From: Takakia lepidozioides
Taxonomy: Eukaryota > Plantae > Bryophyta
Length of the DNA: 64,000 nucleotides
Assembly (NCBI GenBank): GCA_030704615.1
Contig: CM060732.1
Span: forward strand, 67,456,001-67,520,000
Direction: 5' to 3'
Shown in pieces: positions 1 to 64,000 of the stretch (positions within the stretch are counted from its first letter, which is position 1; every line of letters begins with the position of its first letter). The notes under the pieces are model-generated. The model saw only the letters and a program-made list of their open reading frames with translations, was not told where the DNA came from and searched no databases. Made by a program: the position numbers and the translations under genes.

Positions 1-517
1 CGCTACGATTTTAGTACCGTTGGAAAGCCCTTGATGAGTAGGGGTCCACCGCTTGGTTTCACAAAATTTGGACATACGGGTCGAGACTTATGGAAGTATA
101 AACAATTATGATCGCTAAAACAAATTGAACTAAATTACAAAATCAAGTGTTGGAAGGACACTTGAGGTTGCAGTTGGGCTTAGATAGAGGCCATGATTTT
201 GGTAACGTTGGAAAGCCTTCGATGAGTAGGGGAGCACCGACTTGGTTTCACAAAATTTAGACTTACCACCCAAGAATTATAGAAATATGAACAATTTTGG
301 TCGTTGAAAATTCAACTAAATTCCAAAATTAAATGTTGGAATGACACCGGAGGTCGCACTTGGGCCTCTACATGGGAGAAGCACTTGGATACATAGGAAA
401 TTGCACTTGGGCTTAGATGGTCCTTCACATAAGAGACGCACTTGGATAGATAGCAAATTGCTCTTGGTCTTAGATTTCAATTCTTCACACATGGGCCACC
501 GGCTCAGGCTACCCTAG
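1..517 (+). mobile_element. Probable non-autonomous Helitron-like element, 3' portion, with ~188-bp internal tandem repeat
   Basis: GTTGGAAAGCC..GATGAGTAGGGG..CACC..CTTGGTTTCACAAAATTT recurs at ~19 and ~207. Sub-repeats GCACTTGGATA.ATAG.AAATTGC lie at ~381 and ~437. The region ends in an imperfect GC hairpin (GGGCC-ACC-GGCTC, 493-505) followed by CTAG|T (514-518), the Helitron 3' signature. The 5' end is outside the window. Confidence 0.5.
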
Positions 518-680
518 TACTTATTTATAAATTGGCAAAAAAAGCCTTACCTCACTATGAAGATGGAACTTTACTCAGGCCACCACTTCAAATTAAATTA
601 AATTATTTACATCCAGGTTGGTATTATAATTGGAATACCTCTTATGAGTACTCTAATACCATGGACCGGCTGGTGTTTAA

Positions 681-1540
681 CCCCTAATGGACGAGGCGAC
701 CCGTTTCGGGTTGCATCAGGGTCGCGTCAGAAATCATCCACGATGGCAAATCCTTGGATAACCTTGGATGAAAAACTTTCTGAACGAAAGTTGTGCGCCT
801 TGATGTCATGCACCTGCCCGTCTTTACGGCACCCTAAAATAATAAAAGCCCTACTGTCAGTAATTTTTTTAGTGTGGAGGGGTGCCCAAAATTGGTCGTC
901 CCCTAGCTTTGACTTAGCGATGTGGCAGGCTGAAGGGGTGACAACAAGGCAATGACAACAAAGCAAAAGTACAAATGGAAACAAATGCAAATCTCCGCCT
1001 AAATTTTTTGTTAGAATTCTGAATTTCTTTTTGGAGGTAGTAGTTCATCATTCAAGGAATACTTTCACCGCAGCAATTGTGATTCCAAGGAAAATTCGAC
1101 CCGCAAGCCTGAATTGCATGTCATTTGAGCTTCATGGTATGTTTTGACCCCCCTGTTTTTCCATACAAAGCAACCTTATCAAGATTTTGGAATTCTGCTT
1201 TGAAATTTTGGGGCAACATGCTTTAGGTGCCACATAACTGGAATCTGGATGGGTCTTGTGAGGAAAAAATATTTTGTCGATCCAATTTCCTGGTCAAACC
1301 ATTTTTCCACTCTAAATTTGGAGTGTACCCCAAATTTTGGGCTTTGCAAATTTCTTATAATCTTCCAAACGACGCGGTGGAATGAGCTGAAATTTTCACA
1401 AAAGCTGGATGAAGTAGGTAGCCTCCCATTCATACGGTTCATCCCTGTGGATGTTAATTTCCCGTGTGATATACCCTCATCCGTGCGGGTATGTCCTGTT
1501 TTGGAGGGGGCCCACCAAAAACTGCCTCGTCCATTAGGGG
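681..1540. mobile_element. Non-autonomous TIR element with piggyBac-type ends (TTAA target-site duplication)
   Basis: Perfect 17-bp TIRs CCCCTAATGGACGAGGC (681-697) and GCCTCGTCCATTAGGGG (1524-1540), flanked by TTAA at 677-680 and 1541-1544. No recognisable transposase inside. Confidence 0.8.
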
Positions 1541-2012
1541 TTAAAAGTAATAATATTTCAATACCTGGACCCAGCTGGTATTTACAAAGGTAATACCAAC
1601 AGTGGTCCACTCCAGACCTCCAGACCACCCTATGTAGGACTCCACATAGTAGGGATGTTATAGCTACCTAGACTCCTGATCATACTGAGAGACCAAAGCA
1701 AGTGACAAGATGATATCTATTTAAGAACTGGGCTAAAAGGCCCAGAGGTCAAAATTACTCTTTTCAGTATGGTATTCTATGCCGCACAGATCTATTTTGC
1801 ACTCTTCCACTTACAAACTCATCATAATGAGTGGGACAGTAAAAAGACCCAAAAATCCCGAGACGGAACCCCCTTCGACCTACCCTGTCATCTCCAGACT
1901 CTTCCCCGCCAATGTAAGCTCTCTCTTTCTGGTCTTGAATACCTCCTCCAACCTCAGATTACAGCCATAAGGCCATGGTAGGCTACATCTATCAGCACAT
2001 CACACAGACATG

Positions 2013-5000
2013 TCAAATGTGAAAATCAATTGACTTTTCAGTACTGGCTTTCTCTGCAGCCTTGATCTTCTGCAAAGTTGCAGAGGGCTTGGGTGAACGA
2101 GGCTTTCTTGGCGACTTCTTCGGAGAAGATGGTCGGTCTTCATCCGCTGGAACAGCAACTGGGGGGGAAAGGGGAGTTAAAGCAGGAGTTTCAATCCTGG
2201 CTTTCCCTGCAGCTTTAGTCTTTTGCGGTGTGGAAGGGGACTTGGGTGAACGCTTCCTTGGTGAGGGTCTTGGAGATGTGGGTTGGTCTTCAACAGCTGG
2301 ACTGGCAAGGGAGGAAGACAAGGGAGTTGTTCCAGGGTTTTCAGTTATGGCGTTGTCCACAGCCTCACCATTTTGCAGCATTGGAGGAGACTTGGGCAAA
2401 GGCGATAGGCTTGGCGACATATCAGGAGAAGTGGCTTGGTCAGTAAGTGAGGAAGCAAGGGGAGCTATTGAGGTGGACAATGCAGGTTTTGATTCCCCAC
2501 AAACACTAGGTCCAGACATATCAATGTCCAATGGGATTGTTTCTGGTGTTTCTATTGCTGTGTCTTCCAGGTCCCCAGGTCGAGTTACGCACAGCCACTC
2601 TCTCGGTGTTGTGATGTCATCGCCACCACATTTGGGTATGTGCCACGACCCCCCCTCGGACTCCTACAATACCATCGCAGAAATTAGTATAGTGTATGTG
2701 TGTACATGTGTGCATATGTGACTTTATTTAGTACACCAGAAACCAGGGAGACCTAGGGGAAGGATAGAAAGAAACTTTATAGCAAAAACGGATCCCTGAG
2801 GACCAATGGGAAAAAGTAGAACGACAATGAAAATCCACACAAAAATCTCCAAACATCACCCAAAGACAGTGCCGCATGCAGGAAGCTGCCAAGCACTACT
2901 GGTTCTCAAAGATCAAGCCCTCACAAAAGATTGGGAGTCTCTAAATAGGCAGTCAACAGTAGAGACTGAAGAGAGAACGAAATCCCTACCTGCCAGCGTT
3001 GGCTGGCTCGTGAATTGTGACCTAGGTAAGGGTAAGTTTGACCTAGGGTGTTTCCTCACTTTGAGGGAAGATTGTGAGTTGGATGTTAAACCTCCTAAAA
3101 CTGCTTGTGAGGTCTAGCCAGGGAATATGAGACTCAACCCCAACTTACAGGAGAAAATGCAACTGCCAATGACAGTGTCAAAGATAAAGGATAAGACAAG
3201 TCTTCCTACGGGTCTTCAACGGTAGCTCCAAAATTGTTCGAAGAGTAACGTTTACCTGGATCACAATGGAATATGGAGGAGGCATGTGGAGCTGTAGCCC
3301 CTCCCTGGTCATCGTGAACCGCACCTGCCCACACTCATCAGACTGTTATCTTCTGAACCAATAGTATAACTGATATTGGTGGGCATGCTTATCCAAAAAC
3401 ATCCTGATGGCAATAAAATCACAGGAGGGGTTTAAAGGGAAGGGAATGAGACAGATAAGAAGAGTGACTAAATAGCAAGTTGTTTTACACCATCCTGCCT
3501 TTTAAAGAAGTGCAGGCACTGCTTTAAAAGAGTGGTATATATCTTATAGAATGTACTCATAGACGTTGTTTGCCATAGCCTCGCGCCCATAGACCCATTA
3601 TATCCTATAGAGAGCTACAGAGTACATTTAGTTGCTTCATGAAGTCTCATATATCTCCTTTCGTGGCCATTTCATCACTGGCTATCACACAATATACAGG
3701 AGCTGGTTGTTGGGTTCCCAATACACTATGAAATTCGGTGGAAATTGTCAGAGCAGTCACAGAAAACAGTAACTACATGATTAGAGAGATAGCCGTACAA
3801 TCTAGAGGTTGTGTCAAATCACTCCAACATGCACCTATATCCTTGATTTCACCAATTTGCAAGATAGGACACCTGGTGGCGCTCTTTCCACTTCGGAAAG
3901 AACTCAGTTCCAAGCAGCTGGAACAAGTGGTCGCGCATCTCATCGTTGGTCACAAGCAAGCACTTGTACTTAACTGCCGCGTAGAGCCAATACCTGCAGG
4001 TCACATTAGCACACCAGTTATGATCATAACCACTCATACTGCCTCCCCCTACCAGTAGAAATATGATGGACAAACAACTGAAGACTCTGATCTGGACCAC
4101 AGTCCAGTTTGAATGAATCAAGGTCTGTCTCTACCAATCTATCTTACAATACTATCCACTCATTCCCTTGCAACCATCAGAGACAGATTTACTTCTCGAA
4201 GGCCCTCTGTGAATACTGGCTATGATGCACCTTATGGGCACATAGGAAACACCCCCTCCACGACACCGCAGCCACCAGTCTTTGGCAGACACCCTGATTT
4301 GTCATTAGGTACCCACATAGACAGCCAGAATACACTAATAGAATAATCTAACATTGATTGAAGGCTGAATTTGGCATCATACTAAAGAGCTACGGTTGAA
4401 CCAAGCACCGCTCCTGTCGCTGCCCTTCAGTTGAAACAGAAGAGCCAAGAAGAAACAAATAAAACCATTACAAGTTCAGGGAGAGTAAGAGAAAGGGATG
4501 GCAGTTATGTGCACACCAGTCATCATTTGATCCAGTAGGAGTGGTGTAAATAGTATCAGCCTGGTGCCATTTGTCAAGCAGCTTCATAGCATATGGGGAA
4601 GCAGCTGGGCCCCCTTTAGTGCGTCGATGATGCAGAATAATCAGAGGCGATTTTTTGATAGGGCTTCTATGCTGAATACCATTCGCCACCGTGCTCAACT
4701 GGGATCCAAGACGTGTCAGGACATCAGACAGAAATTTTTACATTACTATTACTGTATGATTCTACTAGTGCCCAAACAAGTGACCACTTTTAGACTCACA
4801 CCAGCTCCTGCACATCATACCAAGTCTCTAAAAGTAAGCTTTACTCTCCAAGATGTACTCAATGATTATTCCTCTCTCAAAGGGAAGAACCAGATGGATA
4901 GTCTATACCTGCTGAAAGCTGAAGCTGTGATCCCCATAATTTTGGTTGTACAGCCCCACGTTAGCACCATCAACAATTGCATCATATGGCCCATGCCGGT

Positions 5001-8000
5001 CCAGCCATTCCTGCATATCCAAAAATTGTCATCCACCTACATTTCATGGAAACGCTCACAGACCTTCAATCGCTTAGAGTAACGACCCAGCTTCTGGTCC
5101 TAGCACTAAACAAGCAACTACTCACCAAAAATGATATTGACAATACTTGATAGCTAGCATTCATAGATCCCAGTAAATTTTTCTCTTCACAATGATGAAG
5201 ACACACAGAAGTCTTACTTGAAATTTTTTGAATTCATTGTTCTTTGCCTCTCGCTGGCATGCCAAAGTGGACAAGGACTCCGCAAACATCTCTGTCTCCC
5301 TGGGATCAATGTCAATTGTAACAAGCTGCTCCCCACATGAGCGGCAAATCCCCTTCTCGTCCAGCTGAGTTCTTATAACTTGCCACATGCCTTTCTGGAG
5401 CCACCCCAACCCATGCCAGCCACCCCCTGTTTTCTGCATAGCTGCCCTTACAAGCTCTTCCTCAGGCAATTGCTTCCAATTCTCTGTCCCAGCAATGGAT
5501 GCCGCCTTGCTTTTAAACCACTGCTCAATGACACGCACTGTCGACAGCGAAAGCTCCCTCACATTTGTTCGCAGCCGATGCAGCAATGAATACACCTTGT
5601 CTTCTAAGCAGGCATTGACACTAAGTTCTAGGAGGGATTGAAGCTCAGTCTCTTCAGGCCGGATGCCTGCCTCCTGCATATGCTTGTCAACCTCAAATGC
5701 TTTATCTACAATGTTGTTCTTGCAATACGTAAATAGAGCTGGACCATACGATCGAAGCCTGGGAAAACAAACATATGTTTATTACAAGCAAGAAAACACC
5801 TCAACATCCATTCAGAACCATTAAACAGACATCCATATAACTCTGACTATCGTCGTGCAACTACATTGCTCCAGAATATTGTTGACTCCAGAGGGTAAGA
5901 GAAAGAGCAGAAAATGTTGTTCCACAGTAACACACTCAAGGACAAAAAACCGTACAGTACCTGGGAGTGAGCTTTGCAGCTGCCATCTGCTTCACCATTT
6001 CAAATGCGAGGTCCCCATCACCTTTGGCCACCGCCAAACGTGCAACAGCTGTGAAAGTTGCCTCGTTGGGAGGCACTGCTTGCCCCTTCATAGTCTCGTA
6101 GATCTCAAAACCCCTTTTCATACACAACTTCTGCATCTCATCTGTCAAAATAATTGTATCACCGTTGGTGGATCCCTCGCCGCCGGCCTCTCCCACCTCC
6201 TCTGCCTTAGATTCTGTAAAGGCCTCCCCATCAATTAGTTCCTGGGAGTCGGGAGCCTGGTTTCCAAGCCTGTTGCCTGCAAACATCAGTACAATCAGAT
6301 TGACCCTGTCTGCTGGCTTGTCCATTGAGTATGTGCTCTAAATCAACTCATTGTCCTTTCCCTACACTTTCTTCATCTCCCTCCCTCACACCCACCACCA
6401 AATACAAGCTTGAGCAACTGTCTTTTGCTCTATCAAATTCTACTCCACTTTAGGAATGTTTGTCAGTGAATTGTATTTTGACACCAAAGCTAGCCTTCTT
6501 TATAGGAGCCGCATTTGGGGCATTAGTATACATCTTTATTATTATCTCCTCAGGAGGCGGGCGAAAATTACCTGGCTGGTGTTCATTCCCACTTTTAAAT
6601 GGCTTAAGTGCATTCAAGGCCCCCGATGCACATAAATACAAAAGAACATTGTAATTATACTGGTTGAACTTGATCGCCCCTTCTGCAACCACTTTGTCAT
6701 ATAGCTCGAGTGCCTGCTCAACATTTGCATGCTTGGAACACATATCAAGGGCCCTCCGGAGCTCCGACTCGGGTGGGTACTTTTTCTTCTTGAGCTTTGG
6801 TTCACGATGACCATGATTCATACTAGGTGATAGTCGTTTTCGATCCCTACCGTTTGGCATTTCCTCCTCTTGCTGTTCAACCCAGACCCTCTCAGCAACT
6901 GTTTCCTGCAGAACGACTTGAACACACCATCCTTTCACTCAGTAAGATCTATAAGGTACGAAATTGCTCGACTTCTTCCCGCCTAAGAGACAGCTGAAAG
7001 ATGTCTAAAAAATCGGTACATGTTTTGCTCACTAAATTCACTTGAAGGCTTGCTATCCAAGAGAAGCTATGCAGAAAATCATCAACATTAATAGACCATC
7101 AACTTGGAATACCTCCACTGGTGGTGCGTATCAGAGAACTGCAATCGAAGATAATCTAACATTTCTTTTTGCCCAGGGACTTTTAATATGACACTTAACA
7201 GTTCCTGTTATGACTATCACAGTGACTGTTGCCTACCAGAAGCCGTCGATATGTTGCCAGAGATGAATGTGCGGCTACCAAAATGCCGTGAGTGACTGCT
7301 GGATGACTTGGTCTTTGCACTTCTAGCACCCTGGAGTTCGGCACCAAAGTTGTTGAAAGTCCCCTTAACTCTAATCCTTACTTGTGCACCTTTCAAGAAA
7401 TCACCCTGGGTGCGTCGTTGTTCCTCCTGAGAATTGTGTGAACAAAATTCTCCCTTATTGCCCCCTCTCTGAGAACGGCTAGAGGTTTGCTCTGTGAGCT
7501 TCGCAGAACCACCTGGAAGAAAATGACCCAAGTGTCAAGGATAAAATGAATGAGACAGTAGAAATCCTTGCAGATTTTGGGATGTAAGCATTCCTCAAGA
7601 GCACTGATGTTACCAAAGTCCCATAACGCACACACACTCTCCCTCTCATCTCTCTTCCCTCTTGATCCGCCCAAAGTGGGCAGGGGGTCTATGGCCACAA
7701 TGCTATGGAAAACACCTTCTCATGAGTACATTGTCTCCCTCTCTCAACAATTCAGTGTTTTTTTTTCCCTCAACAGTTTGACGGGCAGTACAACCACATT
7801 TCTAGCAAGCTAGAGGGCTACAGGAATGCCGCTGGAATCAACCTCCTCTTTATATACATGTCGTCAGTGTGAGCTATCTGTAAGTGGATTGTTATGGGCA
7901 GAAGGGCTGTCTGGCTTGCACATCCAGGCTTGGGTCTGATATTTGCTGTGCATGAGCACAATGCCAGTTTGGTTCTCTTATATTGGCGGGTTCCCATGGC

Positions 8001-9054
8001 CAAATTTTTTTGGCCTGCATTGATGTCTTTACTTACAATATCACAGAGATATTTCAATCAATACTCCTACTCTAACTCATAGTACCACTCCTGTTAGATG
8101 AAAAGCTCAAACTTGTGATGGACATGTTTGGTTGGACTCACTTATCTTCGTGCGAACCACAAGAGTCCTAGTCTGCGTAATGGCTAAGCTTAGGACTTGC
8201 AAGTAGATTCTCCCACTATACTAGGGGCAGCGGAATATAAGGATGCCCTGCTCTTCATTTTCCTTCCTCGCTTGGGTCTCTCCCTCCCACTTTCACGTAC
8301 TGAATTTGAATAAAATGGGTTTATCAGGTTAGGCCACTTCTTTGCTGGTGCTCTCGTTAACGTCTAGGTTTTCGCACAAAATCGTCTCTAAAATTGTAAT
8401 CATTTCTGCAACCCAATGTCCAGAGTGCCATGCTTCCAAATACAAACGGGGGCATTTCACCGAAAGTATAAGGAATTGCAACAATCTCGCTTAAACCTTA
8501 CCAGCTGTGTTTGCTGGCTTGGAAGGGTTGGTTCGCTTTCCTCGCCAAGGGTTCCGTTCCTCAGATTTTTCGCAGCCGTACTCGTCAGACAAACTGGCCA
8601 AAATCTTCCCAGGAGCAGCCTTACACTTTCTGAAAGTCCAAAGCTTTCCAGCTGTGTTGATGGACTCAAAATTGTCAGACCACAACAGGGGTCCTCTTCC
8701 CCAAGTACCACCAGGCCCTGCTATCACATGCACACAAACCCCAAGTTTTTTCCTCCTACAATCAAAACCTATCCGTGAAGGCACCTTTGACCCACAAATC
8801 CAACTTGCAAAACCCAGGGATCTTGCACGGGATGGTGTACCCGACAGCCCAAACGACGTAAGACCAGAGAATGAACTAACAGCTCTGTATGTTACATTCC
8901 CAGGTAACATGAAAACCAGGCTGGGAAGCAATCCGGCAGTGGGTTTGGAGACAGGGGTCGGGGTGAAAGAGAGCAACCGAGAGAGATGAAGTGCTTGCAG
9001 TCCCAGGCCCATGCAGGTGGACGGGATGCCAGGCAGCTGCTGCACAAGGTCCAT
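2013..9054 (-). CDS. PRORP: Proteinaceous RNase P (PPR + zinc-binding + NYN metallonuclease), 10 coding exons
   Basis: GT-AG exons that join in phase: 9054-8502, 7512-7382, 6905-6572, 6276-5961, 5758-5218, 5010-4909, 4698-4517, 3993-3873, 3324-3256, 2663-2013. Hallmarks: LDMCSK, YNVLLYLC, PNEATFTAVARLA, PRLRSYGPAL, GGGWHGLGW, CRSC, DAIVDGANVG, GSNDDWYWLYAA, VTNDEMRDH, MPPPYSIVIQESEGGSWHIP, WLC. The first two exons (transit-peptide-like) are less certain than the core. Confidence 0.93.
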
Positions 9055-10149
9055 TCAATCATCGTCCGTCACAGCTCCGCCATCACCGACAGGGGAGAGT
9101 GATGGGACCGTGGAGAGGGAGAGGCAGAACGATCTGGGAACGTGCCCTCCAAATTTTCTGCTGGTTTCATATATCTATGGGCAACAGGGCATCTTCACCT
9201 TCGGCAAATTGCAGACCAAGTTCACTGGCCCAAAGGGCAATGGTCTGAGTGCTGGTCATTGCCTCTAGAGTCTGATTCCTTGGATGATTAGAGACATGTA
9301 AACGACAGTATGCCATACTGTCGATGCCCCTGATCTCCTTCTCTTTTTGTTGTTCTCTTGTTTCGCCCAAACTGGGCATAGGGTTATGGCCAGGAGGCCA
9401 AGTACATTGTGTGACAGGTGCCTCGAGCTTGATGAGAATCTGAGGGTTGAAGGTTTGTAGGTAATCCATGCTTCTCTACATACAGTCACATATGTTTGTG
9501 AATGATGATTTCTTAATTCCAGCGCCGCGTAGTAGGAACTTGTTAGAGACTAAAGAAGACAAGGACGTGTATGTGAACCCTGGGAGAAGTCTTGCACTAT
9601 ATGGCAGGGAGAGATTATATCCTTCCTTGTGAAGAACATACAAAAGCATCTATTGGGTTTTTAAATGTGGAGGATCTCAACATAGAGGGGTACTAATTTG
9701 GTTAACATCTTTGATACACTCCAACTCCAACAGATCATCAGCTTACAAAACACTTGTGGAACAAAATACAGCAAGTCAAACAGCCTTTGAGTGAGAGGCA
9801 AATGTTTAAGGTCACCTTCCTGCACTCTTGAAATCGAGCAATTTTGAGTGAAAAATCATCCTGTCCAATGTTGGGCAAACACATAATGCTTTGCCAATGT
9901 ATTGCCGAGCACCTGCTGGATGGTTTGTGAAAGAGAGACAGAGAGAGAGACAGATACACTTCATCCCTTTTCCCTGTACTCGTAGACCAAGATGAACCCT
10001 CAGAGGCGCCAGTCCCTGCAAAAGACTAACTGGCATCCCCTGGAGTCAGTCAGGAATTGTTTCATCCAACAAGGTCCAAATCTCTCCATGAATTGTCTCC
10101 TTGATGCTGGACAGCAACATCAGAAAGAGAGAGAAGAAAATTTGATAGA

Positions 10150-11725
10150 TCACCGCTGTTGAGCTGCAAAAAGAAATTCTTGCGCTATAGGATTCTTGGC
10201 ATTATTGAGGTCCTCGGGCTTCAAAACTTCAAGTAGCTCCCCAGCTGCAACGAGACAAACCAGGTCTGCCATTCGCTTGATCTGGTCAATGCTGTGAGAG
10301 ACCATGATGACCGTCAGGCCGTGTGATCTCCGAAGCCCTAGCACAGAATCTTCAATGTGGCGGGTTGAGATTGGATCTAGGGCACTTGTCGGTTCGTCAA
10401 GTAGTAGAACCTGTTGCACAGTTCTGAAACAAGGTGACTCCCTCTTCAACTTCCAGTTGGGTTTTCCTTTGATTGAGATTTTACAACATCCATACTATAT
10501 TTTACAACCTTGATAATATTCAGACTACACAATAACAAATGCCAAGAGGCTGACAACTTCTCCCTCGCTTGGCTACACTGCTTTCTCCAATCAAGCGCTA
10601 GGAGTTACACTCAAACTTTTATTCACTTTACCGTTGCCTGAATAAGGGGTGAAGACAACAAAGAGAACTGTGCAAAACCAAGTGAACCCACCTCAGGCTC
10701 ATTAGCAAGAGTGCGGGCCAGAGCCACCCGCTGTGCTTGTCCAACAGAAAGACCAATGATAGATTTTTGGGCGAATGACGGTTCCAGATCTGCCAAAGCG
10801 AGCAGACCCTCGACATCTGCATCTGTTAGCTTCTTCCCCTGGAGACTTGGCCCATATCTCACATTGTCTGCAACAGTTCCTGTGTACCCAACCACAGTTC
10901 ACCTTAATTGATTGGACTGCCCACTGAGGCCACCAGCTGTATGAGAGAGAGACGAGACTCTGGCAGAAGCCCCAGCTTATCAAGATCATATGTGTTATGA
11001 GATGAAACGTCTCAATGTTTGTGGAGATCATGAAATGGCCAGCAGTTCAGGGGGATTTCAGGTGGACATCTCCTCTCACACAAAGCCTTACCCTGAAAGA
11101 ACATCCCCCAGACACATACTGCAAAGGAGAACACTGCTATGCAACCCATTGTTAAGTAGGACAAGAGATTTCATACAATGATTCCAACCTCCAAGACCTC
11201 AGGAAGTAATTTAACAATGACATGTCTTACAACATAATAAGCTTATGGCATACCATCAAAGAGCATTGGTGTTTGGAATAACATGCCAATACGGCGCCGC
11301 ACTGCCAGCACGTTCATCTTAGTGACGTCTTCCCCATCCAGAAAGACAGTGTCCACTGGGGGCTCCCACAGTCGATTGATGGCTCGCAAAAGTGTTGACT
11401 TGCCGCTGCCACTCGGCCCTATTATCCCCACCACCTTGCCAACTGGGATCTCTACAGACACCCCTGAAAGAATGGTATTGCCTGGCTCCACAACCCGTTC
11501 CAACCGGACAATACTGACTTTGGCCGATGAGGACCGCTTCCGTGAGCCATTTCGTTCGTCAGAGATAGAAAGTAGATGCTCCGTTACTGGCTCCTCTGCA
11601 CATGCCCCCACAACTTCAGATCCACAACCTCCGCTGAAACCAAGCTGTAGGTGAGGCTTAGAGCTTAATTTCATACTGGCCAATTCTCTCCCCATCACCG
11701 GTGGTATCGAGTCTGGAGAACTCAT
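10150..11725 (-). CDS. ABCI17: ABC transporter I family nucleotide-binding subunit (STAR1/NAP3 type), 3 exons
   Basis: Exons 11725-11254, 10879-10692, 10410-10150. Walker A GPSGSGKS, 'NRLWEPP..TVFLDGED', 'GTVADNVRYGP', signature LSVGQAQRVALARTLANEPE, Walker B LLLDEPTSALDPIST, H-loop VSH. Stand-alone NBD with no membrane domain. Confidence 0.92.
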
Positions 11726-12854
11726 GGATTGATCATAACAGCTTGGTGGTCACTTCTCATAAGTTCCAGCACATTGGTCCCAGAAGGCAGTTGTGATTAC
11801 ATTTATGTTAGGCCCCAAATGTCATAAGAAGATCGAACCTTTCCATCAGCTCGACTCACGCACCTAAAAGTTTTAGACTCGTAACAACATCACTCATGTA
11901 GAACTCCGTCTGTTCGGAATGACCACTGGCAAGAGAGGTGATCGATAAGGTGATCAGCAGGTTTCCAATAATATATGACATCGATACAGTGATAAAATCA
12001 ACGCAAGTATCTCGCTCATCGTCTCCCTTTGCCTAGCATTCATCACAGACGCGACCAAGCAGTTGTTACCAGGAACAGGGAAATCTGACAGATATAAAGT
12101 AAAGGCGATGCAAAAACCCATGAAGCTTACAACACTTCTGAGAGTTGAGCAGGGGAGAAATTTCCATCTCCAGAATCCACTGATATTTCCAAAGTCATCA
12201 CGCCCTACATACAGGAGGGAACACCTCAACGCGAGGGCAGAACAACGTACCGGAGGTGGGCGCCATGGAGATGTCAGGAAAACGATCGAAATACACAGCG
12301 ATCTCAACTCAACCGCTTACCCAGCCTGCAATCTCAGTCATCTTGGAGGCTAAGCCACAGATACAACCTTCCCCACACGTAGAATCGTCCTGGATACATC
12401 GAGTACGCTCGATGTTGCCAGTCATAACGCATGGTTGGTACTACAAGTCAATGCTAGAAACCATTCAAGTAAGTAATTTGCCGAGAAGGAACGTTCAACG
12501 CAGGCAAGGGCCACAAAATACAAGGAGGCTCGGTCAAAAATTTGGCAGGTCTCTTCTGGGGAAGAGGTCATGTCTCTTGCTGGTGCGCTGTGATTGCTGC
12601 GCTGATTCTGCAATTCTGTACCTCGTCCCGCACGCATGGAGGTGTGTGATTTGCTGCAGCAGCAGGGCATCTCCGCAATGATCTGGCAGGATACTGGTGG
12701 GGATCGAAGAAGGTTTCTGGGTCAGTGACATGGCATCGCGTTCTAGGGTTTTAGTGTCGAGAGGATAACCCTAACCTAACCTATTGTTTTCTTTTTTTTT
12801 AAAGCAAAGGAAACCTGGGAGCTCAAACGTCACTGGTTCCGACCGTTCTCAATA

Positions 12855-13252
12855 CCGTTCCCTTATCAACCGTTTAGGCATTTTTGCCTAATAATTATTA
12901 AAAACCAAACGAGTCGGTTAGGCACGTTTCTCTCACATTAGGCATCTTCATGCTATGAAATATTCTGTTGCAAATTCCCTGTTTCTTCATGGATGAAATA
13001 GTCAAATTTCTCCAGATGAAAAATATATTATGGATGAATTTGCCAAATATGGATGATATAAATGGATTTATGTACGGACATGGATGATTCTGTCCTAATT
13101 TCAATGGATGAACAGAATGTATGTTTTTGCCAAACTCTGTAGCCACTCGCGCTTTTTTGTGTGCAATTAGGCCAAATTTTGAAAAATTCCCAAAACGCGT
13201 TAGGCACTTTCAATTTGAATTAATTATCGCCTAAACGGTTGATAAGGAACGG
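12855..13252. mobile_element. Tc1/mariner-type MITE (TA target site)
   Basis: TIR CCGTTCCCTTATCAACCGTTTAGGC (from 12855) matches GCCTAAACGGTTGATAAGGAACGG (to 13252) with one indel. TA on both sides (12853-12854, 13253-13254). Interior is rich in ATGGATGA motifs. Confidence 0.75.
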
Positions 13253-16200
13253 TAATATATTAAAAAAACTTTTTATCAGTCAGGTGTATCAATTTTATTT
13301 TTTTAATTAATTTTTTAATGTTTTTCAATTGGTGTATCAATTTGAATCCTGGGCAGTTATCTACCTATTTTCCTAATAACCGGCGTTTATCCGCAGAGTT
13401 AGGTTATTTATTTATTTTTCTTAACCGCCGCTGGCTAGTGGGGGTACATAACCATACTCCTACGCTGGGGCTCAAAATTACGATGGGCCTTAATCTTAGA
13501 GTTCATATATATTCTTCCGGTGCTTCCACTTGATGTCCTTATCCATGTCCACTAAGTTAGTGAGGGCCAGGGGCTAGGTGGCCGGTCACCAACAATCAGG
13601 AATGGGAGGCTTGAAGACGCCCCAATCTCCAACCCTCTAGCAAATGATGTCCCTCCAGTCCCGCATAGCATCGAACTCTTGAAGAATAATTCGTTTCTCT
13701 TGGGGACACTTGCAATAAAAAGTCAGAGGCCTTTCTTTCCTCAATCCAAGGATTATAGAAGATTATACAAAGGACTAAGCTCACACAGGGGCGTACCAGT
13801 TTGCACATCTATTTTTCCAATTGTGCCAAATTGTGAGGGAGCGCAAGCTCGCCCAAACTTGGCAAGACTTCCAAATTTTACCAATCTGGAGATTTATCAA
13901 ATTCAAATGCACATAATTTGCCTTAACCGATTTCCAACAATTGGAGTATAGAATGTACGAACTCGGGATCAAACCAGGGATGCAAAGTTGTAGGCAAATA
14001 TAGAACCTGATGTATACTACATCTTACACATAGAGGGGGGATCAGAGATTAGGGCATCAAGGGGGAAGAATATGTGAACCAATTTCCATAAAAAAAGAGA
14101 GATCGTAGCAGGCGAGTCTTAATCTAGACCTCTTTCCAAACAGCTAACCAATTAGTATCCACAGGCGGTGCGTTCCCCCATTTCTAACGCGAGAGAGGAG
14201 AGAGAAGACTCCGGTCCAAGGACCGGTGTAACTAAGAGCCATTTCTAACGCCATTTAACTCTAATTTTGAACATTTGCTCCCTAAACAAAACAGTTGAGA
14301 CTGAAGGATAATGTGACGGTGAGCCTGTGATGCTTAAAGCTCCGCCTAGAGCTAAAGCCATAGCTGAACCTTCCAAATCTAAGAGATGGAAGCAAGAAAT
14401 CGCAAGAAACAAATGGGAGCAATAGCAGTTCTCGCGAAAAACAAGCTACTGATGCCGTCAATCACTAAGACATACCTTACAAAAGGCCAAGATCATACTT
14501 GAAATACAAGAACTCGGTGCAGGAGCCGAGACTTCGTTCTGCATTGCAGCGGCTGCACGTGGCTGGCGAGCTGTTCTACAGTGACACACGGAGGGCTGAA
14601 GAGAGATGCAGCAAGATGTGACAAACGACGATCCTACAAATCCCAAGAACGATATGGCAGTTTTCTCTTTGCGCATAGGTGTGATTTGTTTCTCAAGCTG
14701 CACAGAGAGAGCAACAAGCAGGGAGACTGCTTGTTAAATCCTGTGCCATGGAAGAACCCGGAAGATAGCGGAGAACGTAAGATTCCTTGGTGATTCCATT
14801 CTTGACGACTTCAAGAATCCTCCGACTGCAGTTTTTGAAATGGGAAAAGGTTGTACAGGTTATTTTCCGGTTAATTTTCGGGCAATCCGGGCATGTTTCA
14901 AGAAAATTGACGTTGATAACGTGGCTACGAAACGTGTCGACAAAACGTGGCGACAATGATGTGGCACTATGGCACCCTATTCCTGCTCTACGCGAAACTG
15001 GTTTCTGACTTTCGGTCGTCAATTTTATTTAAAGTAAACAATCATTGATGATTTATGTTCATTAATTTTAATGATGCGGCCTATTAAATCACAAGTGTAA
15101 GCTAACAATATAACCTCAATATACTGTCCATTTAATAAATGGAATCGGTGGACAGAATTTGACTCGTGGACGGAATATCCCATCCATCATCTAGGGTTGC
15201 TCGACAGCTCCGAGTACTCACTTCCGAGCTCCGAGCTCCTTGGGGATTGTGCAGGGGATATCGCAGCAGAGGATGCGGACCAAATCCAAGCGCAAGTGAT
15301 TGAGGCGCGCTGATGTGCTGGATCTTTGGTCTTCCTTGGACACTGTCCGAATCGGCAAATTCAGCGATGCGTGGGCCTCTTGCACCGAACATCTTCGTTG
15401 TGAGTTCTTGTTTATCTTTTGAAACCATTGGATGGATGACTAGAGCTGTGAACCAGCATTGGCCAAGAGCAGCCAGATTTCTTTGCCGGTATCTCAGTAC
15501 TATCGCCTTGCAAGGTTATCTGGATCCCTAGCAGCCATTGCGGATGTTATAATTCTTTCAGTGCCATAACATGAAATTTACAAAGGCAGGCATCACAACT
15601 ATTACTGCATTCACTATTTCTACTGACGCCTCTGAGAAAAGCAATCTGCGAGTCAGTGTAGGGTGAATCCGAAGAGTTCTGTGTTGGTTGCTTTGGTGCT
15701 TATACCAATACATGGACTTCTGATTACACTCACAGTTTTGTGAAACAGCAAAAAGGAGGGAATCTTTCCTTTAATCCTCTACCAAATTAGAGTTTTGATG
15801 TAGTTCTTCCATCATTTCCCTCATCAACCAAACGTTGTGGACAGTGAGGGGTACAGGGAGAACACACTGTGATTGGACTGGCTACTGTCCAAAGATTCTT
15901 ACCAGGACGAATGAGGGTTGCACATCACTAGCCACCTTAAGAACCCGACCGTAAGAGACAACGCACACAGCCACAATCGGCCAGCCACCTGGCAATCATT
16001 AAAAATGACGGTTATAGGAGCTTCTTGTGAGGGACAGGCGGTGTACCCACACTGCTACAGTGAGAAAATTGGGCATCGTCTCTTTACTGCTCCAGTGAGA
16101 TTTTTCTTCTTCGCGATCTTCCGTCTTCTGCTGCTGGAGGACTCTTTTCTCTACCATCTTCCAGCTTCCTGCTGTGAGGCCTAAATGGAAACACAACGTC

Positions 16201-16607
16201 TTTCATCTCAGAATATCATGATGCCTCCAAACATGTCTGTCAAGCTGCTTCTGTCAAGTAAAATTTCATGACATCACTTCAATTTAGAGGTGAAGAATTC
16301 GGTACTCTGGACACAGCTAGGCAGCTCCTCTTTCTGACAGGGAAGTTCCAACTAGTCCTAGGATCGCCACCCACCTGATAGCTGGGTGGTGGACAGTGGG
16401 TTTTTTGGGGGAAAGTAGTGTACCCACCACCAATCCTCATGTGCCTGGGCTATTTGTCAATTGTGGATAGAGCAGAAGCGGTGGGATGCATAGGTAGTGC
16501 AGGGACTGTGCACTTATATACCAGCAGCAATTGTCAGGGACAAACTTTGAAGTAGACAGATATGCTCGGGCACAGAGTATGACAGATTATGAGTGATTTC
16601 TGACAAG

Positions 16608-19600
16608 ATGGTGATGGAGTGGCAGAAGGACCTGGGAATTGCGTTTCTTTCAGCAACGTCCGTTAACTCATTCAGGAACAATTTTGTGAAGCAAGCAAGG
16701 GGAGCTTTGGCCTTTCTAAGTAACAGCATTTCCCCCCCCACACAGAACACTACTTTTGGAATTCAACAACGTTTCAACCAGGTATTGTCCAGTTGTAAGG
16801 TCCCAGAGTGGCGTATACGAGCGCCTATCTCCTCCACGGCTTATCAAGGGTCCCAGATGGGGTCTGCTGGTGAAGCTTACGGTAGTGGACCACCCTCACT
16901 TGATTTGGGTGGTAAGGCTGTTGAAGTTGCAGGAGCTTCGGGGGTGTCTGAGACTGATGTCAGGCATGGTTTGCCCCCTCATCCTTATCTGACCCACCCC
17001 CTCAAATTTCTCCTCCCCTTAGCATGGTTTTTCATGGGCCAAATAACATCATGTCTTTCTCCCCAGGTCAGGTGCTTTTCTTTGGCTGGTTTTTTCTTTC
17101 TCAATTTCTTCTGGCTTGATATCTCCACTACCAGTTGCACAGTGTCTCATTCAGAGAGGAAAATGAGATTTTTGGATAATGAGAGACCAGAGGTCACATG
17201 GGTCGGGGAGAGAAGGGAGTAAGAAAAAAACAAATCCGTTATGTCTCCAGACCCAAGGGATACGGGAAAGGAAATGAAATGGTACGTTATGAGGTCGGTG
17301 GGAAGCTCATAGATAAAGAAACTTATAATATCCACAGATGGAGAGAGAGATTGTCTTTTGCTTGTAGGTTCTCTTCTCATTAGGAGGCCAATATGAGAAA
17401 GGAGTTATTGGTCTTTGTAATTGCAGGAAAGCTATCGAATCAAGTCCCTTCCAACGATGGTTGGAGAACATGAAGGGGCCAGCAGGCATTCTAATGCTGG
17501 GTGGTGCAGGGGGAGCCCGGTGCTCTCTTCGCCGAGTCCTCATCCAGGTATGCGCATGGTTTCCACTTTTCAGATTACCACACCACAACAACTGGTTTGC
17601 TTGCAGCATGTATCTGAAGGGTACGGTGATTATGCTACATTTGTTCCCTGTATCGTAGCCTGCTCCTTGGGTTTTGATGATGTTGTATCTGATCTCGATA
17701 GCTACATGCATTGTCCCTGTGATATGTAGCCATATGCATGTGTAGCCAATGGCAATGTAGTTACATTGTTAATGAAGTATTGACTCGAGACATTAACATC
17801 ACCCAAGAGAGCATCGTGTCCACTCTGGCAATGTGCTCTCTAAACATGCAGGAAGCCTTCCATGGGGGCCCAGACACACATACAGGCTGTTTCACTTTGA
17901 TTTTTGCCTTGCAGATTATATCAAGGAGTGCTTTGAATCCTTGGACCCTTCAAGTACTCAAGGAATTTGACTCTATGAAGGGCTTTGTGGTGTGATGTTT
18001 GAGGAGCAGAGTGTAGACATGTTCGGGCAGCGCGTGGGCTTTGTTAAGTTCAAAGCCGAGGTGGTGGATGATGAGACAGGTGCTAAGGTAATCTCTTTGG
18101 ATTATGGTGATGTAGAATATACGAGTATACAGAATTCCTGTGGACTGTTCCCTGTGAACATTGGCTTGGAGGAACCCTCACGCACATGGTCCCTCCCTCT
18201 TGGAATTTGTGTTGAGTTTAAAGGAGCAGTAAGGTTGAAGTTACTCTCCAATAGAGCTAATGACATATGCTTAAAAGGATAAGTTGAGTTTCAAGATTAC
18301 ATCACGTTAGGAAGCATATTGTTGACTCCAGCCCTGCTAGTGTAGCCCTAGAGTTACAACAAGTCTGGTTAATATCACGCGTAGTATTAAATTTTCCAGA
18401 ACTTTTGATTCTAGCACCTCTCATATTTTGTGGTGGGGAACCAGTTGCCAGGTATAATATTTGCAAGGGGTGGAGCTGTTGGCATTTTGATGCTCTTGGA
18501 GTGTGAGGGCGAGAAGTATGCAGTTCTCACTGAACAGGTCTGCTCAGCTCAATTTACATTTAGGGTTAGGGTAAACCACAATGTTGCATATGGGGTGGAT
18601 TATCAGAGCTGTGGTAGATCCGTAACAAGATTTTCATCCATCTGACAAGGTTCTATGGCAGAATGGGAGCTGTAATTTGGGATCCTTGCGGCGATCTTTT
18701 AATTAAGGCCACCAGGAGGGGTTTTGTGTCATGTTAATCTTGATGATGTCGACAAATGCAAAAAGTTGTACTTGAATGATAATGTTTTCAACTCCTGTGC
18801 ACAGGCAAGGGTTCCAGTAGGGCGGACCATTCTGGAGCTTCCTGCTGGCATGCTGGATGATGATGCCGGGGACTTTGTTGGAACCGCTGCCCGAGAGGTA
18901 AGGTGTTCTTTTGTTTCCTCCCCACAGACTGCTGTCCTTCTTTTCCACAAATCTTACTGGTTAGAATTTAAAGTCTGCAAGGTGGGTGATGAAGTACTTT
19001 GGTTGGGACTTGGGACTCAGTAGGTGGAAGAAGAAGTGGGCATTCACATCAAAACTTCAGAGCTTGTTGATCTTACAGCTCTGTTGGACGAGTCAACTGG
19101 TCGCAAAATGTTCCCCTCACCGGTATCTTCTATCCTCTTTGATATGGCTTCGTGTGTTCAACTCTCTCTGCTCTTAGTATGCTCTGGCCAATGGTACAAG
19201 ATCGTCGTACGAGCGATCATGAGTTCAAAGCTGTTGGATGTCACCCATTATAGCCAACCCAGCTATAAAAGGATACCTAATGTGTGGGTATCTGGGGTCG
19301 TTCGAGTCCTTGGGGGAAGTTTGGGCAACTGCCGGTCACGGCCCTTAGAAGGTGTGCACCTTCCAAACTGAAGGCAGTAGTCCTTCTGGGTGAAGAGACA
19401 CCATAATTTATGCTCGCTGTGGCAGGTGTCAACCTTTTCTTGGTACGGCCAAGCCATTATTTGGCAGGTGGCAAGGGTTCTTCAATCTCTTATATGTTAA
19501 CGCTCAGTGTGGTATTGGCCTGACAAGTGGAAGTGGCTGGCTGACAAAATGAAAAAGAGAAAGTTAGTGTTTGTGTTGTATGGTGTGCTGACCTTTCTTG

Positions 19601-20596
19601 TTTTGTCTAGATCCATGTCACAGCTGTATATTGTTTTGACTTTGTGGTTTTGTGTATCAAACAGGGTGGAAGTGATGAAGATATTTCATTGCTTTTGTAT
19701 CGCAGTCAGGTTGACCGAAAGGTGAGTCACAATTTGCAGAATCCTACTTTGTGTGTGCTCAATTTGTGCTCAATGCCACAATTTGGCTAAAGAGTTCACC
19801 ACTGTGCTATGAGCCCTCTAGGCCTCCTTAATCAACAAAGCCTTCCTTGCAGGTTACTTTTAAGTCGGTATTAGTACCCTCTATGCAGGTTGTATGATCA
19901 AGAGTACTGGATTTTTCAGTTGCTTATTCCCTGATTACTAGTGGGTCATGGAATGTATGATGCCAGCATTAGAGAATAAAGGAATGATGATCCAATCAAT
20001 CATCACTCACAGATTTGCAGCCAAAGAGGAGATCTTAATTTCACTACTGAAGGATACAGCCCATTTTGGTAGTAAACCACTGACCAGCTGCCTGAGTTGA
20101 GAGAGAATGGCGCCTCGTCCTAAGCATTCAGCACTTCCATTCTTTCAACTCTATTAAGTTTCTTTTGGATGTTCTCATTGAAGTACTAGAGTCTATAGTG
20201 AATGGTCTTTTTTTGTTCTGCAATGAATTGTCATATTGCCATAACTGTTTGTTTGCATGTTATGGACTCATTTCTCCAGCTTGTTGGTGTAAAAATGAGT
20301 GGTTGATGCGAACAGGCAGAACTAAGTACTTATATTCTGCTGAAACAGTATTTTAAAGTAGCAATGTAGTGTAATGACCCCTTAGATTGGACATATTTTG
20401 GCAGGTGATAGAATCATTACGAGGACAACAGACAGGCCTGCAGGAGCATGGAGAGCTGATCAAGGTGCACGTAGTACCTTACCACACCCTTTGGCGCTCC
20501 ACACCTGACTCCAAGGCTTTGGCTGCCGTTGCCATTTATGAGATGGCTTTACGGTTGAACCTTCTTCCGCCTGCTCCTAATGTCCTGCCTCATTAG
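16608..20596 (+). CDS. NUDX14: Nudix hydrolase 14 / ADP-sugar pyrophosphatase, plastid-type, 8 exons
   Basis: Exons 16608-16963 (GC donor), 17427-17547, 18010-18087, 18445-18537, 18805-18897, 19024-19122, 19665-19721, 20405-20596. Motifs: VDMFGQRVGFVKFKA, PGIIFARGGAV, Nudix box LELPAGMLDDDAGDFVGTAAREVEEEVG, FPSPGGSDE, GLQEHGELIKV. N-terminal transit-peptide-like segment. Confidence 0.93.
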
Positions 20597-21661
20597 AGTC
20601 TGTGCTGCCTCATCAGATGTGTGTCATTGTGGAGTCAAAGCACTTTCCTTTGTCAACAAAGTTTTTGGTTGGAAAGTTGAAGAGTGCAAGAAAATGAGAA
20701 CTGGTCACCTTATTATGTCCTACAGACACCCAACAGGTGCATGGATGAAGCTATAGTTCTGTTCCGTTTGGTGGGGTGAAGAGGTATATTTACTGTTCTG
20801 TTTTTTTGCGACCTATGGGATTTTTACACCTGGGACAGGGGATTCATTAATGATTTTGAGTGCTGGCTATCAGGATCTCAGAAGTATTGCTGGATCTGCT
20901 ATTTTAACACATGAGGAAAAAGGAATACAGTGGGGGAGAGGGGGGGGGGAAGCAGTAGAAGAAAAACACAGATGGTAAGCTCGAAGCAGGGTTCATTGAT
21001 TTCAATCCACCTACTAAACAAAATAATAGTCGATCTATCATACTTTTCTTGCAGTTATCCATAAGATCTGCCACAGAAACAAACATCAATTAACAGCTGC
21101 TTGTAATCTTGAACATACCTGAAGCTAAGCTGCCGAGGAGTCGCTATCACTTTAATAAGCCTCGCACTTCCGAAGGGTCTTGATTAGCACCAGGCAGCCT
21201 CCCTCTATATCAATCTCAACACCCACCACAGCGCTCGCCATTGCTGCCAGCAGGATAACTCAAAATTGCCTTCATCGTCGTCCTCAACACACACACATGT
21301 AAAATCCTACAGGTTTTTTCCCTTTGTATTTGGAAGGACGTTTTTTGACGGAGTATCCTGTTAACGGCGGGCAATGACTTTATGCGTAAGGTCCCTTGGG
21401 CGGGGGATCTTAGATCTTACGCCCAGTCATCTTTTCTTCTCTTAAATTCCTTTCTCTTTAAGTAACCTCATGTCTTTATGCAGGGGAAGCCCCCCTACCT
21501 CGGGCCCACGTTGGTGTTGGGGTTGCACATAGCGCGGTGAGCCCTCGCAGGGAAGACTTCCCATATACACGACAAGACAGAGGAAAGAGTGAGGAAGAGA
21601 AGGGAGGTGTGTGAGATCCATGTGAGGATGTCATCGTAATAGAGTGCGGCAGGAACCACCC

Positions 21662-21984
21662 TTGGGAGCATTTCTCGGTTGATCTCTGGACAGGTCTGCG
21701 CCACCATTTGGACGGAATATTCCATGGATATTCGTATTGTTGATGTCGTTGCAGTGGATTCATTGATACATTATACGGACGTGGATGGGACAGGCTCGAG
21801 CAGTGCAGAAGAGTTACAGGCTCAACAATCTTCATGAATGCGGTTCACAGTCCTGCAGGTAGTGAAATAGATAGAGGGTGGTATCTCGGAACAAATTCGT
21901 TCGTTCAACTAGTCGATTGATGGCTCCAGCAACGTATGCGATCGGCCCAACGGCATCGGAAACTGCAAGTACGATGCTGGACTG
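21662..21984 (+). repeat. Dispersed ~320-bp repeat, copy 1 (copy 2 at 63668-63992)
   Basis: TTGGGAGCATTTCTCGGTTGAT...GCATCGGAAACTGCAAGTACGATGCTGGACTG is near-identical at both loci, same orientation. Confidence 0.9.
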
Positions 21985-22100
21985 CAATAAATGAGTTATT
22001 CTTGACCGGAGAGAGATAATCTCTCTAGAGCTTCACCTCCCAGTTTGGTTGAGTTTGGTTTGTCAATACTTCATAGCTAAAGTGGTAGACTTGGGACGTA

Positions 22101-22866
22101 CGAAGCAGCACACAGGGTAGCAGCAAAATGCAGATGCCATAACTCTCACCCGCGAGCTCAGAAGCATGAGGAGTGCTGCTGACGGCAGAAGAGATACACT
22201 AGGGCCATGCCCGATTTTTCATCCGTGCAGGATGAGTAATCAACACTACTTTTTTCGAAACCCGACGGATGTCATCCGTTAGCTAGGTTTAAACAGTAGG
22301 TTATAGGGTAGGGGTAAGGGTTTCATTCCTTAATTAGCCGTAATTAATTATTAAACAACAGTCCAGGGCCATCATAGGCTGCATATTTCATCCGGTTCTG
22401 ATGAAAAAGTTAGTAAGTTCATCCAGATGGAGAAGGTTCGTCAGTAGGATGGAAAAACAATACATAATATCCAAGGCTACGGTTTCACATCCTAAACAGG
22501 TAATTCAACATCCCAAAAAAAAATGCCTCATCCAGTACAGAAAAAAGCCATGGAAGAGGAATAAACGAATTAATATCCCGGTATTTTTTATCATGGAAAA
22601 AATTAAATATAGGATGCCAGTGTCAACCCCTACAGAGGTAATTCCTCATTCTCACTCATCTGGTATGGATGAAAGTCAATAAAAGAGGAATGAAAAAAAT
22701 CATAGACTCAATTTAGAGTAGTGTCCACCCAGGTAATTCATCCGGTATGGATAAAAAATCGTTATAGGGCGGGTGAAAACACTGTTTAGAGTCCATCCGG
22801 TATAGATGGAAAAACAGGAAAAAAAACTGATAAAACCGGCCAATTCCAAGGAGGGAGGGAGAGAGA
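22101..22866 (+). repeat. ~765-bp direct repeat, copy 1
   Basis: Near-identical to 23694-24463 (CGAAGCAGCACACA...CAATTCCAAGGAGGGAGGGAG). Rich in CATCC/GGATG motifs, with an ACGGATG-T-CATCCGT hairpin. Confidence 0.92.
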
Positions 22867-23693
22867 ACCAACACTGTTTTCCAGGAGGTTTATGCCAGGT
22901 TTTGCAAATAAAATCTCACTATGCTGATCCATTCCACACAAAATCGAGGCCTGAAAGAGGCCTATTATTGCCTTATCAGATTGCCATCTTTAAAAACAGG
23001 GTCTCCTCTTCCTTAGAACCAAACAGCCTTTGATGCCTTACCCATAAACCATAACTCCTCTTTAAGGCCAGAACTGTACCTAGCTTATTAATCCACAGGC
23101 AATGCTGTCAAAGATTCAAGACAAGGTAAAATAAGCATCAGCATGCCAAACCAGGAACAAGCGGGCCGAAATCAGGGCTGCAGGCAGCAACCAAGTAAAG
23201 ACGCCATACACACTAGGTTCCCTTTGCCCACATCCTGCAAGCTCAAGAGAATTCAAAACAAGTAGGGATCCTCACCTGGTCCCATCACAAGCCCCCACAA
23301 AAACCAATAGGTTAGTGAGGATTGTGGAACTCCAGGTGAATTACAGACCCCCACACTTGTCATCGATGTCAACTAAGAACCTCAAAAACAAGAGAGAAAG
23401 ACATAAAGCAAAAGGAACCCTAATCACCAAAAGCACCTTGAGCGATGAGGGAAGATAATTGTGCGCCATCGCCATCAGCAAGCCACCTCCAGCACAGTTA
23501 AGGAGAAGTGAAGCATACAAGTATCCTTACTAGGTTTAAGAAGGTGAGAGAGATACTTCCCAACACGAGCGCTGCCGCGAAACATAAAAGCCAAAGGAAG
23601 GAAAGAGACGATACATTCACAGCATTGTCTCCCGCCTGTGAGAAGAGACAAAACACCGCCATTGCGCATCCCCAGGAGCTCGTCCAGCATGAA

Positions 23694-24552
23694 CGAAGCA
23701 GCACACAAGGTAGCAGCAAAATGCAGATGCCATAACTCACCCCGCGAGCTCAGAAGCACAAGGAGTGCTGCTGACGGCAGGAGAGACACGCTAGGGCCAT
23801 GCCCGATTTTTCATCCGTGCAGGATGAGTAATCAACACTACTTTTTTCGAAACCCGACGGATGTCATCCGTTAGCTAGGTTTAAACAGCAGGTTATAGGG
23901 TAGGGGTAAGGGTTTCATTCCTTAATTAGCCGTAATTAATTATTAAACAACAGTCCAGGGCCATCATAGGCTGCATATTTCATCCGGTTCTGATGAAAAA
24001 GTTAGTAAGTTCATCCAGATGGAGAAGGTTCGTCAGTAGGATGGAAAAACAATACATAATATCCAAGGCTACGGTTTCACATCCTAACAGGTAATTCAAC
24101 ATCCCAAAAAAAAATGCCTCATCCAGTACAGAAAAAAGCCATGGAAGAGGAATAAACGAATTAATATCCCGGTATTTTTCATCATGGAAAAAATTAAATA
24201 TAGGATGCCAGTGTCAACCCCTACAGAGGTAATTCCTCATTCTCACTCATCTGGTATGGATGAAAGTCAATAACAGAGGAATGAAAAAATCATAGACTCA
24301 GTTTAGAGCAGTGTCCACCCAGGTATTTCATCCGGTATGGATAAAAAATCGTTATAGGGCGGGTGAAAACACTGTTTAGAGTCCATCCGGTATAGATGGA
24401 AAAACAGGAAAAAAACTGATAAAACCGGCCAATTCCAAGGAGGGAGGGAGGGAGGGAGAGAGAGGGAGACATCAGGGGGCAACAAAGAAAATAAAAGAAG
24501 GTGGGGGGAGTGACTCCCCCCCCACATTTTTTTTTTTTCTTTGTTGCCCCCT
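23694..24552 (+). repeat. ~765-bp direct repeat, copy 2, followed by a 79-bp hairpin
   Basis: Matches 22101-22866. Hairpin at 24474-24552: AGGGGGCAACAAAGAAAA..GTGGGGGGAG-TGA-CTCCCCCCCCAC..TTTTCTTTGTTGCCCCCT. Confidence 0.9.
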
Positions 24553-25415
24553 CTCTTGGGGAAATAAAAGGGACAGATCCTACCTCTATCAGGGGCTAAC
24601 GTTGGTAGTAAGACTTACTCTCACATATAGAATTAATCTAGGTTTTCCAGATATCCTCTACAAATCCCTTCACACAAGCATTAATCTGCTGTATGTGAAT
24701 TGCCCAAAAACTAGGCCTCAGAAGGGGCTGGGCTTTTGGCTCAGCCTCGACACTTTCAAAGTTAGTAAACAGAGGTACATGCACAATTCCCTTGATAGAT
24801 TTGAAGAGAGCGTCTCTTTGGTGAGAGAACCCCGGACAGTGTATCATCATCTCTACTTCTGTTTGCTTATCAAAGGAAGGCTTCCCGCCCCGAGTTTAAA
24901 TTTCAGTCTAGTGTCGAAAGTGGGTAGACCCTTTAGGTCATCCAAGATGACCTCCCCCATGTCATAGACTGGAAACAAGTTCAGGGAAGTTTTTTGCCTA
25001 ACTTCATTTTCATCAAACAATCTCATGGCAACAGACATGGTTGGACACTACAGCCTCTAAGTCATATTTATCCAGCAGGGTGAAGATTTGCGGTTCGAGT
25101 CCTTGAGAATCTCTTCTACTGTCTTCTAGTGCCAGTGTTTGATAGATCGGTGGGCGGTCCTGTTTCCAAGATATAGAGTCGGTTAACTTAGGATATCTGG
25201 TGTTGGACATATACTGCAGCTGACTCCACCATCTGACCTTAAACTCATCTCGTCGGGAGCTTAAAAGAGAGGGAGAGAGAGGGAAGATACTCATGTCATG
25301 TCAAGACATGGACAAGACCCACTAGGTCATTGTCAATTAAAGACATAAACAACCCATAAACATGGCACCATCTAACACTTCCATTCTTGTCTGCTGCAGC
25401 ATGTTCAAATTCCTA

Positions 25416-25870
25416 TAAGTAACCCAAGACATGCACCATGCAAGGCTCCTTGGGTAGGTAAGAACAGCGGCGCCCTGCTACAGATTCAAGGTATGTTCAT
25501 ACAAGCACCTTGAAGGACCAGCCTACAATTTACCAAATTTCAAACATGCAACCAAATAATCTTCTTGGGCATGACAAAACATATTGCAACTTCACTCTTT
25601 GCCATTTGTAAGTACCCCAAGACATGCATCATGCAAAGCTCATTGGGTAGGTAAGAACAGGCTGTTCTACTACAGATTTAGGATATGTTCATACAGGTAC
25701 CTTGAAGGACCAGCCTGCAATTAATCAGATTTCAAGCATGTAACCAAGTAAACTTCTTGGGCACGACAAAACATATTGCAGCTTCACTCTTTGCCATTTG
25801 TAAGTATCCCAAGACATGCAGCATGCAAGGCCTCTTGGGTAGGTAAGCCATACTACAGATTCAAGACATG
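25416..25870. repeat. ~192-bp tandem repeat, ~2.3 copies
   Basis: TAAGTA.CCCAAGACATGCA.CATGCAA.G....TGGGTAGGTAAG starts at ~25416, ~25609 and ~25801. Confidence 0.85.
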
Positions 25871-28327
25871 TATACACGACGAGAACGCCATCTTCGGCTG
25901 CCTTGCTCAGAACAAGTACACTAACAAAGACCTCCTCGCCTTCGATTGCAGGAACATAGACAAGTTTGCTGACCCTTTCTTGCTACTTCCCTTTCCTCCT
26001 TTCCCTTTCTCTGTTCCACTCATGGGAACATGTTCTCGAGAAGTTTTCATTGTAGACTGTTTCGAGAACTGTTTCTTTGTCTCTCTTTTCAAAAACATGG
26101 GCTCATGTTGTGAAGAATAAACTGAGACCCGTCAGTGTTGTCTTTACAGGGATCATGAGGAATACTGGATGGCAAAGGAAAATTTCCAGAACAAGAAGAC
26201 TCAGTAGCTTGAGTCTTAAGCCGAGGTCAAATTCGATACTGCCATTCATAGGCCCCTGTCAGCGTTCTCTCTCTTTGGTTTTGGCTGGTCAAACGTATGC
26301 CATTGTCTCTCTACTCTTACCGTTACCAGTGTCATTTGCTCTTTCTGGATATAGGTTGCTTCGTTGCTTCAATGGGGATTAGGTGTTGGTAGTTGAGTTC
26401 CTCGAGTGCAAATTGCAGCTCCCTGATCTTTCTGTACTTTCACAATCCCTGATCTTCATCTATTCAGTGGCGTTTGTGTGTGTCACTTGTTCACTGCCTG
26501 TCGTTTCTTCTGTTCGTTTATTCAACCCCAATGTCGATGTCCTGCACGTCTGTTTTCACATCTCCTTGCTATGACCGCCTCTGTATGCCCATCGTTCCTG
26601 CGAACGTTTGATATGACATACCTGGTTGGGGGGGTTGAGCCAGTGATACCACAGCCAGCAAGCAGGTTCGAAGGGAAAGGAGTATTATTAATACTAGAGA
26701 GCATCGATCGTGCAGAGTATGACGATCATTAGGCCACTGCTGCTATAGCCTTCCAGTATCAGCACGGGACATAGATAGAGAATGTACTCATAAGACGTTG
26801 TTTGTTGTAGCCTTGTGGCCATTGACCCGCGCCCGGTGTGAGCGGAACACAAAGGGACAGAACCTACCTTTGTCAGAGGCTGATGCCGTTAGTAAGACTT
26901 ACCTTTGAATAAACAATTATTGATCCGGGTTTCCCAGCTATCAGCCTTCATTGTGTTTCTCTTGTTGCTGTTGCTGATGACTGTCAGATTCTACGCAGCC
27001 TTCCCGTTGGAGTGAGTGTTGACCTTTCACCTTTTCCACCTGGGCATTCTGAAACAAAATCAGTGGGTTTCACACGTGCCAACTTCCAGTCTGCACTATG
27101 ATTCACTGAGAACCTACAGTTCATCTCTGATTTCAACAGCCTGCATAACACCTACACAAGGACTATTTCCCCAAACGAGCTAGAGCAGCCACACAACAGC
27201 ATTATTCAGTCCCTCTTAGTACCTACCTGTCTGTCTGGTAAATCCAACCCCCCACCGACACACATAAAACCCTGCCAATGCACCTTTTATCCTGTGGTCT
27301 CTATACGCGTTGTCCACCTAGTAAGGTGCCAAACCAGCTTCACTAGCTGGAAGTAACAAGGGTTGTGACTAATCATCTCTCTCACAGGTGGCAACCATGA
27401 TGACTAAGAGGGAGAGACAAACCATTGCCTGTGTAGTTAATGAAGTAATCTGCAAATTCGTTGACTGGTTGCTGTAGCTACAACTCAGATCATCATCACC
27501 TCAGAAATTCTTGACTTCTCTCACACTTTAGAGTATGATCATAGAATTCCCTCATTAAAAGTGCTGCCTGACAATCTTTGTGCCAAAATGAGTGCATCTT
27601 CCTTGTGTCCCAAACCCCATGCTTGCGAACTGGTGGGCGTCAAATCCAATCCTCACCACCAATTTCCAGAACATAAATGTTTCATCCACATGGAAATTAC
27701 GTCTGGGGATTTCATATCCCGTGACCTAAGAATTTTTTATTTTGGAGATACTGTACTGACACATATCTACACATCACTATAGCTCAGACAAAATGATTCT
27801 CCACTCAAGACTTCAGTAGCAATGATTATCCGGGTGACATCTGGACATACATGGGTTCCCGAAGTAAGTGCCATCCAAGTGCCAAGCACGCTAGAATTCT
27901 CCTCCATAACCCCAATAGATCCCATGTCACTTCCATGCACAATTGATGTAATTAAGACCAACCGACTATATGCACCCAACGAATCCTCATATTCGCCAAG
28001 TTTAGAAGGCACAGTGTGAATTATTCCTCTCCAGATGAACACGTCATGAGTCTCAGGCTTGTTCACCTCTTTCCTTCTCAGATTCAACATCACCCGGGAA
28101 TTCTGAATGACAGACTCAGAGTCATGTGCAGGAGCAACACATACAACCCCTAAATTCCACCGAACTTGACCCTCACTGCAATGGAAAGACCTTCCTGGAT
28201 AGGGCTATGCACACGCACACCCGCTGATTGCCCCAACCATATTGGTTGCCACACTTGGGGCTGATGGGATTACTAAATCAGGTGGAATGGCGGGGTGTAA
28301 AGAGGGAAGTGGAGTGGTGGGAAGCAC

Positions 28328-28780
28328 CTGCAAAGAAAGCTTTGGAAGGAGATGAATGACCTCACGCGATGCATGCGGGCAAATAAATGTCCAACGAGCA
28401 TTTCTTATCAGGTCGGTAATCCAGCCATAGCGATGCCGCTCGGACAGCTGCTGGTAAGCAACAAAAGTGTTCACCCTCAAGTTGGCTACAATGCACTGCA
28501 CACACTTGTCACAGAACTCCATCCAACAAAAACACCCTGCGACCAGTGCTGCCATCACATTATCTCCAGTGAAAACTGGGCTCATACCGTACATGTAGGA
28601 GAAGGCAATCTCTAGCCCCTCCGCGCTCACAGAAGGGTCATCAATCTGCAGTTCGATTTGCAGCTTTCTGTACTCTGTCCAGGGGCCTGAGAGAAGTAAA
28701 TGGAAGTATGAAGACTGCTAGAGTATAATCTGATAGAGCGGATAGTCCTAGAATTTAAAATTTAAGGTTATGTCCAAGAA
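28328..28780 (-). pseudogene. BTB/POZ(-BACK) domain pseudogene exon, germ-cell-less/BTBD16-like
   Basis: Reads FLDITLNFKF*DYPLYQIIL*QSSYFHLLLSGPWTEYRKLQIELQIDDPSVSAEGLEIAFSYMYG...VMAALVAGCF...FCDKCVQCIVANLRVNTFVAYQQLSERHRYG. In-frame TAG stops at 28750-28748 and 28720-28718. A possible further decayed exon lies at ~28100-27770. Confidence 0.75.
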
Positions 28781-30114
28781 CATATGCCCCTGCAACCCCT
28801 GCTGCTGCACATGCTCGCAAAGTGCAACCCCCCCCTCCACCACTGCCCTTTTCCCCTCACTCCTCCTACTGTCCCACCCCGTTTCATCTCCCTCCTCTCT
28901 CCCCCAACCTGCTTCAAATCGCAGTGCAACCCAGAATCTCTCATCTCTCCCTCACCTGCAGCCCAGGTGTCACTCCCGTCGTCCCAGGGAAGAAGACACC
29001 TGCTGCACCTATCTCCTCCACAATGTGCAGCATCTGCTGGTCGCCAATAAATTTTCTTCTTGCATGGGCTCTGGCCTCTGCTTGCAAGCCAGGCCTCCTT
29101 CCTTAATACACCGTAGTGTTATGCGCTTCTTACTCCAGTTCTTGGATGGTTTATGGACAGGCGGCCTGCAATCGAAAGCTTCGTGGATGGTTGCTGGACT
29201 TGCACAACACATCTACCATATCGGAACCACAACTTCACTTCACCAACATTCAGCACAAGAGGAGCAGAGCAGGGCATACAAGAGCTTGGTCGTTGATTGT
29301 GACACCTACAAAATGTACTCACGAGCCACAGACTCACATCAACTTCATTGCCTTGTAGTACAAGAAGACCCGCGAAGGACAGCAGCATGCATCAACCCCT
29401 ACCTTACAGTAGCACTCTCTCTCTGCCTACTACGAATGAGCACCCCCAAATGACTCGCACTCACTCAAGCATCAATTCTGGACCAGCAAAGTACATGACA
29501 GGGGGTGCAGGCTATTTGCAACTAAGTTGTGGCGTCTCTCCATCTCGCATTGCTTCTCCCCTCCCCTCCCCTCCCCCTGCTGGTACTACATAAATGGACC
29601 CATGGCACGTGTGGCTGGGCACAAGGACAGTGAGCAGCAAGGGACACCGATTCACGGCACTGCCAGGCACTTACAACCCAGACCCCAAGGATTGCTAGGG
29701 ATCTAGGACGCGCCTCCTCGAGGATTTGCACAACACCCACCAAATGGATGCCTTACTGTGCATTCCATGAAGACTGCTCTCAACTCATAAGCTTGAGCAC
29801 CTTAGTACTAAGCTGAATGACAGTCATCTCCAATGCCAACCCAATCTTGTGACAGCAATCTCAACTTGTCACGCTCCTGCCACAGTTCATTAATGGAGCT
29901 AATAAAAATACCATGATTTGTCATACTTGTGGCTCATGATTGGGACCTTTAGATGTGTGATCAAGCTACGAACAGTGGCACACAAATTTCATGACGAGGG
30001 ACCACCTTGAAAAATGACCAAGTCTGACAATTCTGATCTAAATAACACATTCATTGATTGGATATAGTTGAACGAAATGCAGCAATGCTGACAAGTCCAT
30101 GAAGAGATGGATTG

Positions 30115-31780
30115 TACCCCTTCCAGAGCAAATAGAGAAGCTTGGATGAGATTACTTTTGGCAATAGTTTCTGCGTGAGCCCTTTGCAGCATAGCTAGTT
30201 TACTTTCTGTGTCATGCACTTCAGACACCACCATTTGATGCTCCAACTTCAACTGCCACCACCACAATGTTAGTCCCTTTCCGATCATAGAGAAGGAAGA
30301 CTCTGGCCAAAACCAGTGTAACTAAGAGCCACTTCACTCCATGGCCACCCCATTCCAATTACATCAAAAATAGGAGACAGGAATATCCAAATTTACATGG
30401 ACCTTTGCCACTTCTAACAACTTGGCTGCACCCCATGACAAAACTCTTTGGAACTAAAATCATGGGACTTGGTCAAAGTTTATGTATAGTTGACTTGTTG
30501 GCAACTGTAAACTGCTATACCATGACATGCTCAAACAGACCTGACTTCGGGTTAACCCATACCTCCTCTTTGAAAGCTCATAGCCCTAACAATCCTCATT
30601 TTGCAGGCAAGTATTACCATTTGAAGCCTCTCTTGAGCATCTTTTTGCTTCAATTGCGACTTCTCCAGTATGCGGTTAGTTGCTGCCAGCTCCCCTTCCA
30701 GTCTCTGCATCAACCAATCATAGGCATCCAAATATTTCAAACTAAAAGGAGCCATGATGTACTCTTTGTTTGTTAGCAGTGAACATTTGATGTGATGTAT
30801 GCTTCAAGCATGGCCCTGTAGATGCTCTTCGCCATTTACATGGTTGTCCCCCACCCTGATACGAAAGGAGACACTGCTCAGTTATGCCAATCATGGGTGA
30901 TTGAGTGTTGATTCCAAAGGCTGGCATTGACATTAGTTTAGTGGAACTTATTTCAGCACTGTAATGTAGCCATTTGCGCATGACACACGTAACAAACAAT
31001 TGTTGTTGGACTGCCAATCACACTGTCATGGAAAAGGGAGGAGGAAAGGGAAAAGTGAGTAGCTCTCCCAGAAGCTGAAATGCCGACCTCACTGTTGGTT
31101 CAAGGCCAGGATGTGTTGACAAAACACAAACCATTGACAGCAGCAACGGAAATTCTTATGGTTGTTCCTCGTGAATTTGCCAATGTCATATAACATTGAG
31201 GTATAGTGCCTTCCCATTGCTAAACCTTTCAGATCTGGTCATGGGGTTTCCATCTAACAGGTATAGATCCTAAATCTCATTGCTTGAAAAAAACCACGAC
31301 ACAGGGAGTGAGTGCGGATGTAGGGGCTGGCATTAACTAGAATTATTACATCGATTCCAGCGCTACTTATGTAACCCAGTCTGTATGACACATTGCAAGT
31401 CACATGTTGAGGAGGCCACTGAAGACAGAGAGAGAGTAGGTTAGATGATGGCTAGTACATTCTTATGAAGGTGTAATTGGATCTTACTTGCTTGGTTTTG
31501 CTAGTTTCCTGCCTTCCGTCATGCAATATCTGGCACCGTATCTGAGCTTGAGAGTGCCTCTCTGAGAACCCAACCCTCTCCACGTCTGCTTGCTGCAACG
31601 TCTTTTGTAAGGACAGGATATTGGTGATCATTCTCTGCAAGGAAATATTCAAAGTCTGGGACAAGATCTTTTTGACGGCAATACGGACCAGGGGGTGGAC
31701 CAACAGGGCCCCCTTCAATGCGCGCCTTCTTTCGATGAACGGCTGTATGCACAGCCACACACTGTGACACAAGATATCAG
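30115..31780 (-). pseudogene. Fragments of an unidentified coiled-coil protein gene
   Basis: Exon-like heptad-rich pieces: LKLEHQMVVSEVHDTESKLAMLQRAHAE (~30250-30120), LMQRLEGELAATNRILEKSQLKQKDAQERLQ (~30750-30610) and HRKKARIEGGP... (~31760-31490). Family not recognised. Confidence 0.35.
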
Positions 31781-33883
31781 TCCCCTCTTTCTCTCGCCTC
31801 CGGGCCCAGGGTCTATGGCCACAAGGCTCCGGCAAGCAACGTCTTATGGGTACATTCTTCTGTCCCTCCTGGAAGATAGAGCGGTGCGTGTGAGAGAGCT
31901 GACTTTAAATATATGGCTAATTTGAAAGAATACCCAAAGGTCATGTTATCTGTTCTGCCAACAGAGGCTCGAGACAGGAACTAAAAGGAAGTTGACATTG
32001 CAACATCTGGGAAAGAAATTTAAAAACAGACTTAGCAAGATCATGGAGTTGTTCGCTAATCACCAACCTACCAGAAACGACCATAGCAGACCTAATTTAG
32101 AAATACAAAACTTCTCACGACATGTAGGTAAGACAATGGTTCACTGTGCAAAGGTAATGGTGTCAGAAAAGACCTTGGCACAGAATGTATGGCCGCAGGG
32201 AGAAAGGAGCATGGGTGAGTAGTCGGGGGATTTCATGAGCTCAAAACATATAGGGCATGTGTTGCTCTCTATCTCGGCTGCTAGAGAGCTGCAGTTGGCT
32301 ACCACATCATCAGCAAATTAGTGACCCTTGGTTGTTCAGGATGAAAAGGAGCTGGAAGAAGGGCTCGAAGATTACAATACCCAGTACTGGCAGTACTGTA
32401 CCTCTGAGATCAGCAATTAGAAGCTTTTTTTTGGTTTGGGATGAGACGAGAGCAATCTGAGCTAGAAGATCGCTTACGAATCTACATTACTCTGTCTTGA
32501 ACGAGGCCGGAGGGTTGTTTCAAAGTTTGATTTGAAAGTTTTTGAGATATATTCTCTATCACTGTCCAACAAATTGCATCGGATACTGATTATGGAAGGG
32601 TATTGGAACCAGCGATGATAGGCGCTAAAACTAGTATAGTTCCTACCCTGGGGAGAGGCTACAAGAAATCAGGTTACCTACACGTTCCCCTTCCGCACAG
32701 ATGGACCACAGGAGTGCTTGAGGAGGCTTGCTGGATTTTTGCTGGTCCTGTGCAGCATGTCTAGTAGTTCAACATGCTTCCAACCCCCAGCCCCCTTGCT
32801 GAGCAACTTGCATCTCCACTTCCAGTTCTCTGTCTCCTCATGGGCTTGACCAACCTGCCCCAATTACAATGTGGACCAGATGCCAGGGCACATAGGCCGG
32901 ATGCAGCCATGTATCTCCAACATCAATCTCTGTTATATACATTTCTCCCCTTGCTGTGCACCCCAATGGACAAATCACTCCACTACCAGGCAGCATACAT
33001 GGACCAGAGCAGTGCTTGCGAAAGCCTGCTGGCTTTTTGTTGGGGCCGTACAATGTACATGCAATCCATATTCCGTTGTGCAGCAAGTACCGGGACACAA
33101 AAGGAGCCAACGGCTTGATGTGATGGCAGGAGCTTGCTGGTCTCACACATATGTGCAAAGTACCTACTATGGGAATTACACCCCTCCCCCCCCCCCTACT
33201 GGGGTCAGTTCCCTCAGCTCCTGTTTCAGTGCCCTCACTTGTTCATACACTCCCCCCCACCTCTCCACTCTATTTACCTATTTCACATCTACTAGTCTGG
33301 CATTTGTCTACTTTCCACTCTGCAACTGTGGGATCAAGTGCGTTACTAAAACCGTCATTCAAAAATTATGCTTTACACATTCCAGACCACTCCACTCTTC
33401 ACCAAAAGTCCCCCATTTCAGGGGACAAAGTGGACTACTCAAATATATTCAAACATGATTTCGCAATACATACTCAAATAATTTGCGTTGCATCAAACCA
33501 TGTCAAAAATATTTAGTTTCAAGAATTCAGACATGAATCTACACTATATTCTCAGACTATCTTGGCTGAAACAAAGCAGTTCTGTACAAAATTTCTGACA
33601 TAACCACAAAATGAAACAGGTCCTGCGCCCTTCAAGTACTCCATCTGTGCCTGCAAATACATATAAAATACCAAAACACATAACTTAGAAACAACAATAA
33701 GTGTTAGAAATATTCTTCAACATCTCCTCTTGCTCTTGTTCTCCTTTCGTTCTCTCATTCAGTTTGCACATCCACTGGAAATTTCGACCATAAGTCCGCA
33801 CCACGACCATCATCTTCTGCAAAATAATCACAATCACATATCAAGATTGTGCAAATATGTATAGAAGCAAATAAAATGTTGAC

Positions 33884-34605
33884 TCACTCAGTGGGAGACG
33901 CAGTTGGCTCTCCCTTCTCGGAGTAGAACTGGTATCTGATCTTTGCGCGGTCAAAAATCGCGCAGACCACGAAGGCTTGGTGAAAGGTGAAAGGTGACCC
34001 CAGGAGTACATCTACCACTATGGACTCATCATACTGGTAGTGGATGTCGTACGAGAGTAGCTTGTACACATCACGAAGCTCTCTGAATATTTGATGCCGC
34101 TGGTGCTCAGGAACCCGTCTTATTATTAACGCAATTCTAAGGGTCCTCATGAACTCCTGATCGCCCACAGTGAGCTCACGGATATTGGTTGTAGCGGATC
34201 CGTGGTCTGATATTTGCCCACTTGCCACCGATTTCTCCGCCCAATGCTCTGGGCATTTGGAAACACAATTCGTAAATATTAATACAAGTGGAGTTCAAAA
34301 TTAGACATAGCAAAAACTTCAATAAATTTCAATTGTTGCAGCGCACTCACCCAAGGCGTAGAATAAACCGGCAACATCCTATCCACCCAAGCCACCGTCC
34401 TTTTCAATTCAATCTTCAGCTCTGAGACCTCAGCAGCCCTCAAATCCGCCTTAATCTTCAGCTCTGAGACCTCAACAGCGAGTTCCTGAACCTTCTTGTA
34501 CACTCGAATGGTACATCCTTGGAGCTGAACAACCTAGATGGCACCAATCTTCGCAAACCCAAAGCATGAAAGCGCACTGAAATCTCCCGCATGGCCGCCA
34601 TCATC
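33884..34605 (-). pseudogene. Orphan gene or pseudogene: presequence-like N-terminus, short coiled coil, unknown C-terminal domain
   Basis: MMAAMREISVRFHALGLRRLVPSRLFSSK, then a frameshift into YKKVQELAVEVSELKIKADLRAAEVSELKIELKR...STPW with a GTGAGT donor. Second block ...FRELRDVYKLLSYDIHYQYDESIVV...AIFDRAKIRYQFYSEKGEP (34228-33884). Confidence 0.45.
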
Positions 34606-34900
34606 CTGCAGTTGCTTACACATGTCAATATGGAAAGTAGAAGTGGTGATTGAACATAGACCCCTACTCTCAATCAAATTGCCAGCTGAACTGTGCTAAG
34701 TTCCTTGTCAAAGGTGAGGTGGTCTTATTGGGTGACTTCAATGCCCCACCATTGGGCCTTTCGGTGAGGATGAACTGAATTTCTAATGGAAGACGGTCAA
34801 ATAAACAGAAAAACACAGCCACAGTAGAGATTGTGGGCAGGACACAATGCGAGTCAGAAAATGAGCGGGAAGATATCTTTTACAAAACAGAGAGACGTAC

Positions 34901-35060
34901 GTTGCGGAAAGAAAGTGGATGAAGATCTTGGCACTTTCAGAGAAGGCAAGAAGAGCGTCCTTAATCACAGGAATATCCTTCTCTCCTCCCAGTGCGCATG
35001 GGCGAGCTCCGCAAGCTTCCCTTTCACAATTCTCTTCACATTGGCCTGCGGTAGGTCTCA
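34901..35060 (-). pseudogene. DPB4: Histone-fold DNA polymerase epsilon subunit (DPB4/POLE3/NF-YB11), first-exon fragment, frameshifted
   Basis: DLPQANVKRIVKGKLAELAHA-(frameshift)-LGGEKDIPVIKDALLAFSESAKIFIHFLSAT followed by a GTACGT donor. This matches the plant DPB4 pattern ELP.AIVRRVVK.KL...ALLAFSESARIFIHYLSAT. The remaining DPB4 exons are not found downstream. Confidence 0.8.
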
Positions 35061-38000
35061 CTCTCTGGCCCTGCTGCCGTCCCTCCTCCCCTCTTCTCTC
35101 CCTCTACCCTTGGCAGACTTGTCTTCTCCCAACATCTCTTGTACGGGGAAGCTCCCCATCATGTCCTGAGGGGGTTTGACATAGACCTAATTGACAGACA
35201 AAATGGTTTAGGATGGGAACATGTTCTCTGTTCCCAATCAAAATGAGACGTTCAGACCCGGATCCGCTCCGGCCCACTTCGTCTCCTTCTTCGCTTCCTT
35301 GTTGAACCGTCTGCCTCCGAGCGTGTGGTAATTCTCCACAGAAACTGCTCGCATAGATGCCAATCTGATGGATCCGGGTGCACTGAAAACTCGAAAAGAC
35401 AACAAATGGGGAGGAGTTTCTTGCAGACGGAATCGGAAGCTTTCACTCGTGATTGGGTGGGAAAGACTGCTCAATCACTTCCCCCCTCCCCCCCCCCGGG
35501 TTTTTTTTCTTTGTTGCCCCCTCCCTCTCTTCAATCTTGTTATTGTAATTTCCAGTTTTTTCTTTATTTTAAAGAAAATAACATGTAGGAACTTCCCATA
35601 TTTTCCTTGTATCCAAATCCAAGTGGATTTAAACAGTGAACAGGGATTCATGATTACAAAAATGTTTTGAAAAAAATAAAGTTTAATTAGGATAACAAGG
35701 GGTACTCTTTATCCAATTATTTTTCTCATTGCCCCTAATTTTGGTCTCTTGGAAGTTTGATCCTTGGACCAGTTAAATTTTATTTAATCTAAAGCCAGAT
35801 AAATATCTGATATGATCCTCTACAATTGTTCACTATATTTTGTGTTCCTTGAGGTGTAATCCCTGGGCCATCTGAATACCACTTAAACCATTGGGTTTCG
35901 ACCCCTGGACCACTGAAACTGGTAGGTGAAGCCCTCTGTGGCATCATGCTAGCACTAGTAGTGTGAAACAATGATGATTTATGCAAGTCGCCCTTGTTTA
36001 ATCTGTAACATATCATGTTATGATTATAGGGCAACATACTGACTTATTTTTTGCCCCAAGTAAGCTTGTAACACATCATATTATGATGATGTACGTGGCA
36101 GCGTAAGGGGGAGGCATACTCTTTCGTATGATCAAACGAGCTTTTGACGAACTCTGCATCCTAAGGGTAACTTCCTGCTGTGCGCATTGGTATGGTAAAT
36201 GGTCCTAATAATGCGCAGTTCGCAACAATGTTCCCAATATTGCGCACCTGATTGCGCAGTTTGGATGAATGTTATACGTTATCATCCAGAACATTCCATC
36301 CACTTTCTACCTGTCACTTCCATGCATTCATCCACGCGCTTCATGCTTCTTGCTTCCCGCCTCTGCTCCCCACAACTAATTGTCACGAGATCGGGCATTG
36401 CCATGGCGTGAACTTCATCGATCTGGCAGAGCAATTACATACAAGGTCTCCATCATATCTTCATAAAAATGTTGCCATCACATTTTCCACAAAATATCCA
36501 TGAAACAAGTCAATGCGGTTATGGAATCTGTCTCATACTCAAAATCGTGAACCTTATACACTACAACAGATGAGCGTTTTTATGACTTCACATATGACTA
36601 TTTTTTCAGTCTTATATGCGTTCATGACTACATCACTCTGTAGTGAAAAAAGCCCTATCATAGCAACTAGTCTTTAGGACTGCATTTTGCAAGTCATATC
36701 CGTGACTGCTTGCGTGGCACCTGGAGTCCTGCTGCAGAGAGGGTTGCAGTCACAACTATATGACTACATTGTCTGTTGAGCGCTGCCTACATGGAGAGGC
36801 TTCAGCGGGACACGTGCGCCACTGCGCAAGCGACACGTCATGCATTCGTCAGGGGATCATATGACTATATGTCTGCAAAGTGATGCCTACATAGAGAGGC
36901 GACGGATGGACACGTGCGTCACTGCGAATTTGACATGTCATGACTTCTTGCCATGATCATATGACTACATGTCTGCACAGTGATGCCTACATGAAGAGGC
37001 GCTAGCGAGACACGTGTGTTATGGCAGATTTCACACGTGGTGATTACATGATTCGCTCATATGACTACAGGGATGTCTACATGGAGAGTTGTTAGCGGGA
37101 CACCTGTTGCACTTGAGATGTGACATGTGGCACACATACAAAATATATGACTAGCATATATGACTACGGATCTTTACACGTGGTGAAAATATGGATAAAG
37201 AATGTCGTGTCATATACTGCCACGTGTTCTGGTTTGAGCAAGAGTGATGTCACGTGTCATCAAGATTGTTTTCCGAAATAGTTTATATTTTTAATGTTCA
37301 TATTTTATTTTTTAGTTTTCATTTAATATTTAAAAGATAGGGAGATTGCAGCCTTGGATTTTTTTTTAATGGTATTATTTTTAATATTATTATTTAAAAT
37401 GAAAGTGAATTAAATGATTTAAAATCTTCATTACATGGTGAAATTCCAACATGAAAACAGAATGGATCCCAGATGCGAGCGATTCATAGTGGTAGAAGGG
37501 GTGAAGATGCACAGGGCCAGGTTTGCAGGATATTGCTATGCATGCCACTCTATCTACAACTCTACAAAGGGGCAAAGAATTGACAGGATCAAAGCCTGAT
37601 TTGTACCAATATCAGTCTGGATCTTGCCCTGGCGTACATGTATGCCAAATGTGGCAATATGTTGTTGTAGTTGAAGCTAGACAAACGACAAGGATGTGGG
37701 TATGGGATTTTTTGGAGGCTGGGATATTACTGCAGGTTGCCAGCGATGAAATCAGTGCTAATAGTTGCACACTGGAAAATATTAGAAATGTAGAATGGTG
37801 AAGTGTCAGACTGGGTCACTTCCCAACTTCTGGCAGCCAATGTTTTACAATCTGGATCTGAGTAAATGGCCCTACCAGTGGCCAATCCACTAGTGCTTGA
37901 TCACAACAGCTTATAGCATGGAGGAATTGTGAGCATATTTGAATATCAATGTTCATTGACAGTTGGTACCCAAAAAAATGTGACTATATGGGGACAGAAG

Positions 38001-38119
38001 AATACATTTATTTGGAATGGCAGGTAATACATGCACAGGGGTAGCATATCTAATTGCTACCGACTGAATCCGTGTCTATGAATATGGAGGTATTTGTGTC
38101 ATCATCACTGACCATAGCC

Positions 38120-40525
38120 TCAACGTCGGTAGAGGTGTCTGTCTTCAGACCTGCTAATAGACCTGACACATGTTGCCATGAGCCCACGAATAGCCAGCGG
38201 TAAAATTTGGTGCATGAACACATGGTAATCATGTGATTTCATGCCAGATAGTTTTTTCTTTACCACGTGTTTTTTGAAAGCGGATGCGTATCCTGTGGGT
38301 ACTTTAAGGTTTCGCACAATGTCCAACAAAACTTTCAATTCAGCTTCAGTCAGAACATAAGGAGCAGGAGGCATGATTAACGTATCTGCCCTGTCTGGAT
38401 GTTGTTGCAACCACACTGATGGATGCAACCCAAGTAATTCAAGATCACGCCGAACCTTCAATGTATCTTTCTCTCCAAAAATACTCTTAATGATATTCTC
38501 TGCAAAGTTCTTCTTGCAATGCATAGCATCAAACGGATGCCGTATGAGGAGGCCCTCCCAGTAAGGCAAGGCATATAAGATTGATAATCGTTTCACTCCG
38601 TGAGATTTGGAAGGGTCTGATGGCATATTTGGTTTCCCCCCTGCTTCTATCCATGCAATCAGGTGAATTGCACGTTTCTTTATTTGTGTTCCCGTCTGCG
38701 TTTGTGGAGCCACTTTATGCTCAACAACACCATTGAACAATCTTGATCTTCTATACAGATGGTTGTGGGCAAGAAATCTCCGATGGCCCAGGAACACAGT
38801 CTTTGAACATGCTGGTAAATGCTGTGAATCCACCTCGGGTCCACAAGCTGGACAACCAGCATAACCTTTAGTAACCTGACCCGCGAGCAAGCCAAATGCA
38901 GGGTAATCATGGATTGACCATAGCAGCAATGCTCGTAGCAAGAATTGGCGTTGTTGGAGAGTTTGGGAAACATCGTAAGCTATGATGCCTCTCCACAATT
39001 CCCTTAGCTCCTCTACTAGGGGCATCAAATACACATCAATGTTCGCAGATGTAACAGACTCCTTTCCAGGGATAAAGAGTGCTAACATGACGAAAAACTT
39101 TTTTGTCATCAACCATGGAGGCAAATTATAGTTGACCAACAGGATGGGCCATGTGCTCCAACTCGTGGATTGAGCACTGTATGGATTTACTCCATCTAAG
39201 GCTAATCCAAATCGTACATTTCGTGGTTCTGAAGCAAAATCCGCAAATATGGAGTCAACGTGGGCCCAGGCTTTGCTATCAGCTGGATGTCGAACCAATC
39301 CATCCTAACTCTTATGTCTGAAGTGCCATGTCATAAGGTGCACGATTGATTTGCATCGATACATGCGTTTCAACCTTGGGATGACAGGGAAATGTCGTAG
39401 TATTTTTCTGGGTACAGTCCCACGACCAGGAATGTAACGCGACGTCTTGCACTCCAGGCAAAATTCTTCTTTTTCATTCTCCCCACGGAAGAGTACACAG
39501 CATTTCTTGCAGGCATGGATCTGGGTATACTGCAATCCCATCTTCGTAATCATAGTTCTAGCTTCATAATTAGTTTTCGGCAGAGAATTCTGTTTCGGCA
39601 AAAAACTTTTGCGCAACAATCCAAGAAGCTCATCCACAAAGCCATTGGTGCACTTGTGGGTGGTACACAAGTTGAGCAAGTGCAAAGTAGCTTCAAATCG
39701 GCTGATCGAGCTCCCTTCGTAGAGTTTATACTCAGATTGTCAAAATAGCGTATCGTAGTTGGGGTCAACTCCGTGACTCAGGTTTGGGCCATTCTATGCA
39801 TTCTCTGCATTGTCCATGGATTCTTCCTCGTTGGGGCTGTCTTCGGCCCGAGTTCCACCATTAATCGGATCCTCCCTGTTTGCATTTGCAAACTCAAAAG
39901 CTTCCTGCAATGCTCGTTGAATTTCTGCCTGCACACCACCTTCATGATCCGTATTGTTCTCCCTTTCATTAGGCCCCTGCCCAAACTCAGCCCGATCCTC
40001 CTCGTCATTAGAATCAACATGTCCCTGCATCCCGTGTTTCCCACGGTTCATTCACAGTATATGTAGATTATGACATGTGGACAAATGTAGTCACGGCTAT
40101 CACTACATCACTTCGATTTGAGCCACGACATTGTGACACATGACAGATAGTTCTAGTGATGTAGTCATGTTCCTATATGTGTTTATGACTACACGACTAC
40201 AACTAGCCAACGACATATCGACATGTGTATAAAGGGCAGTCATAGACATAACTACATGACTACAACTCGCCAATCAACTTTCGACATGTGGAGTGGTGAA
40301 TTCATGGCTACTACTACCACACCAAAATGGTTCCAAAATTCAAACTTGGAGATTGCTAAGTCCTGAAGGACAGTGTACTTCCTGTGGATGTACCGGAATA
40401 ATACAGCTGCGCAAAGTTGGATCTCTCTTATGTTTGAGGTAGTGCTTCTTCACTGTCTCCAACAACTGCCATTTGGATCCATGACATTCAGTGCAATTGC
40501 AAAGCATTTTCTTGTTCCCATTTGA
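38120..40525 (-). pseudogene. CACTA TnpD transposase (Transposase_21/tnp2 family), disrupted and C-terminally truncated
   Basis: N-terminal MLCNCTECHG...VKKHY (~40510-40440), IHACKKCCVLFRG..C..C..SRY, LRHFPVIPRLKRMY, stop at 39307-39305, then RHPADSKAW, EPRNVRFGLALDGVNPY, SWSTWP..LVNYNLPPW, WSIHDYPA, CPAC, DAMHCKKN, MKSHDYHVFM. Confidence 0.9.
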
Positions 40526-41221
40526 TATGGCGTACGCCTCCTCGAGTCGCCATAGTCTGTTATCTCATAATCGCATGCGTGGCTCATATGCACCATGATG
40601 GCCGAACAGACGTTGAACGTTCATAGCTCGTAGTATGCAATGCCCTGTAGAGCCTCTGCAACTTTGTGTCCTCAGTGCTCTCTCTACAATATATCTACCT
40701 CTTGCGGTGTGTGCCAGTGAGCTGCATGATCATTCATGGTGAAGTCCAAAGTTGTCATTGCGCCTCTCACTGAGTACGAGAAGCTACGTGAGGCTAACAT
40801 TGCCATCGTGAAGGATGCCACGACAAAGTTGAAGCAGGACTTTGAAAGGTAAGGATCGAACAGTTCAGTGACCCAATCCTTTGACAATGCATGCATGGCT
40901 AACAATGTGATCTCTTCCCTTTTGCACGGTACATGCTTGAGGTCGATCGAGAGGGGGCGCCGTTGGTGTGAATATAGAAAAGGCTTGACAAGTGCAAGTT
41001 GAGTGTAGTATAGGGTATAGGAGTGCATTCATAGCAGTAGGCGGAAGTGAACCGCATTTGACGGGCAGCCATTGGGACAGCGGCAAGGCACTTCATCGTT
41101 TTCCAGCTCCTTTATGAACAGTAGGGTATGAGCTGCATTTGTCTTGTGTTAGTCGTTTAAGAGGGGAGATAGTCAAGTAACCTGTGGGCCGCAATGGAAG
41201 TATTTTTGCAGGATTACGGGT

Positions 41222-44200
41222 GTGAAACCGCGTCGAAAGGCACGGTCTCGTGGAGCTCCTATCAAAGATCCGGCAAGACGAAGTGCCCGACTTGTCACCA
41301 TGACTCGAACAACTGCCAAGCCCAAAGTAATTTTTGACATAGACGACGACGATCTTTACCTCCCACCACAAAAGGGAGCAGTACAAGAAGGGTCTGGGGA
41401 TTCAGCCGACTCCATGCCGGAGGACGCAGATGCAGGCACAGTGGCGCACGCAGGGAAAAAACGTGGTAGAGGCACACCGTCTCCATCTGTGAGTGCATTT
41501 TATGGGCATATTTATAGTCTCTCACCACTTATTCCGAAGGTGAGCACAACCTCATGAGTGCCGAATAGAATCATGCGGACTTCATTAGGGGCCATGATCC
41601 GGGGAGGGATTGTCTAAATACTTGGCAGATTTAATTGCGTGTCAATATTCTTCTTCTTTCTATTCTGTCTCTTCCGTGCTTTGTAGGTTTGTCCCTCATT
41701 TGCATGTTTGGTTTCGAAGGGGGTGTGCTATCATAAGCACATTCTCTGTCTAGATTCAGCACTAGGAATTTTGTCTGTCCATTTTCTGCGTGGAGGAGCT
41801 GCACCATTGCCCATGTGCATGTGGCCCCCATATTCCATAGCACTATTTACAACTTTGTAAGCAGTAGGTCTCGTATGTTGAGCACATTCCATCTTTTCTC
41901 ACAACTTTTAGGTATGCCCCTCCCTACTGCATGTTTGGTATGGATTTCAGGCAAAACCCATACATAAAAGGGGTCGGAAAAGTCTTGGGCGCACATCATT
42001 GAAGCCAATCCAATTTGGCCGATTTTCTAGCCAAGATCTGTATGATTTTTGGGTAATCAGACCTGTAGAAATCATGCGTACTGTTTATACTTTATGACAC
42101 CTTTATGTCATGATATGGTGTGGTCCTTGTAGTTGGATTTACTTGGCATTGTGTTTCATGTATGGAAACCCAGGGCAAGCAAAAACAGAAGCAGAAAAAT
42201 GCCACAGGAGTCGGCCCTCAGTCCCCCCAGGTTTTCCATACTCAGCCACCAGTACTAGGCTCTCAATATCGCTCCATGCCTCAGTACCCGGTTCCCAACC
42301 AGCATCCACCCACTGGCAATGTGGAGGGTCAGTACGCAACGGCCCCCCAACACAGTTATGCAGCTGGCCATTATGGCCCTTATGCTCCTCCTCCATATCG
42401 CCCACCTCCTCCTCCTTATGGAGGTGGCAGGCCACCTGAATATCCTCCGCCGTATGTACAGGTCCCATATGACCACTATGGATCCCCGAGTGGTTCCCAA
42501 CCACCATGGCCACCGATGGGTAGTTGGCCGAATCAACCCTTCAACGTTCCCGCACAGATGCCAGCGGTTCAACCTGCAGGGGATGTGGTTCAATCAAAGT
42601 GTGACAGAACCAATGCCTTGAGACGAGCAAATTATGTTGTGAAGGCCGCGGCATATAAAGTGAAGTAAGAAAGAGAGGCAGAAGGTCTTTCTGCAACAGT
42701 AGTTGTTGTGAACAAGGCAGGAAAACCAGTTGGTCAAAGGAGGAATGTTTGGCATGCGGCCCTCAAAGGTCACGTTCATCGTATCTATGATCCTTCTGTA
42801 GCCATCAACAATCAGCTTGATGAGATCATTGAAGAGCTCAAAGAAATCTTGGCCAAGCTACTTGAATATGTCCCACGTGACTTGGATGATATTGCGTTGC
42901 AAAACACAATAGGCACAATTATGAAGACCTGTTGCACAAGGAATGGCAGAAAGGTGGGGGGAAACCCATGGACGTGTCTGATGAGCATTGGAAGAGCCTC
43001 TCCTCCTACTGGAGTACAGAATAGTACTCCAAAGTGCAGACCCACTTGAAGACAGCAAATGCCTGCATTCAAAATCACACCAAAACGGGCCGGGGAGGGA
43101 AGGACAGCATGGAGGCACGCTTAGTAAGAACCCTCATGAGTTTTCTCACTGTACTCCTCTCAATACATTCTATGAATGCCAATCTTTAATGCTGGTTGGC
43201 TTATGGTTTAGTATTTCAAGCAATTTTGGAGCTGAGCTTTAGTATAAAATTATTTCTGTGCTGACGTGATTGTTCAATCTTGACGTTGCATTATCTTCAG
43301 TGGTTTTGTTATGGTTTTGTATGGTTGAGCCATTGAGTACAAATTGCACATTGGCTTCAGATTGTTTGTTATGTTGGGTTCATATGTAGGAAAGAGAAAC
43401 CGGGTGCCCCCCCTACGTTGGCTGATATACAAGAATACTCTGTCTCAAGGATGTCAGCTAGGAGCGATAGGCGGGTAAGTGAGACTCAACAACCATGTGC
43501 TTTCAGTACATGTGTGCCCTGTGTATTATAGCACGTCATTGTGCTCAAGTTCTCAGTGAATGATCTAAGTGTTGAAAGAATGTACTCATAAGAGTGCCAG
43601 TGTGTTGATTGACAAAACTGAGTTTGGTACCTCTAACCACTTCCTGGTTTGGACTGAGATCTGTTGGGTTTGGGTTTGTTGATTTTCACTATAAGCCAAC
43701 ATTGTATCCCTAGGACGGCCGTGTCTGGCTAGGTCTAAGTCCATCAAAGGGTTTAGTAGAGGGTTAACACATTTTACTTCAGAAGTTGCTGGGTGTGATC
43801 ATTGTATCCTGCGGACTGCATGTGTGGTAGAAGGACATGTGCTTGAATTTACTGCTTTGCTAGAACAAAAGTGGGACCAATATTTTTGTACAGGTGAACA
43901 TGTTGTACTCATGGTTGCCAGCGTTTGATGATATGTGTCTGGTTGGTGCATGATCACCCAATATGGATTGATAGGTAAGGTGCTTGATGTTGTGCTCAAA
44001 TATTGGTAGGTGGAAAAAAACTGGTTGGAACATGTTGTCTTATGCATTTCTGTCTATATGGCAGGAAGCGAGTGTAGCGTATTATGCCATAGTCGGAAAG
44101 GTGGATGCAATGGAAAAACAAGTCGAGGCTCAAGGGTATGATATGCTGGAGATGAAATCATAGATGCAGAACATGATGGACTCTCAGAAGGCAATGATGC

Positions 44201-45977
44201 TCAAATTGGGGGTTAATGTCCCCCTGGCAGGTCCAGTGACATCTAGCATGAATGGTTCTGGTGTCACTGTATCAAAAAGATTGGCATCGCGGTTTGAGAC
44301 CGTAACTGGCGCTCAATCTCAACTCTCCCCTAACCCTATCACCGATGATGGTTTGCATCTGTCCAAGCAGTTCGCCATAGGGAAGGCAGGCACTGAGACA
44401 ACAATTTCAAGTCTGCCTGCCTCTGGTACAAAGGAAGCTACTGATCATGATGCCCGTGATATGTCTAGGAAGCCTGGTACACCGGATTCAGGTATGCATG
44501 ATTCCTTGGGGAATTCACATGGGGAGGATGGGACAGATGCTACGGCATTTCAATTGGTTGTGCATCCCACTGGGGCTGATATGTTGAAGCCAGGTGAGCG
44601 TTTATAGTCTCCCCCACCTCGCAAGCGATGAAAGGCCGCAGGGCGTAGCGGCCACAGGCTTGCTAGTTTTGGATGTGAATGGATTGCTCTGTGAATCCAT
44701 TCATGTTGCTAGTGGTCCAACAACTGCTCCCAAAGGATTTGTGGGGAAGTTGTGTGGGATGAAAATGGTAGTTTTGAGACCCAGCTGTATTTCTTTTTTG
44801 CAAAAGTGTTTTGCACACTTTGAGGTGGCAGTGTGGTCTTGCTGTAAAGCTCGCAACTTCATTCCGATGGTGGACTTTATTTTCAAAGGGCACACTAATT
44901 TTATTTTCCAGTGGGATGCCCTTTACTGTGAAGAGCTTACTGACCCATTGGCTAGGGGGGCTGATGCAAAGCCCATATATTTGAAGAACCTATCAAGAGT
45001 GTGGGTAGAGTGGCCAGAATGGGGTCCTGAAGACACTCTTCTTGTTGATGACACACCAAGAAAGACATCAAACAATCCTCCATTTAGTGGGATATATCCG
45101 GAGCCATGGAAAATGCAATCATCAGGGCCAAAAGATGGCTATTTACTCGATGTGTTGTGGCCGTTCTTGGAGAGGGCAAGCAAGACTCCTAGTATTCCAC
45201 AGTTTCTGAAGTCTCAGCCTCTCTTTGGACAACAGCCCTACAATTCTGCTCAGTGTAATCGTCAGAAGGAACAACAATGTAATGTAAGTCTGGTCCACAA
45301 TTGGAATTCTTGGGTTGCTTGTGAATTGCATGAGTAGTGCGTTTATCTTGAGTGAGCTATGTAGCTAGTGTATTTCAGGTTGTAATGCATGCATGTAAAT
45401 TGTAATGGTTTGAGATATAGGGACCTATGATGAAGTGGCTCCATGTTGTCAACAAGTCAGCAGAGGAGCTGGAAAGTAGCCATCTCAAGTAGTTCTCGCA
45501 GACGCCTGAAAATCAGCTTGGTGTAAGTCCATGACCTTCTTTTCCAATTTTGCAGTGATATCCAATAATAGTTGCAATGATATCCATCCCTATTAATAGT
45601 TACAGCCCCCCTCCCGGTACATAAGTACTATAATGCTTGGACCTCCGGAGTCTAGCGTGCATGGTATTTTCACTCATTGTTTTTGCTAGTGGGTGTTGGG
45701 ATGACAGTTTAAGGTGGGAGACCAAGTTCGGCTCCTTAACGTGATGTCCAAATGGACAAAGGTTGGATCAGGGATTATATGTTCTCTGCAAGACTGCAAG
45801 GTAAGTGAGGGCTACCCTGATGTGCCAACTGAGTATGCGGCTATATACATCAAAGAGGCATACATCACTAATGCTCCTTTACCATATCTCAACGATGTTA
45901 AGAAACAGACTGTGTTGGGGGATGTGGTAGGAAGCACCACACTTTGGAGTTTGAAGCTACTGCGACATGAGGTTTAG
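41222..45977 (+). pseudogene. CACTA TnpA-like multi-exon gene with an embedded FCP1-like phosphatase domain
   Basis: Basic N-terminal piece (41222+), Pro/Tyr-rich block (42175-42660), 'VVNKAGKPVGQRRNVW' TnpA-like block (42700-43120), coiled-coil exon (~44065-44200, contains a stop) and C-terminal Tnp1/En/Spm-like domain GDQVRLLN..VGSGII...APLPY...VLGDVVGSTTLW (45714-45977). Exon structure only partly resolved. Confidence 0.6.
44640..45290 (+). CDS. FCP1/NIF (CTD-phosphatase-like) HAD domain inside the CACTA element
   Basis: LLVLDVNGLL (HAD motif I, DxNG variant), VLRPSCISFLQKCFAHFEVAVWS (motif II), IFQWD..C, KPIYLKNLSRVW (motif III K), TLLVDDTPRK..NPP (motif IV). Open frame within ORF 44594-45337. 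Confidence 0.85.
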
Positions 45978-47176
45978 GAAGTTCTACTGCTTTGTTTGTC
46001 AATAAAGCCCTTACTTCTAGCAGTATCTGTTGAATCTAGTTTTTTCCAGGTAAGTATTTAGCGACATTGTGATTGAACAATTGCACATATTTTGTGAATT
46101 TATATACAAAGACTGGTTCGAACACCACATGAATGTGTGTGATGTGATGTGATGATCCTGTTTCTATGGATGGCATATTTGATTGTAGTTGTCTTTCAGA
46201 CTGTATGATATTGGTGCTTTTGTCAGTCTATGCAACAGGGTTGGTGGTAGAATCAGTCTTTGTCACACTTTGCAACTGCCAGCAGGGTTGGGGGTCCACT
46301 CTTTGGTCATTGGAAGATTAATGCAAGCTCTCTTTCCCTGCAGAGGGGGTGTGTCTTGATATAGAGGGCCAATTGCTTTGGCAATTGCCGTGCTTATGAG
46401 AACTCCACATGGTTTGTTTAAATTTCATATTAATTTACTTCAATTTACTAGTTAAATTAGTCATTTGAAATTGAATAATATATCACAAATTTCAAAATCT
46501 ACATGACCTACACGTGTCATTCACACATACTCCAACAAGACCACGTGGCATCTGTAGTGTTGTAGTGATATAGTCACACCCATAGTAATGTAGTCATACA
46601 TGTATTCAGGAATTGTGCCACATGTCATCCTCAGCGATGTACTGAGTAGTTATGTAGTCATCAGTGTAGTCACACAAAGTAGTCATGTAGTTATAAAGTT
46701 ACGCCTACATCACTATATTCCATCCCACGATTTGGAAAAATGTCATAGCAGAGGGATTACGTGTGTCACGCAGACAACTATCCATGTAGGCGGACTTCTG
46801 TAGTAATGTAGTTATCATGTTAGTAATGACTACACGCCGTGTAGTCGCGTAGTCCACTGTACCATATGGTCACACATGTCAAATCCCAAGGATCCCACGT
46901 GTCACGCACAAGCCTCTCCATGTAGGCGCAATGATGTAGTGATGTAGTCATAACTTACAGTCGTGTAGTTATTTCTGTTATTACTACATCACCAAACCTT
47001 GCATCACTATCCCATGCCACGTCCTTAGTGACGACCATGACTTCGCACTTATCACTCCGTAGTCATGGTAGAACTGACTTCGTGTTTGTCACTGTAGAGT
47101 GAGGTAGTCGTAAAAGCACTTATCACTGCAAATGCAGTGATATCCATAGTCATAAAAACGTCAATCTGTAATAGTG

Positions 47177-47791
47177 CAAGCAAACAGGAACAGAGGCAAA
47201 AGGTTCTAGAGATGGGGACAAGTCTGCCAAGAGCTCTGAGAATAGCGATGAAGCAGATGAACCTGAAGTGCACTACCTTTGACAAGGTGAAAGAACTCAT
47301 GTCATTCCAGAAGGTAAACTCTCAGGAGGTTATGAGGGACATGCTCGTCTCTGGAGGGCGTCTGGACATCCCACTATGCCGGATGATATCTATGTTTGTT
47401 GTCCGTCATCCTCTTTCCCATGACATTACAAAATTGGAAACTGATTTCGTGCATGGATACAGACTCGTGCACAAGTTTTTTATGTGTCACTGACGGATAC
47501 AAATGGGAAGAGCACATTAGTGTCTCCTGAGATCACAGATACCTGGGATGAGTGTTGGAAGGATGTTAATGAGGAGTTCGAGCTGGGCCTCATGATGGGA
47601 AGAAACACCCAGCAATTCTGTAACCACATGTTCTACGTCTGGGATGGCAACCACCGATTGCTGGCATGGATGGGATACATTCAGAAACATCATGCGAAAG
47701 ACAAAGACAAGCATGTTGATGTAGAAGCAATGGTTTTGGATCCTGGAAACGACATCGCTAGGCTTCTTACAGCTATGCCCAACGTGAACAA
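47177..47791 (+). pseudogene. ParB/sulfiredoxin-like domain exon, frameshifted
   Basis: DIPLCRMISMFVVRHPLSHDITKLETDFVHGYR-(frameshift ~47462)-..VFYVSLTD...W...W...F...MFYVWDGNHRLLAW. DGNHR is at 47643-47657. Ends at an AA|GTAAGT donor. Confidence 0.65.
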
Positions 47792-48429
47792 GTAAGTCAT
47801 CCTAGAGACTCCATTGCCTCTCTAATGTCTTGCTAATCCCACCAAAAACAATGTTTACCAATGCATTGTTTCGGGGGCTGCTATTTCATGAGCGGCATGA
47901 GCATGAGCGGAAAAAAAAAAGCATGAGCAGACCATTGCGAGTCCACGGAAATAGGGTTAGGAGGCACGGAAATAGGGTCATGTGAAGTTGGAATGTGGCA
48001 CCAGTGGACTTGTAATGCAACATTTTATTGCAAATTTTGTGGCAAGCCACGTCTATACAAGTGTGTTCTAACTGTCATAGCCGGAATGGGCACTACTCTC
48101 CTACACCCTCCGAGGAACTTGCCCCACCTTCTTCCTCATCCCCCTCATCCCTCTCATCCTCCGAGCTCTGTGATGCATCAGTTCCACTATGCCTCTCAAA
48201 AATCCCGTCCTCTCCTTGGGGGACTGTCCACCTCACCTCCTGGGAATCTTTTGCGTCTTCTCCCCCACTTTCCTCAGCAGAATCCAAGACAAATCTACGA
48301 GCCCGACGGGCTCTAATAGCTGCTGCCTCCTCCCTCATCTTCATTTTCTTGAGGCTTGCCTCTGTCGTGCGCATACATATCGCTACACAACTACATCGCT
48401 GTCCAAAACCACACAACACATGTGCACAC

Positions 48430-48545
48430 CACACACTAGTATACCACTAGTCTACCACTAGTCCAGCCACTAGTCCAACCACTAGGCTACAACTAGTCAG
48501 TCACTAGGCTGCCACTACGCTGCCCACTATGGCAATCACTAGTCC
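48430..48545. repeat. Short tandem CCACTAG(T) repeats (~12-bp period) at the integrase truncation point
   Basis: ACACTAGT ATACCACTAGT CTACCACTAGT CCAGCCACTAGT CCAACCACTAGG ... CACTAGTCC. Confidence 0.8.
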
Positions 48546-50698
48546 ACACAATTCCCTTGGTCCGTGAGTACCTCAGCTGGAGCACCAAATCGGCTAAGCA
48601 CACGATCCAAGAATGCATACGCAGCCCCCTCACTAGCCTTGTCAGGCAATGGAACCAACTCAATCCACTTGGAGAAGTGCTCCACCATCACCAACACATA
48701 TCTGTGGTGGCGCATAGTCAGTGGCAACGGTCCTGCGAAGTCAAGACTCCACCTGTAGCCCAATCCCATGATAGGTAAAGGATGCAACTGTGGTGTAGGG
48801 GCGTTGAATGAAGCACGCACCCTGTCACACACCATGCACCTAGCCACAAACTGTTGCACCTCTGTATGCATACCACGCCACCAATACTGCCCCTGCAGTA
48901 AACTGTGAGTGCGTCGCACTCCAAAATGCCCCAACTCCTCATGGGCATGCCGCACTAACCGTGCACGCTGTGTGGGGTGAGGCACAATCCTCACCCGACC
49001 ATCCTCCCACACTCGAAGTAGGTGTATCCCCTCCCACTTGAACCTCTTGGCTCGTTGCAGGATCCGATCCCTCTCCCTGGCAGTCACAATGGCTGCCGTG
49101 TCTCCCGTGCGGAGGTAGTCCAACACAGCCGAATCCTCATGTATATCTCTGGCACCACCTAGCTCATCACTAGCCTCAGGGTCCTCAGACACTCCGTCTA
49201 CAGTCATCCCTGTTGTAGGTCCAATCTGACCTCCCGATGCCAAGATACACAAAAATGCAGATGCGTGCCATCCCGGCACCATCTCCTCGTCCGTCTCACC
49301 ATGCCACCGAGCTCCAGTGTCATCCTGCTGGCTCATGCATGGATTGCGACTCAATCCATCCGCATCCCGATTGACCAAACCCGGTCGATGCACAACCTGA
49401 AAGTCATACTCCTGGAGTATAAGTGCCCACCGTGCAAGCTTCCCCGTAAGCTTGTCTGACTCCATCAACCACTTGAGTGGCTGGTGATCCGTGACAAGGG
49501 TGAAAAGATTGCCGTATAGATAGCACCTGAAGTGTGCCACGGCCCACACTGCAGCTAAGCACTCTCCCTCATATGAGCTGTACTTAGCCTCTGCAGCGTT
49601 GTTCGAGCGGCTAGCGTAAGCCACTACAAACTCTCTTCCCTCATCATCCACCTGTGTGAGCACCGCTCCAAGCCCCAGCATGCTCCAATCCGTATGCAGC
49701 TGAAAGGGACGCCCCCTGATAGGTCGTCTCAAGATAGGCGCCGAGGTCAACCTCGCCTTGAGCTCTTGAAAAGCTCGTTCCTGCTCATCTTCCCACTGCC
49801 ACTCCTGGTCCATCTTGGTCAGCTTGGTTAGAGCCTTTGCAATGGTACTAAATCCCTTGACAAACCGTCTATAATAGTTTGCCAACCCCATGAAAGCTCG
49901 AACTCGGCTCACATCCGTGGGGCGTGGAATTTGTGCAATGGCCTCTACCTTAGTCTGCTGTACCCCCAATCCTCCAGGATATATCATGTGACCCAGATAC
50001 TCAATCTGGTTGTGGAAAAACTTGCACTTCCCCGGATGCAACTTCAATCCGTGCGCTCTCAAGCGCTCCAATACCACCTGAAGGTGTCTCTCATGCTCCT
50101 CCATCGTAACACTAAAGATGATGATGTCATCTATGTAGCACCGAGCAAAGTCCACCCCTGCTAGAATCCTATCCATGACTCTCTGAAACTCTGCAGGAGC
50201 ATTCTTAAGCCCAAATGGTAAGAACCGCCACTGATATAGGCAATCCTTGCCGTGCTCATTGATCCCCCAGAATGCCGTCTTCTGCTTGTCCGCCTCCTTG
50301 ATTGGCAACTGGTGATATCCGGATCGTAAATCCAAAGTGCTAAAGGCCTTAGCATGCCCGATGGCATCAAAGATCTCCTCTGGTGTTGGCATGGCATACT
50401 TATCGGACTTGGTCTGACGATTTACAGGCCGGTAATCACCGCACATACGTCTCTCCGTCCAATTGCCATAGACATCCTTCTTGGCTGGCATCACTGTGGC
50501 TGAAGCATACTCTCCACCAGAGAGCTCCACCAAACCTGCCTCCGAGAGATCTTGAGTCCTCATCTGAATCAAAGACCTCTCCATGTCACTGTATCTATAG
50601 GGTCTCCGAAAGATTGGCGTGTCAGTGGCCAACTCAATACGGATCTCTTGACCCTTCAGTGCTCCCAAGTCCTTCAAACTGAAGGCAAAGCAATTCAT
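48539..50698 (-). CDS. Ty3/Gypsy pol: reverse transcriptase, RNase H, integrase (core truncated)
   Basis: 719-aa open frame: RMCGDYRPVN, FSTLDLRSGYHQ, LPFGLKNAPAEFQR, YIDD, YLGH. RNase H: LHTDWS..GLGAVL, YEGECLA, TDHQPL, ADGLSR. Integrase: HHCC (HAHEELGH...CMVC) and WSLDFAGP...VLTDQG, ending before the catalytic E. Confidence 0.96.
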   Translation of the reverse strand: MNCFAFSLKDLGALKGQEIRIELATDTPIFRRPYRYSDMERSLIQMRTQDLSEAGLVELSGGEYASATVMPAKKDVYGNWTERRMCGDYRPVNRQTKSDKYAMPTPEEIFDAIGHAKAFSTLDLRSGYHQLPIKEADKQKTAFWGINEHGKDCLYQWRFLPFGLKNAPAEFQRVMDRILAGVDFARCYIDDIIIFSVTMEEHERHLQVVLERLRAHGLKLHPGKCKFFHNQIEYLGHMIYPGGLGVQQTKVEAIAQIPRPTDVSRVRAFMGLANYYRRFVKGFSTIAKALTKLTKMDQEWQWEDEQERAFQELKARLTSAPILRRPIRGRPFQLHTDWSMLGLGAVLTQVDDEGREFVVAYASRSNNAAEAKYSSYEGECLAAVWAVAHFRCYLYGNLFTLVTDHQPLKWLMESDKLTGKLARWALILQEYDFQVVHRPGLVNRDADGLSRNPCMSQQDDTGARWHGETDEEMVPGWHASAFLCILASGGQIGPTTGMTVDGVSEDPEASDELGGARDIHEDSAVLDYLRTGDTAAIVTARERDRILQRAKRFKWEGIHLLRVWEDGRVRIVPHPTQRARLVRHAHEELGHFGVRRTHSLLQGQYWWRGMHTEVQQFVARCMVCDRVRASFNAPTPQLHPLPIMGLGYRWSLDFAGPLPLTMRHHRYVLVMVEHFSKWIELVPLPDKASEGAAYAFLDRVLSRFGAPAEVLTDQGNCVD

Positions 50699-51114
50699 GT
50701 AAGCCCTCAGGAACCGCCGTATACGTCGTCTCTCTCCTCCGGTGACAATGGGTCCAATGTCAGGCTCCCAATTGTCCTCCGTAACTACAACCTTAAGTCC
50801 AGTGGGCTTAGAGGTAGAGGACGCGTCCCGTGGTTGCTATGCTGCAACCTCTTGAGCAGTACTCCCTACCTGCTCAGTCAATGACAAGGCATCATCCTGC
50901 CCCATCATCTCATCCTTGAGGACCTCCTCAACTCGAGAAGAATCCCCAACCTCATCCATCACAGCCGCCTTGGCTGCCAACTCCCTCTGAACCTCGAGCA
51001 CCTCCCACGTGTGCCATGGATGCATGCACCCCGTGGTCCTCATATGCTCGCCCCACTCACTGCCTGTACCGTCTCGGTAGGCAGAGAGACCATTGAGGGA
51101 AGTGTATTCCGCAT

Positions 51115-52103
51115 TCTGCGTTGCTCAGCTAGAGCCAAGCTGATAATCCAGGTCAAGCAATTGAGATCCATTGCTTGCCCCAACACTTGACGACGTGATG
51201 CCTCAGAAAGAGACGACACTGCCGTGGTACCAGTGGTAAAACCCATTGCCCGCTCACGCTCGTCAGCATTAGGCTCCACTAACTGCTGCAACTGAGCATC
51301 CCACAGGAGGCCAGGTCCACTATCCCGGAAAGCATGCGATCCTGGGAAGCTGAGCAGTGTAGGTAATGCTGCTCGTGGTTGACCCACCTTGTTGACCACT
51401 GCCAAAGGCGAACGGTCATCGTGTCTCACACGTTGAGACTGCCTCCCTGTGTCCAGAATGTTATCCACTGTGAGATGTGCTGGCCGCTGCACCCCATCAA
51501 ATGCACGCTTGAGCAGTGCGGGTGGCATCATGTTAGTCCACCATAGCCGTGGACGATGAGCCCGTGACCCCACTGTAGCTGCATCCAGCAACACTGCTGA
51601 CCCAAGCCACGGACCGGACTTGATGCACACTGGCCATCACCCTGGCCCGAGAATTGCCCATCAGTGGCACATTCTCCAAGATGTATGCTGGAGATACAGC
51701 TTGATGAAGCTGCAAGTGGCGCAAAACCCGCACCATCTCCCAAAACAGACCCGACCTCGAGTCTCGCAATCCATTGCCATGCCCGGCTGATGAATGCCCT
51801 TGGCAGGGCCAACCTGCCACTACCAGATCAATGGAGCCAACCCGCTCCAAATCCTGCGCCCCCAGCAACGAATGTTCTGCTGGCAAGGCCTGCTGATATC
51901 CCGAATTGCAGACACAGACAACAACTCAGGGTACTTCTGCACCAACTGAGCAACAGTCGAAGTGAAACTCGCTCGTGCAGTCTCATCCCTCTCCACATAC
52001 AGGTAACGCCGAACTCTTACACCTGCCGTAACACAGCAGCCAATCCGGTGCTGATCCCGCCAAACAGTCCAGAAGACAAATGCCTTCATCCGGAGACTGC
52101 CAC
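51115..52103 (-). CDS. Cytosine-5 DNA methyltransferase domain (DNMT3-like) within Gypsy pol, split by single-base frameshifts
   Basis: Reconstruction: ICLLD(L)FGGISTG (motif I), YLYVERD (II), IDLVVAGWPCQG (IV, catalytic PC ~51808-51803), GLRDSRSGLFWE (V), YILENV (VI), LDAATVG (VII), AHRPRLWWTN (VIII), ERERAMGF (IX), RRQVLGQAMD (X). No in-frame stops in the reconstructed path. Confidence 0.93.
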
Positions 52104-52469
52104 ACATAGTGTGGTGTCCAATGGAGACAATTGAGGTGGTCCTGGTGCAATCTCCACACTCTCCTCCTCTCCTGACGGTACAAAAGCCTCCACCCAGGCT
52201 TGTTGCACCCGTCGATCAGCATCCCGCTGCAAAATCCTTGCTCGTGCCCCACAATGGAGTCTGAGCAACCATGGTAGGCAACTCCGCCATACCATACATG
52301 TCATCCTGCTCTCCCGAAGTGGGACATCCTCTGAATGAGCATTGCCCCAAGCAACTCTCTAGGCCACCTCACTGCCGCTGTGAAGCTCTAGTGTCGCATC
52401 TTGCCTCGCTGGGCAACCGCAACTCTCCTATGAACGTCACAGGGAGCTGCACACGCCGGCCCCTCCCCT

Positions 52470-52800
52470 GGACTGCCATGCAGGCCTATAGGAAGCTGAC
52501 TCCTCCCAAAAATCCAGGGTGAAGCCAATGGGGTACAACACTGCCCCACCAACCAGGACATCGTTGAGACTGCGTCTGTCACACATTTCCTTGGCTCGCA
52601 TCACTGAGCCATCTGTAGGTGATCCGGCCGTAGTCTGATAGCCAACTCATGCCGTGTCATGCCCGCGCGCCTGCTCCGATCCTCCCAGAGACGTCTGTAT
52701 CTGGAAAGGACAAGGCTCCATATCCGCCTCCGTGAGGCCCAAGCCTGCAATAGCAGCTCTATGCCTAGCATCAGTGGCTGAGCTCCCCGAGTCCAACACA
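52470..52800 (-). pseudogene. Retroviral-type aspartic protease, frameshifted
   Basis: VLDSG-AQPLMLG (DSG ~52793-52785) and downstream ..VTDAVS..DVLVGG..LYPIGF..LDFWEE. Confidence 0.75.
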
Positions 52801-53699
52801 CTCGCAGTGGCCGGTACCTATCTTGCTTGCCGGTCCACTCAAACAGAAAATGCCATCCTGGGTGTCTAACATGACAACTCCAGGTGTCACCATGGCGCGC
52901 TCAATGGCTGGCCTAGCTGGCAGCTCCATCACCTGGCAGCTGCGCTTGCCATGGCCGCCGTGGCAGTCTTAACCTCAAATCCAAGGATCCCTCGGCACTA
53001 CTACCTCCTACTATCTCCGTAGAAGATGATTCCCTCCCCACTCTCACAGAGTGTAGCTGCCACCTGACACCTCAGCTGTCTTACCCCCAGCGTCGCAATC
53101 ATGGTAGCCGAGAACAATGGAGCCTGGCCACAGATGTGGCCGCTCCTAGCAGCACACTAGCTGCCGTAGCCTTGGCAACCACTAGGTAGTGGTGCTACCC
53201 GTGTAGCTCTCCCAATGGCATAGTAACCTCCGCCTCGGTAACAGTCGGGCGAGAACTAGGTGCCATGGATGGCGTCGACACTGTCTCCGCCAATGTGAAT
53301 GACTGAGGAAGCCTATCCTGACGCTTGCCTCCCCACGCTGTGGATCCAACTCACCTCTGCACCTCGCGGCTCAGGACTCGTGTTGCTCCTCGAGTCACGG
53401 CTGCAGCAGACTCCACCTGCACTAGTGGTAGTGCTGCTCCACACATGAATCCCATGCCTCCCCTATCTCCTCCCTCAGGAGCAGGAGGTGGACCATCCGG
53501 CCTTAGAGCCGGTACCACCTGAGCTGTAGCCTGGCAGCGATCCTCTGCTCTAGCTGCTGAAGCCGGTTGGCCATGCCTTGGTCAACACCCTGACCTCCGT
53601 GTCCTTGGCCACGTTGAGCTTGCCCTTGGCCTCGTGGCTGGCCACCTCGTCCCCTCTGGGCTGCTCCACCTCGCCCCCGCCACCATTGTTCCCTTGGAA

Positions 53700-54770
53700 C
53701 TGGCCTGGGCGCAACTCAGGATGCAAACCATAACACTGAGCCTCTCCATGCCCGTGTTTGCCACAATGCCCACACTGTAACTGTGCAGGCTGTGCATTGT
53801 GCCGGCCCTTTGCCTCCTCTGGACAATCCTTCTTGACATGGGGTCCTCCACATGTCCAGCACACCACATCCGCCCGTTGTTTGGCCAGCAAATGAAGGGG
53901 AGACCCCTGCATCTGAGGTCCTTTCTGCCCTTCCCGAGCTTCACCTGAGCCCCTTTGTTGCCTTGAGCACGTTGAGGTAGTGGTTGGCTAGGAGCACCAC
54001 TACCCCGTGGTTCTCCTTAGCAAATCCCCCATGACCACTCGTTCCTCCCCATGTTGAGCTCTATCCGCTCTGCCAGCAAAAACACATTGCTAAGTGGGTT
54101 GGGCCGCTGGTAGGGAGTTGCATCCCGCACCCTTCTCCTAAGCTCCTTGTCCAATATCCCATACCAGAATTGGACTGCCTGAGCTTCCGTAACCCCTTGG
54201 GTTACATTTATCAAGCGCCTCATGCGAGTGAAAGCCTCCCTCAAGCTCTCGGTCGGCTTCCGTTGGAACTCTTGCAAGCTCCGCAACTTCTCTGTCCTCA
54301 CCCCTTGGTAGTTCCCTCTCAACTCTTCGAAAACTCCCACAACAGGTTGAAGCAGGCACGGGAGCTAGTGCTGGTGCGGTAGTGGCTTGGGTGGACGTCG
54401 TAGCTACTGTACCACCAGTCCCACTGCTGCTTGCTGAAGCTTGCTGGTGCAGCGGCAGGTGTAGCCACTGCCCTCGTGGCTCTAGTGCCCCTAGTGATGG
54501 AGACATAGTCGGGTGATCAGTACATCCTCCACTCCTCGATCTCAACCTCATGCCCCCGCCTGAACTCATGGTAATCATCCATAGGCGGCCCCTCAAGGTG
54601 CTGAAACAGCCCCTTCCATGCCATGAAAAGGCGTAAATAGTTGTGGATTGCGCATTTGCTGCAAATCACACCACTATCAAACTCTTGGATAAAATCATCC
54701 AACTCGATGGTGCCCACCGCCCCAGAGTACCTTCGTGGCCCCTTGGTAGCTCCATACATCTCCTCCATTG
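53700..54770 (-). pseudogene. Retrotransposon gag with two CCHC zinc knuckles, frameshifted
   Basis: PRRYSGAVGTIELDDFIQEFD, LFQHLEGPP, LRSLQEFQRKPTESLREAFTRMRRL...QFWYGILDKELRRRVRD. Zinc knuckles CWTCGGPHVKKDC and CGHCGKHGHGEAQC. Confidence 0.85.
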
Positions 54771-55689
54771 TGTCCCACAACAATGGCAAAGAAAAAACTT
54801 GCACTCGGTATGAGTCCTCCTGATTCACAATCCGAATCAGAACCTTCCGTAGAAGACACAGGAGGTGAAGGTGGCCTAAACCGCACACCTCGTCTCGTTT
54901 ACCCACTAGTATCGCTAGTGCTCGAACCGGCACTATCCCAGCAACTAGTGGCACCTCCGTGTTGACACTCAACCGTTCATGAACATGTCCCTAACCCCCT
55001 CTCCACAAGGTAAACGGGTAGAGAACCTGTTGCGGCTTATGGTTTGGAATACTAAGTTCCTAACATAGCCTAACACCTGTACCTGCATCCACGCCAGCAC
55101 TCCTATGGTTGGCTGGTCATCACCTCCAACCTCACCACAAGAGAAACAATGATGGTCTGGTTGGTCATCACCCAGTCTCACCATCGACAGCGCATGCTAG
55201 GACTGGCCGGTGATCAAATCCGGACAATCACCTATAAAACCAAGCGCCCACCCAAACTAGCATTGCGCACAGTCAGCATGCAGGTATGGAGGGGATCCAA
55301 ACACAAGAATCAGATCTACAACTCCCCCACACAAAACAACTCCCGTGTTGCTCCTGCAAGGACACCCCAGCCCAAACCCGACTGACTCTTGCCTCCACCT
55401 ACGGAAAGGTCTTGGCCTAATGAGAAGGTGGAAACTACGAGGAAGAGAAGCTAAGCAATGCCTAACCCCAGCATGCTCTCATCCCACACTCTGCCTCTCC
55501 TCTCTACCTCACTTGCATGACCATGGGAATATCATGAAGAGACTCCTCAAACCGCCCTCCCGAGCTTCAAAATTCGGCCTTCCAGACCACATGGCAGTCC
55601 TTAGGCAGTCCACCAGTGCCTCCACGAGTCAGCACAGGCCGTCCACAGGTCAACACGGGCCACCACAGACCAGCACGGCCCCACAGCTC

Positions 55690-56935
55690 ACTGGTCACAG
55701 CCGTCACAGTCCCACAGGCCACTGGGCACAGCCTGTCGCAGCCCCTCACAGCCTGTCATAGCCTCAAAGGCCTCAAGCACGGCCTGTCACAGCCCCTCAC
55801 AGCCCCTCACACCCCAAAGCCTGGGCACGGCCTGTCATAGCCCCTCACAGCCCGTCACAGCCCCAAGGCCTCAGGCACGGCCTGTCACAGCCCTCACAGC
55901 CCCTCACAGCCCAAAGGCCATGGGCACGGCCTGTCACAGCCCCTCACAGCCCGTCACAACCCCAAAGGCCTCAGGCACGGCCTGTTCACACCCTCACAGC
56001 CCGTCACAGCCCCAAAGGCCATGGGCACGGCCTGTCACAGCCCTCCAGCCCGTCACAGCCCCAAAGGCCATGGGCACGGCCTTTCACAGCCCCTCACAGC
56101 CTCAAAGGCCTCAGGCACGGCCTGTCACAGCCCCTCACAGCCCGTCACAGCCCCAAAGGCCTCAGGCACGGCCCTGTCACAGCCCCTCACAGCCGTCACA
56201 AGCCCCCAAGGCCATGGGCACGGCCTGTCACAGCCCCTCACAGCCCGTCACAGCCTCAAAGGCCTCAGGCACGGCCTGTCACAGCCCCTCACAGCCCGTC
56301 ACAGCCCCAAAGGCCATGGGCACAGTCTGTCACAGCTCGCCACACCTGTCACAGCCCCACGGGGCACAGGGCACAGCCTGTCACACCATCACAGCCCATC
56401 ACACTTGCCACACCTGTCACAGCCCGTCACAGCCCCACAGGCCTCAGGGCAACAGCCTGTCACACCCCGCACAGCCCGTCACAGCCCCAAAGGCCACTGG
56501 GCACAGCCTTTCACAGCCTGACACAGCCCGTCACAGCCCACAGGCACAGGGCACAGCCTGTCACAGCCCATCACAGCCCATCACAGCCTGTCACAGCTTG
56601 CCACAGCCTGTCACAGCCCGTCACAGCCCACAGGCCAGAGGGCACAGCCTGTCACAGCCCATCACAGCCCTTCATAGCTCCACAGGCACAGGCACAGCTG
56701 TCACAGCCCATCACAGCCCATCACAGCCTATCACAGCTTTGCCACAGCCCATCACAGCCCGTCACAGCTCGCCACAGCCTGACACAGCCCGTCACAGCCT
56801 GTCACAGCTTGCCACATCCATCACAGCCCGTCACAGCCCGTCACAGCTCGCCACAGCCTGACACAGCCCGTCACAGGCCCACAGGGCACAGGGCACATCC
56901 TTCACAGCTTGCCACAGCCTGTCACAGCCCCACAC
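55690..56935. repeat. CACAGCC-based minisatellite (10-bp units in a ~61-bp higher-order repeat) upstream of gag
   Basis: Dozens of TCACAGCC(C/T)(G/C/A) units. The higher-order unit GGCACGGCCTGTCACAGCCCCTCACAGCCCGTCACAGCCCCAAAGGCC(ATG/TCA) dominates 55780-56330. Confidence 0.95.
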
Positions 56936-59091
56936 ATGGCCGCTCTGGCAGTTTAGCCATTTCTCCATGGGTTTAGCCACGCCAAGCTAGGTTTGTGTCT
57001 CTTGGACTCTAGGCTTCTTTCCACCGAGCTATGGTGGCTGTGAGGAATCAGCAAGGTATCCTTGCTCTTTCGGCTCCCACACACCACCATAGTAGCCTAA
57101 GCCATGAGGTGGTTGCCACAAACCAGCCTTCTTTCTCACTTAGCCTCCCCAAACACGCCACTAAACTCAATGGCAAATAACCAAGCCCTGCTGGTTCCCA
57201 GCCCTTGTGAGCACTCATTCAAGCACTCTCATTGGCCATAACATCTGTCTTAGAGCCTATTCCAGCTCTCTACATCTGTTGCTTCAAGAGTTGCGCTCCC
57301 TTCAAGCTGAAGTTTTGAAACCCCAACTCACATAGGCCCTACAAGTGCTTTTCTTTCACTCCACGTGGAAACCAGCCCTAGACCTTCCGTTCTAGTTCTC
57401 TAAGGCTTGAAAACAAGAGCCTCAATGGGCTGAAGGCATGCTCCACACATGCCCACTCTCACCATAAGAGAATCAGCTCCTTGCTTCATTTCTTGCACCC
57501 ACAAACCTGAAAATACAAGCTTCAGCAGGCTGAAAGCATGCTCTACATGCCCTACAGGGAAACCAGCCCGCCCCTCCTTCCTTCCTTGCACTCCCACACC
57601 TAAAAGTGCAAGCCTTCACCAGGCTGATAGCATGCTCCACACATACATTGCCCTCACATAAGGGAAGTCAGCCCTTCCCTCTTCCTTGCTTGCCCTCCAA
57701 GCTTGAAGATGGAAGCTTCAATGAGCTGAATACATGCTCCACACATCAACCTCTTCACACAAGAGATATCAGCCCCCTATCTGGCTCCTTGGCTCCTTGA
57801 TGCTCTCTAAGACAAGACTAAGCACTCCACAGCCTTTGCCAAGCTCCTGAAACCCTAAGGCTTACATTTTCCAGCCACAAGACACTTCTCTTGTGGTGCA
57901 AGAGCTCTTCTTCCAAGCTCTGAAACCCCAGGTGCACATTCCATGGCCTTGCCGCACCTCTTAGCTCCTGTTCCAGCCCTGCTCTTGCCATGACAAGAGC
58001 CCTCTCAATGCTGAAGCTCGAGATTGGAACCCAATCTCACCATACTCCACAAAGTGCCTTGATTTGCCCCAAGCCAAATCAGCCCTTTCGCTTGGTCCTG
58101 CAATCCTTCACACAATGAAGCTCGCATTCCCCGGTCCAGTTCTCAGCTTTGCCACCAAGCACTATAACCTGCTCTTGACTGGTCCTCTTCCCAATCGTGC
58201 TTGCTCATGCATGTACACAATCTGAAACCATCAAGGGGCTCTGGATTACCTGCAGCATGGTGCTTCATCTCTGAAGCTGAAGATCGAATGCCAAGGTCTA
58301 CCACCTTGTAACCCACATCGCCTCCGCTTCTAACAACCAGAGCTCCATGGTGCTCCTTGCATAACAACTTGGTTTCTCTCATCTCAAGCAAAACCACAAG
58401 TGCTACAACTAACTCGTATCTAGCACTCATAGATACGAGCTCATCTTTCTCGAGTGATAAGAGGAAGGATACAAGCACAAGCTCATGCGAGCTCACAAAG
58501 CTGACATAAACTCATGCATATATAACCTCATCACTCAAATACAAGTCAAGCCAAGTGCACCCCACCCATGGGGAATCCACACTACGGCGCCATAGCTAGG
58601 CGGTGAGGCTCAACTCGAGAAGATGAGCCTCCCTCCCACACGCTTGCCGTGAAGATAAACCACTCCAGGGCCTAAATCGTGCCTTGACCCCTGGATTGAC
58701 ACTTGGGCCAATCCAAATGTCAATATGTAAAATCGGCTATTTCCTAGCTAGTTTCACACTAGTGGTAAAATAACTTGACACCTCGTCTAAAATCTGATGT
58801 ACACGACTAGGTTCGGAACACCTCGTAATGGACACCGAAGCAAGCCGGGCAGCATAGGAGGATGTACTCCCTTTCTGGACTAGGCATGGAAATCCCCCTG
58901 GCAAAAAAAGCACGTTCCTCCTGCCCATGAACTCCGGTGTAGACGTCCCTCCGGCAGTACTTGGCATCCTACAATAAGAACAATCCACTTCAAGAATGTC
59001 AATACCAGCACCAACCAGAAAGGTTTTCAATGAAATAAAGAGCGGAGGGAGGTGCCTCACGAAATCTGGAAGCAACTTACAATGCGACCAC

Positions 59092-62000
59092 TCACTCGTA
59101 AACCGGGGGCTCCTCGGCCTCGATCCCAACTTCCTCCCCCTGCTCCTTCTCGGATTTTTCCTCATCCTCCGAGGATGCCTCTTCCTCTTTCAGCAGACAT
59201 TCAGCCGCTGCAAGTTCGAGTTGTGGAGGCAGTATCTGGCTCAAAGGCGAACACATGCCTGTCGGACAACGTCCCTGCCACATTGAAGCACATGAGGAAC
59301 AAAGCGGGCGGTTAATAGCTTGCGGCATGCAATTGCAATCGGGCCAGGGACAAACTGAGCACGTGAAGGCTTACCCGTGCCGCATGTGAGGTCCAGAATC
59401 CGCCCTTGGACATCTGAGCACGTCTCCGATGGTTTTTGGATGAAAGTAGGCTCCGGGTCCGGCTGTACCGCCACGGTTTGCCTGTCTTTGTGTCCTTCGG
59501 CATACTGGAGTGGGGCACATAGTTGTAGAGGACATCGTAGGTTACAGGGTCCACAGCGGCATCAACAAGACGACCGTCGTTGCGGAATTTGAACGTAGAC
59601 CCTCTCTTCAGCTATGCCTCAAACACCATGTCTGCACATCCAACAAAGAAGGGATCAACTCCAGGGTCACTTAACATACACCACAATATGAAGTGAATGC
59701 AATAGATTAATAACTTACACTTTGGCCCTCTGTTCGCAACCCCTGTGTACTGATGCAGAACCATTTTCTGAGGAGGACCGGGTGACACTTTTTGGTGTCC
59801 ACCTTGCCACCGCATTCTCTGTGGTCTTCCTCTCGTGGCAAGGACAACCATACATCCACCGTCATCCAGAAGCATCCCCGCCAGCCCAACCCGACTTTCC
59901 AGTAGTCCCTCAGTAAACCTGTTCCAGGGTGGCACCCATCCAGGCCCTCCAGCAGCTCCCCATCTGGAATGTTGAGGAGAATCATATCGGCAAGCTCTCT
60001 CCACCTCAAAACCCCCCCCCCCCCCCGAGTGCTCTTGCAATCCGTGCTCACCGCCGTGAAGAATTCCATCATGGCTTCAAAACCAGGGGTGTCTTTAGGC
60101 TCTGTAACCGCCAGCCCTCTTCTTGGCTTTCCCTTCTGCTCCGCCAGAGACTTGCTGTGTGCCACCTTCTTCGCCCTGGCAGCGAGAGAGCGTCAAGGAA
60201 GCTCTCATTGACGCATTGGATGATGGTTGGAGGTTCTAGCTTTGGCCTGTGCGTAAACGTCACCGCCGAATACCGCCGTGTAGGCTCGCCCTCAAATGCC
60301 AACCACTCCGAACTGACTTGGGAACCCGGACGACCGTGACTGGGTAGGAGCAACAGCAGTCACAGGACCTTGAACAAAGTCGTCGTCCGAGTCACTCTCT
60401 TGGTTCCCCTCCTACGCCTCCTCCGATGCCCTATGGTTTTCTTCTTTTTGGGTGTTACTGCACTCACCTGTTTCCTTGTCCTTTTCCTTTGGCCTTTACT
60501 CTTCTCATGCAATTTCTCCTGAATTCCTGCCTGAGCAAGCTCTGCCGCTTCCTGGAGTTTGCAAGCGCTTTTACCTCTTTTGCACCCAACGGAGGCAGCG
60601 GAGCCCGGTTTCGTCGGAATTCAGCATCCAGCTTCAATTGAAACTCGGATGGGTCGAGCGAGCCGGGCGGAAGGTCCACATACCAAGGGCAATCACGCAA
60701 ATGTTCCAGATGCCACTCCTTCACAATATCGTCATTGTACATGGAGTCAGCCCCAGGGTTCCTCCATGCCAGGAAGAATGGTGGCTCGAAGACAGATGAC
60801 CTTTCTCAAAAGGGAGAACTTGCAGTACCTGCATTCATGAAAAACACAATGAGGCCCTGAAATGCATATTCGGCACCATTTTCCCCAGGTTGGGGCAGAT
60901 GTGAGTGGGCCTAGAAATGGAAAATGGCGCCGAATTTCGGTTTTCGGTGACTGCCACCCTAGGGACTTAGCCATCTTGGGAGCCCTAAACTGGAAATTCC
61001 GGCGCCATTTTTCCCGGTTTGGCCCGAAGATGGCTAAGTCCAGAACCGCATAGGGCTAGAACTGGAAAAATGGCGCCGAATTTCCAATTCAGGGCCAGCC
61101 ACCCTAGGGACTTAGCCGAAAATGGCTACGTCCCTGAACTGCAATAGGGCCTAGAATTGGAAAAATGGCCGAATTTCCAGTTCGGGGCTAGCCAGTCTAG
61201 GGACTTAGCCCGAAAATGGCTAAGTCCCTGAACGCAATAGGGCCTAGAACTAGAAATGGCGCCGAATTTCCAGTCCGGGCCAGCCACCCTAGGGACTTAG
61301 CCCGAAAATGGCTAAGTTCCTGAACGGCAATAGGGCCTGGAACTGGAAAATGGCGCCCGAATTTCCAGTTCAGTGCCAGTCAGTCTAGGGACTTAGCCCT
61401 TTTTCGGAGCCTGACTGGAATTCGGCGCCATTTTCCCTAACACCACATGAGCCTCTAACATCTGAAATGCAAGGACTTGAAAGAAAGGCAGCGCGTATGT
61501 ACCTGTACAGAAGGCGCATTGCTGCTTGTGTCCGCGTTCGGCTGGTCGGTGAACTCGTGCTCCGGCGAGCATCTGCTATCTCCCGAAAAAAGAGGTTGGT
61601 TTGTAAGTAGAAAGTACCTCGTCACATAGTCCGCGTAGGCTCTCTGCTGCAGAGATATCTCCATCTTGAACAACCTTGCCTCTTCCTGAAAAAATACAAT
61701 GAATCCCCCCTACTTGAGTAGAAGCCCCAAACGAGTGGTGGCGTGGGAAGTACCTGAAACCACCATGTCATGCGGTTCATCCACATGTCGAATGTGTGGT
61801 CAGAGAGTTGTCCGGTTTTGGGGAAGCTCCACATGTCCCTGGTACTTTGGGAACCATTCCAGATTTGGAGCCACCGGGTCTGTCCAACCACCCAGCATAT
61901 TCGTAAGCGCCAAACACCCACAAAAGGGTTGTTGTCCACCACAATTTGGTTAAGAATGTATCACCTTTTCTGTTGCATCCACACAGGTGTGGCTAGACGA

Positions 62001-62100
62001 TGGAGCTTCTCCAATGTCATCGTGGGCTTCAGAGCGGAGAGTAGTGCTTCCCCACCTCCCCCAGAAAGTCGGCACCAAGGGCGGGATCAGCTATGGCCAC
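59092..62100 (-). pseudogene. Multi-exon pseudogene ending in a beta-class amino (N4-cytosine/N6-adenine) DNA methyltransferase-like domain
   Basis: ADMILLNIPDG (~59992-59960, motif-IV-like) then VPPWN..LL......LLDDGG. DVLYNY...GKPWR..R, then FIQ...TCSDVQGRILDLTCGTG (motif I, ~59400-59375) spliced across a 100-nt GT-AG intron to TLSDRHVFAFEPD (motif II), followed by an acidic tail. Stop at 59614-59612 plus frameshifts. Upstream Trp-rich exons at ~60830-60470 and ~62100-61503. Confidence 0.65.
60905..61436. repeat. ~93-bp tandem repeat of paired hairpins, in a probable intron
   Basis: CTAGGGACTTAGCC recurs at ~60959, 61104, 61197, 61289 and 61385. Units contain a GGGACTTAGCC..GGCTAAGTCCC inverted repeat and TGGAAAATGGCGCCGAATTTCCA. 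Confidence 0.9.
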
Positions 62101-62169
62101 GTACTTTACCAATCCGACTTGTACTTTATGCGGGCCCTCACCTCCGCAGCTTTGACATCCTTTGAGGGG

Positions 62170-63660
62170 GCCCCGATGGAAATTTGGCGCCGAATTTCCA
62201 TCCGGGGGATGGTCTCTGTCGGAGAGGTGCCGGCCTCTCCGCCGCTCTGTTTGGATATTCGGTGCCGAATTTCCGTCCGGGGGTTGAAATATGACGGCCA
62301 ATTGCCGGCCTCTCCCCCCCCCCCCGACTGCATTGGAACGGCCCCGGATGGAAATTCGGCGCCGTTTTTTCCATCTGGGGAGGTTTTAAATCGGCCAGTT
62401 TTTTTCGGCCTGACCCCCCTGACCCCCCGACGACTTCCTTGGGGGGGCCCAGATGGAATTCGGCGCCGAATCTCCATCCAGGGGATGCTCTCTGTCGAAC
62501 ACGTGCCGGCCTCTACGCCCGAGGCGACTTCATCCGGGCGTCCCCTGTTGGATATTCGGTGCCGAATTTCCGTCCGGGGGTTGAAATGTGACGGCCAGGT
62601 GCCGGCCTCCCCCCTCCCCGACTGTATTGGAACGGCCTGGATGAAATTCGGCGCCGTTTTTCCATCTGGGGAGGTTTTTATGTCGGCCAGTTTTCGGCTG
62701 ACCCCCCGACACGACTTCCTTTGGGGGGGGGCCGGATGGAAATTCGGCGCCGAATCTCCATCCAGGGGATACTCTCTGTCGAACACGTGCCGGCCTCTAC
62801 GCCCGAGGCGACTTCATCCGGGCGTCCCCTGTTGGATATTGGTGCCGAATTTCCGTCCGGGGGTTGAAATGTGACGGCTAGGTGCCGGCCTCTCCCCCCT
62901 CCCCGACTGCATTGGAACGGCCCCGGATGGAAATTCGGTGCCGTTTTTCCATCTGGGGAGGTTTTTATGCCGGCCAGTTTTCGGCCTGACCCCCCGACAC
63001 GACTTCCTTTGGGGGGGCCCGGATGGAAATTCGGCGCCGAATCTCCATCCAGGGGATGCTCTCTGTCGAACACGTGCCGGCCTCTACGCCCGAGGCGACT
63101 TCATCCGGGCGTCCCCTGTTGGATATTTGGTGCCGAATTTCCGTCCGGGGGTTGAAATGTGACGGCCTCTCCCCCTCCCCGACTGCATCCGAACCGCCCT
63201 GGATGGAAATTCGGCGCCGTTTTTCCATCTGGGGATGTTTTTATGCCGGCCAATTTTCAGCCTGACCCCCCGACACGACTTCCTTTGGGGGGGCCCGGAT
63301 GGAAATTCGGCGCCGAATCTCCATCCAGGGGATGCTCTCTGTCGAACACGTGCCGGCCTCTACGCCCGAGGCGACTTCATCCGGGCGTCCTCTGTTGGAT
63401 ATTCGGTGCCGAATTTCCGTCCGGGGGTTGAAATGTGCCGGCCAGGTGCCGGCCTCTCCCCCCTCCCCGACTGCATCCGAACCGTCCCGGATGGAAATTT
63501 GGCGCCGTTTTTCCATCTGAAGATGTTTTTATGCCGGCCAGTTTTTGGCATGACCCCCCGACACGACTTCCTTCGGGGGGGGGGGCCGGATGGAAATTCG
63601 GCGCCGAATCTCCATCCAGGGGATGCTCTCTGTTGCACACGCGCCGGCCTCTGCGCCCGA
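62170..63660. repeat. ~285-bp GC-rich tandem repeat (~5 copies) built on a 30-bp palindrome
   Basis: Units start at ~62175, 62451, 62734, 63021, 63297 and 63588. Each carries GGATGGAAATTCGGCGCCGAAT(C/T)TCCATCC plus two diverged copies of that motif. Confidence 0.95.
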
Positions 63661-63667
63661 GGCGGCT

Positions 63668-63992
63668 TTGGGAGCATTTCTCGGTTGATATCTGGACAGG
63701 TCTGCGCCACCATTTGGACGGAATATCCCATGGACATCCGCATTGTTGATGTCGTTGCAGTGGATTCATTGATACATTATACGGACGTGGATGGGACAGG
63801 CTCGAGCAGTCCAGCATAGTTACAGGGTCAGCAATCTTCATGAATGCGGTTCACAGTCCTGCAGGTAGTGAAATAGATAGAGGGTGACTATCTCGGAACG
63901 GATTAGTTCGTTCAAACTAGTCGATTGATGACTCCAGCAACGTATGCGATCGGCCCAACGGCATCGGAAACTGCAAGTACGATGCTGGACTG
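63668..63992 (+). repeat. Dispersed ~320-bp repeat, copy 2 (copy 1 at 21662-21984)
   Basis: Direct near-identity with 21662-21984; abuts the 285-bp array. Confidence 0.9.
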
Positions 63993-64000
63993 GACTGCGA

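Follow-up and report, generated by a model that had tools for sequence, protein, structure and literature searches.

A decayed Ty3/Gypsy-type retroelement of Takakia lepidozioides from an abundant family with a DNMT3-like methyltransferase and a conserved, probable readthrough stop

The window, a stretch of 64,000 nucleotides of Takakia lepidozioides DNA, contains on its minus strand a retroelement copy (Table 1) that is almost certainly a decayed member of a multicopy Ty3/Gypsy-type family carrying a DNMT3-like cytosine methyltransferase (DNMT). An earlier reading of the DNA, made from the sequence only (the sequence-only reading), had placed an element at 48539..54770 with two CCHC knuckles in gag, a DSG protease, DNMT motifs, a YIDD reverse transcriptase (RT), RNase H and integrase. 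All of these lie on the minus strand where it put them, although the copy itself extends beyond both limits. The ends were predicted from the loose ends of other copies and then located in the window. One CCTC/CCTC target duplication encloses the whole copy, DNMT included, and its form is A...B only. Paired LTRs were sought in the window copy and none was found, nor is there any long repeat between the ends. Moreover, a comparison of the ~4-kb leader with the loci of the family revealed no coding similarity.

Table 1. Features of the retroelement copy in the window
Feature	Position	Strand	Remarks
Whole retroelement copy	48363..58780	-	10,418 bp; ends 5'-TGTCAAG ... CACGACA-3'; single exact matches
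Target-site duplication CCTC, 5' side	58781..58784	.	flanks element
5' A terminus and ~4-kb leader	54769..58780	-	tandem array inside at ~55690-56940
gag: capsid-like region and two zinc knuckles	53550..54768	-	starts at 54768; broken by frame changes; tblastn to Marchantia P0004, 53-70% identity; motifs
Aspartic protease	52526..52941	-	LDSG at 52796-52785; broken
DNMT3-like C5 cytosine methyltransferase	51043..52080	-	motifs I-X unpermuted; three frames in window copy
In-frame stop TAG CAA CCA (UAG-CAR-YYA), predicted readthrough site	50831..50839	-	TAG itself 50839-50837
Open 765-codon frame: RT, RNase H, N-terminal integrase	48539..50836	-	integrase match ends ~48551
3'-end remnant	48363..48550	-	closes in B-repeat terminus GATATGTATGCGCACGACA; matches B ends of L047, L070, L044, L064
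Target-site duplication CCTC, 3' side	48359..48362	.	flanks element

The zinc knuckles lie at 53861-53823 (CX2CX3HX4C) and 53774-53733 (CX2CX4HX4C), and the DNMT motifs at 52064 (FGGISTG), 51814 (GWPCQG), 51685 (YILENV), 51561 (AHRPRLWW), 51261 (ERERAMGF) and 51183 (LGQAM), all on the minus strand. Further along the same strand are the YIDD of RT (50137), the TDWS of RNase H (49693) and the integrase HHCC with the first two catalytic aspartates (48943-48554). In a Pfam search one fragment matched PF00145 (E 4.7e-13), and RT, RNase H and integrase were also matched. The order protease-RT-RNase H-integrase, with gypsy-type domains, is that of Ty3/Gypsy elements, and the DNMT-bearing coding region has no introns. 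As assembled, gag-protease-DNMT contains at least 8 frame changes plus internal stops; the DNMT, previously described as full-length, has motifs I-X, but only across three reading frames. In contrast to this heavily broken half, the RT half has zero breaks. The integrase is half-deleted: its HHCC and first two catalytic aspartates are present, but the remainder of the core is missing, as are the C-terminus and the PHD finger that relatives have.

The element DNMT is DNMT3-like, with unpermuted motifs I-X and the catalytic PC and ENV, and appears closest to DNMT3A/B in both sequence and predicted fold. The best PDB sequence match of the family DNMT profile is DNMT3A (5.5e-19), followed by DRM2 (1e-9 to 2e-7) and HhaI (2e-5), and the structure predicted for the DNMT of one locus (L001, pLDDT 79) has DNMT3A as a match at E 2e-17. 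Across the range of element DNMTs, the catalytic Cys and EN motif are retained; GWEC replaces GWPC in many chlorophyte-type proteins. Between families the domain appears to be under purifying selection (pN 0.20-0.41 vs pS 0.68-0.87), with dN/dS of 0.17-0.21 in the 3/14 family pairs whose dS is unsaturated. Loss of the PC/ENV residues and neutral evolution, both raised in the sequence-only reading as possible objections, are therefore not observed. Within families constraint on the DNMT is weaker (pN/pS 0.51 vs 0.26 for RT), a comparison that is confounded by recurrent stops and that retained 51/55 DNMT copies and 37/37 RT copies. Judged from sequence, the enzyme is likely to be active.

A search for the DNMT-element family matched 52 of 6293 candidates, and a second search 90 of 7990. 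Named matches come from Marchantia, Calypogeia, Sphagnum, Closterium, Monoraphidium and Chromochloris, together with Klebsormidium GAQ93235.1 and Tetradesmus transcripts. Moreover, 574 clusters match the family profile at E<=1e-30 (150 among the matches listed), and one 2754-base contig from another study (run X7) covers RT through DNMT motif I. The sequencing runs listed as containing the element include no RNA run, which has no bearing on whether it is expressed. A scan of viral contigs for relatives gave 47 pattern matches, of which 0 were confirmed. The order gag-protease-DNMT then RT is the same in 60 loci and many named proteins, showing that the DNMT is a family trait and not unique to the window copy, and long gag-protease-DNMT frames are present in the Marchantia annotation (Mp_4g09160, Mp_8g17980). 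Chlorophyte-type relatives carry the DNMT between RNase H and integrase. Most long relatives have a PHD finger (PF00628), and a chromodomain (PF00385) is listed in 1/90. The family profile picked up GAQ93235.1, a K. nitens protein that also has its place in the DNMT tree; its order, gag-protease-DNMT, suggests that it is a KnitGypsy copy. The land-plant (bryophyte-like) lineage suggested in the sequence-only reading is supported in so far as one host exon groups with mosses, but the lineage also includes Klebsormidium, Closterium and chlorophytes. Given relatives in Marchantia, Calypogeia, Sphagnum, Closterium, Klebsormidium and chlorophytes, KnitGypsy-Dnmt3, reported in 2018, seems to be a single branch of a lineage that spans the green plants.

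Two features go beyond the sequence-only reading: a readthrough-type stop between DNMT and RT, and the split repeats of relatives. The DNMT is not part of a continuous Pol: a conserved in-frame stop separates it from RT. At none of the 60 loci does an open frame run from DNMT into RT, and a stop precedes RT in every one. An in-frame TAR-CAR-YY is found at the boundary in 51/60 loci (including L064), a sample that comprises only 7 nucleotide families, the largest holding 51 loci; in the other nine, two motifs are shifted by an indel, two differ by one transition and five loci lack the motif. The full UAG-CAR-YYA, which defines TMV-type readthrough (PMC3159437), is found in the window copy, L010/L018/L022, L053, L054 and L078, and CAR-YY in the large family, where the sequence is CAA-CCC, the last base being off the TMV consensus, and an ATG follows. 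The codons after the stop vary (QP, QL, QS), yet the nucleotide motif is kept between families near synonymous saturation. As controls, of 35,094 TAG/TAA in the loci 373 have CARYY next to them on the 3' side, and so do 4 of 420 premature stops. Complete ORF1 proteins and the corresponding loci share their last residue (P0036 and L054; Sphagnum P0032 and L007); for Marchantia, Calypogeia and Klebsormidium, stop context and ends are deduced from protein ends. We claim no RNA structure 3' of the stop (z -1.97, 10/200 shuffles as good). Several relatives (P0387, P0392, P0430, P0435) have DNMT and RT in one frame, and therefore a Gag-level dose of DNMT is not needed everywhere.

Instead of the paired LTRs by which the sequence-only reading proposed to count copies, the ends are split repeats. 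Relatives have the arrangement A-coding-B-GC-A-B with a palindromic CA-GC-TG junction, as seen in 8 insertions among them, and a B-GC-A junction is present in Sphagnum-like copies, among the loose ends of other copies from the family of the window copy, and in the chlorophyte-type L066. The 4-bp target duplication is exact in 6/7 insertions with both ends visible and has one mismatch in the seventh. The TG...CA termini and short target-site duplication are those of Ty3/Gypsy elements, but the two full identical LTRs and tRNA primer site of such elements are lacking; no TGG follows A1 in the four loci checked (L047, L070, L044, L064). The A-coding-B-A-B repeats typical of KnitGypsy-Dnmt3 are present in relatives, and an rve integrase with 4-bp duplications, not a tyrosine recombinase, sets the family apart from DIRS elements. 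The cDNA may pass through a terminally redundant or circular form, with the integrase cutting the palindromic GACA-GC-TGTC junction, which would yield the long form as well as the short A-coding-B one. We put this route forward tentatively, and rate it somewhat below an even chance.

In quick trees that carry long-branch warnings, are rooted on fish DNMT3 alone and exclude single-domain proteins as well as L053, L054, L078, P0329 and P0383 (too little RT or none), the path lengths of RT and DNMT correlate at r=0.71 over 72 elements against a permutation maximum of 0.18. Thus the congruence for which the sequence-only reading had called is present, and the DNMT tree appears to track the RT tree through common descent. 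A one-off capture, nested insertion or assembly chimera joining a host DNMT3 to a Gypsy copy might be read from a window copy whose DNMT half is full of breaks and whose RT half has none, but has practically no chance of being correct: it is refuted by the shared order in 60 loci and many named proteins and by the agreement of the two trees, and the lack of introns and the single target duplication around everything also speak against it. Separate acquisitions by chlorophyte and streptophyte Gypsy elements, with two positions reflecting two captures, would fit the clean separation of domain order into two groups on both trees. The sole host DNMT3s in the tree that bears on monophyly of the element DNMTs are those of fish. 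However, both groups have in common a distinctive C-terminal half (130-614 bits vs 68 for fish DNMT3), an integrase-PHD and an identical GACA-GC-TGTC junction, and a single move of the DNMT domain accounts for both orders. Two captures are therefore improbable.

On balance we favour an explanation that joins a broken Gypsy copy, a leaky stop, abundant DNMT and cDNA methylation. The first frame would encode Gag, protease and the DNMT3-like enzyme and terminate at UAG-CAR-YY(A), with occasional readthrough adding RT, RNase H, integrase and PHD finger. The DNMT lies upstream of a stop in TMV-type readthrough context and is therefore predicted in the abundant Gag-side product; readthrough would keep DNMT in Gag-like excess over RT and integrase, making the enzyme abundant in the particle. 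Low-frequency readthrough by ribosomes is probable, whereas expression of RT-RNase H-integrase by splicing (with TAG supplying the acceptor AG), by reinitiation or from an internal promoter is quite unlikely. The Sphagnum-like family does have a T-rich run 5' of TAG and, three codons past the stop, an ATG; Marchantia gene models P0002, P0003 and P0016 span the stop, and in Candida Tca2 readthrough had been expected but a junction promoter was found (PMC2194720). However, neither T-run nor ATG is found in L053, L054, L078, L010, L018 or the window copy, where CAR-YYA is kept while the amino acids differ; RT shares its frame with the stop, and the bridging Marchantia models are predictions only. 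Under the readthrough account, the element protease would free the DNMT, which would methylate the new cDNA, and methylated cDNA with PHD-guided integration would let the new copy arrive marked like host DNA. Self-methylation of cDNA has already been proposed as a hypothesis (PMC5890265), and we lean, if only slightly, towards the element's own cDNA as the target. The CG observed/expected ratio of the element (0.49-0.58) is the same as that of the window (0.51) and therefore carries no footprint of extra self-methylation. This lack of extra CG loss would also suit a conserved DNMT whose main target is elsewhere, be it insertion-site chromatin, element RNA or a DNA-binding or structural role in the particle, as would the Klebsormidium domain, which gave no methylation in yeast, a result its authors call inconclusive (PMC5890265), and the chlorophyte-type DNMT, which adjoins integrase-PHD and fits action at the target site. 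Such a target is unlikely, as the catalytic Cys and EN motif are kept across the range, the bryophyte-type DNMT precedes the stop and so belongs with Gag, distant from integrase, and CG methylation in yeast is reported for related DIRS-borne DNMT3 enzymes (PMC5890265).

A broader scenario, possible but in our view doubtful, is an ancient green-plant-wide Gypsy lineage that has kept one DNMT3 since before the chlorophyte/streptophyte split. It would use no tRNA primer, and its circular or redundant cDNA would be self-methylated and opened by the DDE integrase at CA-GC-TG. In bryophytes the DNMT would have moved to a TMV-type leaky stop, reaching capsid-like levels, and each new copy would be pre-methylated at integration. 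If pre-methylated copies do exist, a burst of transposition by the family could lay down de novo methylation across the genome of its host. How a retrotransposon benefits from its own DNMT, a question left open in 2018, can now be tested in Marchantia, a genetic model. The case described from one alga is widened to a green-plant lineage with the enzyme in two positions; moreover, the conserved leaky-stop context predicts the amount of DNMT and the junction palindrome an unusual integration route. Element DNMT genes can also make the number of DNMTs in a bryophyte or algal genome look too high and, if derepressed, could confound studies of methylation mutants.

A retrotransposon carrying its own DNMT is an already published concept, in KnitGypsy-Dnmt3 of Klebsormidium nitens (de Mendoza et al. 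2018, PMC5890265). The two share Gypsy domains, an intronless DNMT3-type domain under purifying selection and A-coding-B-A-B repeats. However, the host there is an alga and here a land plant, and the DNMT there is in the same ORF as RT, whereas a conserved in-frame stop divides them here. Because this stop precedes RT in 60/60 loci, we regard the element as a variant of the KnitGypsy-Dnmt3 lineage and not the same family. Acquisition was assigned there to the K. nitens lineage (PMC5890265), whereas here relatives occur in liverworts, mosses, Closterium and chlorophytes. The available text of that paper does not contain the TG...CA ends, 4-bp duplication, junction palindrome or PHD finger. Two later papers citing it say just 'streptophytes' in their accessible parts, and their supplementary trees may include bryophyte copies. 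In the literature searched, a scope with most subscription papers, Repbase and theses outside it, we found no paper on DNMT-bearing Gypsy elements in land plants or chlorophytes, on the Marchantia gene ids or on the readthrough site.

SymbioDIRS-Dnmt3 and SymbioLINE-Dnmt (PMC5890265) are also retrotransposons with a cytosine methyltransferase, but of other classes (tyrosine recombinase or LINE); DIRS types likewise have split repeats, whereas the moss element has a DDE integrase and 4-bp duplications. EpiLTRs of Cymbomonas and Euglena carry cytosine methyltransferases too, but these are DNMT4-sister enzymes with DAM and chromodomain, unlike the moss element (bioRxiv 10.64898/2026.05.21.726589). 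An in-frame UAG with CAR-YYA ahead of the polymerase part is shared with TMV-type readthrough, and stop-codon recoding is known from MuLV gag-pol and SIRE1 pol-env (PMC3159437, PMC2194720); the moss-element stop, where readthrough is predicted, differs in its place at the DNMT-RT boundary, downstream of protease and an accessory enzyme. The plant chromoviruses Chlamyvir and Tcn1 (REXdb, PMC6317226), compared by description, are algal/moss Ty3/Gypsy elements with a chromatin reader after integrase, and Tcn1 also lacks a tRNA primer site, but the moss-element family has a PHD finger in place of the chromodomain and split-repeat ends; neither PHD nor methyltransferase is mentioned in the available text of PMC6317226. 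Lastly, PpDNMT3b (PMC6453930) is likewise an unpermuted DNMT3-type domain in bryophytes, but it belongs to the host, which uses it for de novo CG/CHH methylation, whereas the element domain is intronless and embedded in gag-protease.

The DNMT-bearing retroelement in the window is a real feature. All motifs that the sequence-only reading had listed for a Ty3/Gypsy element with a C5-cytosine DNA methyltransferase (DNMT) between protease (PR) and reverse transcriptase (RT) were found in the window sequence, on the minus strand and in the claimed order. Pfam matched PF00145 on a 130-residue DNMT fragment, and RT, RNase H (RH) and integrase (IN) on a 765-codon frame. Other copies show loose ends at 48362, from which both termini were predicted, and each predicted string occurs once in the window (58767-58780 and 58785-58796). 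The strings flank CCTC, which is repeated at 48359-48362, and therefore we place the element at 48363-58780, with a TG start, a CA end and a 4-bp target duplication (CCTC). The interval first proposed, 48539..54770, lies inside this larger element. A single insertion thus encloses gag to integrase, which counts against a nested DNMT.

Features of the window and their positions
Feature	Positions	Strand	Remarks
Proteinaceous RNase P gene	5161-9054 (exon 5161-5778)	(-)	host gene
ABC-transporter ATPase exon	11243-11749	(-)	host gene
Direct duplication	22149-22825 / 23741-24415		98-99% identity, spacing ~1.59 kb
CACTA-type transposon	36559-47176		inverted arms 36559-36650 and 47085-47176
Tnp2 transposase of this transposon	38120-39739		
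NIF-phosphatase-like frame carried by this transposon	44588-45337		intronless; PF03031, E 9e-15
Short frame in repeat hosting the retroelement insertion	47445-47795	(+)	DGNHR motif
Retroelement	48363-58780	(-)	inside a repeat that resumes at 58785
RT-RH-IN frame	48539-50836	(-)	2.3 kb, zero frame breaks
gag-PR-DNMT	50840-54768	(-)	at least 8 frame breaks in 3.9 kb
Tandem array in 4-kb leader of the element	55690-56940		~10- and 50-bp CACAGCC units
Arrays of ~95-bp units	60900-63700		palindromic GGAAATTCGGCGCCG cores, resembling transposon subterminal repeats
Repeat of 21662-21984	63668-63992		95%

The window copy cannot work as assembled. Its gag, protease and DNMT align only piecewise with a Marchantia relative; frame changes number at least 8, and some stops occur as well. 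Past the second catalytic aspartate, near 48551, the match to integrase breaks off, and neither the integrase C-terminal part nor a PHD finger is left in this copy. The frame breaks are concentrated in gag-PR-DNMT and are predominantly one-base gaps; assembly error may account for part of the decay. The DGNHR motif of the neighbouring short frame is presumably ParB-like, and a Pfam search of that frame gave zero matches.

At the DNMT-RT junction the window reads GCA TAG CAA CCA, in the same frame as RT. We surveyed 80 metagenome loci and the window, and DNMT followed by RT was present in 60. The collinear one-strand order of the original reading holds, but DNMT is not part of a continuous Pol: none of the 60 loci is open across the junction. 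An in-frame TAG/TAA-CAR-YY lies 195-216 bases ahead of the RT anchor in 51/60 loci; in the other nine the motif is indel-shifted (2), altered by one transition (2) or absent (5). The 60 loci form 7 nucleotide families, and because the largest has 51 members the evidential weight rests on the divergent families. These carry CAA CCA, CAA CTA, CAG TTA and CAA TCA (QP, QL, QL and QS), all matching CAR-YYA, and the large family has CAA CCC after the stop. The background rate of the motif after stops is ~1%.

The consensus for TMV-type readthrough is UAG-CAR-YYA (PMC3159437), and retroelements require Gag:Pol of ~20:1, for which some use readthrough (PMC2194720). We infer that a leaky stop would allow DNMT to be produced together with Gag and protease, exceeding RT and integrase. 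Splicing or reinitiation could instead express RT-RH-IN, and the stop is missing in some relatives. According to the peer-review file of de Mendoza 2018 (PMC5890265), DNMT and RT of KnitGypsy-Dnmt3 lie in one ORF, whereas the bryophyte-type family has a stop between them. Klebsormidium-group proteins (P0363, P0371/P0441, P0365/P0438) all terminate directly after DNMT, which hints at a stop or frameshift at that point as well, in contrast to the single ORF of the 2018 paper.

Long loci are arranged A-coding-B-A-B, where A (~340 bases) and B (~115 bases) are the split-repeat units, as published for KnitGypsy-Dnmt3 (PMC5890265). A starts TGTCA and B finishes GACA. Between B and the second A lie two bases, mostly GC, so that the junction reads as the palindrome GACA-GC-TGTC. 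This junction recurs in further copies of the family to which the window element belongs and also past the PHD finger of the chlorophyte-type locus L066, with no second B found in its contig. Target duplications are exact in 6/7 insertions with both ends visible, and no TGG primer site followed A in four loci checked. Split repeats characterise DIRS-type elements, and retroviral integrases cut palindromic circle junctions. The cDNA may therefore be circular or redundant and opened at GACA-GC-TGTC. The long form occurs in ~8 insertions and 8-9 terminate at the first B; post-insertion recombination between two B copies would also give such short forms. We take the PHD fingers of relatives to resemble, by pattern, readers of unmethylated H3K4.

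The DNMT is a family trait, as first proposed, and not unique to one copy. A search with the window DNMT piece gave 52 protein matches (6293 candidates). Many of these are Marchantia models, and others come from Calypogeia, Monoraphidium and three Sphagnum species. A wider profile gave 90 (7990 candidates), adding Closterium and Chromochloris, with one protein from Tetradesmus transcripts; element proteins scored 130-614 bits versus 68 for fish DNMT3. A full HMMER search returned 574 clusters at E<=1e-30, with Klebsormidium GAQ93235.1 among the 150 listed. Among named matches none came from a vascular plant, a hornwort, Physcomitrium or Ceratodon, which is no proof of absence, most matches being without a name and repeats often masked. 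Domain order was classified in 266 proteins: DNMT lies between RNase H and integrase in 152 and past protease or ahead of RT in 49, and 65 were too short to assign. From the public run X1, 70,470 small contigs map to 47600-55600, covering DNMT and RT alike, and a contig from a different study reaches from RT into motif I of DNMT. The family is thus multicopy, contig number being no copy number. Further relatives (P0248, P0182/P0184/P0187, P0218, P0200, P0204) include a Closterium model with element-type DNMT fused to Copia-type RT (PF07727), some chlorophyte-type elements with added G-patch, chromo or Tudor-like domains, and a protein assigned to a bacterial MAG through probable contamination.

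The family DNMT profile best matches DNMT3A (5.5e-19), followed by DNMT3B/C, DRM2 and HhaI, and the predicted structure of the natural copy L001 (pLDDT 79) matches the DNMT3A fold. Motif order is unpermuted, and relatives retain the catalytic Cys and EN. Comparisons between families give 0.20-0.41 amino-acid-changing and 0.68-0.87 synonymous differences per site, with dN/dS of 0.17-0.21 in the 3/14 unsaturated pairs; a within-family test, which is confounded, was weaker for DNMT than RT. RT and DNMT trees (FastTree, with long-branch warnings) agree over 72 elements (r=0.71; 0.95 in 17 PR-DNMT-RT and 0.55 in 55 RH-DNMT-IN elements), and in each of the two trees a single branch divides the two domain orders. 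In a 40-row DNMT tree, of unsure root and built without plant host DNMT3, the window joins Marchantia, Calypogeia and Sphagnum (100) inside an 18-row group (96). The proposed bryophyte lineage stands in this grouping; the range is wider and takes in Klebsormidium, Closterium and chlorophyte groups, which lie beyond the 18 rows. Marchantia DNMT is closer to the Sphagnum family than the window is, a sign of either old parallel lineages or horizontal transfer.

The core idea is already published: de Mendoza 2018 (PMC5890265) holds the concept, DNMT3 type, repeat layout and self-methylation idea, and reports the Klebsormidium enzyme inactive in yeast. When citing that work, one paper of 2025 and one preprint of 2026 mention just 'streptophytes'. 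Our literature search found no land-plant or chlorophyte members, stop signal or junction, to which supplements and closed papers may add. Specialists would find the phylogenetic range and recoding signal surprising, and Marchantia makes the function of the element DNMT testable.

Lastly, among the 120 of 258 matches listed for the RNase P exon, the best identities were 69-70% (Sphagnum), 65-66% (Ceratodon) and 61-64% (Physcomitrium), versus 59-61% for liverworts. A 23-row tree of this exon places the window as sister to other mosses (support 91/90, unstarred), and from this one exon the host is likely an early-branching moss.
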